Assembly (NCBI GenBank): GCA_049975365.1
Contig: JBNGDS010000004.1
Coordinates: forward strand, 17,150 to 81,149
From: Desulfomonilia bacterium
GTDB taxonomy: Bacteria > Desulfobacterota > Desulfomonilia > UBA1062
Length of the DNA: 64,000 bases
Direction of reading: 5' to 3'
Part shown: piece after piece, positions 1-64,000 of the stretch
Numbering within the stretch: the first letter of the stretch is position 1
How the letters are laid out: every line of letters starts with the position of its first letter
Program-made: the position numbers and the translations under genes
The notes under the pieces: model-generated
Seen by the model: only the letters and a program-made list of their open reading frames with translations
The model's database searches: none
What the model was told of the DNA's origin: nothing

Positions 1-1642
1 GAGAGTGAAGGTTATCCAGGCGATACCGCCGTACAGGCCCCCTGACATTCGTCTTGAAGAATTCGGCAACCCTGGAAGCAGTGAGCTCTCTGACGATTTC
101 AGGGTACAGTTCCGGTTTGAGTGCGGCAACACCGATGTTGCAGATATCCCCCTTATCACCTGACCGGGCATGGGCAATCCTATACAGAGGAACCTTGACG
201 TGTTTTTTTGACCCCATTGTGTGCGGATCAGGTCCTTCGGGCTGGGTGACAGGATCTCCAGCCTCGCCGGAAGCACACTCGAAGAATTCCTCGGTGTCAT
301 TGAACACCATGCGAGCCTTCACAAGATCTCTCGGGATCAATGCAGGCCAGAACCCGAAGGCCGGGACCACGTCCGGACGGCCACCCATGACCGTCACACC
401 GGGAGGGCCGGCGAGTATCAGACCGGAAAGTTCCCTGCTCATGACCTCTAGAGGTTTCTTGTCTTCTGCACGGGCAGCGAATCTCAGGATGATCTCGTTG
501 GGTTCAACCTTCGGGGCTGCGGATTCACCCCAGCAGGAATTGTACCCTACGAAGTCGGTGCGATGCTCGATAAAATCTCCCGATACCCTGTCCCAGAACA
601 TCTCGGCAAACTTTTTCCCTTTGGCCACGACATCAGGCCCGCTGAGCACCAGGGGGGCTATCACCTTAAATCCTGCTTCATACGTCACGGAGACCTTGAG
701 ATATGGTGTGGGCTTCTGGCCTCGGGCGTTTTTCACGAGCACCCTGTCTTTCCCGACGTCTTCCAGGGAAAACGAGGTAAAATCCGCAATGACATCAGGG
801 CAGATGTAGACCTGAGGATCGCCGATCTCGTAGAGGAGCTGCTCCTTTGCAGTCCTTGTGCTCACAAGACCGCCAGTTCCGGGGTGCTTGGTAAGGACGA
901 ACGACCCGTCGCCATGCATCTCTACGAGGGGGTAGCCCATGTTGTGATAGCTTTCGATTTCTCTCCACAGGGTGTAGTTGCCCCCGGTGGACTGTGTTCC
1001 GCACTCCACGAGGTGGCCGGCGACCAGGGCCGAGGCAAGCCTGTCGTAGTCTCCCCACATCCATCCGAACTCATGGGCGAATGCAGCAACCACTCCTGCA
1101 GCGTCATAGGTCCGCCCTGTAATGACAATGCGGGCTCCCTTTTCAAGAGCGGCGACAATGGGATGTGCACCGATATAGGCATTTGCAGAGATGACCTTGT
1201 CGATCATGGGGCCAAGGGATTCACCGGTATCCTGGTGGGTAAATTCACACTCGTTCTCGTGCAGTTCTTTCAGTCTCGGCATCAGATCATCACCGTCGAC
1301 GATTGCAACCGGGAGACGAATACCTTTCTCTTCCATCACCGCCTCGAGGGCGCGGGCGCACCCCACTGGGTTTATCCCCCCTGCATTGGCGATGACGGAT
1401 ATGTCGTGGTCGGCAATATATGACAGCAGCCTGCCCATGGCTGAGACGAAATCCCGTGCATATCCTGCTTCAGGATTCTTGGCCTTCTGGCGAGCCAGGA
1501 TGATCATGGTGATCTCGGCGAGGTAGTCCATAGTCAGGTAGTCGATAGGCCCCCCCTTGACCTGCCGTTCTATCGCCGCCAGTTCATCGCCCCAGAAGCC
1601 GCTCGCGTTTGCTACGATTATGGTTTCCTTGTTCCTTCTCAT
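1..1642 (-). CDS. AtuA-like (acyclic terpene utilisation family, DUF1446-type N-domain) protein; C-terminal end lies beyond window start
   Basis: Absent from the ORF track because it has no stop inside the window. My own minus-strand translation from ATG (complement of 1640-1642, GGAG RBS 8 nt upstream) gives MRRNKETIIVANASGFWGDELAAIERQVKGGPIDYLTMDYLAEITMIILARQ..., the hallmark N-terminus of DUF1446/AtuA proteins. Plus-strand ORFs 54-809 and 563-1423 are shadows of it. Confidence 0.65.
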   Translation of the reverse strand, partial: MRRNKETIIVANASGFWGDELAAIERQVKGGPIDYLTMDYLAEITMIILARQKAKNPEAGYARDFVSAMGRLLSYIADHDISVIANAGGINPVGCARALEAVMEEKGIRLPVAIVDGDDLMPRLKELHENECEFTHQDTGESLGPMIDKVISANAYIGAHPIVAALEKGARIVITGRTYDAAGVVAAFAHEFGWMWGDYDRLASALVAGHLVECGTQSTGGNYTLWREIESYHNMGYPLVEMHGDGSFVLTKHPGTGGLVSTRTAKEQLLYEIGDPQVYICPDVIADFTSFSLEDVGKDRVLVKNARGQKPTPYLKVSVTYEAGFKVIAPLVLSGPDVVAKGKKFAEMFWDRVSGDFIEHRTDFVGYNSCWGESAAPKVEPNEIILRFAARAEDKKPLEVMSRELSGLILAGPPGVTVMGGRPDVVPAFGFWPALIPRDLVKARMVFNDTEEFFECASGEAGDPVTQPEGPDPHTMGSKKHVKVPLYRIAHARSGDKGDICNIGVAALKPELYPEIVRELTASRVAEFFKTNVRGPVRRYRLDNLHS

Positions 1643-1776
1643 CTGTGGAATCTCCTTGTCCAGAGTGCCTTGTCGTGAATATCATGGAACCATGGGAGAT
1701 CAGTATCTCCCGGTACACGATCCGTTCTGCCGTTTCCTTCCGTTGCAATCGGCCTTCACGGTCCGGCCAGCCGTTC

Positions 1777-3045
1777 TCACTCCTTCTTCAGTTCGGCGAG
1801 GATTTCCTGCGCACGGTCTACCCTGATTTTGCCTTCTTCCACCAGGAGTTTGGCCACTTCGTCGATCAGATCTCCCTCTGCACCAGCCATGACAGCGATA
1901 TTCTTCGCGTGCAATGACATGTGACCCCGCTGAATGCCCTCGGAGGCCAAGGCTCTGAGTGCAGCGAGGTTTTGGCACAGACCAAGGGCAACGATAATCT
2001 CTCCGAGTTCAGTTGCTGTCTGAATGCCGAGGATCTTTTTGGTCAGCTTGGCAAGGGGGTGGAGCGCTGTTGCACCTCCTACTAGGCCCACAGCCATGGG
2101 AAGCTCAAGGGTGCCGGCGAGATTCCCCTCGGGGGTCTTTTCCCACCTGCTCATGGACCGGTACCGGCCTGAGCGGGCAGCATAGCTGTGCGCACCTGCC
2201 TCGATGGCGCGGAAATCATTTCCGGTCGCGATGACAAGAGGGGTGATGCCATTCATGATCCCCTTGTTGTGGGTTGCCGCACGGTGAGGATCCGCATCGG
2301 CAAAAGCCCACGCATAGATAATGCCGTCAACGATGTCATCGGCACCTTTTATGGCATCTTTCATCACCGTGACACGGGCTCTGCACAGGCGTCGGTCGGC
2401 CAGATTGGACAGGATCCTGAGGTAGACCTTCCCGCCGGTAATGTGCTCGATGGTCGGTGCAAGCGCCTCTGCCATTGTATTCACGGCATTGGCCCCCATT
2501 GCATCCCGAACATCAACGAGGAGGTGGGAGATCACCATGGGACCTGCAGCAGTGTCGATCACCCGTACCTCGATGTCCTTCGCCCCACCGCCGATGTCCA
2601 CGAGAACAGGGTCCTGGGCATTTGCAATTTTCAGGATGTCATCCCTGTTTTCCAGGATCTTCAGCCTGGCACCGTAGGGATCGGTCAGCTTCACGGCCTG
2701 GATCTGGGCAATCATGATCGGGCCGGAATTGCTCGTGAAGAATCCCCCGCCGCTGCGCGCCATGCTTGCTGCATTTGAGACACCCGCCACCACCGAAGAT
2801 TCCTCGACCACCAGGGGAATGAGGTACTCCCTGTTGTTGATGATCATGTTGATCACGATCCCGACCGGGATCTGGAACGTGCCCACCACGTTTTCTATCA
2901 TTCTGTCCGCCGTCTGCACGTCCAGGGCCTGCTTCTGGAAGAGGGACACTTCCTCGTCCGTGAGGTCGGCGAACTCCTTGACCTTGCTGAGCCTCTCAGC
3001 AATGCTGAGCTTGTGAAACCCTGATATCCGAGATGATTTTGCCAT
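1777..3045 (-). CDS. mvaA: Hydroxymethylglutaryl-CoA reductase, class II (degradative/NAD(P)H type)
   Basis: 422 aa. The length and global similarity pattern match class II HMGR. GGAGAG RBS upstream of the ATG. Confidence 0.85.
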   Translation of the reverse strand: MAKSSRISGFHKLSIAERLSKVKEFADLTDEEVSLFQKQALDVQTADRMIENVVGTFQIPVGIVINMIINNREYLIPLVVEESSVVAGVSNAASMARSGGGFFTSNSGPIMIAQIQAVKLTDPYGARLKILENRDDILKIANAQDPVLVDIGGGAKDIEVRVIDTAAGPMVISHLLVDVRDAMGANAVNTMAEALAPTIEHITGGKVYLRILSNLADRRLCRARVTVMKDAIKGADDIVDGIIYAWAFADADPHRAATHNKGIMNGITPLVIATGNDFRAIEAGAHSYAARSGRYRSMSRWEKTPEGNLAGTLELPMAVGLVGGATALHPLAKLTKKILGIQTATELGEIIVALGLCQNLAALRALASEGIQRGHMSLHAKNIAVMAGAEGDLIDEVAKLLVEEGKIRVDRAQEILAELKKE

Positions 3046-3100
3046 AGTTCGCTCTCCTTTCTATGTGCTCTCGTTGCACGTATACGTATTCACGAGTGTG

Positions 3101-4417
3101 TTAATCCATGAGATCCGGGAGATACATGATGATCTCCGGGAAGATCATGCACAGGATCAGCCCGAGTGCCTGCAGGAGCACGAAGGGGAATACTCCCCGA
3201 TAGATGTCGCCCATGGTCATGCCCTTGGGAGCCACCCCCTTGAGATAAAAGAGCGTGTACCCGAACGGGGGGGTGATGTAGTCCATCTGTGCGTTCACCA
3301 GGAACAGGATTCCGAACCACACCGGGTCAAACCCGACTGACTGGATAATTGGGAGGAAGATGGGAACACACAGGAGGATGATTCCGATCTCGTCGAGGAA
3401 AAGTCCAAGCACAATGAGAATCAACTGCATGATGATCAAGATGATCCACCTGTTCACTTCAAGCCCGAGGACGAAGTTCTGGATGAGCTCATCACCGCCT
3501 ACGGCGGAGAAGACCGAGATGTAACAGCGAGCCCCGATGGTTATCCAGAGAATCATGGAGGTGACGACCGCTGTGTTGAACACAGATTCCTTGAGCATCT
3601 GCCAGTTGAAGCGTCTGTAGACCATGGCGGATATGATCGCTCCAATGCACCCGACTCCTGCCGCCTCTGTCGGTGTTGCAATCCCGGTATATATGGAACC
3701 GAGCACCCCCAGGATGAGCAGGATTGGGAGAATCACGGTTTTGAATGCAATGACCTTGTCAATGAACGAATATTTCGCCCGTTCTTCCTTGGAAGGTGCA
3801 GGTCCCATTTCGGGCTGAATCCAGCACCGCAGCCCAATGTATACAATGAAGAGACCCGACAGGAGCAGGCCGGGCAGGACCCCCCCGATGAACATCTTGC
3901 CGATGGAGACGCCCGCTGTTACTGCATACACGATGGTGATGACACTCGGAGGGATGAGGATTCCCAGGGTGCCCCCTGCGCAGATGCTGCCTGCGGCCAT
4001 GCCTTTGTCATAGCCGCGGTTGAGCATGGCGGGCAGGGCAAGGATCCCCATGGTGGCCACGGCGGCGCCAACGATTCCTGTCATTGCCGCCATGAGGGTA
4101 CAGATCACGATGGTGCCTATGGCAAGCCCGCCACGCAGGGGGCCGAACCACATCTCCATGAAGCTGAAGAGGTCTTCCACGAGTCCCGAGCGCTCCAGCA
4201 CATTTGCCATAAACACGTACAGCGGAATGGCGACAAAGAAGTAGGAAGTCATTACGCCCCAGGACTGCACGGCGACCAGGAGCATGGAATTCGGACCCCA
4301 CAGAAAATAGGCAAAAAACATTGCAAGCCCGCCCAGAACAAAGGCAAGGGGAAGGCCTGTGGAGAGGAGAATGACCAGGGATGCAAACATGGCAAATACA
4401 GTGAATTCGATACTCAT
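3101..4417 (-). CDS. dctM: TRAP transporter large permease subunit (DctM family)
   Basis: 438 aa polytopic membrane protein with typical DctM sequence. ATGA start/stop overlap with dctQ at 4414-4417. Confidence 0.9.
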   Translation of the reverse strand: MSIEFTVFAMFASLVILLSTGLPLAFVLGGLAMFFAYFLWGPNSMLLVAVQSWGVMTSYFFVAIPLYVFMANVLERSGLVEDLFSFMEMWFGPLRGGLAIGTIVICTLMAAMTGIVGAAVATMGILALPAMLNRGYDKGMAAGSICAGGTLGILIPPSVITIVYAVTAGVSIGKMFIGGVLPGLLLSGLFIVYIGLRCWIQPEMGPAPSKEERAKYSFIDKVIAFKTVILPILLILGVLGSIYTGIATPTEAAGVGCIGAIISAMVYRRFNWQMLKESVFNTAVVTSMILWITIGARCYISVFSAVGGDELIQNFVLGLEVNRWIILIIMQLILIVLGLFLDEIGIILLCVPIFLPIIQSVGFDPVWFGILFLVNAQMDYITPPFGYTLFYLKGVAPKGMTMGDIYRGVFPFVLLQALGLILCMIFPEIIMYLPDLMD

Positions 4418-4929
4418 GATTCCAACTCCCTGTTCGTGACTGCGAGGTGAAAGTCACGGATGAACTTGGCGATTCCCTGGAGGAGGATGAGCCCTGCGGC
4501 GATCGGAATACACAGCTTGATGGGGTAGACTGGCGGTGCCCAGGCAGAGGACAGGGTCTCCCTCACAAGGATAGAATTCCAGGCAAATCTCCACCCGTAG
4601 ACAAGCATGGTATAGATGAAGAAGAAGAATGCCGGCGCTGTGATGAGATCGACAATGGCCCTCCTGCGGGGAGAGAGACGACCATAGAGGATGTCGACAT
4701 TCACATGCTTGCCGATGGCCAGGGTGTAAGCTCCTGCGAGGAGGAAGTACGGGCCATAGAGAAGATAGTTGAACTCAAATGCCCAGATCGTGGGGGAATC
4801 GAAAAAATACCTCATGACGACCTCATACACGGTTGCAATGGTAATCAGGATAATGACAAAGCTCAGGATCTTTGCCACCCACTCATTGATCTTGTCTATG
4901 GTGAATACGATTTTCCGCAACCCTTTCAT
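4414..4929 (-). CDS. dctQ: TRAP transporter small permease subunit (DctQ family)
   Basis: 171 aa protein with 4 TM segments. Translationally coupled to dctM. Confidence 0.8.
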   Translation of the reverse strand: MKGLRKIVFTIDKINEWVAKILSFVIILITIATVYEVVMRYFFDSPTIWAFEFNYLLYGPYFLLAGAYTLAIGKHVNVDILYGRLSPRRRAIVDLITAPAFFFFIYTMLVYGWRFAWNSILVRETLSSAWAPPVYPIKLCIPIAAGLILLQGIAKFIRDFHLAVTNRELES

Positions 4930-5066
4930 GATCTTCTCCCGGGGAGCTGAGTGAATCCGCTCGAAATCATTGTGTAAATAAGTTTGCAGGCTGAATAGGG
5001 GTGCTGTCGTGCACTCCCCCCCTGAATGAGACTATCTCCTGGGACTGAATCGAGAAAAAACCGCTG

Positions 5067-6110
5067 TTAATCGATCAGTCCGAGTTCTTTCATCCATGTC
5101 TTCTGGGAATCGAGAACCTTTCTGGCCTTCTCGCTCTTGTTGCCGTACTCTTCCCACACTTCCATGGCTATCTTCCTGGCCTTACGAACCTCTTCATCAG
5201 GCAGACGTATGATTTCGACTCCTTTCTGCCTGTATTTCGGCAGAGAATTCATGCCATTGATATACTCCTGATGAAAGAGCTCGGAAGATATCTCACGAGC
5301 AGCAGATTCCAGGATGGCCTGGATGTCTTTGGGAAGCTTGTTCCACGCTGCCATGTTGATGGCATAGCAGGTGGACGTAACCGGCTGGTGGAATCCCGGA
5401 AGGATGATGTACTTGGCCACTTCGTACAAACCGGCATCGTAGTTGGCCTGGAGAGACCCTCTGTCAGCGAAGTCGATGACACCCTTTTCAAGGGCGGAGT
5501 AGACTTCTGCCGTGGGTAGCGGAGTGACTGCAGCCCCAATCTTGGCAAGAACCGGCCCGGCCAGACCTACGAACCGGCCTTTCTTTCCCTTGAGATCCTC
5601 AATGCTTCGGATAGGTATTTTCGAGTGGAGAGGTTCTTCAGCGTAGATGGTGGGCGCCAGGTAGTATACACCGAGTGGGGCGTACGATTCGCGCAGCATG
5701 TCCACCCCACCTTTCTCCCAGAACCATATCTCAAGCTGCCATGGATCGGTGAACCCGCAGGGCAGTGACGCTGTGAAGGCAACCTCAGGCATCTTTCCGA
5801 TGTAGTACCCCTCGTACTGCTTCATCATCTCGAACATGCCGGCCTGGATGGCGTCCAGCATCTCGTTGGTGGGCACGAGGGAGCCGGGAGGGAAGATCTT
5901 GATGACAAGACGACCTCCGGTGAGTTCATTCACCCGCGCCACGAACTGCTCTTCCACCTTGTATGGGAGCGTTCCAGGATCCCAGAGAATCTGCATACGC
6001 CAGTTGATCACCTTGTCCGCTGCTGATGAAGGAGCAGGGACGGTCGTCCAGAGAACCCCGAGTGCGATGAAAAGGCATACAATGATTTTTGTGCTTCTAT
6101 GGAACCACAT
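5067..6110 (-). CDS. dctP: TRAP transporter substrate-binding protein (DctP family)
   Basis: 347 aa with signal peptide (MWFHRSTKIIVCLFIALGVLWTTVPAPSSAA) and the DctP-type fold signature. First gene of the dctPQM-mvaA-atuA operon. Confidence 0.85.
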   Translation of the reverse strand: MWFHRSTKIIVCLFIALGVLWTTVPAPSSAADKVINWRMQILWDPGTLPYKVEEQFVARVNELTGGRLVIKIFPPGSLVPTNEMLDAIQAGMFEMMKQYEGYYIGKMPEVAFTASLPCGFTDPWQLEIWFWEKGGVDMLRESYAPLGVYYLAPTIYAEEPLHSKIPIRSIEDLKGKKGRFVGLAGPVLAKIGAAVTPLPTAEVYSALEKGVIDFADRGSLQANYDAGLYEVAKYIILPGFHQPVTSTCYAINMAAWNKLPKDIQAILESAAREISSELFHQEYINGMNSLPKYRQKGVEIIRLPDEEVRKARKIAMEVWEEYGNKSEKARKVLDSQKTWMKELGLID

Positions 6111-6218
6111 GCGTTACCTCCTTCAAGTATTTTCTGGTTCTTTGTTTCTGAACCAGGTTGTTCCGCTTAGGAGAACTCTGTCCTTTCAGACACATTTCCG
6201 TATATTCATTCACGAGGG

Positions 6219-6794
6219 TTATTGCTTTCCGGGTTTTTCAGAATAGATGACAACCAGGACCTTGCTCTCTGTATCACCTATACACTGACCTCGATGGGGC
6301 ACCTCGGAATCGAAGAACACGCAGTCTCCGACATCGAGAACATGGCGCTCGTCGCCGTACCAGAATTCCATGCTTCCCTCCAGGACGAACATCAGCTCCT
6401 GTCCCTCATGGCGAAAGATCGTGCGGTCGTCAGCGTGGGGGATGAGGGTGATGATGAACGGGTTCATGACCTTGTTGTGCTTTTTGTATGCGATGGATTC
6501 ATAGAAATAGCCGAAGATGTTTCCCCGCTGTGCAACGGGCTTCCGCTCTGTACTCCTGACAATGGAACACTTGAGGTTGTTCACCTTGCGCTCCAAAAAG
6601 TCTGCGATCTCAACGTTCAACGCATCGGCTATCTTGCTCAGGGTCGCAATCGGCGGGCTCTGGAGGCCGCGCTCGATCTTCGAGAGATACCCCTTGGTAA
6701 ACCCGGTTCTTACCGAAAGCGTGTCCAGGGTGGTTTTCATGCCCTTTCTGATGGATCGAATCTTCAGACCGATATTTTCATACGTATCGTACAT
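6219..6794 (-). CDS. XRE-family HTH transcriptional regulator with C-terminal cupin domain
   Basis: N-terminal HTH_3 (LKIRSIRKGMKTTLDTLSVRTGFTKGYLSKIERG) and C-terminal cupin (VLEGSMEFWYGDERHVLDVGDCVFFDSEVPHR). The track's first codon is GTG; I place the start at the ATG (MYDTYEN) preceded by GGTGAG. Confidence 0.75.
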   Translation of the reverse strand: MYDTYENIGLKIRSIRKGMKTTLDTLSVRTGFTKGYLSKIERGLQSPPIATLSKIADALNVEIADFLERKVNNLKCSIVRSTERKPVAQRGNIFGYFYESIAYKKHNKVMNPFIITLIPHADDRTIFRHEGQELMFVLEGSMEFWYGDERHVLDVGDCVFFDSEVPHRGQCIGDTESKVLVVIYSEKPGKQ

Positions 6795-7282
6795 TGGATT
6801 CTCACCTGGAGAGAGCACTCACCAGGGACGGGAGTGTAAAATGAAATGAACAGGATATCGATGAAGTATCCAGGTTGTATACGTGTGACACATCCATGGA
6901 ACAATGTCCCCCTCATGGATGAAATATATTTCCTGACAGGAAACAGTATACGAATCAAAATACGGCTGTCAAGATCTCAGGCAATATTTATTAAAATAAT
7001 ATAAACAATATGTTATAATCTCTACAATCCCAATATCCCGTGATGCTTGGGTTTTTCATGGAAAGGAAACAAGGAGTAAGATTCAACCATGTCTGGAAAC
7101 TCTCAGGAACGGTCAGACCCCTAGAGAAACACGATGGCGCAAAGCCTTCACCAAGATTCCTGAATAGTGAATACGGAATGGGAAATATAGGAGAGTTCGC
7201 ATTCACCAAGATACAAAAGAACAGGGAGGCCCTTTGGCGAGAGATGAACATTCCCTGCTCCTACGATGAACGGGAAGCAGGG

Positions 7283-8047
7283 TCATGGAACGTTCTGTGT
7301 TTCCCCTTGAGAGAGAAAGTTCAGAACAGCCTCCTTGTACCTGGGATTCATGAGGGCTGTCAGGTGGTCGCAGCCGGGGATGATCGAGAGTTTTGCACCG
7401 GGGATGGTTCGCGCAAAGCCGTAGGCATCACCGACAACACCATCATCCCGTGCCGAAACAACCAGTACCGGTTTCGTGTTCATCCTGAAATCAGGGGGAT
7501 CGTCTCTATACACACGGCTGATACACGCGCTGAGTGCCATGAGATCGTTCCTGTGAAAGTCGGCGAATTCTCTGAGTGCCCTGATAAACGGGTCGTGGAT
7601 GGAGGTCGCATTCTCAGAAGGCAAGTAAAGCGCGATCATTCGTGCTCGCTCCCTGTAGTCGAGGAGGTGTGCCCCGACACCACCGAGAACCACGGACCGT
7701 ACACGATCAGGGTGTGATACCATGAGGTGTGTGGAGATCCATCCCCCCAGGGAATACCCCATGATGTCGGATGCATCGATGGCGAGGTGGTCCATGAGTG
7801 AGATCACATCGGTTACAATCCTCTCGGGTGCATAGTCCTCGGGTTCATGGAATTTCGTGCTTTCTCCATGGCCTCTCAGGTCAAGGGCAACGACTCTTCT
7901 TCCCGATCTCACCAGGAGTTTGTACCAGGACGTGATCTTCCAGTTTACCGTGCGGTTGCTCGCAAACCCGTGGAGGAGGATGATAGGGTTTCCTCTGCCC
8001 TCGACCTCATAGCCTATGGATGCCTCGTGTGTCAGAAGTGTTGTCAT
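7283..8047 (-). CDS. alpha/beta-fold hydrolase
   Basis: HGFASN oxyanion motif and GYSLGG nucleophile elbow. GAGGATAA RBS. Confidence 0.75.
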   Translation of the reverse strand: MTTLLTHEASIGYEVEGRGNPIILLHGFASNRTVNWKITSWYKLLVRSGRRVVALDLRGHGESTKFHEPEDYAPERIVTDVISLMDHLAIDASDIMGYSLGGWISTHLMVSHPDRVRSVVLGGVGAHLLDYRERARMIALYLPSENATSIHDPFIRALREFADFHRNDLMALSACISRVYRDDPPDFRMNTKPVLVVSARDDGVVGDAYGFARTIPGAKLSIIPGCDHLTALMNPRYKEAVLNFLSQGETQNVP

Positions 8048-8173
8048 GCGCGGTTATCCTCGGGTGCAGGCTGTTACCATGCAATTCCATCCCAGGGCAA
8101 GGGAAAGGGGATCATCCTTCCATGCATCCCTGTCCACGCAGTGAACGCGGGAGAACGACTCTGAGGAAAGGAG

Positions 8174-9364
8174 CTATTTCTTCTCCTGATCGAGGTAGGC
8201 AAGGGCAATCCTGGAGAGCATTGTTGTGCCGATCAAAAGGGCACGTTCGTCAAAGTCAAACCTGGCATTGTGGTGGGGTTCGCAGATCCCCCGTTCGAAG
8301 TTGCCTCCCCCGACGTAGAAATAACTACCCGGGATCCGCTGGAGGTAGAATGACATATCTTCGCTTGCCATGGTCGCTGGTACCTCGAACACCGACTCTG
8401 TTCCGACAACATCCACGGCAATACGCTCCACAAGATCGGTCATACGGGCATCATTCACTGTCACGGGATAGCCTGGAACATACTCGAGTTCAAAATCTCC
8501 CCGCAAACTCTGCGTGATGCCTCCGAGAATCCGTTTCATGCGCTCAGGTATAGTCTTCCTGATCTGTTCGTCGAGGCACCTGACCGTCCCTGTCAACTCG
8601 ACGGTCTCCGCGATCACATTCGATGCCGTGCCGCCATGGAATGTCCCAATGTTGACGATCAATGGAATCAGCGGTGATATCTCCTTCTGGATAAGGGCCT
8701 GGATGTTGATGGCTACGTGTGCAGCGATGGCAATCGCGTCGATTCCGCCTTCCGGCATAGCGGAGTGGCCTCCTTTTCCCTTGATATGTATGGTGAAGGA
8801 ATCCATGGCTGCCATGATGGAGCCGCTGCGGAAGGCGATCATACCTACAGGGATCTGGTTGATGATATGGAGCCCGAACGCTGCATCCACCCTGGGATCC
8901 TCCAGAACCCCGTCGTTGATCATGTATCGGGCCCCGCCAAGGCTTTCCTCGGCAGGCTGGAACACGAATTTCACTGTGCCGGCCAATTCAGATCTGAGCT
9001 CAGCGAGTATTCGCGCGGTGACAAGCAGTATGGCCATGTGGCCGTCGTGACCGCAGGCATGCATGACGCCCTCACGTACCGAGCGGTATTCCGTGAGGTT
9101 CATCTCCTGGATGGGCAGCGCATCCATGTCTGCCCTCAGGAGGACAGTCCTCCCAGCAGGATTTCCCGCAAGAAGTGCCACCACGCCAGTCTTGCCGATC
9201 CCTTCGTGGACCTCGAGACCAAGCCCTTTGAGGTAATCGGAGATGATGCCAGCGGATCTCCTCTCTTCGAACCCCAGTTCCGGATGTCTGTGGAAATCAC
9301 GCCGGAGACGTATGAGTTCATCCTCGTAATGAGAAACCCTCTTTCCGATGTCGGCAACGGTCAT
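8174..9364 (-). CDS. M20D-family amidohydrolase (N-acyl-amino-acid/hippurate hydrolase-like)
   Basis: 396 aa. Metal-ligand motifs of the M20 peptidase family (HACGHDGH ... GGHSAMP). Confidence 0.85.
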   Translation of the reverse strand: MTVADIGKRVSHYEDELIRLRRDFHRHPELGFEERRSAGIISDYLKGLGLEVHEGIGKTGVVALLAGNPAGRTVLLRADMDALPIQEMNLTEYRSVREGVMHACGHDGHMAILLVTARILAELRSELAGTVKFVFQPAEESLGGARYMINDGVLEDPRVDAAFGLHIINQIPVGMIAFRSGSIMAAMDSFTIHIKGKGGHSAMPEGGIDAIAIAAHVAINIQALIQKEISPLIPLIVNIGTFHGGTASNVIAETVELTGTVRCLDEQIRKTIPERMKRILGGITQSLRGDFELEYVPGYPVTVNDARMTDLVERIAVDVVGTESVFEVPATMASEDMSFYLQRIPGSYFYVGGGNFERGICEPHHNARFDFDERALLIGTTMLSRIALAYLDQEKK

Positions 9365-9498
9365 TCATTCACCTCTTCCCTGACAACCATACCTGTTTGA
9401 CGCTGAAGATGAAAGGGGAAACAGGAGGAGAAAAGAGTGAACACCTTGGCACGACCGGGAGTGCATATTATTATGGTCCATAGACAGAGGGGGTATCT

Positions 9499-10479
9499 AT
9501 GGGACTGAAAGTTCTCTCGCTTGCACCACTTCCCGGTGACCTGGTCAAGCTCCTGATTCAGCAGACACAGGGCGTACCTGATTTTGAGGTGGTAAGCGGT
9601 CATGAATTGGAGGACGGGGATCTTCTCAGGGCTGTATCCGAGGCAGATGTTGTGCTTGGAGACTACACGTTCAACAAGAAGATCACTGCAGATATCGTGA
9701 ATGCCGCCGGCAGGCTCAAAATGATCCAGCAGCCGAGCGTCGGGTATCAGCACATCGACGTTGATGCATGCACGCTCAAAGGAATCAGGGTTGCCAATAC
9801 AGCCGGCGCGAACACCGTGAGCGTTGCTGAGCATACCATCGCATGGGCACTCTGCCTCCTGAAGAATCTCTTTTTTGCTCACACGAGCACCAAACTGGGA
9901 GGGTGGGAGCAGATGAATGTCAAGCCAGTGGAGCTCAAGGGCAAGATCTGGGGTATCGTGGGATTTGGAAGGATCGGCCAGGCCCTTGCAGCCAGGCTGA
10001 GACCGTTTGAACTTGAGCGAATTCTCTACTATGACATCATCAGGCAGCCCAGAAACATGGAAGAAGAACTCGATGCAACCTTCTGCGAGTTGCCAGACCT
10101 TTTACAGCTCTCTGATATTGTGAGCCTCCATGCCCCCCTTACAGAGACAACACGGTGCATGATCGATGAGCATGCGTTTCACGCCATGAAGCCCACCGCT
10201 TACCTCATCAATGTCGCCAGGGCTGAGCTCGTGGATGAAGAAGCACTCGCCAGGGCGATCATGGCCAAGACGATAGCCGGTGCAGGCATCGATGTGTTTT
10301 CCGAAGAACCTGTGCGCTTGTACAATCCACTTCTCGATGTGGAGAGCGACAAGTTTCTGCTCTCTCCACACACTGCAGGAGTGAGTGACGAAGCAGCTGG
10401 ACGGATCATCAACATGGCAACAGCCAATATTGCGAAGGTGCTCAAGGGTGAAGAGCCGGATTCTCTCGTCAATCCTTGA
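9499..10479 (+). CDS. D-isomer-specific 2-hydroxyacid dehydrogenase family protein (NAD-binding)
   Basis: GxGxxG Rossmann motif (GIVGFGRIGQALAARL) and catalytic R/E/H pattern. GAGGGGG RBS. Confidence 0.85.
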   Translation: MGLKVLSLAPLPGDLVKLLIQQTQGVPDFEVVSGHELEDGDLLRAVSEADVVLGDYTFNKKITADIVNAAGRLKMIQQPSVGYQHIDVDACTLKGIRVANTAGANTVSVAEHTIAWALCLLKNLFFAHTSTKLGGWEQMNVKPVELKGKIWGIVGFGRIGQALAARLRPFELERILYYDIIRQPRNMEEELDATFCELPDLLQLSDIVSLHAPLTETTRCMIDEHAFHAMKPTAYLINVARAELVDEEALARAIMAKTIAGAGIDVFSEEPVRLYNPLLDVESDKFLLSPHTAGVSDEAAGRIINMATANIAKVLKGEEPDSLVNP

Positions 10480-10547
10480 GGGTGAGCCTGCATTGGCACA
10501 TGCCGATCCGGGAGATGTTTTGACCGAAAGGGTGTGAAGGAGGATGT

Positions 10548-12089
10548 ATGAATGGAGCAGAGCTCCTGGTGAAAACAGCTCTTCAGGCAGGGGTGAGGCA
10601 CTGTTTTGCAAACCCGGGCACTACCGAGCTCCCCCTTGTCGTTGCCCTGGACACGGTTCCGGGCATGAAGGCAGTGTTAGGGCTTTTCGAAGGCGTGTGC
10701 ACGGGTGCCGCGGACGGATACGCGCGTATGCTGGACAGACCTGCAATGGTGCTGCTGCACCTCGGGCCTGGACTGTCAAATGGATTGTCGAATCTCCACA
10801 ACGCACGACGGGCTTCGAGCCCGGTCTTGAACGTGGTGGGCGAGCACGCGACATGGCACAGGATCCTTGACCCGCCCCTCGCCATGGATATCGAGTCACT
10901 GGCAAACACAGTCTCTTCCTGGCAGAGAACCTGCACAAAGACGGATGAAATTGCCATAGACACTGCTGATGCGATTTCTGCGGCACTGATGGGCAAGGTA
11001 GCAACGCTCATTATCCCTTATGACCTCCAGTTGAAGACATCCACGGCCAGTGAACCGGCGACAACGATCCCCGCCAGTGATCCGGTTGAGACGGGCCCGA
11101 TAAACACTGCAGCAACACTCTTGAAAAGCGGAAAGAAATGCGCACTTGTTCTTGGTGGCACAGCACTGAGAGAAAAAGCCCTGTTCCACGCAGCACGAAT
11201 CAGGACAGGGGTAGGCTGCGACCTCCTTGCAGAGAATTTTCCTGCCCGTATGGAGAGGGGGGCGGGCCTGCCCGATCTCATCCGCATCCCGTACCTTCCT
11301 GAGATGGCTCTTGACATGCTTTCGCGCTATGAAGTGTTTATCTTTGCAGGTGCACGAGAACCAATATCGTTCTTCGGCTATGAGGGAATTCCCGGTCCAC
11401 TGCTGAGGGACAACCAGAAGAGGCTCCGCATCGATCATGGCCGGCATGACATGGAAGATGTGCTCCAGGCGCTTGCAGAAGCAGTTTCAGCCCCACACTC
11501 TCCGGCAAAGGTTCACCTCGCACCCTTGAAAAGGCCTGAAATCCCCTCCGGTGAACTCACAGGTGACAAGATCTGTTCCGTGATTGCTGCCCTGCAGACA
11601 GACAACGCCATCGTCGTGGAAGAGGCGATCACGAACTCTCTCATGTACTATCCCCTCAGTTCAGGAGCACCCCCACACAGCCTGCTCACGCTCACCGGTG
11701 GATCTCTCGGGCAGGGACCTCCCTGTGCTGTGGGTGCGGCATTCGCGTGCCCGGACAGACATGTCATCAGTTATCAGGCGGACGGTGCGACACTGTATAC
11801 ACTCCAGGCCCTGGGAACCCAGGCAAAAGAATCTTTGAACGTGATCACCCTGGTGTGTGCAAACAACAGGTATGATATCCTGAAGCTGGAGATGACCAGG
11901 CTGGGCGTGTTCGAACCTGCTGTGAATTCAGCACATCTCATGGACCTTGGAAGGGTTGACTGGGTGAAGATTGGAGAGGGTTTCGGCATCCCGTCCGTTT
12001 CGGTCAGGACGGCTGAAGACCTTGCACGAGAATTCAAGCGATCCCTGGAGGCCCAGGGGCCGAATCTCATCGAGATGGTTCTGTATTAG
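10548..12089 (+). CDS. Thiamine-pyrophosphate-dependent enzyme (acetolactate synthase/sulfoacetaldehyde acetyltransferase-like)
   Basis: 513 aa with N-terminal TPP_enzyme_N (CFANPGTTELP) and C-terminal TPP-binding GSLGQG...N motif. Confidence 0.8.
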   Translation: MNGAELLVKTALQAGVRHCFANPGTTELPLVVALDTVPGMKAVLGLFEGVCTGAADGYARMLDRPAMVLLHLGPGLSNGLSNLHNARRASSPVLNVVGEHATWHRILDPPLAMDIESLANTVSSWQRTCTKTDEIAIDTADAISAALMGKVATLIIPYDLQLKTSTASEPATTIPASDPVETGPINTAATLLKSGKKCALVLGGTALREKALFHAARIRTGVGCDLLAENFPARMERGAGLPDLIRIPYLPEMALDMLSRYEVFIFAGAREPISFFGYEGIPGPLLRDNQKRLRIDHGRHDMEDVLQALAEAVSAPHSPAKVHLAPLKRPEIPSGELTGDKICSVIAALQTDNAIVVEEAITNSLMYYPLSSGAPPHSLLTLTGGSLGQGPPCAVGAAFACPDRHVISYQADGATLYTLQALGTQAKESLNVITLVCANNRYDILKLEMTRLGVFEPAVNSAHLMDLGRVDWVKIGEGFGIPSVSVRTAEDLAREFKRSLEAQGPNLIEMVLY

Positions 12090-12251
12090 CGTATCAGGAC
12101 ACAGCTGAACATGGAAGATTTTCGGTCTTGGCTCACACGGAGGCAGGTCATCAGGAAGGGAAGGGATCTCTTCATGAGCATGGCCTTCGTTTCGGTCTTT
12201 CCCATTCGAATCATGGCGTCTTCAAGGAACGAAAAATCCAAGGAGGATGGA

Positions 12252-12848
12252 ATGAAACTCCCAGATCCCAGGATAGACGGGTCCATTTCAGTGGAAAAGG
12301 CGATAAAAGACCGGAGAACCGTTCGGTGGTTCTCCGGGAAGGAAATCCGTGCCCAACAGCTTTCCCAGATTCTCTGGGCTGCGCAGGGCATCACCGATGA
12401 CGCAGGATTCAAGCGGGCAGCTCCCTCTGCTGGAGCTCTCTATCCCATGGACCTGTACACAGTTGTGGGGACCGGGTGTGTAGAAGGGTTCAGCCAGGGA
12501 CTCTATCACTATGAACCAAGGAGTCATGTCCTCTCGCTTGCACTCGGCGGCGATCACCGCGATGAGCTTGCCAGGGCATCACTCTCGCAGACATGGATGG
12601 CGAAAGCGCCTGTCAATATAGTCATCTGTGCCGAGTATGAACGCATCACCCCCAAGTATGGATCGCGAGGGGAGCGATATGCGATGATCGAGGCGGGACA
12701 TATTGCTCAGAATATCTTTCTTCAAGCCCAGGCGCTGGAACTCGAAGCAGGAATCGTGGGTGCATTCAACGATGATGACGTCATCCGGGTCATGAGGATC
12801 AAACCGACCCACAGGCCGCTGCTCATCATGCCCATCGGGTATCGATAA
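12252..12848 (+). CDS. SagB-type dehydrogenase / nitroreductase-superfamily protein
   Basis: Start moved to the ATG after AGGAGG (MKLPDPRIDG...). The RRTVRWF motif and the PSAGALYP signature are typical of the SagB/ThcOx branch. Confidence 0.7.
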   Translation: MKLPDPRIDGSISVEKAIKDRRTVRWFSGKEIRAQQLSQILWAAQGITDDAGFKRAAPSAGALYPMDLYTVVGTGCVEGFSQGLYHYEPRSHVLSLALGGDHRDELARASLSQTWMAKAPVNIVICAEYERITPKYGSRGERYAMIEAGHIAQNIFLQAQALELEAGIVGAFNDDDVIRVMRIKPTHRPLLIMPIGYR

Positions 12849-12931
12849 AACAGCTCTTGGTGTTGAGTAAAACCTGATATTCCCGTTGCGATTGCTCCCA
12901 ACCAATGCCAGAAGACTGTATGATTACCTGT

Positions 12932-13870
12932 TCAACTGTTCATAAATTCTTCGACCATGGTGTTGACCACGGCTGGATACTCCTCGTGGGATGAGTGTCC
13001 GCAGTTCTCGAGAATTTCCACTCGAATGTTCGTCAAAAGACCCTTGAACCGCTGTGTGAGTGTCACATCGAGGTAGTGGTCGTTCCTGCCCCAGACAAGG
13101 AGGGTGCTGTGAGCAAGGGCTGACAGTACTGATTCTGTCTCCTTCCAGCTCTGCCTTCGGGCGAGTTCGAGCTGCGCCTTCCGGTTATGGGAAAAGCGTA
13201 GCGGAAGATAGACCTCCCTGACCATGTCCTCGGTTACCAGCCGGGGCTGGAAAAAGGAATTTCTGAGTCTTTTCCTCACCCCCCGTCGTGAAATGAACGC
13301 CATGAGGAACGTTCCGATCAGAGGTCGTTTCAGCAGTTCCCACTCCAGCACATCCGGGACGTCAAGACCGCTGGAGTCTATGAGTATGAGCCGTTCGACC
13401 CTGAGGGGATGGCAGGATGCAAACGAGAGGGCCCATCCGCCTCCCCAGGAGTGGCCGAGCAGCGTTGCACTCTCGAGGGAATGAGCGTCCATGAAACTCA
13501 GCAGCGTCTGCCGCATCGTATCCAGGCCCTCATGACTTCTGGATGTGAGAGGATACGTATACCCGTATCCCGGCATGTCGAGCGCATATACTGAAAACTG
13601 CCGTGCCAGTTGTGGAAGGTTGTTTCTGAAGGAATAGAGCCACATGCCTCCGCCGTGGACCATGATGAGGGGTTTCCCCGATCCTTCATGGAGAAAGTGA
13701 ATGTTCCAGTCAGTTGTTGAGCAGTACTGAGAGTGCACTGTTTTCAGGTATGCCGAATCAGCACGGAGATCAGTGCGTACTCGTCTCAGGGGCACTGCAT
13801 GGTTCGGGCCAGAGGTACGATCAGGATCCTGTGTACCAGCACTGCTGGAGGATTCATCTATTCCAGGCAT
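12932..13870 (-). CDS. alpha/beta-fold hydrolase
   Basis: HGGG oxyanion motif and GHSWGG nucleophile elbow. Has an N-terminal low-complexity extension. Confidence 0.7.
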   Translation of the reverse strand: MPGIDESSSSAGTQDPDRTSGPNHAVPLRRVRTDLRADSAYLKTVHSQYCSTTDWNIHFLHEGSGKPLIMVHGGGMWLYSFRNNLPQLARQFSVYALDMPGYGYTYPLTSRSHEGLDTMRQTLLSFMDAHSLESATLLGHSWGGGWALSFASCHPLRVERLILIDSSGLDVPDVLEWELLKRPLIGTFLMAFISRRGVRKRLRNSFFQPRLVTEDMVREVYLPLRFSHNRKAQLELARRQSWKETESVLSALAHSTLLVWGRNDHYLDVTLTQRFKGLLTNIRVEILENCGHSSHEEYPAVVNTMVEEFMNS

Positions 13871-14048
13871 GTCCGGGTCTCCCTCAGGTGTATTCTATAG
13901 GCTGGGTGTGTGGTTTACAACCGCGATCTCTCTTGGGAAGCAGCGCTCGACTCCTTGAGAGTTCAAAACATTGACATCGAGGGTCCCAGAGGTTACCATC
14001 AAAAGAGAGGCGCTTTTATTTTCAGAGCTTCAGAAAGGAGTTGTGAAC

Positions 14049-15098
14049 ATGTCGTGGGATCCGCGGAATCAAGGAGGCTTTCAGGGGAACGAAAAAGATA
14101 TCGGGGACATCATCCGTCAGGCTACCGCGGGATTCAAGGGGATGAAATCCAGCGGAATGAGTTACTGGCCCTGGGTGATTCTCATCATCCTCATTGCAGG
14201 AGCGATCCTGACCTCCGCATACACAATCCCCGCCGGACACAGAGGTGTTGTGCTCAGGTTCGGGAAGTTCACCAACATGGTGATGCCGGGACTGCACTTC
14301 AAGATCCCCTTCGGGGTAGACCAGGTCTTCAAGGTTCATGTGGACAAGGTTGATACCGAATCCTTTGGATTCAGAACCGTGAAGCCCGGAATACGCAGCG
14401 TCTTCGAGAAGGATTCTGAAAGCCTGCGGGAGGCCCTCATGCTCACGGGAGACCTGAACGTGATCGACATGGAGTGGATTGTCCAGTATCGCAGGGAAGA
14501 TCCGAGGAGGTTCCTCTTCGCCATCAATGACCCCATCCAGACGATCCGTGACATCAGCGAGTCTGTCATACGCCGCATCGTGGGGGATGGCAGCTTCGAC
14601 TACGTCCTCCAGAACCGGGAAGAGGTGAACAGTACTTTCAGAGAAGAACTCCAGGAAATCCTGGATAGCTATGAGAGTGGCATCAGGATTGTGAACGTAC
14701 GGCTGCAGAACGTGGTTCCGCCTGACGCGGTCAGGGGGGCGTTCAACGAGGTGAACGAGGCCCAGCAGATGAGGGAGCGACTCATCAACGAGGCCCAGGA
14801 GATCTACAACCGTGAGATACCCAAGGCCAGAGGCGAGGCTGATCGCGTCATCAACAATGCCCAGGGGTACGCCCTCGAGCGTGTGAACAGGGCAAAAGGT
14901 GACTCCTCACGATTTGCCGATGTCCTGAAAGAGTACCGGTCCGCCAAGGAGGTGACCCGGCAGAGACTCTATCTCGAGACATTCCAGGAGATTATCCCCA
15001 ATGCAAAAGAGATCTTCGTGATCGACAGTGACCAGAAAACCATTCTTCCACTTCTCAACCTTGACAAACAGAACCTGATGGAAGGGGGTGCCAAGTGA
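14049..15098 (+). CDS. hflK: FtsH protease modulator HflK (SPFH/band-7 domain)
   Basis: Start moved to the ATG after GGAG (MSWDPRNQGG...). Single TM segment plus SPFH domain. 4-nt overlap with hflC. Confidence 0.85.
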   Translation: MSWDPRNQGGFQGNEKDIGDIIRQATAGFKGMKSSGMSYWPWVILIILIAGAILTSAYTIPAGHRGVVLRFGKFTNMVMPGLHFKIPFGVDQVFKVHVDKVDTESFGFRTVKPGIRSVFEKDSESLREALMLTGDLNVIDMEWIVQYRREDPRRFLFAINDPIQTIRDISESVIRRIVGDGSFDYVLQNREEVNSTFREELQEILDSYESGIRIVNVRLQNVVPPDAVRGAFNEVNEAQQMRERLINEAQEIYNREIPKARGEADRVINNAQGYALERVNRAKGDSSRFADVLKEYRSAKEVTRQRLYLETFQEIIPNAKEIFVIDSDQKTILPLLNLDKQNLMEGGAK

Positions 15099-16042
15099 AG
15101 ACATTCAGTTCAGCCATCATCATCGTCGTCATTGGCGCGTTTTTCGTTCTCACCGGCATGTTCTATGCCGTGCCAGAATACGAGCAGGTCGTCATCACCC
15201 AGTTCGGTAAGCCAGTGCGGGCTGTCACCGATACAGGGCTGAAGATCAAGCTCCCGTTCATCCAGACGATTACCCGCTACGACAAGCGAATCATGAGATG
15301 GGATGGTGCCCCGGTGGAAGTCCCTACACGGGACAAGCGCTTCATCTGGGTGGATACCACCGCTAGGTGGAAAATCGTGAACCCCATGCGGTTTCTGCAG
15401 GTCATCGGCACCTATGAACAGGCCTATGCCCGGCTCGACGACACCATCGACTCGGTGGTAAAGGATTATGTGTCCTCGAACAATCTGGTGGAACTTGTCA
15501 GAAACGGCGAACTCAATGTTGCCGTCATTGATGAGAGCACCGATTCAGATGTCGTGTTCCCTGACCAGGATGCTGAGACCAAGATCGAATTTGGAAGAGA
15601 GCTGATTAGCCGGGCCATTCTCGCCGAGGCTGCAAAAGCAATGCCCGATTTCGGAATGGAACTCGTGGATGTGCGCTTCAAGCGCATCAACTATGTTGAT
15701 AGTGTTCAGAAGAAGGTTTTTGAGCGAATGATCTCCGAGCGCAAACGCATCGCCTCACAGTACCGATCCGAAGGTGAAGGGAAAAAGTCTGAAATTTTAG
15801 GACAGATGGAAAAGGATCTTCTTGGAATCAGCTCCACGGCTTTCAGAAGATCCGAGGAGATAAAGGGAAAGGCGGATGCGGAAGCCACACAGATCTATGG
15901 CCAGGCCTATGGCCAGGATCCTGAATTCTACACCTTCTACAAGACCCTGGAGACCTACCGGCAGACTGGTTTCAAAAACGCTACCGTGATTCTTGGCACT
16001 GATTCGGAGTACTATTCCCGCCTCATGAGTCCAAGAAAGTAG
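15095..16042 (+). CDS. hflC: FtsH protease modulator HflC (SPFH/band-7 domain)
   Basis: 315 aa with N-terminal TM plus SPFH domain. Translationally coupled to hflK. Confidence 0.85.
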   Translation: MKTFSSAIIIVVIGAFFVLTGMFYAVPEYEQVVITQFGKPVRAVTDTGLKIKLPFIQTITRYDKRIMRWDGAPVEVPTRDKRFIWVDTTARWKIVNPMRFLQVIGTYEQAYARLDDTIDSVVKDYVSSNNLVELVRNGELNVAVIDESTDSDVVFPDQDAETKIEFGRELISRAILAEAAKAMPDFGMELVDVRFKRINYVDSVQKKVFERMISERKRIASQYRSEGEGKKSEILGQMEKDLLGISSTAFRRSEEIKGKADAEATQIYGQAYGQDPEFYTFYKTLETYRQTGFKNATVILGTDSEYYSRLMSPRK

Positions 16043-16056
16043 ACCGGAACAAAAAA

Positions 16057-16110
16057 GCGGCCTCACTGAGCCCAGGTGCAGGATTCCTGCTCACGTGAGG
16101 CCGCATTTTC
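16057..16110 (+). terminator. Rho-independent terminator after hflC
   Basis: Arm GCGGCCTCAC (16057-16066) pairs with GTGAGGCCGC (16095-16104). There is an inner GCAGGA/TCCTGC pairing, and the hairpin is followed by ATTTTC. Confidence 0.55.
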
Positions 16111-16349
16111 ATGGTGATATCTCAGTGGACAAAGACTCAGGGTGGTGGCTTAGGCCACGAACGCTCCATGAGAGAGGAACCCCTCCACTGGTACATGACA
16201 GCGAATGTTCGGTGGAGCCATGATTCCGATCAGGGAGTGTCCTTTGGCATGTCAGAGAAAAACTCTTTGAGCGAAAATTCCTTGACACATGAGGGCGCGA
16301 TACTACTATAGCAATGGTAATACTTTGTAGTACCAACGAGGAGACTGTC

Positions 16350-16607
16350 ATGAAAAAGCATGAAATCATCAGCTTCAAGGTGGACGAGAACCTCTTCGAC
16401 GCCATCAAGGACCTTCCCAATCGTTCGGAATTCATCCGGGCAGCCATCGTCTCTGCCATGGGAAGCACCTGTCCGCTGTGCAACGGGTCGGGCATGCTCA
16501 GCCCCAAACAGAAGGAGCACTGGGATGAATTTTCCACAATGCATTCCGTCGAGACCTGTGATGAATGCAACGAGCGATACATCACGTGTTCGAGAATCAA
16601 GGGGTGA
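16350..16607 (+). CDS. Ribbon-helix-helix (CopG/NikR-like) protein with C-terminal Cys4 zinc-ribbon; putative metal-responsive regulator of znuABC
   Basis: MKKHEIISFKVDENLFDAIKDLPNRSEFIRAAIVSAM is a beta-strand plus two helices, the RHH signature. C-terminal motif CPLCNGSG...CDECNERYITC. GGAG RBS. Its stop (TGA at 16605-16607) lies 3 nt before the znuA ATG at 16611, so the two genes are co-operonic. Confidence 0.6.
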   Translation: MKKHEIISFKVDENLFDAIKDLPNRSEFIRAAIVSAMGSTCPLCNGSGMLSPKQKEHWDEFSTMHSVETCDECNERYITCSRIKG

Positions 16608-16610
16608 TCA

Positions 16611-17579
16611 ATGATCGGAAGGAAGCATCGGCTATCACTGGCGCATTCACGAGGGCTGCGAAGCATTGTGACAGTTGCATCTGCTCTGATCTGTGTGCTC
16701 ATTGTCGGACTGCCCCAGGCCCTATCCGGGAATGAAAGGGAACAGACCCTCAAGATCTTCGTGAGTGTGCTCCCACAGGCCTACTTCGTTGAGCGTGTCG
16801 GTGGGGATCGTGTCGATGTATCGGTGATGGTCGGTCCCGGTCAGTCGCCTCACACATACGAACCTGCGGCACGGCAGATGGCGGACATCTCGAGAGCAGA
16901 TATGTACTTTCGCGTGGGAGTTCCGTTCGAACACGGTCTGATCCCGAAGATCAGGAATATGTTCCCGGATCTTGCCATTGTTGATACCCGTGAGAACGTG
17001 GACATGCTCTTCTTTACTGACACTGAGCACCATGAGGAACATGGCCATGAACATCATGGAGACGAAGGCGGGGCCCCTGATCCTCACATCTGGCTCGATC
17101 CCAAGCGGGTGAAGATCCAGGCACACACCATTGCTCAGACACTTGTTCGGATAGATCCGGATCATGAAGGTCTCTACAGGAAGAACCTCGAAGGATTCCT
17201 CGAGGATCTTGACAGGCTCGATCGTGATATCAGTCGTTCCCTCAGCCCGTATCGGGGTACGAAGCTCTACGTCTTTCACCCGGCGTTCGGATATTTCGCA
17301 GATTCCTACGGCCTGATCCAGGTGGCCTTCGAGAGTGAAGGCAAAGAGCCAAGCGCCAGGCAACTTGCAGACCTCATCGAGCAGGCACGTTCGGATGGTG
17401 TGAAGGTGATTTTCGTGCAGCCACAATTTTCCCGCAGAAACGCCCAGGCCGTCGCACGTGCGATCGATGGAGCAGTCGTACCCATAGATCCCCTCCCCAG
17501 AGACTATCTCACACAGATGCGGGATATGGCTCAGGCCATTCAGACAGCACTTGCAGATCGCGGTGATTTAGGGATTTGA
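16611..17579 (+). CDS. znuA: Zinc ABC transporter substrate-binding protein ZnuA (cluster A-I SBP with His-rich loop)
   Basis: Signal peptide/TM and the His-rich loop HHEEHGHEHHGDEG typical of ZnuA. Confidence 0.85.
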   Translation: MIGRKHRLSLAHSRGLRSIVTVASALICVLIVGLPQALSGNEREQTLKIFVSVLPQAYFVERVGGDRVDVSVMVGPGQSPHTYEPAARQMADISRADMYFRVGVPFEHGLIPKIRNMFPDLAIVDTRENVDMLFFTDTEHHEEHGHEHHGDEGGAPDPHIWLDPKRVKIQAHTIAQTLVRIDPDHEGLYRKNLEGFLEDLDRLDRDISRSLSPYRGTKLYVFHPAFGYFADSYGLIQVAFESEGKEPSARQLADLIEQARSDGVKVIFVQPQFSRRNAQAVARAIDGAVVPIDPLPRDYLTQMRDMAQAIQTALADRGDLGI

Positions 17580-17597
17580 CGCACCGGAGGAGGTGGT

Positions 17598-18350
17598 ATG
17601 AACCCGGTAATCGAATTCACACAGGTCAGCTTTTCCTATAATGGGGCGCCTGTGCTGGAGAATGTCGATCTTACGGTACACGAGAAAGAATTTCTCTCCT
17701 TGGTCGGGCCGAACGGGGGAGGGAAGACAACCATCTTGAAACTCGTTCTCGGACTCATCAAACCCACCTATGGGACCGTGAAGGTCTTCGGGAATTCACC
17801 CGTCAAGGCACGGGTGCGCATCGGCTATATGCCCCAGCACGCTTCTCTCGACCCGATGTTTCCCGTAAATGTCCTGGATGTGGTGCTCATGGGAAGGCTG
17901 GGCCATGGTATGAACATGGGCTTTTACCGGGGAAAAGACAAGAAGGCAGCCCAGGATGCGCTCAGGAAAGTCGAGATGCTGGATGCACGCGATAAGCCGT
18001 TTTCAGAGCTTTCGGGAGGGCAGGCGCAGAGGGTGCTCATTGCCAGGGCACTGGCAACGAGCCCGGATCTCCTGATTCTTGACGAACCCACGGCAAACGT
18101 TGATATCGCTGTCGAGACCGAATTGTACGAGATCCTGAAGGAGATCAACAAAGACATGACCATCGTGCTGGTTACCCACGATCTCGGATTCGTCTCACGG
18201 TACGTGACGAATGTTGCATGTGTGAATCGCAGAGTTCTCGAGCACCCGACGTGTGACATATCAGGTGAGATGATCCATGAAATCTACGGAAGTCATGTGC
18301 ACATGGTCAGGCATGATGCCATTTCCACCAGGGAGAGCCCTCGTGATTGA
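17598..18350 (+). CDS. znuC: Zinc ABC transporter ATP-binding protein ZnuC
   Basis: Walker A (GPNGGGKTT), ABC signature (LSGGQAQR) and Walker B (ILDEP). Confidence 0.85.
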   Translation: MNPVIEFTQVSFSYNGAPVLENVDLTVHEKEFLSLVGPNGGGKTTILKLVLGLIKPTYGTVKVFGNSPVKARVRIGYMPQHASLDPMFPVNVLDVVLMGRLGHGMNMGFYRGKDKKAAQDALRKVEMLDARDKPFSELSGGQAQRVLIARALATSPDLLILDEPTANVDIAVETELYEILKEINKDMTIVLVTHDLGFVSRYVTNVACVNRRVLEHPTCDISGEMIHEIYGSHVHMVRHDAISTRESPRD

Positions 18351-19191
18351 GTTTGTGACCGACCTCCAGCAGCTGAGATTCCTTCAGTATGCTCTCTTCA
18401 CGGGGATCCTTGCGAGCATTGCCTGTGGAATCATCGGGAGCTATGTGGTCACCAGGCGTATTACCTATATGGCTGGCGCCATAGCCCACAGTGTACTCGG
18501 TGGAATGGGGGCGGCACGGTATGTTCAGGTTGTCTTCGGGTGGGACTGGGCAACACCGATGTTCGGCGCCGTCATCGCATCTCTGATATCTGCTCTCATT
18601 ATCGGAATCGTCAGCCTGAAGGCACGGCAGCGGGAAGACACAGTTATCGGAGCTGTGTGGGCGATCGGCATGGCCATCGGCATTCTCTTTATCTTCAGGA
18701 CACCGGGCTACAACGAAGATCTCATGAGCTATCTCTTCGGGAATATCCTGATGGTTTCTCCCAACGAACTCTGGATGATCGCGGGTCTTGACGCCCTGGT
18801 AATCGTCGTGGGCCTGCTCTTCTACAACCAGCTGCTCGCCGTGTGCTTTGATGAAGAGTTTGCACGCCTCCGGGGCATTCATGTCGAGTTCTACCATCTC
18901 CTTCTCCTGTGTCTCACTGCCCTGACGGTTGTCCTGCTGGTCAGTGTTGTGGGCATCGTTCTGGTGATCGCCCTCTTGACCCTTCCGGCTGCAACGGCCG
19001 GTCACTTCTCCAGAAAGCTCTGGCACATGATGGCCCTGGCAACACTGTTCACGATCCTCCTCACAACAGCAGGGTTGTCCCTCAGTTATGGGCCGAATCT
19101 TCCCCCGGGAGCGACGACCATCGTATTATCGGGTGCCTTCTACCTCATTGTGGTGATTTCAGTGCGGATGGTGCGCAGCTGGCGACTGTAA
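18343..19191 (+). CDS. znuB: Zinc ABC transporter permease ZnuB
   Basis: ABC-3 family permease. Start placed at GTG 18343 (GGGAGAG RBS, 8-nt overlap with znuC), giving MIEFVTDLQQL.... In-frame ATGs at 18277 and 18313 are alternatives. Confidence 0.75.
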   Translation: MIEFVTDLQQLRFLQYALFTGILASIACGIIGSYVVTRRITYMAGAIAHSVLGGMGAARYVQVVFGWDWATPMFGAVIASLISALIIGIVSLKARQREDTVIGAVWAIGMAIGILFIFRTPGYNEDLMSYLFGNILMVSPNELWMIAGLDALVIVVGLLFYNQLLAVCFDEEFARLRGIHVEFYHLLLLCLTALTVVLLVSVVGIVLVIALLTLPAATAGHFSRKLWHMMALATLFTILLTTAGLSLSYGPNLPPGATTIVLSGAFYLIVVISVRMVRSWRL

Positions 19192-19335
19192 TCGCTCCAC
19201 TGTCTGCCCCGAGGATCTGGTGAAATGTCGCGCGCATGGACCAACACGGTGGAGCAGTGCCTGCACCTGGTATTTTCGCTTCACGGGATTACTATGGAAG
19301 AGTGTGGGTGAAGTGAACACTCTGTGAGGTGATGA

Positions 19336-20226
19336 ATGAACCTGATGAATATGCGGATGAACAGATTTGTGACCAGGGCATTGAGCACCATGGTGGTCTT
19401 TCTGACTCTCAGTTTGGGGATCCTGTCTTCGCCTGTACTGGGAAACAGCCAGGATGAAAACAGTCTCGTGAGTCTCGGGAACACCGTTACCGTGGAGAAA
19501 GAACAGGTTGTCGAGGGTGCCGTAGCCATCGGCGGGGATGTGAATGTGTACGGTACAGTCCGTGAAGATGTCGTCTCTATCGGGGGGTCCGTATTCCTTG
19601 GACCCGAGGCAACAGTCCACGGGGACATCATCTCGATCGGGGGATCTGTGATCAGGCAGGAAGGATCGAGGGTTGGAGGGAAGATCACGGTGTTCGACAC
19701 CTCCGACGTGTCCGGGCTCTTTTCATTCTTCACAAAAGAACACATGCCCAGTATGCCCGAGATACCAAGGGGATTCAGCATCATATCATTCCTCGGGTAC
19801 CTGGCCCTTGCACTCCTTGTCGTGCTGATCATCCCCGGAACTGTCGGGTATGTCTCGTTTCAGATTGAATTCAACACGGGAAGAGTGTTTCTGTGGGGTG
19901 TGCTGGGCATGGTCCTGATCGCTCCCGTGGCATTCATTCTCGCCGTATCCATCGTGGGTATCGTGCTGATTCCCGTTGAACTGATTCTCGTGGCCGCTGC
20001 TTTTCTCCTTGGCTCCATATCCGTTGCGCAGCTCATCGGGAAGAAGATCACCGTGGCAGTGAAGAGACCGGGAAGAACGATTCTTGTAGAGACCCTGCTC
20101 GGAACGATTGTGCTATGGCTGATCGGGCTCATCCCCGTATTCGGGTGGATCGTGAAGATCCTTGTCCTGCTCTTCGGGTTCGGGGGTGTCATCCAGGGTA
20201 TTCTTTCCCACAGGAGGGCTCTCTAA
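19336..20226 (+). CDS. Membrane protein with N-terminal bactofilin-like beta-helical repeats and C-terminal multi-TM region
   Basis: Signal/TM segment, then repeats (VVEGAVAIGGDVNVYGTV, VVSIGGSVFLGPEATVHGDIISIGGSVI) resembling the polymer-forming DUF583/bactofilin repeat, then 4 predicted TM helices. Confidence 0.55.
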   Translation: MNLMNMRMNRFVTRALSTMVVFLTLSLGILSSPVLGNSQDENSLVSLGNTVTVEKEQVVEGAVAIGGDVNVYGTVREDVVSIGGSVFLGPEATVHGDIISIGGSVIRQEGSRVGGKITVFDTSDVSGLFSFFTKEHMPSMPEIPRGFSIISFLGYLALALLVVLIIPGTVGYVSFQIEFNTGRVFLWGVLGMVLIAPVAFILAVSIVGIVLIPVELILVAAAFLLGSISVAQLIGKKITVAVKRPGRTILVETLLGTIVLWLIGLIPVFGWIVKILVLLFGFGGVIQGILSHRRAL

Positions 20227-20276
20227 AAGATAGGGAGGCGCGCACATACTCCACTGTGCGCAGGGAACCACATGAT

Positions 20277-20307
20277 AAAAAAACCGGATCCGATTCATCG
20301 GATCCGG
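20277..20307 (-). terminator. Rho-independent terminator of the PPOX-family gene (convergent gene pair)
   Basis: CCGGATCCGA ttca TCGGATCCGG hairpin flanked by A7 on the + strand (T7 on the minus transcript). Confidence 0.55.
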
Positions 20308-20341
20308 ATATCGGTGCTCCCACGGTAAGGGAGGCAGTACT

Positions 20342-20722
20342 CTATGAGCCGATAAGAGGGAGAACCTTGTCGATCCTGAATGTTACGAGATACTTGTTCT
20401 CCTTGTAGTATTCGTCGTGCGGTATATAGTGCCGTTTTCTCCTCAAGGTCTCTATGAGTTCGCTGTTCTGATCCTCCTTGATCATGGTCAAATACAGCCT
20501 CTTTCCCACGTACTTGTCACCATCTTCGAAAAAGAGGTACGCTGCATGGGGGTTCGACGTGAGATTTTCGTGGCTCAACCGTTCCGCCATGATGAAAGCG
20601 ATTGTGTTTTCATCCATGAAATGAGGGCGTGCATACACAGCTGCATCAACCTTTCCTTGTGAATCTGAGGTGGCAAGAACCCCTTTCCCTTTCACGTTTT
20701 CAAAGTATTCACTGAGCTTCAT
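20342..20722 (-). CDS. Pyridoxamine 5'-phosphate oxidase family (FMN-binding split-barrel) protein
   Basis: 126 aa with the general pattern of PNPOx-like split-barrel proteins. Confidence 0.65.
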   Translation of the reverse strand: MKLSEYFENVKGKGVLATSDSQGKVDAAVYARPHFMDENTIAFIMAERLSHENLTSNPHAAYLFFEDGDKYVGKRLYLTMIKEDQNSELIETLRRKRHYIPHDEYYKENKYLVTFRIDKVLPLIGS

Positions 20723-20841
20723 CTGTATCCCCCTCCAGTCATTCTTCTTCTTTGTATAGGAGCTCTGAAGGAAAAATCAAAGGGGGGAGAAAAAAATAAT
20801 TCTTGGAGCATAAAGTTCGACAGGAGCTGTCCTGGAATGCA

Positions 20842-21846
20842 TCACACCAGGGATCGCACCTTCAGGTCGTACAGGGAATACGCCAGGTTTTTCAATTCGT
20901 GAATTCCCCACTCACCCTGATCCGTGATGTGTTCTGCGAGGGCAGGAGGAATGGCTTCGAGGCCAAGGTAGGCACCGCTGATGGCACCGGCCATTGCAGA
21001 GGTGGTATCGACATCCCCACCTACTGCAATGGCAGTGTGAATGGTGTTAAGATAGCTGGATGTGTTCTTCAGGAACGCGTAGATGCTCCACATGACACTG
21101 CCGGTTACGAACGGGGTAATCCCCAGCCAGTCGTCAGAGTATTCAGGGACATAGCCTTTCCGGGCGAGCGTCTCGAACGCATCGTGAGGTTCGAGAGCCA
21201 CACAGCCATCAAGGTGTTCAACGGCCTGTGCAACCGATGGATCGATCTTCTTGGCCAGGTTCGAGATAGTTCCGAGAAACCGGTGGGGAACGATCTGATC
21301 TCCCTGGAGTGCTTGAGCAACCGAACAGGCTATTGCCACTGCACCTGCAGAACACCGTGAATCTGTGTGAGTTATACGTCCCTGGTCGTGCGCAGCCAAG
21401 GTGAGGGCACCCGGATCATCAAAGAAGAATAATCCTATGGGACCAGCTCTCATTGCACTCCCGTTTCCCGCAGACGGTCTCGGGGTCCCGGATTTCTCCC
21501 ATGGAACCCCCTGCGCAAGACGCAGTGCAGCCTGGGTTGTTGCTCTGCCCCCACCGACCACGCGATGGTGTGAAAACATCTCACGAATCCTGTCTGCGTA
21601 GCGAGCAGGGTCGAATTCACCTCGTTCGACAATGCTGATCATGAGTTCACGTGCGAGCTGAGAGTCATCCGTGTACTGGCCGAAGGGAAACGGATATCTC
21701 CCTTGTGGAGAAGCACCTGCCTTCAGTTCTTCGACATACCGGGAGCAGACGCTTCGTGGATATCCTTCCACCGGAAACCCCAGGGCATCTCCGAGGCACT
21801 GGCCGATCAGGCAGCCAGCGAAATGCTCTTTACTGGGGATCAGCAT
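20842..21846 (-). CDS. ADP-ribosylglycohydrolase family protein (DraG-like)
   Basis: 334 aa with the CLIGQCLGDALG N-terminal motif, a GNGSAMR motif and the C-terminal DTTSAMAGAISGAYLG motif, all characteristic of ADP-ribosylglycohydrolases. Confidence 0.8.
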   Translation of the reverse strand: MLIPSKEHFAGCLIGQCLGDALGFPVEGYPRSVCSRYVEELKAGASPQGRYPFPFGQYTDDSQLARELMISIVERGEFDPARYADRIREMFSHHRVVGGGRATTQAALRLAQGVPWEKSGTPRPSAGNGSAMRAGPIGLFFFDDPGALTLAAHDQGRITHTDSRCSAGAVAIACSVAQALQGDQIVPHRFLGTISNLAKKIDPSVAQAVEHLDGCVALEPHDAFETLARKGYVPEYSDDWLGITPFVTGSVMWSIYAFLKNTSSYLNTIHTAIAVGGDVDTTSAMAGAISGAYLGLEAIPPALAEHITDQGEWGIHELKNLAYSLYDLKVRSLV

Positions 21847-21852
21847 CTCTCA

Positions 21853-24731
21853 TCAGTCCTCCCGGATGATCTTTTTCAGGATCATGCTGAGATCCTGGAT
21901 CCTGTAGGGTTTTGCGATACCATCCCTGAACCCGTACTCCCGCGGGTTGGACATGATGGGATCAGGGGAGTATCCACTGGACACGATGGCCTTTACATGG
22001 GGATCGATCTTCAGAAGTTCCTGGATGCATTCCCTGCCTCCCATGCCATTGTTCACCTCGAGGTCGAGGATCACGATGTCGAATGGTCTCCCCTGCCGGT
22101 ATGCAGTCTGGTATTGCCTGATGGCTTCACCACCGTCCTTGGCGAACGAGACCTCATACCCGAGGTGGGTAAAGATGCTCTGGGCGAGGTCTCTGATGAA
22201 CTCTTCGTCATCCATGAAGAGAATTGATCGCTTCTTGTGGATTGATTTTTGGTGTCTTTTCTTTTTCTCCGGCTCTTGACCGGGAGATGCGGGCAGGTAA
22301 AAGGTGATGGTGATTCCCCTGGACGGGTTCAACGCGGCAGTGATATGGCCCCCGTGTTTCTGGAGAATGGAGTATGACGTGGCGAGGCCAAGACCGTAGC
22401 TCTGCTTCTTGGTCGTAAAGAACGGGTCGAAGATCTTTTCGAGGTGCTCGCTCGGCATTCCGCTCCCCGAATCTTCGATGGCAATTTTCACGTACGGGCC
22501 TTCCGTCATAGGCAAGGAACTCTTTTTCGGCAGCACGGTGTTTTCCGCCCTGATCATGACAACCCCGCCGTCTGGCATCGACCGGACCGCATTGGCGACA
22601 ATGTTGCCGATTACCTGTGTTATTTGTACTTCATCGATCTCAACACTCCAGAGACCGTCTGGGAGAGAGAATTCTGCCTTGACGTTCGTATCGATCAGCG
22701 ATCGGGTGACAGTATCACGCAGAAAGACCTCAGCAGGGATCTTCTTCTTGAGGGGGCTTCCTCCCTTTGCAAACGTCAGGAGCTGACTTGCAAGGTCTTT
22801 TGCCTTGAGCGAGGCATTTTCTATGTCTATGCAGCGTTTATACGCCTTGTCCGAGTTGTCAAGGAGCATCTTGGCAAGGGATATATATTCCCCAGGATCA
22901 CTGTCAGGAGATTGTTGAAATCGTGGGCAATACCCCCGGCAAGCATGCCAAGAGCCTCGAGTTTTTCCCTTCTCTGAAGTTCCTCGTCGAGGATCTTTCT
23001 TTCCGTGACATTCCTGGTGATTTCGATTGCGCCCCTCACGGTGCCGCCGGTGTCCTTCAACGGAAATGCACGAATCTCCCAGAGAAACCCGTCAGGAGTG
23101 GTCTGGACTCCTTCGTGAACCAGGCCATCCTGCAGGGACCTCACCATGGGGCAATTTTCACATGGGGATTTTCTCGCGTGCCAGAGCTCGTAGCAGGTCT
23201 TCCCGATCAACTCTGCAGGACTCATGTCAACTGAAAGAGCAGCCGCATCGTTTGCCCAGACGATCCTGAGATCTGCATCCTGCAGGGTGATGTTGTCAGT
23301 AATGCCGTTGAGAACTACGTTCAGCTCCTGGGCCATCTGCCGGTACCGGTCTTCACTCTTTTTCAAGTCGCTCTCTGCCTGCGTCCGTACCTTGACCTCA
23401 TTCTTCAGGAGACGGTTTGTCTGCTTCAAGGCAGATGTCCTCTCACGGACCATTTCTTCTAGCCTGTCGTAGGCCTTTTTCAGGGCTTCTTCAGCCTTCT
23501 TGCGCGACGTGATATCAGTGAGCAGTCCGAAGATTCTTTTTCTATCACCATCGATCGCCGGTCTGCTGAATGAGCTGACCCAGCAGAATGAACCGTTCTT
23601 TCTCATGATGCGGTATTCAAACGGCATGATCTTGCCTGTGAGCAGATCGGTGAATCGTGACGTCAAGCCATTGAGATCATCGGGGTGGATGAAATCAGTG
23701 AAGTGCCGTCCGGTCATCTCTTCCGGGGTGTACCCGAGGATCTTCTTCATGACCGGGCTTGCGTAGGTGATACGGCCGTCCTCATCCAGAGAAAACAGGG
23801 CGTCATTGATGTTCTCCACGAGTTCTCTGAAGTTCTTTTCACTCCTCCTGAGCGCCTCTTCGGTCTTGTTCTGATGGGTTATATCCCGCACGATTGCCGT
23901 AATGAGCGTTCTCTCCTCCAAATGAAATGGGCTGAGGACCACATCCGTGAGGAAAAGGGAACCGTCTTGCTTTCTGCAGAGCCATTGGAATTTTTCCACC
24001 CCTTTTGACAGTGCATTCCTGAAGTGGGTTTCCAGTGCGGTATCCGAGAGAGAGCCATCTTTCTGCCGGGGTGGAGACAACTCACTGTAGTGCAGATTCA
24101 ACAGTCGAATTTTTTCATCATAGCCGAAGATCCTGAGCGTGGCAGAATTGCAGTCTATGACCCGATCGCGGTCCAGAATAATGATCGCATCGTTGGATGA
24201 TTCGAACAGAGAGGAGTATTTCTCGAGCGCCTGGATGAGACTGTTCTCCACGTACTTGGCTGTTGTGACGTCTCTCCCGGTGGAGAGATAGTGAGTGATC
24301 CTGCCGCTGTCATCGAAAATTCCACGGATAACCCACTCGTGGGGTCGTGGGGATCCATCGGCCCTGATGAAACTGAACACCGTTCTCTGCACAGGGTCTG
24401 TGTGGGCAAGCAGCTTCAGATAATTCGAAAGGACCTTCCTGTCTTCCCGGGGAATGGAATCATAGATGCTCGTCCCGGTTATCTCGTTGGATGCTCTATT
24501 GAGGTAGGAGCAGTACGATGCGTTTGCATAGGTGATCATCCCATGGGGAGTGAACATGCAGACAAGGTCGGGAAGAAGCTCCGCAATCTTCCGGGAGTGA
24601 TCGTGTACGCCCGATCCCTGTCCAGCCGACATAGTCTTGTCGAAACTCGTCATGCGTTCCACCCCTCTCCATACCCGGACCATGTCCGGGACAACGACAC
24701 TCCAAACGAGCCTGGAAGGCTGTTTTCTCAT
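21853..24731 (-). pseudogene. PAS-domain hybrid sensor histidine kinase/response regulator, interrupted by a frameshift at an (AT)4 run
   Basis: ORF 22827-24731 encodes about 4 PAS domains and the HisKA H-box (IAHDFNNLLTVILGNI), then runs out of frame. ORF 21853-22869 continues in another frame with SLAKMLLDNSDKAYKRCIDIENASLKAKDLASQLLTFAKGG, then HATPase_c and a receiver domain. Removing one AT unit from ATATATAT at 22881-22888 restores a single roughly 950 aa reading frame. Confidence 0.75.
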
Positions 24732-25106
24732 TGTATGTTACCCCATATTGCCGGAATGTCAAACACAAGCTGAAATGAAGACAATTCAAATTCTTGTTTT
24801 GAGCAAAAAAAATGGGATGGCGGTTAGGGCATAGGACGCGCCACCCCTAAGAGGAGGTTAAAAAACGTCTTGTGGTATACGTTATTTTAGATGGTTTATT
24901 CTCTAAAAGGATGCAGGAGATACTCTATCTTCACGGGTGATACCGGAACAAAAAAAAGATGAGCGAACTGCCTGTAAAACAGCTCCAGATAAGGGATTAC
25001 AGGCTATCAAAAAACGCCTTGGGTATGAATAACACTATTCTCCTATGGAATTAAAAATATTCAAAAACTGAACAATTACAATGACATATGAAACAATTTT
25101 TTCTTT

Positions 25107-26057
25107 TTATAGTGTTTTATACTTGATGCGGGAGCGGGAGCGAGAAAAAAACAGGGACCATCCTGTCTTCAGGGACCCGGGAACCAGCGAGAACGCACCA
25201 GATGCCTCTGCAACAGGGGTGAATCCACACAGTGAACAGTCCATATTTCCACGACCCCTGACATAACACCCCTGGTCTATGGATCCGTCCGGGTTGACAT
25301 TTGCCAGCAGCCAGTCGTGGCATGTCCAGTGACCGGTCATCATGGCATTGAGGCTCCATGCAGAGTTCATGATGGGGTACCCTGACCGTTTCAGATTCAT
25401 GACAGACATCAGTGCCTGCCTCCTGTCATCAGTGCTCAGGGTCAGGTCGTCTTCACCCTGCCCATAGGGGTAGAATATCTGCACGGTGATTCCTTTTACA
25501 GCAGTCAGTGAGAGCATTGTGGTCGCACACTCACCGAACTCCCTCCAATTGAGCCTGTTCAGGGTATAGTGGACCAAGAGGTTCGGATGCCGGCAGGAGG
25601 AGATTTCGTGAAGAACACGCTGGTAGGAATTGCTTCTCAGAAAATTGTGGGTGTCCTCCAGCCCATCAACGCTCACCCACAAGATGTCGGCGGGCACATC
25701 GAATCCGAGGGTTCCGTTCGTTGTCGCCCCCACACAGGGGAACAATTCGCGTGCCGAGGTGACGAGATCACGGAACGTGTGGTCCCCATCCGACCACAGA
25801 AAGGGCTCACCCCCCTCAAAGATCACGATAAGACACCCTCTTTTCTTGAGCTCACGCAGTGATCTCATGGCAGTTTCCCAGTCAATGTGCGAATGTATCT
25901 CAGACGATCGCGTGTGGAACGGGCAGGCCCTGCAGGAAAGATTGCACCGGTAGGTCAGCTTGAAGCTTGCAATCAGGGGGATCTTGTGCCCCAGAATCCT
26001 GGTTCGTACGGAAAACCAGGCAAGATCGGTGAGCGATGTCAGGAAGCCTCGGGCCAC
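25107..26057 (-). CDS. Radical SAM protein with C-terminal SPASM/twitch-like Cys cluster
   Basis: CNLSCRAC (CxxxCxxC) near the N-terminus. C-terminal GCYVRGRGNMDCSLCGF. Overlaps the upstream CoA-ligase gene by 19 nt. Confidence 0.75.
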   Translation of the reverse strand: MARGFLTSLTDLAWFSVRTRILGHKIPLIASFKLTYRCNLSCRACPFHTRSSEIHSHIDWETAMRSLRELKKRGCLIVIFEGGEPFLWSDGDHTFRDLVTSARELFPCVGATTNGTLGFDVPADILWVSVDGLEDTHNFLRSNSYQRVLHEISSCRHPNLLVHYTLNRLNWREFGECATTMLSLTAVKGITVQIFYPYGQGEDDLTLSTDDRRQALMSVMNLKRSGYPIMNSAWSLNAMMTGHWTCHDWLLANVNPDGSIDQGCYVRGRGNMDCSLCGFTPVAEASGAFSLVPGSLKTGWSLFFSRSRSRIKYKTL

Positions 26058-27538
26058 GCCAGGCTGTTCTCCATTCCACGGATGAGGTGCTGATAGCCAA
26101 CCACCTTTGCCAGGGCGTGGACAGCCCGGTCCGGAGACGGGTAGGGCATGATCCCGTGTGCATCGAGGAACTGCACTGGATTCCCGTCCATGACAACGTC
26201 GAACCCCATGATGTCGATAACCGGGATAATGGGCCTCTCGTACCTGCGGATCAGGTCCACGATGAGCTCGAAAAGCTTTCTCTCTTCAGAGATCATGATG
26301 TCTGCAAATTCCTTCACAGCATCGGTTGGGATAGCCTCCGATTTCAGCCACGTTCGTGCGCGGAGAGACATGTACCCAAGTCCCATCAGGAACACAGCAT
26401 CCGTGAGAGAATTCTCCATGAGAATTTGTACAGCGTCTGTGATGACGCTCACCCGGCCTGGTGCCACGAGATCGATGGGATTCCCCCTGCTCCAGTAGGC
26501 AGGAAGGATCCTGTCAAGCATCTCGATAACAGGTTTTTCAAGGGGTTCGACAGAGAGGCCCTCGTGGATGCACATATCCGTGGCGATGACCCCCCAGCCG
26601 CCCCCCAGAGTGATGATTCCGACCTTGTTGCCCGTGGGCCGTGGCTGCATGAACATGCCGGCCACGTCCACCATTTCATCCATGGTTTCCACCTGGATGA
26701 TCCCAGCCTGGCGGCACATGGATGTGAAGATCTCGTCACTGCCGGCTATTGCGCCGGTATGGGACATGGCAGCTACTGCCCCCCTGTCTGTTCTGCCTCC
26801 CTTGATGAGGATGATGGGCTTTCGTGGGGAAATTCTCCGTGCCGCTTCAAAGAATCTCCTGGGCTGCCGCAGTCCCTCGACATACAGACAAATGACCCGT
26901 GTTTTCTCGTCGTGCTCGAGGTATTCCAGGAAATCTTCGGTGGTGAGGTCGGCCTCGTTGCCCGAGCTGATGAGGCGGCTGATGCCTATTCTCCTGCGCA
27001 GAAAGCGGTATGATATGGACGTCCCCAGGTTTCCGCTCTGGACAATGAGGCCGATACCGCCGGGTGTCAGCTGCATGGAGCCCATGAGAGCGTGCATGAT
27101 TGAAGGGTACGCGCTGAAGACCCCCATGGTGTTCGGCCCGATAAGGCGCATACCGCCTGACCGTGCCAATTCCACGATCTCACGCTCCCTGCGCGCTCCC
27201 TTCTCTCCTGTCTCGGAAAATCCTGCGGTAATGATGATTCCCGCAGGGATCTTCTTCTGGATGCACTCTTTGATGGTTTCGAGAACCAGGGAATCCTTCA
27301 CAACAATGACGGCGAGATCGATGTGGTTCTCGATCTCATCGAGGCTGGTGTACATCTTTTTTCCAAACCAGTCGCCGCCTCTGGGGTTGATGGGGTAGAG
27401 GTCTCCTGAATAGCCCCGCTTCACGATGTGGTGGAGGACATTGAACCCCCATTTGAAAATATCCTTCGAAGCCCCGATAAACGCGATGGATTTCGGTTCA
27501 AACAGGGGCCTCAACTCTGAGGTGCTCTTCATGGTCAA
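26039..27538 (-). CDS. ADP-forming acyl-CoA synthetase alpha-like (CoA-binding + succinyl-CoA-synthetase-like domains)
   Basis: 499 aa with N-terminal CoA-binding Rossmann (KSIAFIGASKD...YPINPRG) and a central ligase-CoA domain. No beta (ATP-grasp) partner seen nearby. Confidence 0.7.
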   Translation of the reverse strand: MTMKSTSELRPLFEPKSIAFIGASKDIFKWGFNVLHHIVKRGYSGDLYPINPRGGDWFGKKMYTSLDEIENHIDLAVIVVKDSLVLETIKECIQKKIPAGIIITAGFSETGEKGARREREIVELARSGGMRLIGPNTMGVFSAYPSIMHALMGSMQLTPGGIGLIVQSGNLGTSISYRFLRRRIGISRLISSGNEADLTTEDFLEYLEHDEKTRVICLYVEGLRQPRRFFEAARRISPRKPIILIKGGRTDRGAVAAMSHTGAIAGSDEIFTSMCRQAGIIQVETMDEMVDVAGMFMQPRPTGNKVGIITLGGGWGVIATDMCIHEGLSVEPLEKPVIEMLDRILPAYWSRGNPIDLVAPGRVSVITDAVQILMENSLTDAVFLMGLGYMSLRARTWLKSEAIPTDAVKEFADIMISEERKLFELIVDLIRRYERPIIPVIDIMGFDVVMDGNPVQFLDAHGIMPYPSPDRAVHALAKVVGYQHLIRGMENSLAWPEAS

Positions 27539-28347
27539 TATGTGCCTGGAAAGTTCGGCTTGCGTTGCTCCTTCTGGGCCTTCACGCCCTCGCGGGCATC
27601 TTCACTGGAGAAAATTGGCATACCGATCTCCACTTCCCGGATGAATGCCTCTCTGAATTCACGCATCCTCATTTCCCGCGAGAATTGAATGATGCCCTGG
27701 GTAGCGAGCGGCCCGTTTGACGCAATCTTATCAGCGAGCGCGAGAGCAGTTTCCATGAGTTTGTCCTTCTCAACCACCCTGTTGAGGAATCCCCACTCGT
27801 AGAGTGTCTTCGCGTCGAAGTTGCCTGCCGTGAGGAGAATTTCCAGCGCTCTGCAGGGGCCGACGTGCCTGGGCAGGAAGATATTGCCGCCACCGGTCGG
27901 CATGATACCGAGGCTTGCCTCCCTCATCTGGAAGAGCGCATCGGTTGATGCAACTCGCAGGTCAGCCCCCATGACCATCTCGAATCCACCGGTGAGACAG
28001 TATCCGTGGATGGCTGCTATGATGGGCTTGTTTGCATAGCTGATCTTGAGCATGGCCTCTCCGACACCCCTGCCGTCCCACCCCGAAATGATCCATTCCT
28101 CAGCCTCGTTCTCCGGTTTTCGCGCGCCCGTGAGGATCGGGATGGCGGTCTTGAGATCCATGCCTGCACAGAAGATGTTGGGAAGGGCTGAATAGAGTAC
28201 AGCCACCCTGATGTTCCTGTCCTCATTGATATCCTTCCACGTCTCGTGGAGTTCGAGGAGGATCCCGGGATCCAGTGCGTTGAGCTGCTTGGGACGGTTG
28301 AGACCCACTTTTGCGATGTGCCCGATCTTTTCATAGACGAGGTTCAT
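27535..28347 (-). CDS. Enoyl-CoA hydratase/isomerase (crotonase) family protein
   Basis: Crotonase fold motifs (LNRPKQLNAL ... CAGMDLK ... GGG). Start placed at the ATG after AAAGGGGGAAG (MNLVYEKIG), 7 codons inside the track ORF. Confidence 0.85.
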   Translation of the reverse strand: MNLVYEKIGHIAKVGLNRPKQLNALDPGILLELHETWKDINEDRNIRVAVLYSALPNIFCAGMDLKTAIPILTGARKPENEAEEWIISGWDGRGVGEAMLKISYANKPIIAAIHGYCLTGGFEMVMGADLRVASTDALFQMREASLGIMPTGGGNIFLPRHVGPCRALEILLTAGNFDAKTLYEWGFLNRVVEKDKLMETALALADKIASNGPLATQGIIQFSREMRMREFREAFIREVEIGMPIFSSEDAREGVKAQKEQRKPNFPGTY

Positions 28348-28524
28348 GGCTTCCCCCTTTTCATGCATGATATGATTGACAGTTCAGGTGTAGCGGTATG
28401 GGTAAGGTTTGTCAACATTGGGCAGATCATATCATAAAACAGTAATTACCAGGCACACCGCAACAGCCGGTATTCCAGCAGAATTCGTACCATTCGGCCG
28501 AGGATCGGAAGATCTGCGGCCGAA

Positions 28525-29340
28525 TCAAGCCTTGCGTATCTCTTGAAATATCTTCCGTGCGAAAATGGCTGCCCCCAGGGCCCCGATTATCTGGGGATCC
28601 ACCGGAAGCGGTGTGACCTCCATGTTGAGTATCCTGGCGAGGGCCTTGATGAGTCCCCTGTTCTTTGCGCAGCCTCCGGTTACCGTGACCTGTGGTCGCA
28701 TGCCGATCCTCTTGAGCAGGGTGAAGCACCGTTTCGAGACTGACGCCTGGATGCCTGCCGCCACATCTTCGGGAGGGTTGCGTCTGGCCAGCAGGCTTAT
28801 CACTTCACTCTCTGCGAAGACGCTGCACTGGGCGGTGATCGGGATGACCTTCTTCGCCTTCATGGAAAGCTCGGAGAACTCGTCGAGATCCATGCGGAAC
28901 GTCCTGCTCATGGCCTCGAAGAACCGTCCCGTGCCGGCGGCACACTTGTCGTTCATGGCAAACTCCAGGACCGATCCGTCGCTGTCGATGGCAATGGCCT
29001 TCACGTCCTGCCCGCCAATGTCCACGATGGTCTTGATACGGTGGTCGCAGGAAAAGGTTCCCATGGCATGGCAGCTGATCTCCGAGATGTTCTTGTCGGC
29101 AAAGACCACCTCGTTTCTCCCGTAACCCGTTCCCACGAGGTACGCGAGCTTCTTGTAGCCGCCCATGTCCGGCACCTGCGAGCAGGCCTTCTCCAGGGCA
29201 AGGATGGATGTCCGTTCAGGATCGATCTCGCTTGGGATAATGGATGTGGCCCTGATGGTGCCGCTTTCATCGATGATTACGGCTTTTCCCGTCGTCGATC
29301 CAACGTCACATCCGCCGAAGTAGGCATTGTTCTGGTACAT
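28525..29340 (-). CDS. BadF/BadG/BcrA/BcrD-type ATPase (HgdC-like activator/archerase), paralog 1
   Basis: GCDVGSTTGKAV N-terminal ASKHA motif and bridging-[4Fe-4S] Cys pattern. Shows about 45 % identity by eye to the two other copies. Confidence 0.85.
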   Translation of the reverse strand: MYQNNAYFGGCDVGSTTGKAVIIDESGTIRATSIIPSEIDPERTSILALEKACSQVPDMGGYKKLAYLVGTGYGRNEVVFADKNISEISCHAMGTFSCDHRIKTIVDIGGQDVKAIAIDSDGSVLEFAMNDKCAAGTGRFFEAMSRTFRMDLDEFSELSMKAKKVIPITAQCSVFAESEVISLLARRNPPEDVAAGIQASVSKRCFTLLKRIGMRPQVTVTGGCAKNRGLIKALARILNMEVTPLPVDPQIIGALGAAIFARKIFQEIRKA

Positions 29341-29351
29341 GCTGTCTCTCC

Positions 29352-30878
29352 TTACTGATCGAGACGGGGTGCCTTCATGACGTTCTCCATGAAGTGCTCC
29401 ACCTGTCTCATCATGTTGTCATGGGATACGATGCGCGGATCGCTCAGGTCGTAATCGAGGATGAGCAGAGGGATCCCCTTCTCTCGGCACTTCTCGCGCA
29501 GGATACCGTTCATGGCCTGGCCGCTCTTGCAGCCCACATGGTTGGCAACCAAGACCAAGTCGAGGTCGAACTGCTTCACCATGCGAAAGATGTCGTCCAG
29601 GTAGTTCTCCGCAGGCCCCCGGGTATGGCGGACCATGGGGCCATGCATGACGATCCTGCTCCATCCGCGCAGCATGGACTCGGGTGTCGAGGTGTCGATG
29701 GGCTCGAGGTGGTTATAGCTCATGCTGTCATTCAGGATGGTCAGGCCATAAGTGCGTTCCGTCCAGTTGAATATGTCGGGGAAATGGAGAAAGGGCGGGT
29801 TCCAGCACACTGCCCGATACCGTTCGTTCACCGTGGCCGGGAGATTGTCCTCTAGGTTCTTCCGGGCCAGCTTCACCAGACGCTCGAAGTGCTTCGTCGA
29901 CTCCCTGAATTCGGGGGTCACGTTGAAGTGCCAGAGATGGCTCAGCCAAACGGCCTCGGAGGCAAGGGGGGCAGGCCTGACCCGAAGCATGTCCCACAGC
30001 TCCAGCTCCAGTTCCAGCATACGGTTGCGGTTTTCGCACATCTGCCTGAAGCGATCCCAATCCATGCGGCCGGGCGTGTGCTGCTCGAGGAATGCGATCA
30101 TACCCTTCACGTCTTCAACGAAGAGGTCCACTGCGCGTTCTGTGTGAAAATGATACGGCACGTCGAGGCGATAGATGGGTATACCGAAGGCCCTCTGGAA
30201 GAAGGAGTACGATGCCGCGCCAGCATCACAGGGAAGGTTGGAGCTCACGATGGCCGTGCCCCCCGGCATGTGGCCCTTGAGAACCATGCCGATGGTCACC
30301 TTGGGAAGGCTGCATGAATCCGGATTGATCCCCTCATTCTCCGCCTCGTCTATGTATTTCAGACAGACATCAGGATCCAGCATGGGAAGGACTATACCCA
30401 TGGCCTCGAGCAGATAGCACCTCAGTCCCATTGCATGAGCGATGTCAGGAGGGACCAGATCTTCGTTCAGGACCAGGCGGTCGGGGTCGAAGAACATCTC
30501 CCTGAGCAGCCACACGGTTCCTGCTACAATGGTGTGCATGGTCATGCAGACTGCATCGTGATAGCGGCCGGTCCTCGCCTGGAGGAACCGTCTCGCCAGG
30601 GCGTTCACCTTCAGTAATGTCAGGATCCAGGGATTCCGGATGAGGGTCCGAATGGATCTTACCGGGCCGAGGGTGAAGATATATTCAATGAGAAACCTCA
30701 TGATGACTGCATAGTTGAGAAGCCAGTACCACATGTATACGGCCAGATCCCTGGGGCTCCGCGTGTGTACGAGGTATTGCGCCAGAGAGTTGTCCCAGAG
30801 TTTTATCCCTGTTTCCCTCAGACTGGCGACCAGGAATTTTATGACAGCAATCATATTCTTCACGCCCGGAATCCTCAT
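29352..30878 (-). CDS. 2-hydroxyacyl-CoA dehydratase/benzoyl-CoA reductase superfamily subunit (HgdA/BcrB-like), long form
   Basis: Conserved Cys positions (PCDAG...). Pairs with the adjacent HgdB-like gene. Start chosen at an internal ATG (MRIPGV...) to avoid overlapping the upstream gene; the upstream ATG at 30956 is possible. Confidence 0.65.
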   Translation of the reverse strand: MRIPGVKNMIAVIKFLVASLRETGIKLWDNSLAQYLVHTRSPRDLAVYMWYWLLNYAVIMRFLIEYIFTLGPVRSIRTLIRNPWILTLLKVNALARRFLQARTGRYHDAVCMTMHTIVAGTVWLLREMFFDPDRLVLNEDLVPPDIAHAMGLRCYLLEAMGIVLPMLDPDVCLKYIDEAENEGINPDSCSLPKVTIGMVLKGHMPGGTAIVSSNLPCDAGAASYSFFQRAFGIPIYRLDVPYHFHTERAVDLFVEDVKGMIAFLEQHTPGRMDWDRFRQMCENRNRMLELELELWDMLRVRPAPLASEAVWLSHLWHFNVTPEFRESTKHFERLVKLARKNLEDNLPATVNERYRAVCWNPPFLHFPDIFNWTERTYGLTILNDSMSYNHLEPIDTSTPESMLRGWSRIVMHGPMVRHTRGPAENYLDDIFRMVKQFDLDLVLVANHVGCKSGQAMNGILREKCREKGIPLLILDYDLSDPRIVSHDNMMRQVEHFMENVMKAPRLDQ

Positions 30879-30888
30879 GTTCAGTCGT

Positions 30889-32022
30889 TTATTTGCCAAG
30901 ACTCTCGATGAATGCCTGTACACGGGTACGCAGCTGGCCTTCTCCTCCGGTGGCATATTCCCGCTCGAGTTTCAGGACCGGCACGCCTTTCTTTCTGAGT
31001 GCACTGACCAGGGGCATGGTATCCACTCCCCAGAGATCACAGAACTTGATGATCTCAATGACCACGCCGTCTGCACGGTATTCCTCTACTGTGTCGAGGA
31101 TGTTTTCCAGCCGGCGATCGAAGTCCTCCATCATGCGGGGGCACAGGGTCTTCTTGAACGTGTGCTCGGCCAGGCACCTGATGGGATGTACGCCTTGTTC
31201 CACAGGCATGAGCCCGGGAATGGACCCGGTGCAGAACCGGTCGGCCACCACGAGCCCTCCCTGTGATTCGATGATGGCGATGAATGCAGGATCGTGCAGA
31301 TGCGCCCCAACCATCATGAGGCGTGCACGGTAGTCAGCATTCCCTTCTTCGTGTTCGATCTCCCTGTAGAATGACTCGATGGCGGGGAGGATCAGATCCT
31401 TCGGAGATGCGAGGGATGCCATGACGATCCGGTGAAAATCAGCTCCAGTCAGGGGGGGATGCAGTCTTTTCCTCAGGTCGCCTATAGAACGCATGATGCT
31501 GGAGAACCTGTTCCACCGGTCTATGGCCTCCTCGATGGAAGCAGTGCCCATATTGACACCGAAATAGTCAGAGAGTTTCTCCGCCAGGATCGAGAGTTCA
31601 TCGGCAAGCCATGAAGTGGTGACGTCGTTCACCTTGCGCGGCACGTCGATGACGTGACTGAAAGCCGGCTTCCTGAGGTATTCGAGGTTGTCTATGAGGC
31701 GCTGCATGTGAGCGCACGAAGGCACGAAGACCCACCCCTGGATGAGATCGTACCGGTCGTCCATAACAAACTCGAGCAGGCTGCGGGTATACGAACAGGT
31801 CAGCGACGACATGTAGTTGTCGGCGATCTCGGTCCCGGCAATTCCAGGGGCCATCAGACGAACCGGAAAGAGCCTGTCTGCCATGAGCAGCGCCTCGGGC
31901 ACGAAGGAACAGGAATACCCAATGGGTATGCGGCAGTCCTGTGAGGCCTGTTCGACAAGGGTGTTCTGAGGGCTTTCCAGGAGATCATCGAACAGGTGCA
32001 TGGTCTTGGTAGGCATCCTCAC
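30889..32022 (-). CDS. 2-hydroxyacyl-CoA dehydratase superfamily subunit (HgdB/BcrC-like)
   Basis: N-terminal IGYSCSFVPEALLMADRLFP and C-terminal IKFCDLWGVDTMPLVSALRKKGVPVLKLEREY match the HgdB pattern (GCLPYYVPEEL ... FCDPEE...GIP). Confidence 0.75.
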   Translation of the reverse strand: MRMPTKTMHLFDDLLESPQNTLVEQASQDCRIPIGYSCSFVPEALLMADRLFPVRLMAPGIAGTEIADNYMSSLTCSYTRSLLEFVMDDRYDLIQGWVFVPSCAHMQRLIDNLEYLRKPAFSHVIDVPRKVNDVTTSWLADELSILAEKLSDYFGVNMGTASIEEAIDRWNRFSSIMRSIGDLRKRLHPPLTGADFHRIVMASLASPKDLILPAIESFYREIEHEEGNADYRARLMMVGAHLHDPAFIAIIESQGGLVVADRFCTGSIPGLMPVEQGVHPIRCLAEHTFKKTLCPRMMEDFDRRLENILDTVEEYRADGVVIEIIKFCDLWGVDTMPLVSALRKKGVPVLKLEREYATGGEGQLRTRVQAFIESLGK

Positions 32023-32037
32023 AGCTACGTTCTCCCC

Positions 32038-32808
32038 TTATGTCAGTACGCCCATGGTTTCGAGGATGTGTTCAACAACGCCCAGGGTGGGGGAGGTGTC
32101 CGGGAGCTCCCTTAAAGACGTTCCCCTGAAATCGAAATCCCTGATGAGGTCGTCCTCTGCAATCCATCCGTAGATGGGTAGACCGGTCCTCGATCTGATG
32201 TCATTCACCTCTGCCTGGCTCTTCACCCGGTTGAGCACGAGCCCCAGGCTCCTGAAATCAACGGCCTTGTTGTCATGCGCAACATGGGCTATGGCGCCAA
32301 CAACTCCTAGACCTTTGGCCGAGGTGTCCGAGATGAGTACCAGGTGATCGACGGTCTTCATGACTCGGCGGTTGATCTGCTCCACACCTGCCTCGCCGTC
32401 AATGATGACCACATCGAACGCATAAGCAAGTTCTACAAGGATGTCCTTGAGCAGTGAATTAACCTTGCAGTAGCACCCTTCATCCTCCGGCCTTCCGATG
32501 GCGAGCATGGCAAACCCGTCCTGCTCGTGAAGCGCATCGAACACCTCGTAGTCGAGCTGCCTCAGTGTCTGTGGCGCTCCCTGTGATGTGCCTTTTCTGA
32601 TCTGGGAGATAAGCCCCTTTCTTATGTCGTCCACGGTTTTCCGGACAACCACCCCAAGGGCCACGGCAAGGCCGCACGCCGGGTCCGCATCGATGGCCAG
32701 GATCTTCCTGTTCCCGTTTTCGCTCAGAAGCTTCACCATGACGGCTGCCACTGAGGTCTTGCCTACACCCCCTTTGCCGCACAGCGCGATTCTCGTGGTA
32801 TCACTCAT
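32038..32808 (-). CDS. CooC/MinD/Mrp-family P-loop ATPase (putative metallocentre or Fe-S maturation ATPase)
   Basis: Deviant Walker A (CGKGGVGKTSVAA) and the IDADP motif. Length and pattern resemble CooC/AcsF-type ATPases. Confidence 0.8.
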   Translation of the reverse strand: MSDTTRIALCGKGGVGKTSVAAVMVKLLSENGNRKILAIDADPACGLAVALGVVVRKTVDDIRKGLISQIRKGTSQGAPQTLRQLDYEVFDALHEQDGFAMLAIGRPEDEGCYCKVNSLLKDILVELAYAFDVVIIDGEAGVEQINRRVMKTVDHLVLISDTSAKGLGVVGAIAHVAHDNKAVDFRSLGLVLNRVKSQAEVNDIRSRTGLPIYGWIAEDDLIRDFDFRGTSLRELPDTSPTLGVVEHILETMGVLT

Positions 32809-33538
32809 TTCTTGCCTCTCTCTTCTTGCTCTGCATAGAAAGCCTCATGGATTTGAGCTGCTCCGCATCGGCACATACATCCTGGTATTCGCAGGATTCG
32901 CAGTCGAAATCGAGCTCGAGGGCCATCTTGTCCATGGCCGCAATGATCCTTGCAGCCGGGGCGACGATTTCGCGCAGCTCAGTAACATCTTCGGGTGACG
33001 AGGTGACCATGATCACTTCCACGGATTGGACATAGTCCCTGGCGTGGAACAGCCTCATGAGTGCCGATGCGAGTATCTGCGTTGAGAATCCCGACTGGAT
33101 CGCCTCCCTGCTGATTCTGCACCACTCCTTCTGGTACTGGGACACGGCCCTGATCATGAACCCCTTCAGATCGAGGTCGTAACGGAGAAAGTCCATGTCA
33201 CGGTGCCGATCGTAAGTATTCTCTTCAGTGAAGCCGACCACCCCTGCCAGGACCACCTTTCCGAAGGGCAATGCCGGGTTCCCGGTTTCAGTGAAATCCG
33301 GACCGACGAGGGTGATACGTCCGTGCGAGACTTCGGCCAGGTCTCCCGACCAGAGCAGACTGCTCACTGATTCCACATCAGGGCTTCCCAGCTCGAGGCC
33401 CAGGTCTTCTTTCATCACGATGCCCCTGTGGCCGCCAACGGGCCAGGTGAATGCGGGGTGCTCCGACCAGCAGCGTTTATTCGGACGGGACTCGATGAAG
33501 TCACGCACTTTGTGGATGATGTCTAAGAAGAGTTCCAT
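32801..33538 (-). CDS. Hypothetical protein with C-terminal CxxCx5C motif, co-transcribed with CooC-like ATPase
   Basis: 245 aa with C-terminal DFDCESCEYQDVCAD. 8-nt overlap with the CooC-like gene. I do not recognise a family. Confidence 0.5.
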   Translation of the reverse strand: MELFLDIIHKVRDFIESRPNKRCWSEHPAFTWPVGGHRGIVMKEDLGLELGSPDVESVSSLLWSGDLAEVSHGRITLVGPDFTETGNPALPFGKVVLAGVVGFTEENTYDRHRDMDFLRYDLDLKGFMIRAVSQYQKEWCRISREAIQSGFSTQILASALMRLFHARDYVQSVEVIMVTSSPEDVTELREIVAPAARIIAAMDKMALELDFDCESCEYQDVCADAEQLKSMRLSMQSKKREARNE

Positions 33539-33555
33539 GTTACCGGATACAGTTC

Positions 33556-34341
33556 CTAGCTGTCCCTTGCAGCCATCTCACGTGCCATGACAGCCGCCCC
33601 CAGGGCGCCGATGATCTGAGGGTCAGTCTCCATCTTCCTGAGTTTCACCCCAAGGGCCTCTTCAAGGGCGCTGAACATGCCGATATTCTTCGCTACCCCG
33701 CCGGTCATGGTGATTTCTCTGGAGAGCTCGATCCCCTTGGCAAGGGATGCGACCCGGTGCGCCATGGCCCTGTGGAGGCCGTGGATGATGTCGGGGATAT
33801 CTCTGCCGTTGTTGATGAGGGAGATGATTTCCGTCTCGGCAAACACAACGCACTGGTTGGAGATCGTCACGGGATTCCGTGCCTGGAATGAAAGTTCACC
33901 CATGTCCTCGAGGCATACACCCAAAGCACTTGCCATGATCTCGAGAAATCTCCCGGTACCGGATGCACATTTATCGTTGTAGGCATAGCGGATCACGTTC
34001 CCGTTCTCATCCAGCCGGATGGCCTTGGCATCCTGCCCTCCGATGTCGATGACCATGCGGACCTCCGGGATGAGCCACTGGGCGCCCATCCCGTGGCAGG
34101 CGATCTCGGATTCGACTGCAGTGGAAAATGGGATGTGGTTTCTTCCATATCCGGTTCCGACGCAGGATTTGATCTCGCTCAGCGGTATACCTGCCTGTGC
34201 AAGGGCTGCACCCATAACTTCCCGGGCAGATTCTTCCGGCTCGGGGCGGGCGAGAATGACTTCAGAGGCAACGATGTCTCCGTTTTTCATGATGACGGCC
34301 TTGGCACTCAGGGATCCAACATCACATCCTGCAACGTACAT
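33556..34341 (-). CDS. BadF/BadG/BcrA/BcrD-type ATPase (HgdC-like), paralog 2; candidate BcrD-position subunit
   Basis: YVAGCDVGSLSAKAV N-terminus, length 261 aa. Last gene of the C-B-A-D-ordered set. Confidence 0.85.
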   Translation of the reverse strand: MYVAGCDVGSLSAKAVIMKNGDIVASEVILARPEPEESAREVMGAALAQAGIPLSEIKSCVGTGYGRNHIPFSTAVESEIACHGMGAQWLIPEVRMVIDIGGQDAKAIRLDENGNVIRYAYNDKCASGTGRFLEIMASALGVCLEDMGELSFQARNPVTISNQCVVFAETEIISLINNGRDIPDIIHGLHRAMAHRVASLAKGIELSREITMTGGVAKNIGMFSALEEALGVKLRKMETDPQIIGALGAAVMAREMAARDS

Positions 34342-34345
34342 CTGT

Positions 34346-35125
34346 TCACCCTCCTATCTTCTCACGCGCATACACAGCCGCACCCAGGGCTCCGACGAGC
34401 TGCGGATCGATCCTCAGACGCCGCACCTTCACGTCGAGCATCCGCTCGAGGGCAGCAACGACACCGGCATTCTTTGCCACTCCACCTGTCATGCAGACAT
34501 CCTTTTCCACACCCACACTGCGGGCCAGGATCGCCACTCTGGCAGCCATGGCCTGGTTGACGGCGGATGCGATATCGGCCTTGGATCGTTTTTCATTCAG
34601 GTGGTGAATGACTTCGGCCTGGGCCCACACCGTGCAGGTCGATGCGAGGGAGAGCGGGTTTTTTGCCTGGTGTGAAAGCCTTCCCAGTTCATCGAGTTCA
34701 AGACCCAGTATATGTGCCATCACCTCGAGAAACCGGCCAGTTCCGGCAGCGCACTTGTCGTTGGTAAAGAACTTTACCACGCCGCCTTTCGCATCGAGTT
34801 TTATTGCCTTGCAGTCCTGTCCGCCGACATCGATGACGGTCCTCGCTGTAGGCATGAGCCATTGTGCGCCTTTCGCATGACAGGTAATCTCTGAGACAGC
34901 CGTGCTCACGAACGGAATCCGTTCCCGTCCATAGCCGGTTCCTACACAGAACGTGATCGTGTCCATGGAAAGGCCCGCAGACGAGAGAGCGGCTTCCATC
35001 ACCTCGCGGGCGGATGCTTCAGGGTTGAACCCAGACCTGATGATCGCCTGGGACAGAACCCGTTTATTGTTGAGAATGACTGCCTTGGTGGTCAGAGAAC
35101 CCACGTCACAACCGGCAACAATCAT
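34346..35125 (-). CDS. BadF/BadG/BcrA/BcrD-type ATPase (HgdC-like), paralog 3; candidate BcrA-position subunit
   Basis: MIVAGCDVGSLTTKAV, 259 aa. GAGGAGG RBS lies inside the upstream small ORF. 4-nt gap to paralog 2. Confidence 0.85.
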   Translation of the reverse strand: MIVAGCDVGSLTTKAVILNNKRVLSQAIIRSGFNPEASAREVMEAALSSAGLSMDTITFCVGTGYGRERIPFVSTAVSEITCHAKGAQWLMPTARTVIDVGGQDCKAIKLDAKGGVVKFFTNDKCAAGTGRFLEVMAHILGLELDELGRLSHQAKNPLSLASTCTVWAQAEVIHHLNEKRSKADIASAVNQAMAARVAILARSVGVEKDVCMTGGVAKNAGVVAALERMLDVKVRRLRIDPQLVGALGAAVYAREKIGG

Positions 35126-35355
35126 GCGACTATCCTCCTCAGTTGAAAGAATTCGCTCGTTGTGTCTGTCAGGATCACGCTCATCATTAACCTGTCGCGA
35201 CAGCGCATTAGGTTGCAGATCCCAGGGACCGCGCTGGGCATGATACTCATGAGGTCGATGCGTTCAGAGACCGGCCGGTCCTGGTTCGGTGCATCATGGA
35301 TGATGGTTCCAAAGATATTCTCCTCCGGATACCTGAGATCCTGGTTCTCGTTCAT
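35122..35355 (-). CDS. Small hypothetical protein (77 aa), translationally coupled (ATGA) to the ATPase gene
   Basis: The ORF's TGA stop overlaps the ATG of the 34346-35125 gene, and its 3' end carries that gene's RBS. Weak own RBS (AAGGA). May be real or a read-through artefact. Confidence 0.3.
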   Translation of the reverse strand: MNENQDLRYPEENIFGTIIHDAPNQDRPVSERIDLMSIMPSAVPGICNLMRCRDRLMMSVILTDTTSEFFQLRRIVA

Positions 35356-35365
35356 CAACGCGTCC

Positions 35366-35608
35366 TTACAGGGTCATACTGATGCGTGCACCCTGCCTGA
35401 TCCTCTGGATATAGAGCTTCGAGCGCTCTTTCAGCACAACCATGTCCGTCTTGCGCTCGATGTACTGCAGTGCAGGGATGGCTTCTTCCCTGAACAGGGT
35501 CAGGCTGTCGATTGCCCGCTGCCGCTCCACCAGGACCCTGGAGCTGTCCATGGCAATGTTCTTCAAGACCTCGATTGCGATCGCTTCCTTCTCATTTTCC
35601 GTCTCCAT
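35366..35608 (-). CDS. Small hypothetical protein (80 aa), helical/charged
   Basis: AGGAGG RBS 6 nt upstream of ATG. Plausible composition. Sits between the HgdA-like and ATPase genes. Confidence 0.5.
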   Translation of the reverse strand: METENEKEAIAIEVLKNIAMDSSRVLVERQRAIDSLTLFREEAIPALQYIERKTDMVVLKERSKLYIQRIRQGARISMTL

Positions 35609-35727
35609 ACATCCTCCTGAACCTTATTCAGGCAACCCTGACAGACATCCGGATCTCGGATATCGGTTCCATCTCCTATCAGAGAGAGTGTATTCAGCCC
35701 CTATGACACCTGTGCTCGACATCCTTG

Positions 35728-37131
35728 TCATGTGCCGAGCCCCCGCAGGTGTATGAACTCGCTTATTTTGTCGGTCACAGCTTCCCATGACTGGACACGG
35801 TCGTCGAACGCATCTGCATAGAGAATCAGGGTCGGGATTCCGCTGCGCTCGAGATCCCGGGCATAGGATTTGACCATTCCCCAGGTGTTCCTGCACCCGA
35901 TGGTCCCAAAATAGGCCACGAAGTCTGCCTTCATGACCCTGGTCATGATGAGCGTGTCGTCGAGCCACATGTTGGGCGCGTCATACGGGCCCCGGATGGA
36001 TTTCACCATGGGCATGCGTGACATCTGCATAGCGAGCGAATCGATCATGTCCTCGAGGGTGTCTCGTTTCATCGTGAACACGGCATCTTCCCGTTCACTG
36101 CTGTAGGGTGCCTCGTCTTCCCAGAAGGTGCTCAGGATGCAGCCCAGGTGCGAGATCTCGTTGCGGTCAAGAAAAGACCACAGCCTCAGGTCCGTGGTGT
36201 AGTGATCGATGTAGGAAAAAAACCCCCGGAGGCGTTCTCTCCCTGTGCTCATGCCGGAGACCCCTCTGGCGGCGTTCTCTTTGATCCTTTTCAGCATGGA
36301 CCGGAGCAGATCGGTGAAGTCTTTCGTCCCCCCCATGAGAAAGTTCCCGGAGTAGAGAAAGAGGTTGAAGATCGGGGGGATGGGGGAGGGGACAAGCCGC
36401 TGAAATTCTGTGAATTCATTGATGAGTTCGGTCTGAAGCTCGATCTCGGCAACGATCTCCCTGAGCCTGTCGATATCCAGTCTGTTCCCTGTCTGCTCCT
36501 CGAGAAAGGATACAAGATTCATGAAATCCTGCCTGTGAAACATGCCGGCCCGCTCATCGGTTAAAGTCGGGGGGTAGCAGAGCTGGTAGAAGGGGATATC
36601 AAGGTACGCGGAGGCGAACGAGTAGGAGTTGGCGTTCGTATCGCAGATGCCGGGTGAATCGCAGATGATCATGTCAGGTCTGACCCCGAGCCCCGCCAGA
36701 TATGCGCCGAGGGCACCGCGCTGTGATGAACAGGATGTCTCGGTGAATCCCACCTCGCAGCAGTAGTCAAGGTATTCCCCGGTTCCACGCTGGAGTATGA
36801 ACGTGCCGAACACGGTCATGGGCTCAAGCAGGAGTGGAACGATATCGAAGGCGTACAGGATCGGTGGAGCGAAGCAGAAGGTTGTCATGGCCACTTTTCT
36901 GCCGTTGTCATGGGCAGAGAGGATGGTTTGCAGATAGTTTGCGAGGAGTTTCATGAGCAGAATACCCGGTTCTCCCTGGCGAATGATGGCATCAAGGGCA
37001 TCACGGAAATGGGGGATGAGACTGAGCAGCGTCTCATACTCCTTGGATGAACCGTCGTAGGTAACAGAGGCGTTCTCGATGATGCTCCAGATGTTCCAGT
37101 CGTAATTGTACTCTCTGGTTTCCCGTTTCAT
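35728..37131 (-). CDS. Benzoyl-CoA reductase/2-hydroxyacyl-CoA dehydratase superfamily subunit (HgdA/BcrB-like)
   Basis: 467 aa. VAMTTFCFAPPILYAFDIVPL and multiple conserved Cys (CDSPGICDT) follow the HgdA/BcrB architecture. Confidence 0.8.
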   Translation of the reverse strand: MKRETREYNYDWNIWSIIENASVTYDGSSKEYETLLSLIPHFRDALDAIIRQGEPGILLMKLLANYLQTILSAHDNGRKVAMTTFCFAPPILYAFDIVPLLLEPMTVFGTFILQRGTGEYLDYCCEVGFTETSCSSQRGALGAYLAGLGVRPDMIICDSPGICDTNANSYSFASAYLDIPFYQLCYPPTLTDERAGMFHRQDFMNLVSFLEEQTGNRLDIDRLREIVAEIELQTELINEFTEFQRLVPSPIPPIFNLFLYSGNFLMGGTKDFTDLLRSMLKRIKENAARGVSGMSTGRERLRGFFSYIDHYTTDLRLWSFLDRNEISHLGCILSTFWEDEAPYSSEREDAVFTMKRDTLEDMIDSLAMQMSRMPMVKSIRGPYDAPNMWLDDTLIMTRVMKADFVAYFGTIGCRNTWGMVKSYARDLERSGIPTLILYADAFDDRVQSWEAVTDKISEFIHLRGLGT

Positions 37132-37148
37132 GCGTCAATCCTTATCTT

Positions 37149-38282
37149 TTATGCAATCCTCTCCATGAAGGCATCCACGCGCATCTTAACCCTGCCTGTC
37201 TCAACCAGGGGACCGTATTCCCGTTCCATCCGCATACAAGGGATCCCGGCAGCCTCGAGGTCACGCTCGAAGATGCCGTTTTCCGAACCGTGGAGATCGC
37301 AGAAGCGTATGTTCTGCAGGATGACCCCGTCGATGCGGACCTCCTCTATCCGTTCCATGATGTAGGAGAGCCTGTCTCTGTAGCAGCCGAACATCCTGGG
37401 ACATGACTTGTGGCTGAGGTAGCGCTTCGCGAGGGCAAAGACAGGGTCTTCCTTCTCGTCAACGAGGTCCCGGTAGGACCGCGACCCGAAGCACATGGTG
37501 TCTGCCACCACGATGCCGCCGGATTCCTCGATCAGGCGGACAAATTCCAGGTCGTCGTTTGTGCTGCCCACGATCATGAGCCGTTTCCTGCCATCGAGAA
37601 CAGAGGGGGCCTCTTTGAGTTCAGAGATGACATTCTTAAGCAGGTCTGTATAGCGCTCCCTCGGCAGTGCAAACCCTGCGAGAATGACAGCCGTGGTATC
37701 CTCGCCGGTTATGGCAGGGGTATCAGATGCCCTCATCTCGTCGAGCTCGATGAGGAGTCTCCTTCCTTCGTTGTACAGTTTGATGGATTCTTTGAGTGCC
37801 TTCTTGGTGATCTTCACACCAAAGTGCTCCTCGATGCTCTTGATGAAGAGCTTCAGTTCGTCCACGAACCATGCAATGCTGTAGTCGGTCACCTTGTGTG
37901 GTACACCCATGTAGTGAAAGTATGAGGGCAGGACTCCGGGGTAGTCGTCTCCTGCCTTTCTCCAGCATTCGTCGAGCCTGCGCATGGAATCGCACCCGTT
38001 CATGATGATCGCCCCGTCGAGGAAGGTGTACGCACCTTGTCCGGCAAGCTGCAGGATGCACTTGGGAAAACTGCAGATAACCGGACCAAAGTAGGTGTCA
38101 CCGATGGACAGAGAGGTTGTCCCGATTCCGCGCATCCTGAAGGGCAGCATGCCTGCTGCGTGGATGATCTCTTCAGGCATATACGTGCACGGGTAGCCTA
38201 TGACCCTTTTCCCGGCATCCTTCCATTGGGTGACGTACTGGTTTGATATGCTCCGGGCGATGTCTTTGAGTTCGTTGATCAT
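37149..38282 (-). CDS. Benzoyl-CoA reductase/2-hydroxyacyl-CoA dehydratase superfamily subunit (HgdB/BcrC-like)
   Basis: 377 aa. VIGYPCTYMPEEIIHAAGMLPF ... IRFCDLHGSENGIFERDLEAAGIPCMRMEREYGP parallel HgdB (IGCLPYYVPEELVYAAGMVP ... FCDPEEMEYPDLKKALDAHHIP). Confidence 0.8.
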   Translation of the reverse strand: MINELKDIARSISNQYVTQWKDAGKRVIGYPCTYMPEEIIHAAGMLPFRMRGIGTTSLSIGDTYFGPVICSFPKCILQLAGQGAYTFLDGAIIMNGCDSMRRLDECWRKAGDDYPGVLPSYFHYMGVPHKVTDYSIAWFVDELKLFIKSIEEHFGVKITKKALKESIKLYNEGRRLLIELDEMRASDTPAITGEDTTAVILAGFALPRERYTDLLKNVISELKEAPSVLDGRKRLMIVGSTNDDLEFVRLIEESGGIVVADTMCFGSRSYRDLVDEKEDPVFALAKRYLSHKSCPRMFGCYRDRLSYIMERIEEVRIDGVILQNIRFCDLHGSENGIFERDLEAAGIPCMRMEREYGPLVETGRVKMRVDAFMERIA

Positions 38283-39565
38283 CTCTCACCCCCGGCGGCG
38301 AGCAGCACCTCTCTCAGACGCTGCAGTGCCTGGTCGTGTTCTTCATCTGCCATCCCTTCCCCGGGGCTCAGCACATCGGTGAGTCCTCGGACCAGAGAGG
38401 GCATCACTGCTTCGAGAACAGGACGGGCTGCATCGATAATTTCTGGAACGAACCACCGGGCAGTCTCCTTGACCTGATCCGGATCAACACAGTCAGCGAT
38501 GCTGTTCACGATGGTGGTGAGCATCTCGGGTCTGGTGTCATGAAGCGTGTTGACAAGGCGGAGAAACCCATTGATCACCTCGGCTATCTCGAAGGTGTCC
38601 AGGTCGGACAGGCCGTGTGCGAGAGCCTCTGCAAGAGCATTTCCGTCCACTTCCTCGAAGAGACGAACCTTTCGGGAAAGACCCCTGATTGCAGGTGTTT
38701 TCACAGACCCGTAAGCAGACACGAGCTCGATGAGGATTCCCGGGTTCTCCGACAGAGAGTCTGCCAGCGCATGGACCATGGCCTCCTTGTCTTCGGAAAG
38801 GGCGATACGGGCCTTCTTCAAAAGGACAGGATCGATATTCGGGAGTGCATCCTGGAACTGCTGGGTGAGGTACAGCTGGAACAGTGGTTTTCCTGCCTTT
38901 GCCAGGAGGTAGTTTCCTGTATGGAGTCTCCTGATGAGTTCACTCATCGAATTGACCAGGGTGGCTGCCTCACGGGCATCGATCCCTTTCAGCAGCGAGA
39001 GGGTGAGGTCTGCGAGCAGGTCTGGGCCCACCTTCTGTTCAATGGGGCGCAGGAGTTCTCGTACAGACCTGATGCCGGTATTGACAAGGGCGAGGAGCGT
39101 TGCCAGGATGCTCCCGACCTTGGCAGGGTATCTCCACAGGTGCTCGTTGAAGATCTCTACTGTCTTGAGGAAACACCCTTGTGACGATTCAGCAACCTCC
39201 CTGATCTCGCCGAAATCAGTGTTCTTCAGGAAGTCTTCGATAGCTTGTGAACGGCCGGCGGCATGGTACACCGGGTTGGATGCGTGCTCTGCGTTCACCT
39301 TTCGCGCCCACGAGGTGAGCAGACTGCCTACAGGCCCTGATATTCCCCTTCCAGAAACCCCTCCCGGATGGATTAACACCCGTGAGACGATCCGTTGCGC
39401 ACCGGAGGCGATCCGCTCCCTGGTTCTCCTTCCTGAAGCCCAGCCCCTGATCAGTTCTCCGGCAATGGAAGAGAGGAAGTATCTGGTGCCCGGAGACCGT
39501 ACGATGTCTGCAACGATCTTTGCCGAAGCTTCAGCGGGTGGCCCGAGATGTTCAGTGGTGTCCAT
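38279..39565 (-). CDS. Hypothetical protein, long member (428 aa) of a three-member paralogous family of unknown function
   Basis: Shares a roughly 130 aa region (FLKNTDFGEIREVAES...LWRYPAKVGSILATLLALVNTGIRSVRELL) with the 228 aa and 143 aa proteins downstream. 4-nt overlap with the HgdB-like gene. Confidence 0.5.
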   Translation of the reverse strand: MDTTEHLGPPAEASAKIVADIVRSPGTRYFLSSIAGELIRGWASGRRTRERIASGAQRIVSRVLIHPGGVSGRGISGPVGSLLTSWARKVNAEHASNPVYHAAGRSQAIEDFLKNTDFGEIREVAESSQGCFLKTVEIFNEHLWRYPAKVGSILATLLALVNTGIRSVRELLRPIEQKVGPDLLADLTLSLLKGIDAREAATLVNSMSELIRRLHTGNYLLAKAGKPLFQLYLTQQFQDALPNIDPVLLKKARIALSEDKEAMVHALADSLSENPGILIELVSAYGSVKTPAIRGLSRKVRLFEEVDGNALAEALAHGLSDLDTFEIAEVINGFLRLVNTLHDTRPEMLTTIVNSIADCVDPDQVKETARWFVPEIIDAARPVLEAVMPSLVRGLTDVLSPGEGMADEEHDQALQRLREVLLAAGGER

Positions 39566-40235
39566 GAATGGAGTCCTCCGTTTTTGTATGTATCTGTTTC
39601 TGAAGCGCTTTCATTCCCGCTTCGGTCAGGTATGATTCGAACATGGTCATACTCCCGTCAGTGAGTGTACTGATCGCATCCTCCCTGGTGAATTGTTCTT
39701 CCATGAGGTAGCTGTGTCCCAGGTGCATGGCCATGCCCACTACCGCATAGGCAAGGGTATGGGGATTCACTCCCTCGATGATGCCGATATCCAGCCACGT
39801 CTGGATATCGTTGGCCAGATCCCGGGCAATATCGCTGTAATGACGCCACACATTGTTGTCCAGTTCCTCGTCGACCCCGAAACTGCCCCTCAGGAGGATG
39901 AGAAACTGCTGGCGGTGGCCATCGATGTAATCGAAGTAGGCGGTAAATGTCTCGATGAGTTTGGCGTAGCGGTCGTCCCTGTCCCAGATATTCACGGGCT
40001 CTCTGAGTTTCCTGATCCGATCCCTGAAGTCTTCGAAGTTCTGCCTGGTTATCTGGGCAAAGAGTTCACGTTTGTCCTGGAAGTAGTTGTAGAATGTCCC
40101 TGCAGACATCCCCACCTTCTTGACAATGTCCATGACTTGAGTGTTGTGGTAGCCACGCTGGCTGAAGAGTTCCTCGGCAGCCTCTATGATCACCTCTTTG
40201 GTAAAGGTCCGTTTCTTGTCGGCCAGGGTTGGCAT
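39552..40235 (-). CDS. TetR/AcrR-family transcriptional regulator (paralog A)
   Basis: HTH region FSQRGYHNTQVMDIVKKVGMSAGTFYNYFQDKRELF. Start placed at ATG (MPTLADKK) after AGAAAGGAA. Paralog of the regulator at 44289-44954. Confidence 0.85.
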   Translation of the reverse strand: MPTLADKKRTFTKEVIIEAAEELFSQRGYHNTQVMDIVKKVGMSAGTFYNYFQDKRELFAQITRQNFEDFRDRIRKLREPVNIWDRDDRYAKLIETFTAYFDYIDGHRQQFLILLRGSFGVDEELDNNVWRHYSDIARDLANDIQTWLDIGIIEGVNPHTLAYAVVGMAMHLGHSYLMEEQFTREDAISTLTDGSMTMFESYLTEAGMKALQKQIHTKTEDSIHGHH

Positions 40236-40261
40236 GTCTGGTTCCTTTCTGTTCGCGGATT

Positions 40262-40948
40262 TCACGAACACTCCCAGCGGCGTATGTCCACGTGGTGTGT
40301 CTCTTTCCCAAATCGCCTTCGGATTCTCCTGCGCACGAGTTCCAGCACCCATGATCCGAACTTCCACTTCTGGTCCAGGAGCCCATCGGCAAGGGTGTGG
40401 GTTGCCGTTCCGATCTCGTGCCGGTCGAGACCTGCGAGCAGGTCTGAGAGAAACGTGCGGACGATGCCGGGCTCAGCGGTTTCGAGGGCATTGATTACCC
40501 TGGCCATGGAGTTGATGCCCTGGCTGAGGGACACAGGGCCTGTTTTCGTAATGGATGCTCTCATACTCTCCCGCTGAACGGTAGATGATGTCCACAGGCC
40601 CCCCAGCAGTTCCGACCACGTGTGCGAGCAGGCTTTCAGCCTCTCTGTGTCGATCTCGGAAGCGATGCTCAGAATGAAATGGCTCAGGAGTTCGGGTGGA
40701 AACTTCTCCTTGAGCTGTTCCCCCATCTCTGCACACGCATCCACCAGGGTATTGACCAGAGAGGGAAGGGCGCTGACCAGGGAGAGAAAGACCTCAGGGT
40801 CCTGCCACATGATGCTCCTCACCAATGAACTTCCCGAAGAGGACGTGGCCATTTTCAGACATGATCTGAGCTGATCCTTGCAGACCGGTGTCCTGAGAAC
40901 CTCTGTGAGAATACCGGGATCGATTTTTTTGCTCTGAGTGCTCGTCAT
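40262..40948 (-). CDS. Hypothetical protein, 228 aa member of the paralogous family
   Basis: Contains MWQDPEVFLSLVSALPSLVNTLVDA, closely matching LLWQDPEVILGLVGALPALANIVICA in the 143 aa paralog. Confidence 0.5.
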   Translation of the reverse strand: MTSTQSKKIDPGILTEVLRTPVCKDQLRSCLKMATSSSGSSLVRSIMWQDPEVFLSLVSALPSLVNTLVDACAEMGEQLKEKFPPELLSHFILSIASEIDTERLKACSHTWSELLGGLWTSSTVQRESMRASITKTGPVSLSQGINSMARVINALETAEPGIVRTFLSDLLAGLDRHEIGTATHTLADGLLDQKWKFGSWVLELVRRRIRRRFGKETHHVDIRRWECS

Positions 40949-41376
40949 GACGTCACCTCCCTGGGAGATTTCCCGGGCCCCTCAAGGGATTGGAATTTCT
41001 GTGCGACGATCGGGGATATCTGTTCGATGAGTGTTCGGCTCGAGCTCACGGCCCGGGCAAGGGTTTCGTGATCGATCTCATCGAGGAGGGATTCGATGAA
41101 CCCGTTCAGGAGCACGGGAGAGTATTTCTCTGTGACCTGCCTGACAAGCTCGTCGAGTGCGCAGATCACGATGTTTGCCAGAGCGGGGAGTGCACCCACA
41201 AGCCCGAGGATCACCTCGGGATCCTGCCAGAGCAGGGTTTTCACGAACTCCGGGCTGGCCTGGGGGTCGAGGTTTTTCAGGAACGCCCTCAGGTTGTCCT
41301 TGAAACCGGGCTTTTTCAGCAGTTCTTCAAGAATACGAGTGCCTGCATCGACAATGCCTCGTTCCTGGGTATGCAT
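40945..41376 (-). CDS. Hypothetical protein, 143 aa member of the paralogous family
   Basis: FLKNLDPQASPEFVKTLLWQDPEVILGLVGALPALAN. 4-nt overlap with the downstream paralog. Confidence 0.5.
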   Translation of the reverse strand: MHTQERGIVDAGTRILEELLKKPGFKDNLRAFLKNLDPQASPEFVKTLLWQDPEVILGLVGALPALANIVICALDELVRQVTEKYSPVLLNGFIESLLDEIDHETLARAVSSSRTLIEQISPIVAQKFQSLEGPGKSPREVTS

Positions 41377-41388
41377 GATCTGTACTCC

Positions 41389-42663
41389 TTACAGCGTCTC
41401 GCAGTTGAAGAAATAGCGGGCCGCCTCCATCTGACAGAGCTGTTTGCCTCCCATCCAGAGCTGGACCATCTTGATGTCTCTCCAGTGTTTCTCGATATCC
41501 CACTCGCGATCTGCTCCATTCTGTCCGAGAGCGTCCATGGCCTTTCCGAAGACATCCACCGCCCTGTCCGACACGAAGTCCTTGATGTTCCGCACTCTCC
41601 CCACAACGTCTTCGCTGATCAGGGGTTTTCCGTAAGGCTTGTTCCTCCGGTCGCAGATCATGGCCGCCTCGTATCCGAGGATTCTGCAGATGTCGATATC
41701 ACCTGCAATACGGCCGATGATGGCCGCTATTGCATCGTGTTCCTTCAGGGGACGGTTGTTGTACGTTCGTGTGGACACGAATTCATAGAGCCGTTCATAG
41801 AGGTTCATCATGGCACCGGTGAGAAATGCGACACTCATGACCTGGCCGAACGGGATGAGTTGGTAGAATGCCTCGGCATCCCTGCCCGGGCCGTGGGCCC
41901 GGTACCAGGACGGCACGCGCACGTCCTCGAACCAGATGTCACCGTTCTTGTCAGCGGCCATCCCGGCCTTTTCATATGCCCCGCCCTGGGTCACTCCCTT
42001 GGCATCGGCAGGGACGTAGATGAATGCAAAATCCTTCGGGTCGTCCGATCCGGGATTCGTCGTGCACGGAACACCAAAGAGCTGCGAGACACCCCCTGAA
42101 TTCGTGGGCCAGAGCTTGTGGCCGTTGATTACCCACTCATCGCCTTCCAGGCGCGCTGTTGTGCGGATGGTCTTCCCCTTGAGCAGGCCGAGGTTTTCGA
42201 TATCGGACCCGCCCTGGGGTTCGGTCATGGCGTTGGCGGCAAATACCGCTTTCTTCGAGGTGCAGAACATGGGTGCGAATTCAGCGATGAGCCTGTCGTT
42301 CACGTAGGGTTCGACGAGGATCACAAGCATGGGCCAGAATGTGACCCCCAGGGCAACCGCAAAGCCGGTATCTGCCCTGCCGAGCTCTTCGCAGAGCATG
42401 TAGCCGACCCTGAACACTGAATCGGAACCGGCGAGACCCCACCCGCCGTATTCCTGGGGAAAGAGGGCCTTCTGGAGACCGATCTCTCCCATGAGCCTGT
42501 CAAAGGCGGGTTCGATGAGGGCGTGATCCTTCCAGTCTTCATCATACTTGCGCCTGTGCGGCATGATGATTTCTTCAAGGAAACCCCTCAGGACAGCTCG
42601 AAAGTGCTTGTCGAACGGGGAAATATATTCATCCGGGCGTGAGAATTCATCGATATGGTTCAT
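41389..42663 (-). CDS. Acyl-CoA dehydrogenase family protein (paralog 1)
   Basis: Start placed at ATG (MNHIDEFSRPDEY) with GGGAGAG RBS; the 89-codon upstream extension in the track has no RBS and is Gly/Arg-rich. Shows the ACAD N/M/C domain pattern. Confidence 0.85.
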   Translation of the reverse strand: MNHIDEFSRPDEYISPFDKHFRAVLRGFLEEIIMPHRRKYDEDWKDHALIEPAFDRLMGEIGLQKALFPQEYGGWGLAGSDSVFRVGYMLCEELGRADTGFAVALGVTFWPMLVILVEPYVNDRLIAEFAPMFCTSKKAVFAANAMTEPQGGSDIENLGLLKGKTIRTTARLEGDEWVINGHKLWPTNSGGVSQLFGVPCTTNPGSDDPKDFAFIYVPADAKGVTQGGAYEKAGMAADKNGDIWFEDVRVPSWYRAHGPGRDAEAFYQLIPFGQVMSVAFLTGAMMNLYERLYEFVSTRTYNNRPLKEHDAIAAIIGRIAGDIDICRILGYEAAMICDRRNKPYGKPLISEDVVGRVRNIKDFVSDRAVDVFGKAMDALGQNGADREWDIEKHWRDIKMVQLWMGGKQLCQMEAARYFFNCETL

Positions 42664-42677
42664 GGCTTCTCTCCCTT

Positions 42678-43913
42678 TCAGATCTCTGTGCAGGCATTGA
42701 AAAACCGGCTGGTATCCATTCTGACCGGGCCCTCTGCTCCCACACCGGACAGCAGTGAGCCTATGGTTTTGACATCCCTCCAGTGCTTTTCTACGTGCCA
42801 TTCCTTGGAATAGCCCGCCGAACCCATGAGTTCCATTCCGCGGTTGATCGCCCTCAGGATGCCCTGCTGCACTCGGCACCCGATCATCTCCGCATAGGTG
42901 AACAGGTGAAGCAAACTGACCTGTCCCCATTCATCCGGTTTGGAGATGAGGTGAGCCAGATTGTACAACAGGAGCCGTGCAGTCGCGATCTCGTCCGCAG
43001 CATCGGCAAGCACAGATGCACAGAGAGGATTTTCCTTCAGGAGGCCGCCGCCCTTGATCACCCTGTTCTCGCTCCAGTCGCGGAAAATCTCGTAGGAGTT
43101 GATGCCTGCCCCGAGACTCACCCCGGAGAGCAGCAGGTTGAGCCAGGTGAAGAGCTCTTCCACTACGCCGTCACGGTCGATGAGGAATTCTTTCCCGATC
43201 TCCACGTCACTGAAGGTGACATCGGCATTCTCCAGGGCATTGAGGCCTGTTGTTTTGAAGGTCTTTCCCCGTTTGACACCAGGGGCATCACCAGGAATGA
43301 ACGCGATGCATGGTTTGTCCTTCTTTCCGGCGCAGACCACACAGAACATGTCTGCACGGGCGCCTGCAACAAGCGGCCTGAGGGTTTTCCCGGAGATGAC
43401 GTACCCACTTTTGACCGACTGTGCACGGGCAAGAATGGATCTTCCTTTGTACAAGGGGGTGTCCTGTCCAACGAACCCCGCACCGGGCAGGATGAGCGTG
43501 GGTGTCTTGATCTCGTCCGCCGTGTACAGGGGAGCCAGGGCATCGCAGAGTTTTCTGTTCAGGGTGTGACCCATGGTGATGGTGGCAAAGATCACATACT
43601 TGATGGCGGATGAAACCCCCATGGCTGCATCGGCCCTGCCGATCTCGCTTACAATCGTGAGCACGCCTGGTGCGTTCGCTGGGCTGTTCCACCCGAATCC
43701 GCCGTGTGTTGTTGGAAGCGTGAGCCTCTGGAGGCCGATTGTGAGGTTGAGCTGTTTCCGTTTATCCAGGAAGAGCTTTCCGTAGTTCTCGCGGTAGTCC
43801 ATCCGTTTCGAGAGGATCTCTTTTTCCGCCCACTGCCGTACCAGGTCAGAGACACTTCTGGATTCATCATCCATCCACTGCCTGGGGAAAAGAAACAGAT
43901 CGTCTGGATTCAT
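42678..43913 (-). CDS. Acyl-CoA dehydrogenase family protein (paralog 2)
   Basis: 411 aa ACAD fold. Its C-terminal tail (RFFNACTEI) resembles that of paralog 1 (YFFNCETL). First structural gene of the cluster. Confidence 0.85.
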   Translation of the reverse strand: MNPDDLFLFPRQWMDDESRSVSDLVRQWAEKEILSKRMDYRENYGKLFLDKRKQLNLTIGLQRLTLPTTHGGFGWNSPANAPGVLTIVSEIGRADAAMGVSSAIKYVIFATITMGHTLNRKLCDALAPLYTADEIKTPTLILPGAGFVGQDTPLYKGRSILARAQSVKSGYVISGKTLRPLVAGARADMFCVVCAGKKDKPCIAFIPGDAPGVKRGKTFKTTGLNALENADVTFSDVEIGKEFLIDRDGVVEELFTWLNLLLSGVSLGAGINSYEIFRDWSENRVIKGGGLLKENPLCASVLADAADEIATARLLLYNLAHLISKPDEWGQVSLLHLFTYAEMIGCRVQQGILRAINRGMELMGSAGYSKEWHVEKHWRDVKTIGSLLSGVGAEGPVRMDTSRFFNACTEI

Positions 43914-44113
43914 GCGCGTATTTCCTCCTTTGACGTGTACGGATATGTGTACAGGAACAGCGTTTGCCTCAGGCGATCACTTCCTGAATGAGCTCGAGCA
44001 GGTCACCAAATCCAGACAGAATGCGGAAACGGTTCAGGCAACAATACCAGAGGCTTCCGTCCCGTACACATATTCCGATACTGCTAAACCCTCCACTATA
44101 AGTCAGTTACAAA

Positions 44114-44153
44114 GAGAGTAATGAAAATTCACTATCAAGAATAGTAATTACTC
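44114..44153. promoter_or_regulatory. Inverted repeat AGAGTAAT-N24-ATTACTCT in the AT-rich promoter region upstream of the ACAD operon; candidate TetR operator
   Basis: Perfect 8-bp arms at 44114-44121 and 44146-44153 in the 376-bp gap between the TetR stop and the ACAD start. This gap has the lowest GC of the region. Confidence 0.3.
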
Positions 44154-44288
44154 TTCATCATTTGTCAAGGGGAATTTCTCGGAAGAGAATTATATCTGGT
44201 GATTCAGGGGGTGTATACTGAAACAGCTACTGAAAAAAATGAAAAAGATCCGAGATGACCAGGGAGAATAAACCCGGGAAAAGCATCG

Positions 44289-44954
44289 CTACTCCATGCC
44301 CTGAGACTGTCGGTGCTGCTCCAGCACCTTTTTCCCTTCGTTTGTGAGGTATGCCTCGAACATGGCGAGCACCATCTTGATCAGGTTTTCAATGATCACG
44401 TCGCGGGAAAATTTCTTTTCCATGAGATAGCTGTGAATGAGCTGCAGGCTCATGCCGATGACTGCCGTTCCGAACAGCATGGGATCGATCCCCTCGATGA
44501 CGCCGTCCTTGATCCATTTCTCGATGTCCTCACCGGCGTCCTGGGCGAACCCCTGGAAGTAATTCCACACATTCCAGTCCAGGGCAGTATCCACCCCGTA
44601 GCTCCCCCGCAGGATCATGAGGAGTTGCTGGGGATTGTTGTCAACGTAGTCGAAGGCTGCATTGAAGGTTTTCAACAAGGTCTGGGCCCGCTCATCAGGA
44701 TTCCAGATGTCAACCGGCTGCCGCATGAGTTTCACGGTCACCCGAAGGCTCTCCAGGCTTTCCATGGTAATCTGTTCAAAGAGCTCCCGCTTGTCCTTGA
44801 AGTGATTGTAGAACGTCCCGGCAGACATTCCCACGGCCTTCACGATATCCATGACCTGGGTGTTGTGGTATCCGTATTTGCTGAACAGCTCGCAGGCCGC
44901 GTTGATGATCTTTTCCCGGGTTTCTTCCTTTCTCTTTTCAGACCCTCTGGACAT
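44289..44954 (-). CDS. TetR/AcrR-family transcriptional regulator (paralog B)
   Basis: FSKYGYHNTQVMDIVKAVGMSAGTFYNHFKDKRELF is almost identical to the HTH of paralog A. The track's first codon is GTG; the start is set at the in-frame ATG (MSRGSEKRK). Confidence 0.85.
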   Translation of the reverse strand: MSRGSEKRKEETREKIINAACELFSKYGYHNTQVMDIVKAVGMSAGTFYNHFKDKRELFEQITMESLESLRVTVKLMRQPVDIWNPDERAQTLLKTFNAAFDYVDNNPQQLLMILRGSYGVDTALDWNVWNYFQGFAQDAGEDIEKWIKDGVIEGIDPMLFGTAVIGMSLQLIHSYLMEKKFSRDVIIENLIKMVLAMFEAYLTNEGKKVLEQHRQSQGME

Positions 44955-45378
44955 GATTTTTTCCACACGTCAAATATACGGAATTTGTTGTCATTTTGTA
45001 TGGCGAAAGTGCTGGCATGTCAAGGAAATACTTGTGAATACAGCTGAAAACACTCCGGAATTCAGAAAGGGAAGATGACATCCCCTGCTGCTGACTAGCA
45101 ATCGATCCGTGCACGGCTACACGAACAGGGAGCATCGGATTAATCCGGCAGATTATCCTCCCCAGCAGAGGGGCCACATATCTTGAAATGGTCTAAGAAC
45201 AAGGAATAGTGTCTGTTTTGGCCCTCGGGTGAGTGCACGAATCCAGGGGTGTGATTAACCCTTCTGATTCACGCTCGTTTTTGATTTTCCACGCTGGACG
45301 ACATATTGAAAGTATGGTACTCACTACAAGGATCACAGGGAATATCTCAATAAAAATTTTGTGAATGGGAGGAAATCT

Positions 45379-46140
45379 ATGAGGCGTTTTGGATTCATTT
45401 TCGCACTGGTTCTGACTCTTGGTGTGTGCATGATGGCACTGGTGCCCGGTCAGGCACGTGCTGCAGACATGAAGACAATCGTGGTGGCAACGGATGCTAC
45501 CTGGCCGCCCATGGAAATGCTCGATGCCAACAAGAACATCGTGGGATTCGATATCGATTTTCTGAATGCGGTTGCCAAAGAGGCCGGATTCAAAGTCGAG
45601 TACAAGAACACCGCGTGGGACGGCATCTTCGGGGGGCTTGACCTGGGCAAGTATGACGCGGTGATTTCATCGGTCACCATCACCGAGGAACGACAGAAGA
45701 CATTCGACTTCTCTCTGCCCTACATCAATGCAGGACAGGTGCTCATTGTTCCAAGGGATCTGAAAGGGGTGACCACCCTTGCAGACATGAAGGGGAAGAA
45801 AGTCGGCGCCCAGATCGGCACTACAGGGTCAATGGAAGTGAAGAAGGTCGATGGCATCGAGCTCAAGAATTACGACGAGATCGGACTCGCATTCGAGGAC
45901 ATGGCTTCAGGCAGGATCCAGGGCGTCGTGTGTGATACCCCGGTTGCAGCAGACTATGCGCTCCAGAGGGCAGAGTACAAGGAAAAGTTCATGATCGTGG
46001 GTGAGCCTTTCACCGAGGAGAGCTACGGGATCGTGGTGAAGAAGGGCAACCAGGAACTCCTCGACCTCCTCAACAAGGGAATCAAGGCTGTACAGGCCAA
46101 AGGCATCGATAAAGAGCTCGAGAAGAAGTGGCTGCGCTAA
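45379..46140 (+). CDS. Polar amino-acid ABC transporter substrate-binding protein (PBP type 3)
   Basis: GGGAGGAAA RBS plus ATG (MRRFGFIFALVLTLGVCMMALVPGQARA signal peptide). Family 3 SBP pattern. Confidence 0.85.
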   Translation: MRRFGFIFALVLTLGVCMMALVPGQARAADMKTIVVATDATWPPMEMLDANKNIVGFDIDFLNAVAKEAGFKVEYKNTAWDGIFGGLDLGKYDAVISSVTITEERQKTFDFSLPYINAGQVLIVPRDLKGVTTLADMKGKKVGAQIGTTGSMEVKKVDGIELKNYDEIGLAFEDMASGRIQGVVCDTPVAADYALQRAEYKEKFMIVGEPFTEESYGIVVKKGNQELLDLLNKGIKAVQAKGIDKELEKKWLR

Positions 46141-46934
46141 AGACCAAACCAAAGAAAGAAGAACACAAAAAAGTTACCATTGATGTCGGCGACGGGGCCG
46201 CCATCCCCAAGAAAGAGGATGTCGGCCTCTTCACGGCCTGGCGGGTGGCATTCTTCGGTGCCATTGCCGTCATCGCCTACCTCGCGATCTTCAAACAGGA
46301 CCCATATCTGGCCATCATGAAATTCGTACCGGACGGGATCCTGGTCACCTTCCAGGTCACGGTCCTGTCAATCATCCTTGCCTTGGGCATTGGCCTGTTC
46401 ACCGGGCTCGGGAGGATCTCCAAGAACCCCCTCATCAACGGCATCGCCTCGCTCTACGTGGAGGTGATCCGGGGTATCCCGCTGCTTGTCCAGCTTTTCT
46501 ATATCTACTTCGCCCTTGGTCGCATCATCCAGATGCCGCCCATGACCAGTGCGGTGCTTGCCATGGCAATTTGCTACGGGGCATACATGGGTGAAATATT
46601 CAGGGCTGGAATTCAGTCCATTTCCAAGGGGCAGACCGAGGCGGCGCGCTCACTGGGTATGACCCCGGCACAGTCCATGTACCATGTCATTCTGCCGCAG
46701 GCGGTCAAGACCATTCTTCCGCCCGTCGGGAATGAGTTCGTAGCCCTGCTGAAAGACTCATCCCTCGTGTCAATCCTGGCGGTGGCAGACCTGCTGCGCA
46801 GGGGAAGGGAGTTTGCGGCAGAGAGCTTCGCGTACTTCGAGACATACACAGTGGTGGCGCTGGTCTACCTCATCATTACCCTGTTCCTGTCCAAGCTCGT
46901 GAGCATCCTGGAGGAGAAGATCGGTGCAGAATAA
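46128..46934 (+). CDS. Amino-acid ABC transporter permease (HisM/GlnP family)
   Basis: EAA-loop region ([20 protein letters not shown]) and 5 TM segments. Confidence 0.85.
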
Positions 46935-47670
46935 TATCCGCAGGAAAATGGTTGAGATGAACGGGGTGTACAAGATCTACGGCACCCTGAAGGCACTGGA
47001 CAATGTCTCTCTCGATGTCTATGACGGCGAAAAGGTGGTGATCATCGGTCCGAGCGGTTCGGGCAAGAGCACCCTGCTTAGGTCCATCAACAAGCTTGAA
47101 GAGGTGGACAGGGGGACCATCATCGTGGACGGGTATGAGATCAACGACCCCAAGACCAACATCAACAAAGTGAGGGAAGAGGTGGGCATGGTCTTTCAGC
47201 AGTTCAACGTTTTTCCCCACAAGACCGTGCTCCAGAATCTCACACTGGCCCAGGTCGTGGTGAGAAAGCGCCCGAAGAGCGAAGCTGAAAATATCGCCAA
47301 AGAGCTTCTGAAAAAGGTCGGTATCCTCGAGAAGCTCAACGAATACCCGACCAAGCTCTCGGGAGGCCAGCAGCAGCGCGTTGCAATCGCCCGAGCGCTG
47401 GCCATGCAGCCGAAGCTCATGCTCTTCGACGAGCCGACCTCGGCCCTCGATCCGGAGATGATCGGTGAGGTGCTCGATGTCATGATCAAGCTCGCAAAAG
47501 AGGGCATGACCATGATCGTGGTGACCCACGAAATGGGTTTCGCCCGCGAGGTGGCAGACCGTGTCATCTTCATGGACGAGGGCAAGATCCTGGAGGAGGG
47601 CTCCCCCGAACACTTCTTCAAGAATCCAACCCACGAACGTGCCCAGCAGTTCATGAGGCAGATCCTGTAG
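46924..47670 (+). CDS. Amino-acid ABC transporter ATP-binding protein (GlnQ/HisP-like)
   Basis: Walker A (GPSGSGKST), signature ([15 protein letters not shown]) and Walker B ([11 protein letters not shown]). Confidence 0.9.
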
Positions 47671-47814
47671 CAGGTCGTGAAGTACATCAAAGGGACCTGA
47701 GGCACGAGGAAACACAGCATCCGTCTATCATTCAGAACCTGACTGCAGATCCACAGGCCGTGATTTCAGAACCCATTGACAATGCCAAGGCTATATGCAA
47801 AAACCATTTCCGGT

Positions 47815-47889
47815 GCCAACGTAGCTCAGTGGTAGAGCAGCTGATTCGTAATCAGCCGGTCGACAGTTCAAATCTGTCCGTTGGCTCCA
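47815..47889 (+). tRNA. tRNA-Thr (anticodon CGU)
   Basis: Manual cloverleaf: acceptor GCCAACG/CGTTGGC, D-arm GCTC-AGTGGTAGA-GAGC, anticodon stem GCTGA/TCAGC with loop TTCGTAA (anticodon CGT), T-arm GACAG-TTCAAAT-CTGTC, discriminator T plus encoded CCA. Confidence 0.85.
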
Positions 47890-48060
47890 GCACACCTTCC
47901 GAATGATGGTTCTGTCCTATCACAGCTGAACGTTCCCTTCCATTGTAGAGGATTATTCGCTCACCGATGCGTGGGGTCAGTACACGGGTCGCACGAGAAA
48001 CAGAAAAGCGGGTTCACTCTGCATTCCGGCCTTGATTTCTGATCACGGGATACCCATGTA

Positions 48061-48471
48061 TTGTTCATGGACGTGAGGTTGAAGAATGCGTTCGAGTATG
48101 TCCGAAAGATCTTCTTTCCTTCCTGGGACAGGGACGGGAAGTGGATAATCCGACTGGCTCCTGAACAGACGGCTCATGGATACTGCGATGCACAAAGCAA
48201 TACGATATTCTTGAGACGGGTATCAGAGGATCGCCAGCGTCTCATCGAGTCGATTATCCACGAGGTCTGTCATGCGACGTCCTCTCCCACCCATGGCAGA
48301 AGATGGCGGTTCTGCATGTTCAAGGCCGCCGCCGTTGCAGAGACAATAGGGGAAATCGTACTGAGCAATCTCCTAAAAGTGGAAGTCAGCATCTATACCA
48401 TTCTTGGAAAAAAGCCTGAAGATCAAATGACCGACCAGTGTGGGTCCTCTACACTGGGAGATCAAAACTAG
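48061..48471 (+). CDS. SprT-like / zinc-metallopeptidase-motif (HExxH) domain protein
   Basis: IIHEVCHA motif in the context typical of the SprT-like family. 136 aa. Confidence 0.5.
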   Translation: MFMDVRLKNAFEYVRKIFFPSWDRDGKWIIRLAPEQTAHGYCDAQSNTIFLRRVSEDRQRLIESIIHEVCHATSSPTHGRRWRFCMFKAAAVAETIGEIVLSNLLKVEVSIYTILGKKPEDQMTDQCGSSTLGDQN

Positions 48472-48652
48472 AACACTCTCCAGGTGTCGGGATTGCACCT
48501 CCGAAAAAACTCCTTATTATTAGTCTGTAGACATGTATGAACTATGGTTTGTACAGGCTCATACATTGGCTGTTGTCGGCAGGGAATCGAAGACACGGGT
48601 TTGAGATCGGCCTGCAGAGAATGCGGGTTACTACTGATCAAAGGAGGATAGT

Positions 48653-48868
48653 ATGCCTGAGAGTGTCTATAATGTGATCGAAATTATCGGAAGCAGCCCT
48701 GATTCATGGGAAAAGGCAGCATCTGCTGCGGTGGAAACCGCCTCAAAGTCATTGAGGGATCTGCGTATCGCCGAGGTCGTTGAGATGGACCTGCAGATCG
48801 AAAACGGCAAGGTCATCAGCTACCGCACCAAGCTGAGGCTCTCCTTCAAGTATCACGCAAAGGGCTGA
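48653..48868 (+). CDS. Dodecin family flavin-binding protein
   Basis: 71 aa. VYNVIEIIGSSPDSWEKAASAAVETASKSLRDLRIAEVVEMDLQIENGKV matches the dodecin consensus (VYKVVELVGSS...). Confidence 0.8.
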   Translation: MPESVYNVIEIIGSSPDSWEKAASAAVETASKSLRDLRIAEVVEMDLQIENGKVISYRTKLRLSFKYHAKG

Positions 48869-49096
48869 ACCTCATTCTGACTGTACCTCGATTCTGTTCC
48901 TCATTCACATTCCTCCTGTCTGTCCTTCCCGGGAAAACGTCTTGAGGGGTTCACGAAAGACTGGTATGGTCAAAGGGGTATGATCAAAACACGAGGGCAG
49001 CAGATTCAGATAAACAACCACTGAATCAGGATCTTCAGACAACACACGGCGCGGATTTTCACTGTCTGATGGATGGGCGCCAGAGGATACCATTGA

Positions 49097-49807
49097 ATGA
49101 ACAACACGATCATCATTGAGAAACGGTTCTGCGGCCCTCCGGATTCTGGTAACGGCGGGTATGTGTGCGGTCTTCTTGCCGGGAATATCCAGGGTGTGGC
49201 CACAGTCACACTCAGGAAACCGCCGCCCCTCGAGACGGCACTCAGGGTTGAGGTGATCGATGGAGGAAAGGTTGTACTGAAAGACCGAGACTCCATCATC
49301 GCCGAGGCCAGGCCTTCATCCCTGGATATGGAGATACCCGCGCCCCCCACATTCGAAGATGCGCAGCAGGCAACCCGCACCTACCTCTCACCGGAAGAGC
49401 ACTTCTTCCCCACCTGTTTTGTCTGTGGTCCGGCGAGAACAGCGGGCGATGGGCTTCGGATATTCCCCAGTTCTGTTCCCGGCACATCTCTGGTCGCATC
49501 CCCCTGGATTCCTGACAAGAGCCTCTGCGATGGTTCAGGAAGGATTCGTCCGGAATTCGTCTGGGCATCTCTTGACTGCCCCGGTGCGTTCGCAGTCCTC
49601 GATAAAAACCTCAGTCCGGTTGTTCTCGGGGAGCTGACTGCGCAGATTATTCGCCTCCCTGTTCCGGATGAGCCGTACATAGTGGTCGGATGGGAGTTGT
49701 CCAGGAAGGGAAGGAAACGGTTTGCTGGGACAGCCCTGTATTCACGCTCAGGAGAGATCTTTGGCATGGGGAAAGCAGTCTGGATCGAACTGACGCGGGT
49801 GTCCTGA
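49097..49807 (+). CDS. Hypothetical protein (possible hotdog-fold thioesterase-like)
   Basis: 236 aa with FCGPPDSGNGGYVCG and CFVCGP motifs. Family not confidently recognised. Confidence 0.45.
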   Translation: MNNTIIIEKRFCGPPDSGNGGYVCGLLAGNIQGVATVTLRKPPPLETALRVEVIDGGKVVLKDRDSIIAEARPSSLDMEIPAPPTFEDAQQATRTYLSPEEHFFPTCFVCGPARTAGDGLRIFPSSVPGTSLVASPWIPDKSLCDGSGRIRPEFVWASLDCPGAFAVLDKNLSPVVLGELTAQIIRLPVPDEPYIVVGWELSRKGRKRFAGTALYSRSGEIFGMGKAVWIELTRVS

Positions 49808-49852
49808 AGGTTCTCGCCACACGCAGTCTCATGCACGGATATCTGCTCTAGG

Positions 49853-50533
49853 TTACTCGAATACACTCACATACCGGTAGATTACCCAGAAGTGTGCACC
49901 GCTGCCGAGCATGACGAGAATATGGAAGATCTCGTGGTGCCCAAACACCAGGGGAAATGGATCGGGTTTTTGCGTCGCATAGACAATGGCTCCTGTGCTG
50001 TAGAAGAAGCCACCTGTGAGCAGCCAGAAGATCGCTCCCGGCTGAAGCGTCTGCAGAACCGGCCCGGTACCGATCAGGGCGAACCAGCCCACGCATACAT
50101 ACACGATGATGCAGACCCGTCGGGAGGTGTTGATCCAGAACAGCTTGTAGAGGGAGCCGAGAAATGCCATGATCCAGATGCAGACACAGACGCTCACCCC
50201 GAAGGGTCCTCTGAAAGGAATGAGGCAGAACGGTGTGTAGGTTGATGCGATAAAGATGAATATCATGATATGGTCGAGCTTTCTGAGCCTGGATGTTTCC
50301 TCTTCAGTGATGGGAAGCCAGTGGAAGAGGGTGCTGGTGGTGTACAGGAGAACCATGCTGGTGCCGAATATGGAGTATGTCGCCAGGTGCCATGGCCTGA
50401 GAGGGTCAGACGCCTCCTGGATGAGGAATATCAGACCCATGCATGCCAGAAGGGAACCGACAAAGTGGGTGAGTCCGTTTACCGGGTCTCTAAAGAGTGC
50501 GACGGACTCTCTGGTGGAAACACCTGCCTCCAT
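49853..50533 (-). CDS. Hemolysin III / PAQR family membrane protein
   Basis: 7 TM segments and the C-terminal HHEIFHILVMLGSGAHFWVIY motif typical of the HlyIII family. Confidence 0.8.
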   Translation of the reverse strand: MEAGVSTRESVALFRDPVNGLTHFVGSLLACMGLIFLIQEASDPLRPWHLATYSIFGTSMVLLYTTSTLFHWLPITEEETSRLRKLDHIMIFIFIASTYTPFCLIPFRGPFGVSVCVCIWIMAFLGSLYKLFWINTSRRVCIIVYVCVGWFALIGTGPVLQTLQPGAIFWLLTGGFFYSTGAIVYATQKPDPFPLVFGHHEIFHILVMLGSGAHFWVIYRYVSVFE

Positions 50534-50907
50534 ACCGACAAGAAACCTCCTGAGATCTGAGTTGAATCCCCGCAGGCTGTAGCCTCAAGAATGGTCCCAT
50601 TAGAAGAGACAGAACAAAGGGCACGCGATAGCCGGTGATCAGGCAGACATGCATGAAATATGTTTTTCCTGATCGAGCCCATACTCTCATTGTAGAAAGG
50701 GTCATTGTTTTCCCACCAGGAGAGTGTATTCATGTATCGTGCCATGAGTGTGAATGCAGATAATGAGTTGTAACTAATTGAAATAATGAGCTATATGAAA
50801 AACAAAAGCCTCGTGCAGTAGAGATGACAGCCCGAAAAGTGGAAAACATTTACACAACACTTCAAAATTAAGTGTAATCAAAGAGTGAGTATGTCGCTGG
50901 GAGAGCG

Positions 50908-51399
50908 CTATTCTTTTCTCAACACGACAGAGGTCTCCACCTGACGGTCCGGGATGTTCCAGTATATCCTGAGGAGGCGGGTTTTCTCCTGTTCACACAC
51001 GAGGGTGTACCCGTTCTTCTCGTAAAATGAGATCGCCCATGATGCGGCTGCCCATGTGCCGATGAGGATGGGTTTTTCCGCTAGGCCTTCCAGATGCCCA
51101 AGGAGCGTTGTTCCCACTCCCTGCCTCTGGAATTCCTCGAGTACGTAGGCATGGCGGATGAGTACCACCTTCACCCTGTCCTGAATGCCCATGACACCAC
51201 GGAATTGTCCCTCTTTCTGCAGGGCCCAGAACTCAACGCCATCGGCGATCTCTCCAAGGAGTTCATCCATGGTCATGTACGGTTCGTGCCACCTGTCGTA
51301 CGGAATTACGCCGTTGTACACCCGTGCCGATTTGTTGATGATCTCATGGATGATATGAATATCGGATTCACTGCACCTGCGTATCATGTCCGTCCCCAT
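50908..51399 (-). CDS. GNAT-family N-acetyltransferase
   Basis: Acetyl-CoA binding motif (RQGVGTTLL) in a 163 aa protein. Confidence 0.8.
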   Translation of the reverse strand: MGTDMIRRCSESDIHIIHEIINKSARVYNGVIPYDRWHEPYMTMDELLGEIADGVEFWALQKEGQFRGVMGIQDRVKVVLIRHAYVLEEFQRQGVGTTLLGHLEGLAEKPILIGTWAAASWAISFYEKNGYTLVCEQEKTRLLRIYWNIPDRQVETSVVLRKE

Positions 51400-51574
51400 G
51401 AAGGTGACAATCGCATGGATATACTGCTATACACAATCTCTCCAGAATGTGAACCTCTTGTTTTCACTGATCTCACGTACGTAGAAGTGGAACAATCACT
51501 ATCCTGCAGGAGAGGATGACGTTCTCCCACAGACAAAGATGGCAGAATGCGGTATACTACATATAAAGGATTGT

Positions 51575-51940
51575 ATGATGAAGGAATACCTGTACGAAAA
51601 GGCCGAGCAGGCACTCCTTGAAAAAGAGTTCGACCCGGCCAAGTCGACATCTCTTGCCCAGTGGAGTGCATCCGAGCTCTCGGGTACCTTCAGGACCGAC
51701 ACGGAGACCCTGTATGTGAGCGGGAAGGGTGAGTACTTCATCCTGTACGAAGGAGGCATGCACTCGCGTTTCCACGAACTCACCGGTGTGGAGACATGGT
51801 TCGGCGGATCATACATCAGACCTGTAACGGTTTCGGAGGCTGTTGCCTGGTGCGAAGAGACCGGCAACTACGAGGTCCTCGACAGGCACTTCCCCTACTA
51901 CCGGATTGTTGCACGCCGTGGCGGACCGGGCAAGGGATGA
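51575..51940 (+). CDS. Hypothetical protein
   Basis: AAGGA RBS then ATGATG (MMKEYLYEKAEQ...). No family recognised. Confidence 0.4.
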   Translation: MMKEYLYEKAEQALLEKEFDPAKSTSLAQWSASELSGTFRTDTETLYVSGKGEYFILYEGGMHSRFHELTGVETWFGGSYIRPVTVSEAVAWCEETGNYEVLDRHFPYYRIVARRGGPGKG

Positions 51941-52258
51941 AGGTGTTTCTGGAATACCAGGGTTCGTCAATGTCTGAATGAGTGGAGAGAACCCTGGCTC
52001 ACCGAGAAATATCTGAACATGCCCGATAGTATACTCAGGTTCCGGCAATCATGCCAGCACTGTCTCCACTCACTTTTCCCATACGATACACGCAGAATAT
52101 CCCCTGTGTATCGACCAGGGATTGAATCAGGTCAAAAGGGATTTTTTTGACTGGATGATAGCACACGTTGTGGGGACATTGTCAGACCTTGCTTTTCATC
52201 CCAGGCTTCTTAATTAGAGAATATACAGAAACCACACATTCGCGAGGGAGAGAAAACC

Positions 52259-52558
52259 ATGCAATTTCTTATTATCGCCTATGATGGTACAGATGAGCAT
52301 GCCCAACAGAGAAGGCTTGCCCATCGGGAACAGCACCTCTCTCAGATCGAAACACTCAAAGAAGAAGGGAAAGCCCTTTTTGGTGCTGCGCAGCTCAACG
52401 AACAATCAGAAATGATCGGATCTGTCCTTGTCATGGAGTTTGGGACTCAAGAAGAACTGAAAGAATACCTGGAGAAGGAACCCTATGTGACAGGAGGGGT
52501 CTGGGAAAAAATCGATGTGAAGCCATGTGCGATAGCCCCTCTTTTCCTGAACACATGA
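52259..52558 (+). CDS. YciI-family protein
   Basis: 99 aa with the typical YCII-related pattern (HLS...KEEGKALFGAAQL...GSVLVMEFGTQEELKEYLEKEPY). GGGAGAG RBS. Confidence 0.7.
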   Translation: MQFLIIAYDGTDEHAQQRRLAHREQHLSQIETLKEEGKALFGAAQLNEQSEMIGSVLVMEFGTQEELKEYLEKEPYVTGGVWEKIDVKPCAIAPLFLNT

Positions 52559-52659
52559 ACACGAAGACAGGGACGAATCGAACCAGACCAAGAGAGGAGT
52601 GAATCCCGACGGGCGTGCACCACGAACATGATCGGCGGAGGGTGACTGGAGGATTGCCA

Positions 52660-53229
52660 ATGGAGAATTTCCGAGAACTTGCACAACTCAGGCGGTCGAT
52701 CCGGGATTTCGAGGACAAGACAATTTCAGATTCGATTCTCCAGGAAATCATCACCGAGAGCTGCCTTGCACCGAATGCCCAGAACTCTCAACCCTGGAGA
52801 TTTATCATCATTCATGACAAAGCTCTCATCCAGCGCCTGTCCGATGAGAGCAAAAAGAACATTCTACAGAGGATCAACACCGATTCGGCACCCAACCTGA
52901 ACAAATACCGTGAGATCCTGAAAGATAGAAACTTCAACGTCTTCTATAACGCACCGTGCCTGATCTATATTGCGGGGCCGAAAGATGTCCGAAGCCTTCA
53001 GGTCGACTGCGCCCTGTGGGCCTGTTATTTCATGCTCTCCGCAGCTTCCAGGGGGTTGGGAACATGCTGGGTGGACCTTGGTTCAGATATTCAGAGTCAG
53101 GAACTCCTCGCTGAGATCGGACTGCCCGAAGGACACCGGATCGTGGCGCCGCTCATTGTGGGATACCCGAAGACAATCCCGGACCCTCCAAAAAGAGATG
53201 CACCCAAGGTATTGAAAATCGTATCATAG
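52660..53229 (+). CDS. Nitroreductase family protein
   Basis: RRSIRDF and APNAQNSQPWRF motifs. GGAGG RBS then ATG (MENFRELAQL). Confidence 0.8.
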   Translation: MENFRELAQLRRSIRDFEDKTISDSILQEIITESCLAPNAQNSQPWRFIIIHDKALIQRLSDESKKNILQRINTDSAPNLNKYREILKDRNFNVFYNAPCLIYIAGPKDVRSLQVDCALWACYFMLSAASRGLGTCWVDLGSDIQSQELLAEIGLPEGHRIVAPLIVGYPKTIPDPPKRDAPKVLKIVS

Positions 53230-53260
53230 CCTCCAGGGGGAAAAGGTGAACAGGGGGGAG

Positions 53261-53623
53261 TTATTTATTGAAAAGATTTTTTTTCTCTGTGAATGTTTCC
53301 CATTTCTGTCCGTTCGACGTAGAATGTACTGTCACTGCAAGCTCGTCTTTGAATGTGTCGACCCGTACAACCGTTCCATGGACGCTGAATGATTCAGACG
53401 GAAGAAAGATAGTGATCTCTGCACTCTGAAACACATGGGCCTGTTCGGGCTTGAAAAACGCAAACAGCTCTGGAGAGGAGATACACACGCCACTCTTGCT
53501 TACGTTCTTGATAAGTCCTATGCCTTTCAGGTGGACCCCGATCTTCAGGTGCACATCGATCTTCAGGGGTTTGCGCTCGAATTTTCTCCTGTCATTAAAA
53601 AAGTTGTACGCCGAATCCTGCAT
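53261..53623 (-). CDS. PilZ-domain (c-di-GMP-binding) protein
   Basis: RRKFERKPL ... GLIKNVSKSGVCI matches the RxxxR/DxSxxG PilZ signature. Confidence 0.65.
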   Translation of the reverse strand: MQDSAYNFFNDRRKFERKPLKIDVHLKIGVHLKGIGLIKNVSKSGVCISSPELFAFFKPEQAHVFQSAEITIFLPSESFSVHGTVVRVDTFKDELAVTVHSTSNGQKWETFTEKKNLFNK

Positions 53624-54128
53624 CCCACGTTCTCCTTAAAAGGAAAGTTTCACGGGTTGACGCACGTGTTCACGTCTCATGGATTACGTCGGTTTCTTTC
53701 GTCTGTAACTTGAGGCTTTTTTTGAGATATTTCTTCACAGCTCGATAGAGGAGGGAGAGGCTGATTCATGAACGAGAAGGCTGCAGAGAGAGTCTGTCAA
53801 AAGCATGATGAGAAGACGGTGCTCCCGCCTACGCCGAACAATTTTGTTCCATCCCGAGATGGTTTCCCCCCTCGATCGTACATACCCAGGCCCGGTGTGG
53901 ATCACGAAAGGGCGGCACGCAGCCCCTTGAACCCTGGGTTTAAAGATATGAGAGAATTGTTGGTACCAAGTTTGCTTGCTGAAGAACATATGGGCGGGAC
54001 ACCTGACATGAACCTCATACGAATCTCGCGAGCATGGTGGGTGCTGCCGGTCATGACTGGGAAAGCTTCAGGAATCATACCATGTATGTGCAGCGAAAGA
54101 AAGACATCGGGCGGTGAAGGGTTCTGAT

Positions 54129-55526
54129 ATGCACCCTCTGCAAGACGATCACTGGCATGAAGAATGTGGTGTTTTCGGGATATGGAATCACTCCAGAGCC
54201 GCTGAGCAGATCTACCTGGGCCTGTATGCCCTTCAGCACAGAGGGCAGGAGAGTTCTGGGATCGCATCATCAGACGGATGCGATATCCATCTGCACAAAG
54301 GGCTTGGCCTGGTGTGGTCAGTATTTGCGGATCCAACCGCAATGCCCCGTCTGTCAGGATGTGCGGCGATAGGGCACAACAGGTATTCAACGAGGGGCTC
54401 AAGTGATCTGATCAATGCACAGCCGATCTCCATCGAGTGCAAGGCTGGCAAGATCGCTGTGGCGCATAACGGGACCATCACCAATGCAAAGGATATCAGG
54501 ATGAGCATGCGGCAGAAGGGGTCCATATTTCAGACCACCTCTGACAGCGAACTTGTTCTCCACCTGATTGCCCGTTCACAGAAGTCCACGATCGTCGATG
54601 CGGTCATGGATGCCTTGAGCCACCTCATCGGTTCGTATTGCTTTCTCTTTCTCACACCAGGAATGCTCATCGCTGCCAGAGATGCATACGGATTCAGACC
54701 CCTCAATCTCGGAAGACTCGGTGAAGCAATTGTCATTGCATCCGAGAGCTGTGCCTTCGACATCATCGGTGCCGAATACATCAGATCGATAGAGCCTGGC
54801 GAGGTGGTCTGTATCGATGAGAAGGGGATTACTTCACGGATGCTCCCGCGCGTAGAGAAGAGGTGTTTCTGCATCTTCGAGCACATCTATTTTTCCCGCC
54901 CCGACAGTCTCATATTTGGAGAAAAAGTGGACAAGATCCGCCGGAGGCTGGGCAAACAGCTAGCCCTTGAAGAACCGGCAGACGCCGATATCGTCATCTC
55001 GGTGCCTGACTCGGGGAACACTGCAGCGCTCGGATACGCACGGGCCTCGGGAATCAAGTACGAGATCGGGCTCATCCGGAATCACTACGTGGGGAGGACA
55101 TTCATTGCACCGCACCAGGACAAGAGAAAGCTCGATGTGAAAGTAAAGCTCAATCCTGTCTCAGGTGTTCTTCAACAGAGACGAGTGGTGCTTGTGGATG
55201 ACTCCATCGTACGGGGCACGACCATGCGGCAGATCGTGAGGCTCCTTCGGGACAAGGGTGCACGTGAGGTGCACGTGAGAATCAGTTCACCGCCCATCAG
55301 GTTCCCCTGCTTCTATGGGATTGATATTTCGAAGAGGGCCGAACTCATTGCCGGCTATCAGACGATCGGGGAGATCCGCGACTATCTCGAGGCCGATTCA
55401 CTGGGGTATCTCACCATCCCAGGGCTTCTGAGTACGGTCGATGACCCACAGAACTACTGCACGGCGTGTTTTACCGGGGAATACCCGACACCAGTTCCAG
55501 AGAATTTTGACAAGTACCGCATCTGA
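54129..55526 (+). CDS. purF: Amidophosphoribosyltransferase
   Basis: ECGVFGIW N-terminal nucleophile segment, Ntn-GATase and PRTase domains. The track ORF starts at GTG 54114; I prefer ATG 54129. Confidence 0.9.
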   Translation: MHPLQDDHWHEECGVFGIWNHSRAAEQIYLGLYALQHRGQESSGIASSDGCDIHLHKGLGLVWSVFADPTAMPRLSGCAAIGHNRYSTRGSSDLINAQPISIECKAGKIAVAHNGTITNAKDIRMSMRQKGSIFQTTSDSELVLHLIARSQKSTIVDAVMDALSHLIGSYCFLFLTPGMLIAARDAYGFRPLNLGRLGEAIVIASESCAFDIIGAEYIRSIEPGEVVCIDEKGITSRMLPRVEKRCFCIFEHIYFSRPDSLIFGEKVDKIRRRLGKQLALEEPADADIVISVPDSGNTAALGYARASGIKYEIGLIRNHYVGRTFIAPHQDKRKLDVKVKLNPVSGVLQQRRVVLVDDSIVRGTTMRQIVRLLRDKGAREVHVRISSPPIRFPCFYGIDISKRAELIAGYQTIGEIRDYLEADSLGYLTIPGLLSTVDDPQNYCTACFTGEYPTPVPENFDKYRI

Positions 55527-55575
55527 CGATCAACAGGACGACACACAGAATCGATCGATCTCTGAACACGGTTCC

Positions 55576-55621
55576 TGAACAGATTTGTTGGATATCTGGC
55601 AGACCTGAACAAATTTGTTCA
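55576..55621. promoter_or_regulatory. Tandem palindromic sites (TGAACAGATTTGTTGG and perfect 16-bp palindrome TGAACAAATTTGTTCA) roughly 200 bp upstream of a sigma-54 promoter; candidate enhancer-binding-protein sites
   Basis: Sites at 55576-55591 and 55606-55621 (centre-to-centre 30 bp), plus a third CTGAACA half-site at 55562. A related site TTGAACAAGTTTGTGCAA is found upstream of amtB. Confidence 0.4.
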
Positions 55622-55815
55622 CTTCCCTCCATGGTGTTGAGACCCCCTTACCCGTGTACACACCAGGACAGAGTTTCTTCTGTCATATCCTGAGGAGGAT
55701 CCCAGAAATTTAGGGAATACAGGAAGTTAGGAATAAAATGTCATCCTTCCTCAGGTTCCTGATCAGCCAGAACAGGTGGAAAATTCATGCCCTTCAGGTC
55801 ACCGTGAACTGTTCC

Positions 55816-55831
55816 TGGCACATCAGTTGCT
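55816..55831 (+). promoter_or_regulatory. Sigma-54 (-24/-12) promoter TGGCAC-N5-TTGCT upstream of the AsnA-like gene
   Basis: Exact match to the TGGCAC-N5-TTGCW consensus at 55816-55831, about 75 nt upstream of the ATG at 55906. Confidence 0.55.
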
Positions 55832-55905
55832 TTTCAAAGGGGTCAGGGTGGAGGACTCTTTCGTGATCCTCTTTCCTGCTGAAACCACACAACAGGAGGT
55901 ACTCT

Positions 55906-57129
55906 ATGGGATTCATTGGCGAAGATCTGTTTCACTTTCAGGCAACACTGGTTCAATCAGGCATGAGCTTTGAAGAGTTTATAAGAGAAAACTACATAAA
56001 CAAGTGGGTGAACGATGAGATCTACCATGCCATGAGAATCCGTACAACCCTGGTTTCAGCCATACAGAATTACCTCGTCAATGAAGGCCTCGTGAATCTT
56101 GAGCGAATACAGATGAGCCCGGTGACCGACCCTCTGGCTCATGACGTCGAGCATGTACCCACGATTCACTACAAGGGCATGCCCTATGTAGCGACGCATT
56201 CCATGATCTACAGCAAGTTTCTCGCGTGCTTCAATCCCAGGATCAAGGGGATATTTGTGGATTCGCCGAACATACGACTGGAGATCGAGAGTCCCCAAAG
56301 GAAGCAACGGGGGAAATACCTCATTGATTTTTCCCAGATAGACATGGAAATCCGTCGCAATCGCGGCATCGGTATTGATGAATACAAGAACAAACCGGAA
56401 CAGGTGAAGGCGATCTTGGCGGAAGACATGGAAAAAGCCATCGATTTCTTCGAACGCATGATGGTGGCTGCACTACAGGCAATCCTCGAGGAGAATGAAG
56501 ATGAACTCAAGGCACTCGGGGTAGCACTCGAGCTTCCGGTGCAGCCGTTTCCCCGTATTCGGCACGACGAGGCGGTAAAGCTCTACGGGAAAGTGGATCT
56601 GGATGCCAAGGTCGGAGAGGAGATCTCCTCGCAGTTCTTCTGGATAACCGGCCTGATGCGGGAGAACTACGACCTCATCTACCCGTACATACTCCCCGAT
56701 GGATCAAAAATTCCGCTGTCATCATTCACGTCGGACATGGTCTACAATTACGATATCTGTGCCAAATCCATCATACGTAAGACCAACACCTATACGCCCG
56801 CTCTCGAGATTCTCTCGGGTGCCATACGGGAATGGCTCTATGAACCAATTGTTCAGAGACTGATCGACAACAAGATCATCCTGGAAGAGCCTGTGTTCAA
56901 GGACGGGGTCCTTGAAAACATCTCCAATCTTGACGGGTACGGCCCGTTCCTCACTGCTGTGAACATGAAGGACGCACATGGGCACCCTCTGTTCCCCGAG
57001 ACATTCGGCGCTGGTATCGGAGTCGAGCGGTCATTGTATGCGCTGCTCAAGGGACCGAAGATCGAAAAAATCGATGATGTGACCTGCTTCGGGAAGAACC
57101 CGGACTCATACCCGCTATTCCTGTTCTGA
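55906..57129 (+). CDS. Class-II aminoacyl-tRNA-synthetase-like catalytic-core protein (AsnA / aspartate-ammonia-ligase-like candidate)
   Basis: 407 aa. C-terminal FGAGIGVERSLYALL resembles class II motif 3 / AsnA GGGIGQSRL. No anticodon-binding domain. AGGAGG RBS. Confidence 0.45.
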   Translation: MGFIGEDLFHFQATLVQSGMSFEEFIRENYINKWVNDEIYHAMRIRTTLVSAIQNYLVNEGLVNLERIQMSPVTDPLAHDVEHVPTIHYKGMPYVATHSMIYSKFLACFNPRIKGIFVDSPNIRLEIESPQRKQRGKYLIDFSQIDMEIRRNRGIGIDEYKNKPEQVKAILAEDMEKAIDFFERMMVAALQAILEENEDELKALGVALELPVQPFPRIRHDEAVKLYGKVDLDAKVGEEISSQFFWITGLMRENYDLIYPYILPDGSKIPLSSFTSDMVYNYDICAKSIIRKTNTYTPALEILSGAIREWLYEPIVQRLIDNKIILEEPVFKDGVLENISNLDGYGPFLTAVNMKDAHGHPLFPETFGAGIGVERSLYALLKGPKIEKIDDVTCFGKNPDSYPLFLF

Positions 57130-57262
57130 CGAACTCTGTCAGGCCCCCTCCTGCGATGCGGCCCTTCCACACCCGCCCTGGGTGGAGGGGCCATTTTTTA
57201 CGCAGGGAGAGAACAGGGTATGTTCTCTTCACAGCTGCAGGTCACATCATCAGGGAAACCGA

Positions 57263-59782
57263 TTATCCCGAAACTGCTTCCCGGATGCTCGTGATGAGAT
57301 CCTTCATGAGGCCAGGATCCGTGATCTTTTCCCCCGACTCATCTACCACGTAGAAGACGTCTGAACTTGGGTCGGCACTGTGTGAGACAAATGCCCGGTG
57401 AATGTCCAGATGAAAGCCTGTGATGATCGTTGCGACACGGTTCAGGAGTGCGAATTTCTTGGGCCTTGTCACCTCAATGAGGCTGAAGAAATCAGAGTAT
57501 TCGTTGTCGATTATGACCGTGGGCATGCGCCTGGTGTTTCCTGAGGCCTTGTATTTTGGAATCCGTATGGATGCAAGACGTTTTTCAATGTCCAGAGATC
57601 CTGAACAGGCCTGCCTGAACTGGAGTTCAACCCTGTCCCACTCATGAAAATTCTTCCATGCCGGAACCAGGGTGAACACATCCACCGCGATACCGTCGAG
57701 CCAGGTGAATACCTTTGCGGATATGATTTCAAGCTGGTTGATTGCAAGGATTCCCGTGAGCAGTGCAAACAGACCAGGACGGTCACGGGCAATGACTGCC
57801 AGAACGACATGCTCTCCCTCGTGCCGGACATCGAGTTTGATGTCATCGTGGGCCAGAATGTGAGAACTGAGGGCGATGTGTGTTTTTATGTCCGACACCT
57901 CTGAGTGAAGAATATAGGCTTGTGGAAGTGCCCAGAGACGCCCTGCATGGGATGGGCCGATATCCAGGGGAACCTCTTCGATGAGCTGCTCCCATTTCTT
58001 TTCAAGGGCGATGCTTGTTTCCGGGTCTTTGAAGATCCCTGTTTCCAGGACATGCAGCACCTTGGAGAAGAGTTCCCTGATGAGGGCGGCACGCTACTGG
58101 TTCCAGGCCCTTGGCCCCGTAGCCCGTGAATCTGCCACGGTGAGAAGGTACAGCATGGTAAGCCTCTGTGCATCTCCTACACACCGGGCGCACTCCATGG
58201 CGACCCGTTCCTCGGAGAGATCACGCTTTACAGCGAGATTTGCAAGGAGAAGATGATTCCTCACGAGAAATTCAACGAGTTCTGCGCGATCTTCAGTCAT
58301 GTCAAGCTGTCTCGCGATCCGGCATGCAACAGGAGCCCCTGTATCCGCATGAGGTCTCCCGAACCCCTTCCCGATGTCATGCAAGAGCGCACTGAGATAC
58401 AACACATCAGGATCGCCGATCTTTCTGAAGAGCTCCTTCTCCTCCAGTTCAAGAGAGGTGAGTTCTGCTACGGTATTGATACTGTGCAGGTCTGTCGTAT
58501 AGGTGTGGTATGGGTCAGGCTGGGTTCTCCCCTTGATGAAGGAGAATTCCGGGATGAAACGCTCCAGCACACCAAGTTCGAGCATGGATGTCAGCGATTT
58601 TTTGCTGTCTCGAAGCCTGAGAAGCGAAAGAAAACATACCTTGGCACGGGGGTCGTGGCGGGCCATTTCAACGAGGCCCGGTGTATTCTTCAGCATCACC
58701 CTGGCAGATGGTGAGAGAATGGCATTTTGGAGGGTTATATGTTTGAAAAGCTGGACCATGAGAAACGGATTCAGTTCCAGGTCATCTCTGCTGGTCACGG
58801 TGAGCTGGCCCGAGATGATGGTGAAATGCCCATCGACTACGCGATTCTTTCCCATGGAAGAGAGGCCGAGCGAGTGTTCTGCCGTGGAGAGAAGGAGTTC
58901 GCTGAGGGTCTTTATCACCAGGGCACTTCGATGATAGGTTCTCATGAGCAGTTCACCGGGTGACTCGACCCCGTTGTCCACAAAGCCAAGCGCCTGTGCA
59001 AGGGGATCCTGATACTCGATGTACACCCTGTCGTTCTTTCTGCCCGATATCTCGTGCAGTGCATATCTGATCTGTAGAATGGAATCAACTGCCAGGCAGA
59101 GTTGTGAGGTGTCCATCTCGTGAAGGATGTGATCCAGGCTCCCGGAGAGATTCTGTTCCTCGAGGACTTTCCGGCCCCACAGGATGCTGTGGTAATCCCT
59201 TAGTCCGCCGAGTCCCTCCTTGAGGTCAGGTTCCAGGATATAGGCGGTATCACCATATTTTTCATGACGTTTCCTGGTGTGGAAGATGAGATTTTGAAAG
59301 AATTTTTTCCCATTGCTCAACACCCTGTCATGAACCAGGGCATCTCGAAGGGTATTCAGACATTCTTCCGATCCCCAGATGTGCCTGGCATCGAACAGGG
59401 ATGTTCTGAAAAAGAAATCTTTCCGGGCATCAGATACGGCCTGCCGTATGGTCCTGACACTGTAACTTGCATGGAACCCCACATCCCACAGAGGATAGAG
59501 GACTTCTTCCAGAACACTGCGGATCTCGCGGTACGGAGTATGCTTCTCCACAAGCAGGAGAATATCGAGGTCAGAATGTGGACAGAGATCCATTCGTCCG
59601 TATCCTCCGAGTGCAATGATAGCCCACTCGGGCTCTGAGACATCGAAGTAGCGCGAACAGAGCGAGGTGAGCTCTCTGTCAGCAATGGATGTGCGATCCC
59701 TGACAAGGGACGTGCCTTCCATGGCAGATCGGGCTATTTGAATTTCAGGCAGGAGAGAATGAACGGGCTCCTGTTCCGGCAT
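57263..59782 (-). pseudogene. glnD: [Protein-PII] uridylyltransferase/uridylyl-removing enzyme GlnD, interrupted by an in-frame TAG
   Basis: ORF 58094-59863 holds the nucleotidyltransferase and HD domains (LHDIGKG) and ends ...ADSRATGPRAWNQ*. Reading on in the same frame gives RAALIRELFSKVLHVLETG... and two ACT domains (ORF 57263-58060). The TAG (complement of 58094-58096) sits where GlnD proteins have a conserved Trp (AWNxW), so it is a TGG-to-TAG change. TAG is used as a normal stop elsewhere, for example in hflC. Confidence 0.75.
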
Positions 59783-59783
59783 A

Positions 59784-60149
<366 letters not shown>

Positions 60150-61355
60150 TTACCGGATCGAATAGCCTGTCTCGCCATGGAGACTCAGGTCGAGTCCCTG
60201 TACCTCATCATCTTCAGAAACCCTCAGCCCCATGGTGTGCTTGATGATCACCAGGATGACAGCCGTTACAACGGCGGAAAAAGCCATTGCGCTCAGGGCC
60301 CCGATGATCTGTATGAGGAATTGTTTCGGGTTTCCGAAAAACAGACCGGTTGCCCCTATGGAGGCAAACAGCCCTGTGGCGAGAGCCCCCCAGAGACCTC
60401 CCATACCATGGACTGCAACAACATCAAGGGAGTCGTCATAGCCGAGTTTTTCCTTCAGCAGGACACCGAGATAACAGAGTGTTCCGCCTACGAGCCCGAT
60501 TATGAGGGCAGAGAAGGGACCCACGAACCCGGCCCCTGGTGTGATGGCAACAAGACCAGCGACAGCACCACTGGCTGCTCCCAGGGTTGTAGGTTTTCCA
60601 CGGAGTATCCGTTCTGCCAGGGTCCATGACAGGGCTGCAGTCCCTGTTGCAATCTGAGTGGTGAAGAAGGCCAGTGTCGCAATTTCGTTTGAGGCAAGTG
60701 CGCTGCCCGCGTTGAATCCAAACCATCCAAACCAGAGCAGTGATGCACCAAGGACCGTTATGGGGAGGTTGTGGGGATACATGGCCTCAGCCTTGAATCC
60801 TTTGCGTCTTCCTACAATGAACGCTGCTACAAGTGCCGCAGTCCCCGAGTTGAGGTGAATGACCGTTCCTCCTGCAAAGTCCAGTGCTCCAAGCCTGCCG
60901 AGCCATCCCCCTCCCCAGACCCAGTGGCAGATAGGGAAATAGACAAATGTACTCCATGCGATAGTGAAGACAAGGAACGAGGAGAATTTCATGCGTTCTG
61001 CAAACGCTCCGGTGATGAGGGCAGGGGTAATGATGGCGAACATGAGCTGGAATGAACTGAAGAGCAGGTGAGGGATCTTGTCTGAATAGGGTCCGGGCTC
61101 GAGGCCCACACCTCTGAAGCCTGCCCACGAGAGTGATCCGATGATTCCCCAGATATCCCCTGAGAAAGAGAGAGAATACCCGTAGATCACCCAGATGACC
61201 GAGACCACGCCGAGACAGATAAAGCTCTGCATCATCGTGGCCAGGACGTTCTTTGAACGGACGAGCCCGCCATAGAAGAGTGCGAGACCGGGTGTCATGA
61301 GCATCACCAGGGCGGTTGCAACCAACATCCACGCTGTGTCACCAGGACTGATCAT
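60150..61355 (-). CDS. amtB: Ammonium transporter (Amt family)
   Basis: 401 aa with 11 TM segments and the conserved Amt signature regions. Confidence 0.9.
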   Translation of the reverse strand: MISPGDTAWMLVATALVMLMTPGLALFYGGLVRSKNVLATMMQSFICLGVVSVIWVIYGYSLSFSGDIWGIIGSLSWAGFRGVGLEPGPYSDKIPHLLFSSFQLMFAIITPALITGAFAERMKFSSFLVFTIAWSTFVYFPICHWVWGGGWLGRLGALDFAGGTVIHLNSGTAALVAAFIVGRRKGFKAEAMYPHNLPITVLGASLLWFGWFGFNAGSALASNEIATLAFFTTQIATGTAALSWTLAERILRGKPTTLGAASGAVAGLVAITPGAGFVGPFSALIIGLVGGTLCYLGVLLKEKLGYDDSLDVVAVHGMGGLWGALATGLFASIGATGLFFGNPKQFLIQIIGALSAMAFSAVVTAVILVIIKHTMGLRVSEDDEVQGLDLSLHGETGYSIR

Positions 61356-61390
61356 GATTCAAACCTCCGTATTCAGGATAGCCCTGCATG

Positions 61391-61406
61391 AGCACAGACA
61401 ATGCCA
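61391..61406 (-). promoter_or_regulatory. Sigma-54 promoter (TGGCAT-N6-TGCT on minus strand) upstream of amtB-glnK-glnD
   Basis: Minus-strand sequence TGGCATTGTCTGTGCT has GG and GC separated by 10 nt, as in the sigma-54 consensus. It lies 32 nt upstream of the amtB ATG. A palindrome-like site sits about 70 bp further upstream (61468-61485). Confidence 0.5.
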
Positions 61407-61889
61407 GCCTGAAATTTTGTTAACATGCTGATTTACTGAAGAAAATCTGCGCAGGAAATGTGTATGGTTGAACAAGTTTGTGCAACATGCCCTGCGAGGG
61501 AACAAAAATGAGGCATGCCCGGGCTCAGGATTATGCACTGTTCATACAAGCCCGAAGCGAGCACTCGATGAGTATCACAGAAGGATTCTCCCCAAAAGAC
61601 TCATCCTCTTCCTCTCGTTCAATCATCTGCCACGCGCATTGAACGGGTTGGCGTGCTGTTCCGGGATGTTCGTGTATCCGATCGCCTTCCCGATCATGGG
61701 AATGGAATGAATCGCAGCAGCCAAGGACGGGCATGGGAAAAGATACCTTGTGTTTATCGAAAAAATAGAGGATGATACATGTAAAGTACAATATTGTATC
61801 ATCCGAACAGAAAGATCAAGGAATAGTGCGGAAGATCAAGAAATGAACAGACGAATACGGAATTCAGTGATTCAGGTCAGAGGTCTCCG

Positions 61890-64000
61890 ATGAGGTCCCT
61901 GACCCACGTGAGCACAGGGCTGTCTGGTCTCGATGAGATCATTGACTGGCTGCGTATTGGCGACAACGTTGTCTGGCAGGTTGATGACATCAGTGACTAC
62001 AAGGGTATTGTCAGGCCGTTTGTTGAAGGTGCACTGGAGAGCAACCACAAGGTTGTCTACATGCGGTTCGCTCACCACGAGCCGCTCTTCAGCCCCCGGG
62101 AAAACCTCACGATCTACACACTGAACTCAAGCCTGGGGTTTGAGACCTTTTCGACGCAGGTCCACACGATCATCACAGAAGAAGGCCAGGGTGTGTTCTA
62201 TGTGTTTGACTCCCTTTCCGATCTGCTTTCATCCTGGGCCACGGACCTCATGATCGGGAATTTTTTCCTCATCACCTGTCCCTACCTCTTTGAACTGAAC
62301 ACGATTGCCTACTTTGCCATTGTGAGGAACAGGCATTCGTATGCAACGGTCGCACGCATACGGGAGACCACCCAGGTGCTTCTGGATACCTACAACTGCG
62401 ACGGTCAGTTCTATGTCCAGCCGCTGAAGGTGTGGAAGCGCTATTCTCCCACCATGTTCCTGCCGCACATGGAGAAGGGGCAGCAGTTCATCCCCATTAC
62501 CAGCAGCGTGGATGCCGCAAAGCTCTTCACTCACATGTCGAGGTTTGCAGGCAGCTCCAAGAGGATCCTCGACTACTGGGACAGGCTTTTCATCAAAGCG
62601 GAAGACATGCTCTCGCGTGATACAGATCCGATGGCCAAGGCGAACATGGTAGAACAGCTCTGCGAAATCATGGTGACGAGAGATCCGCGGATGGCGTCCC
62701 TGGTCAAGGAACACCTGGTGCTTGAAGACATGCTCGACATCAAGGCCAGGCTCATCGGATCCGGGTTCATCGGCGGCAAGACCGTCGGTCTCCTGCTCTC
62801 ACGGAAAATCCTGTCCAAAGATCTTGAGATCGATTGGGGCAGGCACCTCGAACCGCACGATTCATTCTATGTCGGGTCCGATGTGTTCTACTCCTACCTC
62901 GTGAATAACGGGTGCTGGAAATTACGCATGGAGCAGAAAACCGAGAAAGGATATTTCAACATCGCACCGGACCTGGCCGACCGTATGCTGTACGGCACAT
63001 TCCCTGATGAGATCAAGGAACACTTTCTCCAGGTCATCGAATATTTCGGGCAATCCCCCATCATCGTCCGATCGAGCTCTCTCCTGGAAGACTCTTTCGG
63101 CAATGCATTCGCAGGCAAGTATGAGAGCATTTTCTGCGCGAATCAGGGGTCTCCGGAACAACGGTACGAAAAATTCGAAGAGGCGGTCAAGAGGATCTTT
63201 GCGAGCACCATGAACGAGGATGCCCTCATATACCGAAGGCAGCGTGGTCTGGAATTCCAGGATGAACAGATGGCCCTCCTGGTGCAGAGGGTGTCAGGGT
63301 CCTACAGGAAGCACTACTTCTTCCCGGATATCGGGGGCGTCGGCGTATCACACAACACCTTTGTCTGGAAAACGGGAATGGATTCCAGCGCTGGAATGAT
63401 CAGGATGGTCTTCGGCCTGGGAACCCGTGCAGTGGACCGTGTCGAGGGAGACTATCCTCGTGTCGTGGCCCTCGACGACCCCCTCTCCAGGCCCTTCGCA
63501 GGAATGGATGAACTGAGGACGTTTTCCCAGCACAACGTCGATGTCATCAACACAATAGAAAATGTTCTGGAGACCAAGTCGGTCATGGATCTTGTGTCAG
63601 AACGTCTGGGTATACCCATGGAGCGCATTGCGCTGTTTGATGATGAAACAACCGAGCGCATCAGGGAACGTGGAAAAAGGAACCAGGAGGCATGGATCAT
63701 CACCTTTGATGATCTTCTGACGAACTCCCTTTTCGTCGACATCATGCACAGGATGCTCAAACTCCTGGAAAAGCAGTATGCGTATCCGGTCGATATCGAA
63801 TTCACCGTGAATTTTACGGATCAGAACGGGTTCCGGATCAATCTCGTCCAGTGCCGTCCCCTCCAGACAATCGGAGAGGAGAAACCCGTTATGTTCCCTG
63901 AACGTGTACCCGATGATTCGGTGTTCTTTTCCATGGAGGGAAATTTCATGGGTGGCAGCATCTTGCAGGACATTGAACGTCTGATATACGTTGAACCGGA
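61890..64000 (+). CDS. PEP-utilising enzyme family protein (PEP synthase/PPDK-type ATP-grasp nucleotide-binding domain) with ~300 aa N-terminal extension; 3' end beyond window
   Basis: Not in the ORF track because it has no stop within the window. My translation from ATG 61890 (AGAGG RBS) gives an open frame to the window end, including IIVRSSSLLEDSFGNAFAGKYES, which matches the PPDK_N/PEP synthase ATP-binding motif VRSSATAED. Confidence 0.6.
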   Translation, partial: MRSLTHVSTGLSGLDEIIDWLRIGDNVVWQVDDISDYKGIVRPFVEGALESNHKVVYMRFAHHEPLFSPRENLTIYTLNSSLGFETFSTQVHTIITEEGQGVFYVFDSLSDLLSSWATDLMIGNFFLITCPYLFELNTIAYFAIVRNRHSYATVARIRETTQVLLDTYNCDGQFYVQPLKVWKRYSPTMFLPHMEKGQQFIPITSSVDAAKLFTHMSRFAGSSKRILDYWDRLFIKAEDMLSRDTDPMAKANMVEQLCEIMVTRDPRMASLVKEHLVLEDMLDIKARLIGSGFIGGKTVGLLLSRKILSKDLEIDWGRHLEPHDSFYVGSDVFYSYLVNNGCWKLRMEQKTEKGYFNIAPDLADRMLYGTFPDEIKEHFLQVIEYFGQSPIIVRSSSLLEDSFGNAFAGKYESIFCANQGSPEQRYEKFEEAVKRIFASTMNEDALIYRRQRGLEFQDEQMALLVQRVSGSYRKHYFFPDIGGVGVSHNTFVWKTGMDSSAGMIRMVFGLGTRAVDRVEGDYPRVVALDDPLSRPFAGMDELRTFSQHNVDVINTIENVLETKSVMDLVSERLGIPMERIALFDDETTERIRERGKRNQEAWIITFDDLLTNSLFVDIMHRMLKLLEKQYAYPVDIEFTVNFTDQNGFRINLVQCRPLQTIGEEKPVMFPERVPDDSVFFSMEGNFMGGSILQDIERLIYVEP

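Follow-up and report, generated by a model that had tools for sequence, protein, structure and literature searches.

A Desulfomonilia operon proposed for mevalonate uptake and catabolism, with an AtuA-family protein as candidate HMG-CoA-cleaving lyase

For growth on mevalonate, Pseudomonas mevalonii reverses the HMG-CoA reductase (HMGR) reaction with NAD+ (PMC13412983). In its mvaAB operon, a class II, NAD-type HMGR gene is directly followed by mvaB, which encodes a lyase of the HMGL family. The AtuA proteins of the atuABCDEFGH clusters in Pseudomonas and Thauera carry the domains PF07287 and PF23544 in a long fused form of ~590-615 aa, and have tentatively been assigned as HIHG-CoA:acetate lyases, converting HIHG-CoA to a 3-oxoacyl-CoA and acetate. 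LiuE of P. aeruginosa is also reported to act as a lyase on HIHG-CoA, and this has left the role of AtuA uncertain. Two relatives of AtuA are described as C-C lyases. CmlAB from Raoultella planticola (PDB 9ERQ, 9EVF) splits citramalate, a tertiary 3-hydroxy acid, into pyruvate and acetate, and was crystallised with ADP. ThnQ/ThnS, from the anaerobic naphthalene degradation of culture N47, takes as substrate a CoA ester bearing a tertiary hydroxyl group and cleaves the bond adjoining the free carboxyl to give a 3-oxoacyl-CoA, namely 3-oxoazeloyl-CoA (data cited as unpublished). The earlier description of AtuA as a protein of unknown function is therefore too simple.

In a Desulfomonilia MAG (Thermodesulfobacteriota), we analyzed a window of 64 kb (the whole stretch of DNA considered here), where six co-directional genes encode an XRE-cupin regulator, the DctP, DctQ and DctM subunits of a TRAP transporter, a class II HMGR and an AtuA-family protein (Table 1). 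The likeness with mvaAB lies in the class II NAD-type HMGR with a gene in the lyase position directly after it, and in the proposed flow from mevalonate through HMG-CoA to C2/C4 units. On the other hand, the lyase position is occupied by an AtuA-family gene instead of mvaB, the operon includes its own TRAP transporter and XRE-cupin regulator, the HMGR falls in another well-supported clade, and the host comes from a strict-anaerobe lineage. We suggest that this operon is probably a self-contained system for mevalonate uptake and catabolism, with HMG-CoA being cleaved by an AtuA-type lyase. The six-gene operon itself had been recognized in the initial annotation and is confirmed. All six genes were found by profile on the minus strand, an orientation absent from that annotation, and the set is conserved elsewhere.

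Table 1. Coordinates within the window, strand and profile scores of the operon genes and the putative promoter.
Feature	Coordinates	Strand	Details
Putative sigma-70-like promoter	6945..6972	-	TTGACA-16 nt-TATACT; consensus match at 11/12 hexamer positions
XRE-cupin regulator	6219..6818	-	199 aa from GTG at 6818; HTH_3 44.9 bits, Cupin_2 57.9 bits
DctP, TRAP solute-binding protein	5067..6110	-	347 aa; PF03480 152 bits
DctQ, TRAP small membrane subunit	4414..4929	-	171 aa; PF04290 96.5 bits
DctM, TRAP large permease	3101..4417	-	438 aa; PF06808 286.7 bits; TIGR00786 338.6 bits (cut-off 268)
Class II HMGR, NAD-type	1777..3045	-	422 aa; PF00368 359.9 bits (cut-off 27); TIGR00532 477.2 bits (cut-off 259.95)
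AtuA-family gene, long form	2..1642	-	PF07287 486.7 bits (cut-off 22.8); PF23544 45.9 bits (cut-off 27)

Recurrences of the gene set come from metagenomes, once in identical order (L091) and several times rearranged as XRE-HMGR-DctPQM-AtuA (L004/L092, L093 and L164), which indicates that the arrangement is not due to chance. In three sister operons, the lyase slot is filled by a canonical HMG-CoA lyase (HMGL) and not by AtuA. L172 has the order XRE-cupin-DctP-DctQ-DctM-HMGR-HMGL, being the window order with HMGL in the AtuA slot, L170 is organized as XRE-cupin-HMGR-HMGL-DctPQM, and L081, from Breoghania, as DctPQM-HMGR-HMGL. With NF004283, the lyases of L172 and L170 score 415 and 378 bits, above the cut-off of 246, and both loci are close to the window in their HMGRs (66-70% identity) and DctPs (60-69%). 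Moreover, the HMGR tree places L170, with 200/200 support, nested among operons linked to AtuA. From the identical operon position in these three loci, HMGL is likely the functional equivalent of AtuA, although this HMGL-like TIM-barrel enzyme (LiuE/MvaB) has no sequence or fold relationship to it.

The two families were never found together. HMGL homologues are absent from all 57 AtuA loci with usable flanks and from the 64-kb window, and the HMGR loci with HMGL had no AtuA. This exchange recurs in a CoA-transferase/MaoC context, where L006 (CoA-transferase-TRAP-MaoC x2-AtuA) is mirrored by the Pseudomonas locus L087 (HMGR-HMGL-CoA-transferase-MaoC x2), with HMGL replacing AtuA. AtuA is also present in carboxyltransferase-AtuA-enoyl-CoA hydratase clusters (L008, L095-L097). 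The AtuAs of L006 and of these clusters are orthologues with at least 60% identity, and in the AtuA tree they branch intermingled with those linked to HMGR. It is plausible that HMG-CoA is the common product of the HMGR, CoA-transferase/MaoC and carboxylase/hydratase routes. With AtuA at the HMGL position of near-identical operons, its long-unclear function becomes directly testable.

The AtuA-family gene crosses the window start, so that 547 of ~592 residues are visible and the C-terminus is cut, but the Pfam cut-offs are passed despite the incomplete PF23544 domain. In the protein, a body resembling CmlA is fused with a ferredoxin-like C-terminal domain that resembles CmlB. Its profile matches the CmlA of 9ERQ/9EVF with E = 5.8e-11, and the AF2 model (pLDDT 91.7) of P0001, which is 84% identical to the window protein, matches 9evf_A in Foldseek with E = 6e-22 and TM 0.74, while the C-terminal domain of the model matches 9evf_B with TM 0.71. 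CmlAB, small subunit included, was the only solved structure matched by this fold. Orthology with CmlAB was rejected, given an identity of ~16% and no methylaspartase or glutamate mutase genes in the window, and we treat it as a homologue only. In addition, CmlAB has two subunits instead of a fused protein, uses a free dicarboxylic acid rather than a CoA ester, and works in glutamate fermentation, whose mal/glm genes are absent in the window. ThnQ/ThnS, an AtuA-family lyase of an anaerobic sulfate reducer, differs from the window protein by its two subunits, its cyclic C9 substrate and a large beta-oxidation-like thn operon.

The domain composition and the fused form are those of the atu cluster protein, but the geranyl-CoA carboxylase, hydratase and dehydrogenase genes are absent beside the window AtuA. 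No carboxyltransferase or acyl-CoA dehydrogenase homologue was found near it, and the only ECH of the window is 26 kb away. With an HMGR as the upstream enzyme, one would expect the methyl compound HMG-CoA as substrate. We propose that the window AtuA is an HMG-CoA-cleaving lyase, considering its homology with CmlAB, the published descriptions of its relatives and the displacement observed in gene context. As CmlAB was solved as an ADP complex, proteins of this family may require a nucleotide.

The window HMGR scores 495 bits against the P. mevalonii enzyme (1QAX). In P. mevalonii numbering, the catalytic Glu83, Lys267, Asp283 and His381 and the HMG-binding Arg261, Asn271 and Ser85 are all kept, and each is conserved across 90 or more of the 93 sequences in the alignment. 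Asp146, which we take from P. mevalonii mutagenesis to determine the NAD(H) preference, is present at the aligned position. The initial annotation had noted that mvaA-type class II HMGRs are catabolic in some bacteria and had pointed to a phylogeny as a check. The class II assignment holds, but similarity to P. mevalonii alone does not prove a degradative role, since archaeal, presumably biosynthetic, class II enzymes are closer (61-64% identity) than that of P. mevalonii (57%), and catabolic and biosynthetic HMGRs cannot be told apart by raw identity. In the neighbour-joining tree, the window HMGR falls outside the P. mevalonii/Delftia/Burkholderia clade (200/200), in a separate clade supported by 196-199/200, whose placement as sister to a second TRAP-linked clade has ~50-64% bootstrap. 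All members of the window clade share linkage with this XRE-cupin regulator and this TRAP subfamily, and none is accompanied by HMG-CoA synthase or thiolase.

The three TRAP subunits are encoded consecutively, with the end of dctQ overlapping the start of dctM by 4 nt, and the N-terminus of DctP is signal-like. The best solved relative of DctP is the calcium-lactate-binding protein TTHA0766 from Thermus thermophilus (PDB 2ZZV; 244 bits, 38.6% identity). By sequence, DctP is in the monocarboxylate (lactate/keto-acid) branch, with TTHA0766 and the TakP-like keto-acid binders as nearest known systems, and not in the C4-dicarboxylate branch. A conserved arginine, shared with TTHA0766, lies in the segment 'KGKKGRF', which aligns with 'KGVKLRV' of TTHA0766. 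The arginine of this K-x-R-x-P region is presumably the carboxylate-binding residue of DctP-type proteins (SiaP, TakP). The HMGR-linked DctPs, 51-77% identical to that of the window, form one clade that excludes TTHA0766. All 14 examined loci with this DctP subfamily also contain HMGR, among them those of three homologues looked up in addition, each adjoining HMGR. Wherever the genes around a DctP relative with 50% identity or more were read, HMGR was a neighbor. Having their own clade and HMGR as constant neighbor, these DctPs probably have a ligand other than lactate, and we propose the window DctP as a putative mevalonate-binding subunit.

In the proposed pathway, periplasmic DctP would bind (R)-mevalonate, a hydroxy-monocarboxylate, and DctQM would import it. 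The HMGR, with its family and active site established and its direction taken from gene context, would work oxidatively as in P. mevalonii, converting mevalonate, CoA and 2 NAD+ to (S)-HMG-CoA. Since HMG-CoA would be obtained directly, a separate CoA ligase or transferase is unnecessary. The AtuA-family protein would then cleave HMG-CoA, a role held by the HMG-CoA lyase (MvaB/LiuE) in the sister operons. By analogy with the chemistry published or suggested for AtuA, ThnQS and CmlAB, it would break the bond adjoining the free carboxymethyl arm, and the products would probably be acetoacetyl-CoA and acetate, in contrast to the acetyl-CoA and acetoacetate produced by HMGL; nothing in the pathway is less certain than this regiochemistry. 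Acetoacetyl-CoA would then yield two acetyl-CoA through a thiolase encoded elsewhere.

Mevalonate could also be catabolized with a canonical HMGL, encoded elsewhere in the genome, as the HMG-CoA lyase. AtuA would then be accessory or act downstream, for instance in a nucleotide-dependent step on acetoacetate, acetate or another tertiary-alcohol acid. We give this a small but real chance. TRAP and HMGR occur without an adjacent lyase in L171 and in loci from alphaproteobacteria and Saprospiraceae (L052, L063 and L073), which indicates that the lyase can be encoded elsewhere and that adjacency of AtuA need not mean replacement. Furthermore, the sole solved relative, at ~16% identity, contains ADP and uses a free acid. 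However, an accessory function does not account easily for AtuA and HMGL sharing one slot and never occurring together, for HMGL-bearing HMGR loci devoid of AtuA, for the repetition of the exchange between L006 and L087, or for AtuA holding the lyase position in carboxylase/hydratase clusters too. These observations favor AtuA itself as the lyase.

The substrate could instead be a related 3-hydroxy-3-alkyl-5-hydroxy acid, such as a terpenoid-derived homologue, with the HMGR-like enzyme and AtuA acting on a longer analogue. For the namesake AtuA, the assigned substrate is the isohexenyl homologue of HMG-CoA, and ThnQS accepts a bulky cyclic substrate. Even so, we consider a longer substrate improbable, because all checked HMG/mevalonate-contacting and catalytic residues of the P. 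mevalonii HMGR are conserved, the same HMGR and TRAP are paired in sister operons with an HMG-CoA lyase-family enzyme above the NCBIfam cut-off, and neither the window nor the related loci contain acyl-CoA dehydrogenase or beta-oxidation genes for a longer product. A biosynthetic role, in which the HMGR would make or salvage mevalonate for isoprenoids and have functionally unrelated neighbors, is highly improbable, despite the closeness of the enzyme to its archaeal counterparts and its ~56-58% identity with Chloroflexi HMGRs neighboring HMG-CoA synthase and thiolase. HMG-CoA synthase, archaeal-type thiolase and DUF35 homologues were found neither in the 64-kb window nor in any locus of the window HMGR clade, and no domain of GHMP-type (mevalonate) kinases was revealed by the Pfam scan of the large ORFs of the window. 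TRAP systems work as importers, a lyase, be it AtuA or HMGL, belongs to the conserved gene set, and Thermodesulfobacteriota normally use the MEP route. A check for mevalonate-pathway genes other than HMGR, indicated in the initial annotation, found none within the window. Its preference for a catabolic mevalonate/HMG module over isoprenoid biosynthesis is thus supported by the HMGR clade context, the sister operons with HMGL and the DctP branch.

The first gene of the operon has a PuuR-like architecture, with an N-terminal HTH_3 and a C-terminal Cupin_2, and its probable start is an ATG at 6794, inside the ORF that opens with GTG. Position 6794 is also where the initial annotation had ended the operon. 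PuuR itself was ruled out, as the PuuR equivalog model gives 40 bits against a cut-off of 211. Orthologues with 47-56% identity open the same clusters in eight loci (L091, L092, L093, L164, L170, L171, L172 and L082). We presume that this protein is the effector-sensing regulator of the operon, and it would respond to the substrate. From the regulator to AtuA, the intergenic gaps are 108, 137, -4 (overlap), 55 and 134 nt, and no minus-strand terminator-like match was found between the operon genes, all of them being within coding sequence. The putative sigma-70-like site, a strong match to the consensus, lies upstream of the regulator gene, in an AT-rich spacer of 465 nt that separates this gene from an unrelated alpha/beta-hydrolase gene.

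Six co-directional genes occupy positions 1-6818 of the window, as the initial annotation had correctly described, leaving only their strand (minus) unstated. From the regulator to the AtuA-family gene they are separated by 108, 137, -4, 55 and 134 nt, and no convincing terminators were found between the six. The AtuA gene runs past the start of the window, with 547 of approximately 592 residues visible. A near-consensus sigma-70-like site lies within the AT-rich spacer of 465 nt between the regulator gene and an alpha/beta-hydrolase gene; in both spacers upstream, an operator search by inverted repeats returned short, unconvincing pairs only. When metagenomes were scanned with the AtuA protein, the identical order XRE-DctP-DctQ-DctM-HMGR-AtuA (HMGR, HMG-CoA reductase) was found in locus L091, whose AtuA is 79% identical, and the order XRE-HMGR-DctPQM-AtuA in L092 (of the L004 contig type), L093 and L164, with AtuA proteins 65-69% identical. 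The six-gene set is conserved, and we reject an accidental grouping. For the missing end of the AtuA gene and the region beyond it, relatives served as a guide: AtuA is followed by a convergent redoxin gene in L001/L090 (84% identical) and, about 200 nt on, by an unrelated ACT-domain gene in L091, so the operon ends at AtuA. Membership of the alpha/beta-hydrolase and the neighboring M20 amidohydrolase in the module, e.g. as a mevalonolactonase, was considered and is not supported. Both are missing from all related loci except for a weak M20 match in L010 (90 bits), and the spacer with the promoter-like site divides them from the operon.

Features of the operon and of the remaining window, with supporting matches
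Feature	Coordinates	Strand	Evidence or remark
AtuA-family gene	1642..2	minus	PF07287 486.7 bits; PF23544 45.9 bits
Class II HMG-CoA reductase	3045..1777	minus	PF00368 359.9 bits; TIGR00532 477 vs cut-off 260
dctM	4417..3101	minus	PF06808 286.7 bits
dctQ	4929..4414	minus	PF04290 96.5 bits
dctP	6110..5067	minus	PF03480 152 bits
XRE-HTH + cupin regulator	6818..6219, probable ATG 6794	minus	HTH_3 44.9 bits; Cupin_2 57.9 bits
Sigma-70-like site	6972..6945	minus	TTGACA-16-TATACT, near-consensus (sequence match)
Alpha/beta-hydrolase, PcaD-like	7283-8047	minus	
M20 amidohydrolase	8174-9364	minus	
D-2-hydroxyacid dehydrogenase	9499-10479	plus	
ThDP enzyme	10548-12089	plus	PRK07586, 644 bits
Nitroreductase	12111-12848	plus	
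Radical-SAM gene	25107-26057	minus	
ADP-forming acyl-CoA synthetase-like gene	26039-27538	minus	
Enoyl-CoA hydratase	27535-28368	minus	
BcrAD/BadFG ATPase	28525-29340	minus	
HGD-D gene pair	29352-32022	minus	
CbiA/ParA-like ATPase	32038-32808	minus	
CdhC-like protein	32801-33538	minus	
BcrAD/BadFG ATPase	33556-34341	minus	
BcrAD/BadFG ATPase	34346-35125	minus	
HGD-D gene pair	35728-38282	minus	
tRNA gene	47815-47886	plus	Sole Rfam hit (gathering threshold) across the 64 kb

The Pseudomonas mevalonii HMGR (1QAX) aligns with the window enzyme at 495 bits. Residues E83, K267, D283, H381, R261, N271 and S85 are retained, as is the NAD-preference residue D146, and nothing in the sequence suggests altered chemistry. 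We rejected this likeness as proof of a degradative role, since archaeal and Chloroflexi enzymes from biosynthetic contexts are equally or more similar and similarity alone cannot show degradation. The window HMGR is 57% identical to that of P. mevalonii and 61-64% to archaeal enzymes. Its best 80 genome matches share just 54-64% identity and include many archaea, as well as Chloroflexi where HMGR adjoins HMG-CoA synthase, thiolase and a DUF35-type protein. Archaea account for most of its closest relatives in the genome collection, which hints at an old inter-domain transfer of the gene. Gene context mapped on the tree is more informative than similarity. In a neighbor-joining tree with 200 bootstraps, the window HMGR falls in a clade (196-199/200) where XRE-cupin and TRAP genes adjoin HMGR in every member. 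The P. mevalonii/Delftia enzymes (200/200) lie outside this clade, as do the synthase-linked Chloroflexi and archaeal groups. The sister of the window clade is a clade (200/200) of alphaproteobacterial and Saprospiraceae HMGRs linked to TRAP genes, to a divergent MocR-type regulator or to both, with only moderate support for the sister relationship of the two TRAP-linked clades (99-128/200). In many proteobacteria of the genome scan (L010-L089), a divergently transcribed MocR-type regulator (GntR + aminotransferase-fold) replaces the XRE-cupin protein beside HMGR.

The closest solved relative of DctP is the Thermus calcium-lactate binder TTHA0766 (244 bits, 38.6% identity), followed by keto-acid and pyruvate binders, with no C4-dicarboxylate binder among the solved relatives. 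The DctPs adjoining HMGR form one clade that leaves TTHA0766 outside; identity to the window protein is 66-77% for those in its own clade and 51-53% for those of Azospirillum, Tistlia, Breoghania and Saprospiraceae. In a reverse test starting from DctP, three homologues (60-69% identity) were picked from contigs outside the AtuA matches, and HMGR adjoins all three; eight further contigs are apparently common to the DctP and AtuA match lists. The binding protein thus appears to belong to a subfamily dedicated to the substrate of HMGR. Mevalonate, a hydroxy-monocarboxylate, would fit the branch of DctP as a putative ligand. The lactate contacts of TTHA0766 (Tyr80 and Asp444, biosensor numbering) are uninformative on specificity, because their mapping on DctP is ambiguous and the candidate residues are in any case conserved. 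We found no relevant literature linking a TRAP transporter to mevalonate. The locus nominates a candidate mevalonate-binding TRAP protein, which would be of use both in engineering, as a transporter, and as the scaffold of a biosensor, a role in which the lactate-binding TTHA0766 already serves.

The key result is that AtuA and canonical HMG-CoA lyase (HMGL, LiuE/MvaB type) swap positions between equivalent operons. L172, from a Thermodesulfobacteriota MAG, has the gene order of the window with HMGL in the last place (XRE-cupin-DctP-DctQ-DctM-HMGR-HMGL), and L170 has XRE-cupin-HMGR-HMGL-DctPQM. Both lyases (415 and 378 bits, respectively) are above the NCBIfam NF004283 cut-off of 246, and the accompanying HMGRs are 66-70% identical to that of the window. 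The HMGR tree nests L170 among the AtuA-linked L004, L093 and L164, with 200/200 support. The order DctPQM-HMGR-HMGL is also found in Breoghania (L081). A second context exists in both forms, with AtuA in L006 (CoA-transferase-DctPQM-MaoC x2-AtuA) and with HMGL in Pseudomonas nabeulensis L087 (HMGR-HMGL-CoA-transferase-MaoC x2-Tct). In a third one, carboxyltransferase-AtuA-enoyl-CoA hydratase (L008, L095-L097 and about 20 more distant loci), the layout is that of liu/atu clusters, with AtuA at the position expected for the lyase. No HMGL homologue was found in any of the 57 AtuA loci with usable flanks. Members linked to HMGR, to CoA-transferase/MaoC and to carboxylase/enoyl-CoA hydratase interleave within the AtuA orthogroup (≥60% identity), and all three upstream routes could plausibly lead to HMG-CoA or a close homologue. 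The exchange is a natural swap experiment across otherwise equivalent operons; it singles out one purchasable compound, HMG-CoA, as the likely substrate, and a simple assay with it would address function and regiochemistry.

AtuA/DUF1446 is a large family (E ≤ 1e-20 for 7,829 of the 8,000 candidates scored); ever since the first description of the atu cluster, its part in terpene and leucine-type catabolism has been assigned tentatively. The family profile matches PDB 9ERQ/9EVF, the Raoultella citramalate lyase CmlAB (E = 5.8e-11), named by its depositors "AtuA family protein / citramalate lyase subunit A". The AlphaFold model of a relative 84% identical to the window protein (pLDDT 91.7) aligns with 9evf_A (E = 6e-22, TM 0.74), and its C-terminal domain with the small subunit 9evf_B (TM 0.71). 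CmlAB aside, the fold search of this model gave no meaningful match; aspartokinase and ACT-domain hits were discarded, with TM of about 0.2 or covering the small ferredoxin-like domain only. Because the model matches both subunits and nothing else, the window protein is a fused CmlA+CmlB-like enzyme. CmlAB converts citramalate directly to pyruvate and acetate, according to a preprint, and AtuA has tentatively been listed as a HIHG-CoA:acetate lyase. The bond broken by CmlAB, by ThnQS (an AtuA-like lyase of anaerobic naphthalene degradation) and in the AtuA case joins the tertiary carbinol carbon to the carbon alpha to a free carboxylate. By analogy, cleavage of HMG-CoA by AtuA is predicted to yield acetoacetyl-CoA and acetate, whereas the products of HMGL are acetyl-CoA and acetoacetate. 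The only solved AtuA-family enzyme, 9EVF, is a "citramalate lyase - ADP - pyruvate complex". A nucleotide is unexpected in a lyase, and this ADP could reflect an acyl-phosphate-type mechanism or allosteric control; a nucleotide may be involved in the action of AtuA as well. Our literature searches returned nothing relevant on AtuA with citramalate lyase, and none linking AtuA to HMGR.

In the pathway that we propose, mevalonate would be taken up via DctPQM, and HMGR, its family and active site being established, would presumably run in the oxidative direction, oxidizing and thioesterifying it unaided. AtuA would then split HMG-CoA, as displacement, homology and the literature suggest, and the XRE-cupin protein would control the operon. 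No CoA ligase would be required, and the product would reach central metabolism via thiolase. The logic is shared with mvaAB, but the window module brings its own transporter and regulator, and its proposed lyase is non-homologous. The main rival holds that AtuA is an accessory protein and the lyase is encoded elsewhere. It agrees with L171, L052, L063 and L073, which are missing an adjacent lyase, but we consider it unlikely given the exchange of AtuA and HMGL. Within the 64-kb window, no HMG-CoA synthase, archaeal-type thiolase or HMGL-like gene was found, and Pfam scans of its large ORFs revealed no GHMP-type (mevalonate) kinase domain.

In a bolder reading, to which we give somewhat less than even odds, AtuA-family proteins would be HMG-CoA lyases of a second class, structurally unrelated to the first, cutting on the free-carboxyl side to acetoacetyl-CoA and acetate, possibly with a nucleotide cofactor. 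Such enzymes would take the place of LiuE/MvaB in many anaerobes, in mevalonate operons as well as in carboxylase-hydratase clusters of the leucine/isovalerate type. On this reading, DctPQM would be the first mevalonate-specific uptake system to be identified, and anaerobic Thermodesulfobacteriota would scavenge environmental mevalonate. The locus also suggests a use of mevalonate as substrate in anoxic habitats. Above all, it makes the function of AtuA and a candidate mevalonate-binding protein directly testable.

Other HMGR clusters were met in the scans. In L017 (6607-11263, Sporomusaceae UBA7701) and L010 (5394-12264, Eubacteriaceae MGYG-HGUT-00063), genes for the large and small subunits of aconitase X are directly upstream of HMGR, accompanied by a short-form AtuA in the former, by an M20 peptidase and HMGL in the latter, and by a sigma-54 activator in both. 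The aconitase X family includes the archaeal mevalonate-5-phosphate dehydratase, and these clusters may represent a different mevalonate-related route. In L168, HMGR occurs with a short AtuA and a small subunit encoded separately. The P. nabeulensis cluster (L087, 8863-15065) has HMGR, HMGL, CoA-transferase III, two MaoC, TctB-like and TctA genes in one string, mirroring the AtuA-containing L006, which suggests that mevalonate and a C6 dicarboxylate, e.g. 3-methylglutaconate or HMG, are handled by one cluster.

Desulfomonilia is a class of Thermodesulfobacteriota, and the remaining content of the window, including the HGD-D, BcrAD/BadFG, CdhC-like, acyl-CoA dehydrogenase and ADP-forming acyl-CoA synthetase-like genes, fits a strict anaerobe. 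The neighboring genes at 7283-12848 are not conserved alongside the operon in relatives. Between about 47.9 and 54.1 kb there is a single ORF of at least 230 aa (49097-49807), without Pfam match. The minus-strand cluster at 25107-43913 contains two HGD-D gene pairs (2-hydroxyacyl-CoA dehydratase / benzoyl-CoA reductase-like), a TetR gene and two acyl-CoA dehydrogenases, and looks like a pathway of reductive dearomatization or 2-hydroxyacyl-CoA dehydration.

Follow-up and report, generated by a model that had tools for sequence, protein, structure and literature searches.

The question raised by this locus is what is acted on by a radical SAM (rSAM) enzyme whose gene closes an operon, just before an AT-rich spacer, in the 64 kb stretch of DNA analysed here (the window). 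The initial annotation had proposed either one of the proteins of the cluster or a peptide encoded in the spacer. The genes concerned are:

25107–26057, minus strand: rSAM gene, 316 aa, GTG start, with a CX3CX2C motif and a twitch-like C-terminal domain
26039–27538, minus strand: ADP-forming acyl-CoA synthetase (ACD) alpha-like gene, 499 aa, with CoA_binding_2, Succ_CoA_lig and Ligase_CoA_2 domains (Pfam)
27535–28368, minus strand: enoyl-CoA hydratase/isomerase (crotonase, ECH) gene, 277 aa (Pfam ECH_1, 4.5e-49; synteny)
21853–24731, minus strand: PAS hybrid histidine kinase gene (Pfam), downstream of the spacer, in two ORFs (22827–24731 and 21853–22869)

Gene calls confirmed that the 316 aa ORF carries the CNLSCRAC motif (C38/C42/C45) and overlaps the 499 aa gene. 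The overlap between the 5′ end of the rSAM gene and the stop of the ACD alpha-like gene is 19 nt, because GTG 26057 is the sole in-frame ATG, GTG or TTG 5′ of the conserved rSAM N-terminus. In nearly all relatives the distance from the ACD alpha stop to the codon for the invariant P27 of the rSAM is 59–75 nt, which implies 4 nt overlaps of the ATGA type or gaps no longer than 11 nt. The translational and operonic linkage claimed for these two genes thus held up, and the packing of the rSAM gene with its upstream partners appears close enough for coupled translation. The ACD alpha-like gene itself is likely to start at ATG 27532. An exact-sequence look-up with the rSAM returned no match; one public protein (P0001, ‘MAG: Desulfomonilia bacterium’) is of equal length and matches the entire query at 100% identity.

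The protein has the CX3CX2C motif for the SAM-cleaving [4Fe-4S] cluster and the partial TIM barrel of the radical SAM superfamily (PF04055), but its designation as a SPASM enzyme could not be sustained. The SPASM domain is defined by a seven-Cys C-terminal motif (CX9-15GX4C ... CX2CX5CX3C ... C) and holds two auxiliary clusters; the twitch domain is a shortened SPASM-like domain with ligands for one. In the alignment the only conserved C-terminal Cys are C246, C264, C274 and C277, with none after the CX2C, and their spacing is C-x17-C-x9-C-x2-C. Four C-terminal Cys were thus found instead of seven or more, and the SPASM model (Pfam PF13186) gave no match at an E value of 0.01 or better. The SPASM maturases (anSME, PqqE, AlbA and QhpD-like enzymes) differ from this rSAM in having the second half of the motif (CX2CX5CX3C...C), and the locus also lacks the PF13186 match, the RRE and the precursor peptide. 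The four Cys fit a single predicted auxiliary cluster, as in a twitch-like domain, in what appears to be an HpnH/PTO1314-related fold. Compared with the twitch-domain enzymes BtrN, MoaA, SkfB and BlsE (Grell, Goldman and Drennan 2015, as cited in PMC13459092), the sequence identity is 16–22% and no family model reaches its cutoff.

The initial annotation had suggested that an HMM search might assign the enzyme to an anSME-, PqqE- or QhpD-like class, but no named NCBIfam family was matched at its cutoff. Among the best 25 of 37 families inspected, all named families scored far below their cutoffs, and the best alignments, close to full length, were to PTO1314 and HpnH. The nearest was the PTO1314 family (TIGR03961; 107.7 bits against a cutoff of 306, positions 18–266 of 332), whose function, like that of the rSAM here, is uncharacterised. 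HpnH (TIGR03470) scored 48.1 bits against a cutoff of 225 over positions 12–276 of 318, and Pfam DUF3463 scored 29.2 on the C-terminal domain, against a threshold of 31.3. Membership of the PTO1314 family was rejected on its score. Identity with the HpnH adenosylhopane synthase was rejected on its score and on gene context, as no squalene-hopene cyclase, hpn or other hopanoid genes were found among the Pfam-scanned proteins of the window. The rSAM would therefore be a distant relative of the HpnH/PTO1314 group, resembling it in alignment extent and in its DUF3463-like C-terminal domain but not in score. A literature search on DUF3463, PTO1314 or this combination of genes found nothing.

The nearest named relatives modify lipids or small molecules. 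The structural neighbours included small-molecule and peptide twitch/SPASM enzymes (BlsE, SkfB and GDGT-MAS, with BlsE and SkfB the best) as well as anSME and SuiB. A small molecule, such as an acyl-CoA or lipid-like compound, is the most likely class of substrate, rather than a peptide or protein. A protein or peptide substrate encoded elsewhere may nevertheless be compatible with the presence of SkfB and SuiB among the neighbours. On balance, and with modest confidence, we favour a twitch-type rSAM with one predicted auxiliary Fe-S cluster and a likely small-molecule substrate, encoded at the end of a TetR-headed acyl-CoA operon and beside a candidate small RNA (sRNA) gene.

The context of the rSAM gene was examined in 80 species-level loci, with denominators of 57 or 46 depending on the question. 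A neighbour-joining tree divided the rSAM proteins into two groups, a stand-alone clade of approximately 55 from Syntrophales and a clade linked to ECH (approximately 24 of 26 loci). The crotonase, 71–89% identical across relatives, was the most constant neighbour in the ECH-linked clade; ECH adjoined the rSAM gene in 14 of the 57 loci scored, and an ACD alpha gene lay directly 5′ of it in nine of the 57. HgdD-family genes, sought within 10 kb upstream, were found at four of the 46 loci whose upstream sequence exceeded 9 kb. Two kinds of BCR/HAD module occupied the slot in five relatives (L008, L016, L024, L026 and L001). In two others (L106 and L111) the slot held no rSAM gene, and L106 had the BCR/HAD module nonetheless.

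These counts bear on the earlier proposal that the rSAM matures or activates a cluster protein, be it a BCR/HAD subunit, an activase or the crotonase. Gene packing consistent with co-transcription at the end of the operon, and the protein and peptide modifiers anSME, SkfB and SuiB among the structural neighbours, speak for it. However, the few loci with BCR/HAD genes, the L106 module that does without an rSAM and the occurrence of the rSAM alone in Syntrophales undercut the tie to BCR/HAD. The anSME, PqqE and peptide-maturase models gave 20–50 bits on the rSAM (22–29 for the peptide-maturase models specifically), against cutoffs of 300–850. No glycyl-radical activase model was among the best 25 of 37 NCBIfam matches, and Pfam detected no ferredoxin-type insert. 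We know of no BCR/HAD enzyme that requires an rSAM maturase. We consider this proposal very unlikely; the link between rSAM and BCR/HAD appears weak, and the BCR/HAD modules would be variable cargo put in upstream rather than partners.

The link to the crotonase appears real from the gene neighbourhoods and limited to one clade. The initial annotation had held that its proposal would fall if the rSAM belonged to a housekeeping clade unrelated to its neighbours and orthologous clusters lacked it; this refutation applies to BCR/HAD, but not to the crotonase/ACD alpha pair, which stayed linked to the rSAM throughout one clade. In almost all of that clade the ECH-(ACD alpha)-rSAM genes keep their order, run in one direction and have almost no gap between them, despite many surrounding indels. 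This raises the alternative that the rSAM, the crotonase and the ACD alpha-like protein act on one CoA-thioester pathway, for example through radical chemistry at the double bond of an enoyl-CoA, either by 5′-deoxyadenosyl addition as in HpnH and MqnE or by H-abstraction beside the thioester. Crotonases form and handle enoyl-CoA, which is in keeping with this idea, as is the HpnH-like (DUF3463) C-terminal domain of the rSAM. HpnH itself adds 5′-dA to an alkene (PMC13459092). Against it, approximately 55 species of the Syntrophales clade have the rSAM without a crotonase or ACD alpha nearby, the ACD alpha has been lost in at least six lineages on the tree, and one relative (L018) retains TetR followed by the rSAM alone, with both partners gone. 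Two others (L014 and L015) have TetR-ECH-rSAM. The likeness to HpnH amounts to 48 bits against a cutoff of 225, and gene order is weaker as evidence because the flanks are broadly syntenic. We regard this pathway as a tentative and rather unlikely alternative.

In the favoured reading, the rSAM gene would be the last of a TetR-headed acyl-CoA operon, with the crotonase and, less constantly, the ACD alpha-like gene as its stable partners. Since synteny in the lineage of the window extends over the whole region from TetR to the znu genes, the ECH-rSAM adjacency could reflect inherited gene order and not functional coupling. Its persistence through many indels could equally indicate a tighter coupling than the favoured reading assumes. 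De novo clustering of neighbours in the Syntrophales clade revealed no constant rSAM partner, and the genes found there (flavodiiron protein, rubrerythrin, MutS and IorAB) reflect synteny at the level of the lineage only. Having the crotonase rather than BCR/HAD as the partner reduces the number of experiments worth doing. Among Syntrophales and Desulfomonilia-like bacteria, key syntrophs of digesters and sediments, the family is found in at least 251 species-level genomes, and it has no curated assignment.

The ACD alpha-like protein has the complete alpha architecture and catalytic His motif seen in the ACD alphas of Pyrococcus horikoshii (2csu), Candidatus Korarchaeum (ACD1, 4xyl) and Pyrococcus furiosus. 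Its phosphohistidine motif, MSHTGAIAGS, is kept and aligns with SHTGSLAGS, and the matches to 2csu and 4xyl were at 3.5e-85 and 3.4e-74. It differs from the known ACD alphas in scoring below the TIGR02717 equivalog cutoff (424 bits against 567, over positions 1–446 of 447), in being flanked by a crotonase and an rSAM, and in having no beta subunit within 64 kb. The ATP-grasp_5 (ACD beta-type) model matched none of the window's scanned ORFs, all 200 aa or longer, in agreement with the earlier description of the alpha as an orphan. A PPDK_N protein at the window end was considered as the beta and rejected, being a PEP-utilising-type enzyme instead. P. furiosus has five alpha and two beta ACS genes, and all ten combinations are active (PMC3942289), a precedent for alpha genes outnumbering beta genes. 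The simplest view is that the protein here would be a substrate-specific alpha of an ADP-forming acyl-CoA synthetase, working with a borrowed beta encoded elsewhere.

The spacer (24732–25106) is 375 bp with a GC content of 0.371, against 0.547 for coding sequence, the lowest value among the window's 27 intergenic regions that reach 100 bp, so its description as unusually AT-rich was accurate. The following features were found in it:

24735–24762, minus strand: sigma-70-like promoter candidate for the kinase gene, TTGACA-16-TAACAT, 10 of 12 matches, with 0.9 such sites expected by chance in the region
24805–24877, minus strand: candidate small RNA of approximately 73 nt, comprising a variable 5′ part, seed, hairpin and U-run (conservation and covariance model)
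24884–24915, minus strand: two conserved upstream boxes, TGCATCCTTTT (24915–24905) and CCATCTAAAAT (24894–24884) (alignments)
24965–24985, minus strand: weak terminator-like hairpin with a T-run, downstream of the rSAM stop (pattern scan and alignment with the closest relative, L001)

The kinase promoter placed in the spacer by the initial annotation is consistent with the promoter-like sequence at 24762–24735, and the alignment shows a TTTGAC box kept after the U-run in relatives. The kinase start appears more likely to be ATG 24653, preceded by the Shine-Dalgarno sequence GGAGAGGGG, than 24731; the non-coding stretch would then be approximately 453 bp, near the 472 bp of the orthologue. The hairpin at 24965–24985, shared with the closest relative only, is a possible terminator of the operon.

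The other earlier proposal, in which a peptide from this spacer would be matured by the rSAM as a RiPP, found little to sustain it. The spacer does contain several ORFs of 12–35 codons. However, comparison with orthologous spacers revealed no conserved small ORF on either strand; the sole exception to this variability is a 12-codon frame over an invariant hairpin, whose start codon is replaced by ATA in most relatives in the alignment. On the opposite strand, the peptides encoded behind a GAGGAGG site differ between genomes in where they start, how long they are and which frame they use, and a small protein or type I toxin at that position was dropped for this reason. The rSAM has no RRE domain, with no Pfam match to an RRE/PqqD-type domain, and in two relatives (L005 and L018) the conserved spacer element lies 4.3 kb from the rSAM gene, past two genes on the opposite strand. 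A precursor peptide in the spacer is extremely unlikely.

The AT-rich spacer would instead be ordinary regulatory DNA, made up of the end of the operon, an sRNA-like gene that closes with an intrinsic terminator, and the kinase promoter. The sRNA-like element is near-invariant over approximately 35 distinct sequences from genomes and metagenomes. It includes an invariant anti-Shine-Dalgarno-like stretch, AACCUCCUCUUA (24859–24848), with the seed AACCUCCUCUU, an unpaired CU-rich stretch, followed by a hairpin, GGGGUGGCG/CGCCAUCCC (24847–24814), whose C-rich loop is conserved, and then by 8 U (24812–24805). All 36 copies have the hairpin and a run of 7 or more U, and diverged copies keep both upstream boxes; the CCATCTAAAAT box includes a -10-like TAAAAT, for which some relatives have TATAAT. 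The copy in the window scored 82.9 bits against its own covariance model and had an MFE of -18.1 kcal/mol (z -2.74). In the stem 98.6% of cells were paired with just two compensatory pairs, and covariation support is thin because the hairpin is almost invariant. A scan of 24500–25300 against Rfam 15 found no family, its one match, to a snoRNA, being attributable to chance (18.5 bits with E 0.34, where the gathering score is 80), and matches to the seed within the window were no more numerous than expected by chance. Two metagenome loci with the 20-mer (L091 and L095) had unrelated flanks and were treated as chance matches. A sigma-54 promoter and an integron attC site were rejected for the boxes and loop by eye, on misfits in spacing and consensus; the loop differs in diverged copies.

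The conservation pattern makes the element a candidate for an independent sRNA-like gene with predicted transcription of its own. It might instead be a cis-acting leader or attenuator of the downstream genes (kinase, ADP-ribosylglycohydrolase and PNPOx-like protein) or a protein-binding site acting at the DNA level. In syntenic loci it is always upstream of, and co-oriented with, the first downstream gene, its stem is invariant rather than covarying, and the upstream GCAUCC box could pair with the GGAUGG of the terminator stem. That pairing, considered as an antiterminator, was rejected, as the box is the same in L026 although the stem has changed to GGAAGG/CCTTCC. The separate conserved -35-like box after the U-run, the short and length-variable transcribed stretch before the hairpin and the invariant stretch of 7 or more U, which favours termination at the RNA level, also argue against a cis-acting role. 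None of these genes was near the element in 13 of 40 metagenome contigs carrying it, several of them short or with the element close to a contig end. A cis-acting or DNA-level role is possible but on the unlikely side.

As an independent sRNA-like gene, the element would resemble trans-acting bacterial sRNAs such as RsaE/RoxS, whose C/U-rich seeds pair with Shine-Dalgarno sites. The likeness lies in the short, transcript-like unit, the unpaired CU-rich AACCUCCUCUU, the C-rich loop and the intrinsic terminator; the difference is that it has no sequence similarity to any Rfam family. To our knowledge, no sRNA has been described for the Desulfomonilia-like lineage, for which the element would be a candidate regulatory RNA, conserved and present in single copy. 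The most far-reaching reading is a joint one, in which the crotonase, the ACD alpha-like protein and the HpnH-related twitch rSAM would form a new radical step of anaerobic acyl-CoA metabolism (for example, one in which an enoyl-CoA takes up a 5′-deoxyadenosyl radical or is rearranged by radical chemistry) and the element would be a new family of anti-Shine-Dalgarno-mimicking sRNA of this lineage. That both parts hold together is improbable.

The kinase gene downstream of the spacer, a single gene of 934 aa in its orthologue, falls into two ORFs in the window because an (AT)n run near 22880 is longer by one AT.

The minus strand of the window carries a single long row of co-oriented genes running from a TetR regulator to the radical SAM (rSAM) gene:

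39552–40367, minus: TetR regulator, first gene of the row
38279–39565, minus: 428-aa protein after TetR, without Pfam match, conserved heading module 1 in L016 and L026 (loci of relatives)
40262–40948: 228-aa protein inside the cluster, without Pfam match
minus: BCR/HAD module 1 (two HgdD-family subunits, two BcrAD-type ATPases, a CdhC-like protein and a CooC-like ATPase)
minus: BCR/HAD module 2 (two HgdD-family subunits and one activase)
27535–28368, minus: crotonase (enoyl-CoA hydratase/isomerase, ECH), after module 2
26039–27538, minus: 499-aa protein resembling the alpha subunit of ADP-forming acyl-CoA synthetase (ACD alpha), between crotonase and rSAM
25107–26057, minus: 316-aa rSAM protein, last in the row

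What the initial annotation had observed (the gene, its overlap, the composition of the downstream spacer and the absence of a beta subunit from the window) was confirmed. The rSAM sequence contains the motif CNLSCRAC and matches, at 100% identity along its entire length, a public protein recorded as 'MAG: Desulfomonilia bacterium'. Since GTG 26057 is the sole in-frame start before the conserved N-terminus, the gene does overlap the ACD alpha gene (stop at 26039) by 19 nt. When loci were compared, the ACD alpha stop in relatives was found 59–75 nt ahead of the codon for the invariant P27, and the junction was an ATGA-type 4-nt overlap or a gap of at most 11 nt; tight packing is therefore conserved. 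The ACD-alpha-like protein spans the whole alpha model (TIGR02717 positions 1–446 of 447; 424 bits, under the cutoff of 567) and retains the phosphohistidine motif MSHTGAIAGS, which corresponds to SHTGSLAGS of 2csu. The ORFs of at least 200 aa that were scanned in the 64-kb window yielded no ACD-beta-type ATP-grasp domain. A beta subunit encoded elsewhere in the genome would be the plain explanation for the orphan alpha, which would use it to conserve thioester energy. In Pyrococcus furiosus, five alpha and two beta genes are present and all ten combinations are active (PMC3942289).

The enzyme had been described as an rSAM/SPASM protein, and this assignment was not upheld. Pfam detected Radical_SAM plus, below threshold, DUF3463, the C-terminal domain of HpnH, and there was no Pfam match to SPASM. 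Seven cysteines (C38, C42, C45, C246, C264, C274 and C277) were invariant among 14 aligned family members. As the four C-terminal ones, spaced C-x17-C-x9-C-x2-C, fit one auxiliary cluster whereas SPASM binds two (PMC13459092), the C-terminal domain is twitch-type rather than SPASM. The best NCBIfam matches were the uncharacterised PTO1314 family (108 bits vs a cutoff of 306) and HpnH, ScmE and NirJ, whose alignments were near full-length but weak; PqqE and peptide maturase models scored just 20–30 bits. No close sequence relative was found among solved structures. A 547-aa family member on a short JGI contig (P0099) also bears a glycosyltransferase domain (PF13712), and this fusion may, as a Rosetta stone, point to chemistry on glycans or lipids.

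The rSAM family gave 961 matches at E ≤1e-5 in the protein collection and 251 tblastn-confirmed matches in species-representative genomes, and the best 80 of these 251 loci were analysed. Among those with sufficient flank, a co-oriented crotonase orthologue lay upstream in 14/57, ACD alpha was directly upstream in 9/57, and any HgdD-family gene was within 10 kb upstream in 4/46. A neighbour-joining tree divided the family into two clades. That of the window comprises 26 loci, almost all with ECH-(ACD alpha)-rSAM, while in the other (about 55 loci from Smithella, Syntrophus and further Syntrophales) rSAM has no constant neighbour. In the first clade the interval from TetR to the genes downstream of rSAM is a variable slot (25107–40367 in the window), with the following contents:

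L005/L018: TetR then rSAM alone
L014, L015: TetR-ECH-rSAM
L022, L041: TetR-x-ECH-ACD alpha-rSAM
L008, L016, L026: BCR/HAD module 1 added
L001, L024: BCR/HAD module 2 added
L111: no rSAM; TetR, amidohydrolase (in place of rSAM) and the conserved spacer block (the element, a candidate sRNA)
L106: no rSAM; BCR module 1 and the element

Because the contents range from rSAM alone to two BCR/HAD modules, and L106 has a module without rSAM, BCR/HAD is variable cargo and not a partner of rSAM, and the proposed tie to BCR/HAD operons falls away. The suggestion that rSAM matures a protein of the cluster is likewise poorly supported and improbable. Crotonase is the stable partner, within the window's clade only; identity across relatives is 71–89% for crotonase, 58–78% for ACD alpha and 53–60% for rSAM (74% in the closest relative). 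This pairing might reflect crotonase and rSAM chemistry directly coupled on enoyl-CoA, which we regard as a live but rather unlikely alternative; adjacency alone is only moderate evidence for coupling, since the wider region is also syntenic (ABC transporter, TetR, PNPOx-like gene, DUF8173 and znu genes). We lean slightly towards rSAM being a small-molecule-directed twitch enzyme that closes an accretive TetR-headed acyl-CoA operon.

The spacer downstream of rSAM (24732–25106) is indeed AT-rich, with a GC content of 0.371 vs 0.547 for coding sequence; among the 27 intergenic regions that reach 100 bp, it ranks lowest. It had been proposed to encode a peptide substrate, but no conserved small ORF was found in it; a role of rSAM as a RiPP maturase is poorly supported and very improbable. 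The spacer gave no Rfam family match, and aligned to the closest orthologous spacer it was poorly conserved save for one block of about 60 nt. This block belongs to the element:

24805–24915, minus: whole element, terminator-ended, near-invariant, once per contig
24915–24905, minus: upstream box 1, TGCATCCTTTT, conserved
24894–24884, minus: upstream box 2, CCATCTAAAAT, conserved; -10-like hexamer, TATAAT in some relatives
minus: variable stretch, about 5–40 nt across copies
24859–24848, minus: invariant stretch AACCUCCUCUUA
24847–24814, minus: hairpin GGGGUGGCG/CGCCAUCCC; UGCCC of the loop kept even in diverged copies
24812–24805, minus: run of eight U
copies in relatives: L001 9166–9256; L005 13253–13343; L023 10968–11041; about 30 other loci

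A single copy of its 20-nt core, GGCGCGTCCTATGCCCTAAC, is present on the rSAM strand in 18/86 loci, and each of 40 metagenome contigs also has one copy. In this metagenome set the invariance of the core is partly due to the way the contigs were obtained, a selection that did not extend to the flanks. Two of the 40 (L091 and L095) were treated as chance matches because their flanks are unrelated. A covariance model detected diverged copies in four further loci and none in Syntrophales loci. The predicted 73-nt RNA has a folding energy of -18.1 kcal/mol (z -2.74), and most of its CU-rich stretch is left unpaired. In the alignment 98.6% of cells pair, with compensatory change at just two pairs because the sequence hardly varies. 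The element contains an anti-Shine-Dalgarno-like stretch, AACCUCCUCUU, and its loop is C-rich. In position the element is independent of rSAM: the two are 4.3 kb apart in L005/L018, with a pair of opposite-strand genes between them, and 13 metagenome contigs, several of them short, carry the element without any window gene nearby. This terminator-ended element is probably an independent sRNA gene, the rival reading being a leader or attenuator, and could represent a new sRNA family in the Desulfomonilia-like lineage. The spacer would be regulatory DNA that happens to contain it.

The histidine-kinase promoter placed in the spacer was partly borne out: after the U-run comes a conserved TTTGAC box, whose counterpart in the window is TTGACA-16-TAACAT (24762–24735). 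This site is plausible as the promoter of the kinase gene, though chance alone would give about one match of the kind in that region. The kinase ATG at 24731 lies just 4 nt past the promoter-like -10 box. ATG 24653 has GGAGAGGGG in front and is nearer to the onset of orthologue similarity; taking it as the start, the non-coding stretch is probably about 453 bp. The PAS hybrid histidine kinase is encoded here by two overlapping ORFs (22827–24731 and 21853–22869), where L001 has an intact 934-aa orthologue. Compared with that orthologue, the (AT)n run near 22875–22890 (minus), GAATATATATCCC, is longer by one AT, through either a genuine frameshift or a mistake in the assembly.

The CooC-like ATPase and the CdhC-like protein (245 aa, an acetyl-CoA synthase fragment) lie between the two BCR/HAD modules (32038–33538) and accompany module 1 in relatives. 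Matches of the HgdD subunits to the double-cubane reductase model are weak (147 bits vs a cutoff of 350). A 602-bp gap of normal GC (35126–35727) separates the activase from the HgdD467 gene, and may be a remnant of a second HgdD467-like gene, as L008, L016 and L026 hold one at this place. A separate cluster at 2–6110 encodes an AtuA-family protein, an HMG-CoA reductase-family protein and a TRAP transporter (DctM/DctP), with a 171-aa ORF between the DctM and DctP genes.

Follow-up and report, generated by a model that had tools for sequence, protein, structure and literature searches.

The locus described here raises the question of why a CooC-type ATPase and a cysteine-motif protein are embedded among ATP-driven iron-sulfur acyl-CoA enzymes, and which of these enzymes they serve. 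It lies in a window of 64 kb, the whole stretch of DNA that was analysed, on Desulfomonilia contig JBNGDS010000004.1. The two proteins, here named CdhCL (the 245-aa Cys-motif protein) and CooCL (the 256-aa P-loop ATPase), are encoded by neighbouring genes, hereafter the pair, which sits between an upstream module 1 (U428-N-O-P-Q) and a downstream module 2 (B-A-C). CdhCL and CooCL constitute a conserved, previously undescribed gene pair, on which no literature was found. They are predicted to serve enzymes of this class as dedicated accessory proteins. Their presence within such operons hints at an extra metal site, and a heterometal or additional metal site is possible.

All the genes discussed here lie on the minus strand, including the five open reading frames at 28525-33538, which were found where an earlier note on this DNA had placed them. 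Farthest upstream is a block of four genes (40262..43913), comprising two acyl-CoA dehydrogenase-like genes with Pfam Acyl-CoA_dh domains (42678-43913 and 41389-42930) and two of no assigned family (40945-41376 and 40262-40948), the products of which are weakly similar to U428. A TetR-family regulator (271-aa ORF, 39552..40367; TetR_N E 2.6e-18; orthologues 208-253 aa) is followed by U428, a 428-aa all-helical protein (38279..39565) that precedes the subunits of module 1. These are the BzdN/HadC-like subunit N (377 aa, 37149..38282), the divergent BzdO/HadB-like subunit O (467 aa, 35728..37131), and the ATPases P (259 aa, 34346..35125) and Q (261 aa, 33556..34341), with a conserved small ORF of 80 aa, S80 (35366..35608), between O and P. 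The gene of Q ends 17 nt before the start of CdhCL (32801..33538), whose stop in turn overlaps the start of CooCL (32038..32808) by 8 nt; this overlap, reported earlier, is real and reads ATGAGTGA. Module 2 comprises the BzdN-like subunit B (377 aa, 30889..32022), the long-form BzdO-like subunit A (508 aa, 29352..30878), and a single ATPase C (271 aa, 28525..29340). The maximal ORF of A (30956-29352) encodes 534 aa; the start at 30878 was adopted because an in-frame ATG is present there and orthologues measure 503-515 aa. Downstream follow genes for an enoyl-CoA hydratase (27535-28368; ECH_1 E 4.5e-49) and an ADP-forming acyl-CoA ligase alpha-like protein (26039-27538; Succ_CoA_lig/CoA_binding_2), the latter reaching 424 bits with the NCBIfam model AcCoA-syn-alpha, under its cutoff of 567. 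No ferredoxin gene was found in the operon of the window. In related loci, extra Fer4 or flavodoxin genes adjoin the pair.

Both modules consist of recognisable catalytic subunits and ATPases, and the HgdAB-like and HgdC-like calls made earlier for module 2 agree with the HGD-D and BcrAD_BadFG assignments of Pfam and NCBIfam. HGD-D was matched by N (E 2.8e-92), O (E 5.6e-43), B (E 8.8e-80), and A (E 1.3e-51, residues 171-525 of the 534-aa ORF), and BcrAD_BadFG by P (E 2.1e-60), Q (E 1.1e-56), and C (E 5.6e-53). Against CoA_E_activ, P scored 246.6 bits (cutoff 125.4) and C 230.7 bits. Module 1 shares the four-subunit layout of class I Bzd benzoyl-CoA reductase (BzdNOPQ; PDB 8s02), with a six-Cys N-like subunit, a three-Cys O-like subunit, and two different BcrAD ATPases. 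The PDB matches of N are led by HadC (E 1.9e-45) and BzdN (E 2e-42), and its Cys32, C70, C97, C264, C294, and C328, which follow the BzdN [8Fe-9S] pattern, are kept in 73/73 orthologues. In B, which matches BzdN at E 1.2e-22, C38, C76, C103, C264, C294, and C328 are kept in 94/94. However, the O/A subunits are highly divergent from the Bzd enzyme (E 1e-6 to 1e-8), the best solved relatives of O lying at E about 1e-6 to 1e-7 only and A matching BzdO at E 3.4e-8. The C134, C163, and C413 of O are kept in 91/91 orthologues and the three canonical Cys of A in 113/113. Apart from the six and three canonical ligands, the conserved Cys are limited to C124 in O (84/91) and C307 and C490 in A (110/113 and 113/113), and Cys conservation yields no clear extra metal site in N/B or O/A. 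The position of BzdO His131 (PMC11971306) is occupied by Gly in A in a pairwise alignment, and O, aligned to HadB only, carries Asn three residues past the second cluster Cys. Moreover, the modules score far under the NCBIfam equivalog cutoffs. With two HGD-D subunits and one homodimer-type ATPase, module 2 resembles HadBC with HadI and DCCP with DCCP-R. N and B both match the "double_cubane" model, but at 190 and 147 bits, under the cutoff of 350, and A differs from HadBC and DCCP in an N-terminal extension of ~145 aa. The pair is not described for either system. We know of no CooC or ACS-like genes in the known bzd/bcr clusters, and searches for them gave no matches.

The ATPase, earlier called CooC/MinD-family, belongs to the CooC type; a ParA/MinD identity, which the earlier note had named as refuting its proposal, is not borne out. 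CooCL shares the length (~255 aa) and the deviant Walker A motif GKGGVGKT of CooC-1, CooC, and AcsF (COG3640, SIMIBI). Its best PDB match is CooC-1 (3kje; E 5.6e-15), which aligns over the full length (residues 6-232) with CYC on CYC, so that Cys112-Tyr-Cys114 falls at the position of the dimer-interface metal site. All 74 orthologues compared keep the CxC motif and 72 of them keep the P-loop; orthologues in JGI are annotated "CO dehydrogenase maturation factor". CooC-1 is defined by these two features, a CxC motif that binds metal and a deviant Walker A that binds ADP, and tight nickel binding is not universal among CooC proteins (PMC6006190). CooCL differs from CooC-1 in its modest sequence similarity (59 bits) and in an extra conserved cysteine, Cys10, just before the P-loop (71/74 orthologues). 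Unlike CooC and AcsF, it has no CODH or full-length ACS gene nearby, no CODH/ACS, hyp or nickel transporter gene being found within the window, and its partner is a truncated ACS-like protein in a BCR/HAD-like operon.

CdhCL is an ACS middle domain followed by a C-terminal CxxCx5C triad. It matches Pfam CdhC PF03598 (E 4.5e-11, residues 41-180), and its AF2 model (pLDDT 84.7) gave 23 Foldseek matches in the PDB at E<=0.001, every one an ACS chain. The earlier note had allowed for an unrelated family at this point; the profile check gave an ACS middle-domain homologue instead, hence a related family, as ACS is what CooC/AcsF-type ATPases naturally act on. In ACS, the A2 domain is the main binding site of acetyl-CoA, whose adenine stacks on a Trp (bioRxiv 10.1101/2024.08.05.606187; PMC12289521). 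The CdhCL family profile aligns residues 41-193 to residues 333-482 of M. thermoacetica ACS, placing W139-x-R141-I-S143 on N-W-L-R-V-S. Both E-[LM]-G-G and W-x-R-[VI]-S, the latter with the adenine-stacking Trp, are kept along with the A2 fold and sequence, and among 123 family representatives W139 is present in 98 and R141 in 119. The motif DFDCESCEYQDVCAD occupies residues 210-224, near the C-terminus as described earlier, yet it does not end the protein, as 21 residues follow. Its cysteines C213, C216, and C222 are kept in 120/123 representatives. A Cys-x2-Cys comes after the domain, roughly where the A-cluster ligands of ACS begin; an ungapped extension of the alignment leaves the CdhCL cysteines ~4 residues out of register. 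The spacing also differs, being CxxCx5C in CdhCL and Cx2Cx8Cx9C in ACS. CdhCL as an acetyl-CoA synthase was rejected, since the 245-aa protein is without A1, A3, and the Cys-Gly-Cys nickel site and scores 33-41 bits against NCBIfam full-length ACS models with cutoffs of 355-809. Clustered at 50% identity, the family falls into 177 or more groups, in all of which the proteins are about 230-270 aa long.

The gene arrangement is far beyond chance, its order being repeated in about 150 independent genomic and metagenomic loci. The co-occurrence of the pair with HgdAB/BCR-like genes is systematic, even in distant relatives (Peptococcaceae and other MAGs) with a five-gene unit of two HGD-D proteins, one BcrAD ATPase, CdhCL, and CooCL. 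In 80 genome loci retrieved through CdhCL, CooCL follows CdhCL in 72/76 cases, module 1 lies upstream in 57/60, and module 2 lies downstream in 36/58. A second set, retrieved through module 2, contains 11 stand-alone copies of that module without the pair, and where the sequence extends far enough upstream, the pair and module 2 are never found together without module 1. The pair in this lineage therefore travels with the upstream four-subunit module 1 and is not specific to module 2, contrary to the earlier assignment. As it accompanies both M1-like and M2-like modules, its role should be a generic cofactor or accessory one rather than substrate-specific. Modules without an adjacent pair, namely the 11 module 2 loci, L146/147, and the M1-like locus of D. 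alkenivorans AK-01, imply that the pair is non-essential for the enzyme class, or is encoded elsewhere.

Our tentatively preferred reading, to which we give slightly less than an even chance, is that CdhCL and CooCL form a metallocentre accessory pair taken from CODH/ACS and attached to a distinct BCR/HAD/double-cubane clade. By analogy with CooC and AcsF, CooCL would dimerise around a metal ion at Cys112/Cys114, probably nickel on the same analogy, with zinc or iron also possible, and would use ATP to pass the metal on. CdhCL would be its ACS-derived client, in which the CoA-binding face still has its Trp/Arg motif, and would receive the metal or an Fe-S cluster at its flexible C-terminal Cys triad. 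In this clade, Cys140 beside the CoA-stacking Trp could be a fourth ligand. The loaded CdhCL would then act together with the reductase/dehydratase modules as an extra cofactor-bearing or CoA-handling component, the substrate presumably being some acyl-CoA. The pair, inherited together with module 1, may serve both modules. Counting against this reading are the lack of nickel transporter, hyp, and CODH/ACS genes in the window, the looser nickel binding of some CooC proteins, the missing Cys-Gly-Cys site and C-terminal domain of CdhCL, the 75/120 motif-bearing representatives without a conserved fourth Cys, the low-confidence tail of the CdhCL model, and the modules that have no adjacent pair.

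It is rather doubtful that CdhCL instead works as CooT or CooJ do with CooC, docking CooCL at the N/O (or B/A) core and relaying metal for insertion or repair, for example to create a heterometal site. The triad does lie on a flexible tail modelled with low confidence (C-terminal 35 residues, pLDDT about 55-70), a trait of many metallochaperones, the family as a whole conserves just three Cys, and the pair is always within one operon with a catalytic module. However, known CooC and AcsF act on their targets directly, without an ACS-like adaptor (PMC6006190), the canonical cysteines of the modules leave no clear extra metal site, and modules occur without the pair.

Also unlikely is a nickel-free Fe-S pathway, in which CooCL, like Mrp, NBP35 or NifH, would hold or deliver a [4Fe-4S] cluster through its Cys interface, while CdhCL, as a small [4Fe-4S] carrier or a subunit that senses CoA, would supply electrons to the BcrAD-type ATPases. 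In NifH, the corresponding interface binds [4Fe-4S] (PMC6006190), and the missing ferredoxin and the Fer4 or flavodoxin neighbours in related loci fit such a role. The C-x2-C-x5-C spacing, in which the second Cys is followed by an aromatic residue, equals the C-terminal part of the Cas4/AddB/Dna2 "iron staple" [4Fe-4S] motif, and 4-5/33 members weakly match the C-terminal end of Cas4/PDDEXK_1 in Pfam (E 0.04-0.07). Additionally, C140, within W139-C140-R141, is an invariant fourth Cys in the CdhCL clade of this window. On the other hand, the likeness to Cas4 is at motif level only, without the nuclease fold, and most members have no conserved distal fourth Cys, a conserved fourth Cys being absent in 75/120 motif-bearing representatives. 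The CxC spacing and full-length similarity of CooCL favour CooC over NifH/Mrp, and its matches to Fer4_NifH (24.3 bits) and ParA/NUBPL (17.5 bits) are both under cutoff.

The earlier proposal, that the pair is dedicated to module 2 and builds its unusual cofactor, for example a double-cubane [8Fe-9S] cluster, now appears very improbable. In its favour, CooCL is immediately ahead of module 2 in this window, B has the six [8Fe-9S] cysteines, and the distant type-II units are ordered CooCL-B-A-C-(51 aa)-CdhCL, with subunits scoring nearer module 2 than module 1. Against it, module 2 is missing in 22/58 loci and stands alone elsewhere, whereas module 1 is nearly constant. Moreover, [8Fe-9S] assembly probably does not depend on the pair: BzdNO expressed in plain E. 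coli obtains the cluster with no factor of this kind (PMC11971306), and the six cluster Cys are all present in some modules that have no pair. A lack of any functional link, with CooCL as a MinD/ParA-like positioning protein or the genes as chance neighbours, has next to no probability. In its favour, the only Pfam/NCBIfam matches of CooCL are generic (CbiA/MinD/ParA, under family cutoffs). The conservation data already contradict it: MinD and ParA match the P-loop only, against an invariant CxC and a full-length CooC-1 match, the CdhCL stop and CooCL start codons overlap, and synteny is kept in Desulfobacterota and Spirochaetota as well as in a Peptococcaceae MAG.

The accompanying genes are conserved as well. 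U428 lies upstream in 57/58 loci; it has no Pfam or NCBIfam match, no conserved Cys in the orthologue alignment, and an all-helical AF2 model (pLDDT 79.9) with no structural match in the PDB at E<=0.001. S80, likewise without a Pfam or NCBIfam match, recurs as an ORF of 76-88 aa in most loci, elsewhere between the N and O subunits. A TetR-family gene stands ahead of U428 in most loci, and the four-gene block is syntenic in many, upstream or downstream of the core. The enoyl-CoA hydratase and ligase alpha-like genes also follow in loci L011, L095, and L133.

The contig originates from a Desulfomonilia MAG, and the gene calls of the earlier note were all recovered on the minus strand. The first gene of the pair under study (33538-32801) encodes CdhCL, a 245-aa protein resembling the middle domain of acetyl-CoA synthase (ACS). 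Its Cys motif DFDCESCEYQDVCAD, previously described as ending the protein, is indeed located near the C-terminus (residues 210-224), though not at its actual end. The second gene (32808-32038) encodes CooCL, a 256-aa P-loop ATPase, and its ATG overlaps the CdhCL stop by the 8 nt already noticed (ATGAGTGA). Downstream lies module 2, which consists of the BzdN-like subunit B (32022-30889, a 377-aa HGD-D protein), the long-form BzdO-like HGD-D subunit A (30878-29352) and the ATPase C (29340-28525, 271 aa, BcrAD/HgdC type). For subunit A a length of 508-534 aa had been proposed; 508 aa fits the orthologues, which measure 503-515 aa when lengths are compared across loci, whereas 534 aa is the maximal ORF starting from 30956. 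Module 1 is situated directly upstream of the pair on the same strand and comprises N (BzdN/HadC-like, 377 aa), O (divergent BzdO/HadB-like, 467 aa), an 80-aa ORF and two BcrAD-type ATPases, P and Q, of 259 and 261 aa. It is preceded by a 428-aa protein (U428), a TetR regulator, two small family-less proteins and two acyl-CoA dehydrogenase-like genes, while an enoyl-CoA hydratase gene and then an ADP-forming acyl-CoA ligase alpha-like gene are found 3' of module 2. A scan for promoters and terminators returned counts no higher than the shuffled expectation and was uninformative.

CdhCL matches Pfam CdhC (PF03598) over residues 41-180 (E 4.5e-11). With full-length ACS models it reaches no more than 33-41 bits, far from their cutoffs of 355-809. 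The AlphaFold2 model has a pLDDT of 84.7, falling to about 55-70 in the final 35 residues, and a Foldseek search against the PDB returned 23 neighbours at E<=0.001, all of which are ACS chains. The family profile places residues 41-193 on residues 333-482 of M. thermoacetica ACS, namely the middle (A2) domain. Thus fold and sequence of this domain are shared with ACS, but CdhCL lacks A1, A3, the four cubane Cys and the Cys-Gly-Cys nickel site. Only 23 residues follow its third triad Cys, and it has CxxCx5C alone in place of the A-cluster Cys set. With A1, A3 and the Cys-Gly-Cys site missing, CdhCL is a domain protein that derives from ACS without being one. In the profile alignment, W139-C140-R141-I-S143 falls on the N-W-L-R-V-S motif of ACS. 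In the ACS-acetyl-CoA complex of C. autoethanogenum the ligand is held mainly on A2, with the adenine on Trp405 and the diphosphate directed toward Lys/Arg (bioRxiv 10.1101/2024.08.05.606187; see also PMC12289521 on acetyl-CoA binding by ACS). From the alignment offset, W139 would be the counterpart of this adenine-stacking Trp405.

An exhaustive profile search yielded at least 177 CdhCL representatives at 50% identity (E<=1e-30), with a family size of about 230-270 aa, fragments aside, among the matches listed. In 123 representatives the CxxCx5C triad was present in 120, R141 in 119, W139 in 98 and C140 in 31; an extra Cys occurs shortly upstream of the triad in 19, and 75 have no conserved fourth Cys. 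The triad spacing equals that of the Cas4/AddB [4Fe-4S] motif, with weak Pfam matches, and serves as a motif-level lead only. Ten family representatives traced by cluster look-up are all from uncultured sources, an exact-sequence look-up returned no contig on record for the CdhCL of the window, and NCBIfam release 20 holds no model for CdhCL or for U428. One homologue (L049, 10001-10723; Pfam CdhC E 2e-16), from a 'Proteobacteria' MAG, is an orphan: its neighbours are recC and recB-like genes, and genes of the HGD-D, BcrAD or CooC type are absent within 10 kb.

The best solved relative of CooCL, and its best full-length match, is CooC-1 from Carboxydothermus hydrogenoformans (3kje; E 5.6e-15, 59 bits, residues 6-232), with GCYC at residues 111-114 aligned to the CYC of 3kje. 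The hallmarks of CooC-1 are a deviant Walker A for ADP binding and Cys112/Cys114, which bind Zn or Ni in a metal site at the dimer interface; tight nickel binding is not general to all CooC proteins (PMC6006190). Both sequence features recur in CooCL. The window protein carries the deviant Walker A CGKGGVGKTS. Of 74 orthologues collected from related loci, 72 retain GKGGVGKT, all have Cys112 and Cys114, and 71 have an extra Cys just ahead of the P-loop. ArsA (35.7 bits), MinD (31.5 bits) and ParA-type structures match over the P-loop only. The CooC-1 match and the invariant CxC thus argue against a ParA/MinD protein and for a CooC-type ATPase, nearer to CooC than to MinD, ParA, ArsA or NifH, in agreement with the earlier assignment. 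JGI likewise names the orthologues 'CO dehydrogenase maturation factor'. CooCL differs from CooC/AcsF in having no adjoining CODH or full-length ACS gene: neither cooS nor full-length ACS was found in the window or in about 160 related loci, where the truncated CdhCL is the sole ACS relative.

To place the pair in its genomic context, 80 genome loci were fetched via the CdhCL family and their ORFs were classed by phmmer against the window proteins. In 72/76 loci CooCL is encoded downstream of CdhCL at a distance of up to 3.5 kb. The complete N, O, P and Q set is located upstream of the pair in 57/60, whereas B and A of module 2 are downstream in only 36/58. Additionally, 78 metagenome loci were fetched via the A subunit of module 2, of which 44 had enough upstream sequence. 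The pair is present in 31 of these, accompanied by module 1 in every such locus of sufficient length, and missing in 13, comprising 11 stand-alone B-A-C units and two loci (L146, L147) in which module 1 abuts module 2. Among loci with enough sequence, none combines the pair with module 2 while lacking module 1. Within this lineage, therefore, it is module 1 that the pair follows and not module 2, to which it had been assigned. L146 and L147, with U428-N-O-P-Q followed by B-A-C and less than 100 nt in between, represent a natural pair-less two-module variant. The pair is spread over Desulfomonilia, Syntrophales, Desulfobacterales, Spirochaetota and one Peptococcaceae MAG.

More distant loci exhibit two types of minimal five-gene units. 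In the first (L090 and, from the Peptococcaceae MAG, L089) the genes run N-A-ATPase-CdhCL-CooCL, and in the second (L088, L093/094) CooCL-B-A-ATPase-(51-aa membrane peptide)-CdhCL. The A subunits of both score closer to module 2, as do B and the ATPase of the second type, so the pair can accompany either module type. The co-occurrence of CooC-like with HgdAB-like genes that the earlier note wished to see checked thus extends to both modules and to these distant units, and the pair is a general, not universal, companion of this enzyme clade. In Desulfatibacillum alkenivorans AK-01 (CP001322.1, 6035746-6057236) no pair adjoins the M1-like module, which has the order GMC oxidoreductase-TetR-U428-like (496 aa)-N-O-O'-P-Q (three HGD-D and two BcrAD proteins); this cultured alkane degrader offers a tractable organism for the function of M1-like modules.

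Several variant arrangements were also observed. The 51-aa peptide (L088 6014-6169; L093 7846-8001) is conserved, has one predicted membrane helix (MAWYWIVLI...) and lies immediately 5' of CdhCL. L132 (4333-6900) has a CooCL copy on either side of CdhCL, the three genes being placed between an M1-like module and module 2. In L003 and L004 (10731-13338), both from Desulfomonilia-type MAGs, CdhCL is set apart from CooCL by an insertion placed precisely between the two, which encodes a URO-D-family methyltransferase and a B12-binding corrinoid protein, with a flavodoxin/Fer4 protein next; L017 is the same contig as L003, and L018 and L065 have the same spacing. This insertion is notable because the middle domain of ACS contacts the corrinoid Fe-S protein.

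The catalytic modules themselves belong to a superfamily whose cofactors, [4Fe-4S] and [8Fe-9S], are considered understood. N of module 1 and B of module 2 align to BzdN (8s02_B) with the six Cys of the [8Fe-9S] pattern, which are invariant in 73/73 and 94/94 orthologues, respectively, and both subunits probably bind such a cluster. The O and A subunits are highly divergent (E 1e-6 to 1e-8 to the best solved relatives) and have three invariant Cys resembling the aqua-[4Fe-4S] site of BzdO and HadB (PMC11971306). These cluster Cys are shared with Bzd-type benzoyl-CoA reductases, but His131 of the BzdO catalytic pair Glu65/His131 appears to be replaced. The equivalent position is Gly in A of module 2, a pairwise result of moderate reliability because the alignments are weak (E 1e-6 to 1e-8), while O of module 1, weakly aligned and to HadB only, has Asn at the corresponding position, three residues after the second cluster Cys; Glu65 falls outside the aligned regions of both comparisons. 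Moreover, all module scores are far under the equivalog cutoffs that NCBIfam sets for proteins of the bzd, bcr, Had and double-cubane kinds: 150 and 79 bits for bzdN (cutoff 453.8), 17-30 for bzdO (448.6), 165-213 for bzdQ (380), and 189.7 (N) and 147.4 (B) for the double-cubane model NF040772 (350). At the level of sequence, both modules are new superfamily members, presumably acting on an acyl-CoA, and not benzoyl-CoA reductases, an annotation to be avoided.

Subunit A of module 2 (29352-30878) further carries a conserved N-terminal extension of about 145 residues before HGD-D, with a hydrophobic stretch and near-invariant P72 and W84, which is not present in BzdO or HadB. Clusters of Desulfobacterales and Smithellaceae encode an extra Fer4 protein of 395-436 aa (L066 8807-9994; L002 14231-15541), and in L066 an acyl-ACP thioesterase (11614-12360) directly follows CooCL. 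Such additions may be clues to how electrons are supplied and, possibly, to a connection with fatty acyl substrates.

Because the pair occurs with both M1-like and M2-like modules, its role is more likely to be generic, in a cofactor or accessory function, than tied to a particular substrate. The most economical reading would be that CooCL and CdhCL have kept the ancestral AcsF-ACS relationship. A CooCL dimer would form around a metal at the CxC site and load the Cys triad of CdhCL in an ATP-driven manner; in this clade C140 might supply a fourth ligand. CdhCL, with a putative CoA-binding face retained from ACS, would then join the ATP-driven modules in acting on a CoA thioester. This loading model is tentatively preferred. 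Considerably more speculative is the proposal that the loaded site is an extra nickel-containing, A-cluster-like centre on free-standing CdhCL, installed by a dedicated CooC-type ATPase; such a Ni-Fe-S site might couple CoA-thioester chemistry to ATP-driven electron injection. Slightly less probable again, CdhCL could be an adaptor guiding CooCL to the catalytic core. There is no pointer to nickel in the 64-kb window: genes of the nik, cbiMNQO, hyp and CODH kinds are all absent, and only a ZnuABC-type transporter is found 10 kb away. A nickel-free role of the pair in Fe-S delivery or as an electron carrier is regarded as rather improbable. The original proposal that the pair serves module 2 and builds its [8Fe-9S] cluster now looks very unlikely: BzdNO produced in E. 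coli MC4100 contains [8Fe-9S] without such a factor (PMC11971306), and pair-less modules exist with every cluster ligand in place. That pair and modules, which recur together, have no functional link is scarcely credible.

The components are of known kinds, and it is their combination and context that are new; searches of the full-text literature brought up no account of CooC paired with an ACS fragment in operons of the BCR/HAD type. To our knowledge, CooC/AcsF ATPases are known solely as nickel insertases of CODH and ACS, and ACS domains solely in acetyl-CoA synthesis. Recurrence across lineages of a tightly coupled pair in ATP-dependent Fe-S acyl-CoA operons, together with a CdhCL family of at least 177 clusters at 50% identity, indicates an unrecognised cofactor or accessory requirement in the superfamily. 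It also provides a concrete way into the roles of non-CODH CooC paralogues and the reuse of ACS domains. Should the nickel centre prove true, CooC/AcsF would have a first client beyond CODH/ACS, and the radical/low-potential acyl-CoA enzyme superfamily a first nickel-dependent member. Since anaerobic digesters and sediments are rich in the host organisms, the acyl-CoA reaction may be relevant to carbon turnover under anaerobic conditions. Candidate counterparts were set aside: the ORM2 benzene 'Magic' cluster has a different gene set, the D. biacutus acetone proteome mentions ordinary CODH/ACS only, and an isoprene-reductase paper and a coal-seam paper match by incidental words only.

In 57/58 loci U428 (38279-39565, minus strand) is encoded upstream of module 1. 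None of its Cys is conserved, it has no Pfam or NCBIfam match, its homologues are all annotated 'hypothetical', and its all-helical AlphaFold2 model has no PDB structural neighbour at E<=0.001. The 228-aa (40262-40948) and 143-aa (40945-41376) proteins upstream, both on the minus strand, likewise have no Pfam or NCBIfam match, and the three proteins share weak mutual similarity (22-27 bits). Elsewhere on the minus strand (21853-24731), a 634-aa multi-PAS ORF ending just past an H-box-like HDFNNLL overlaps by 43 nt a 338-aa ORF with HATPase_c and receiver domains; together they resemble a single hybrid histidine kinase that a frameshift, or an error in the assembly, has broken in two.
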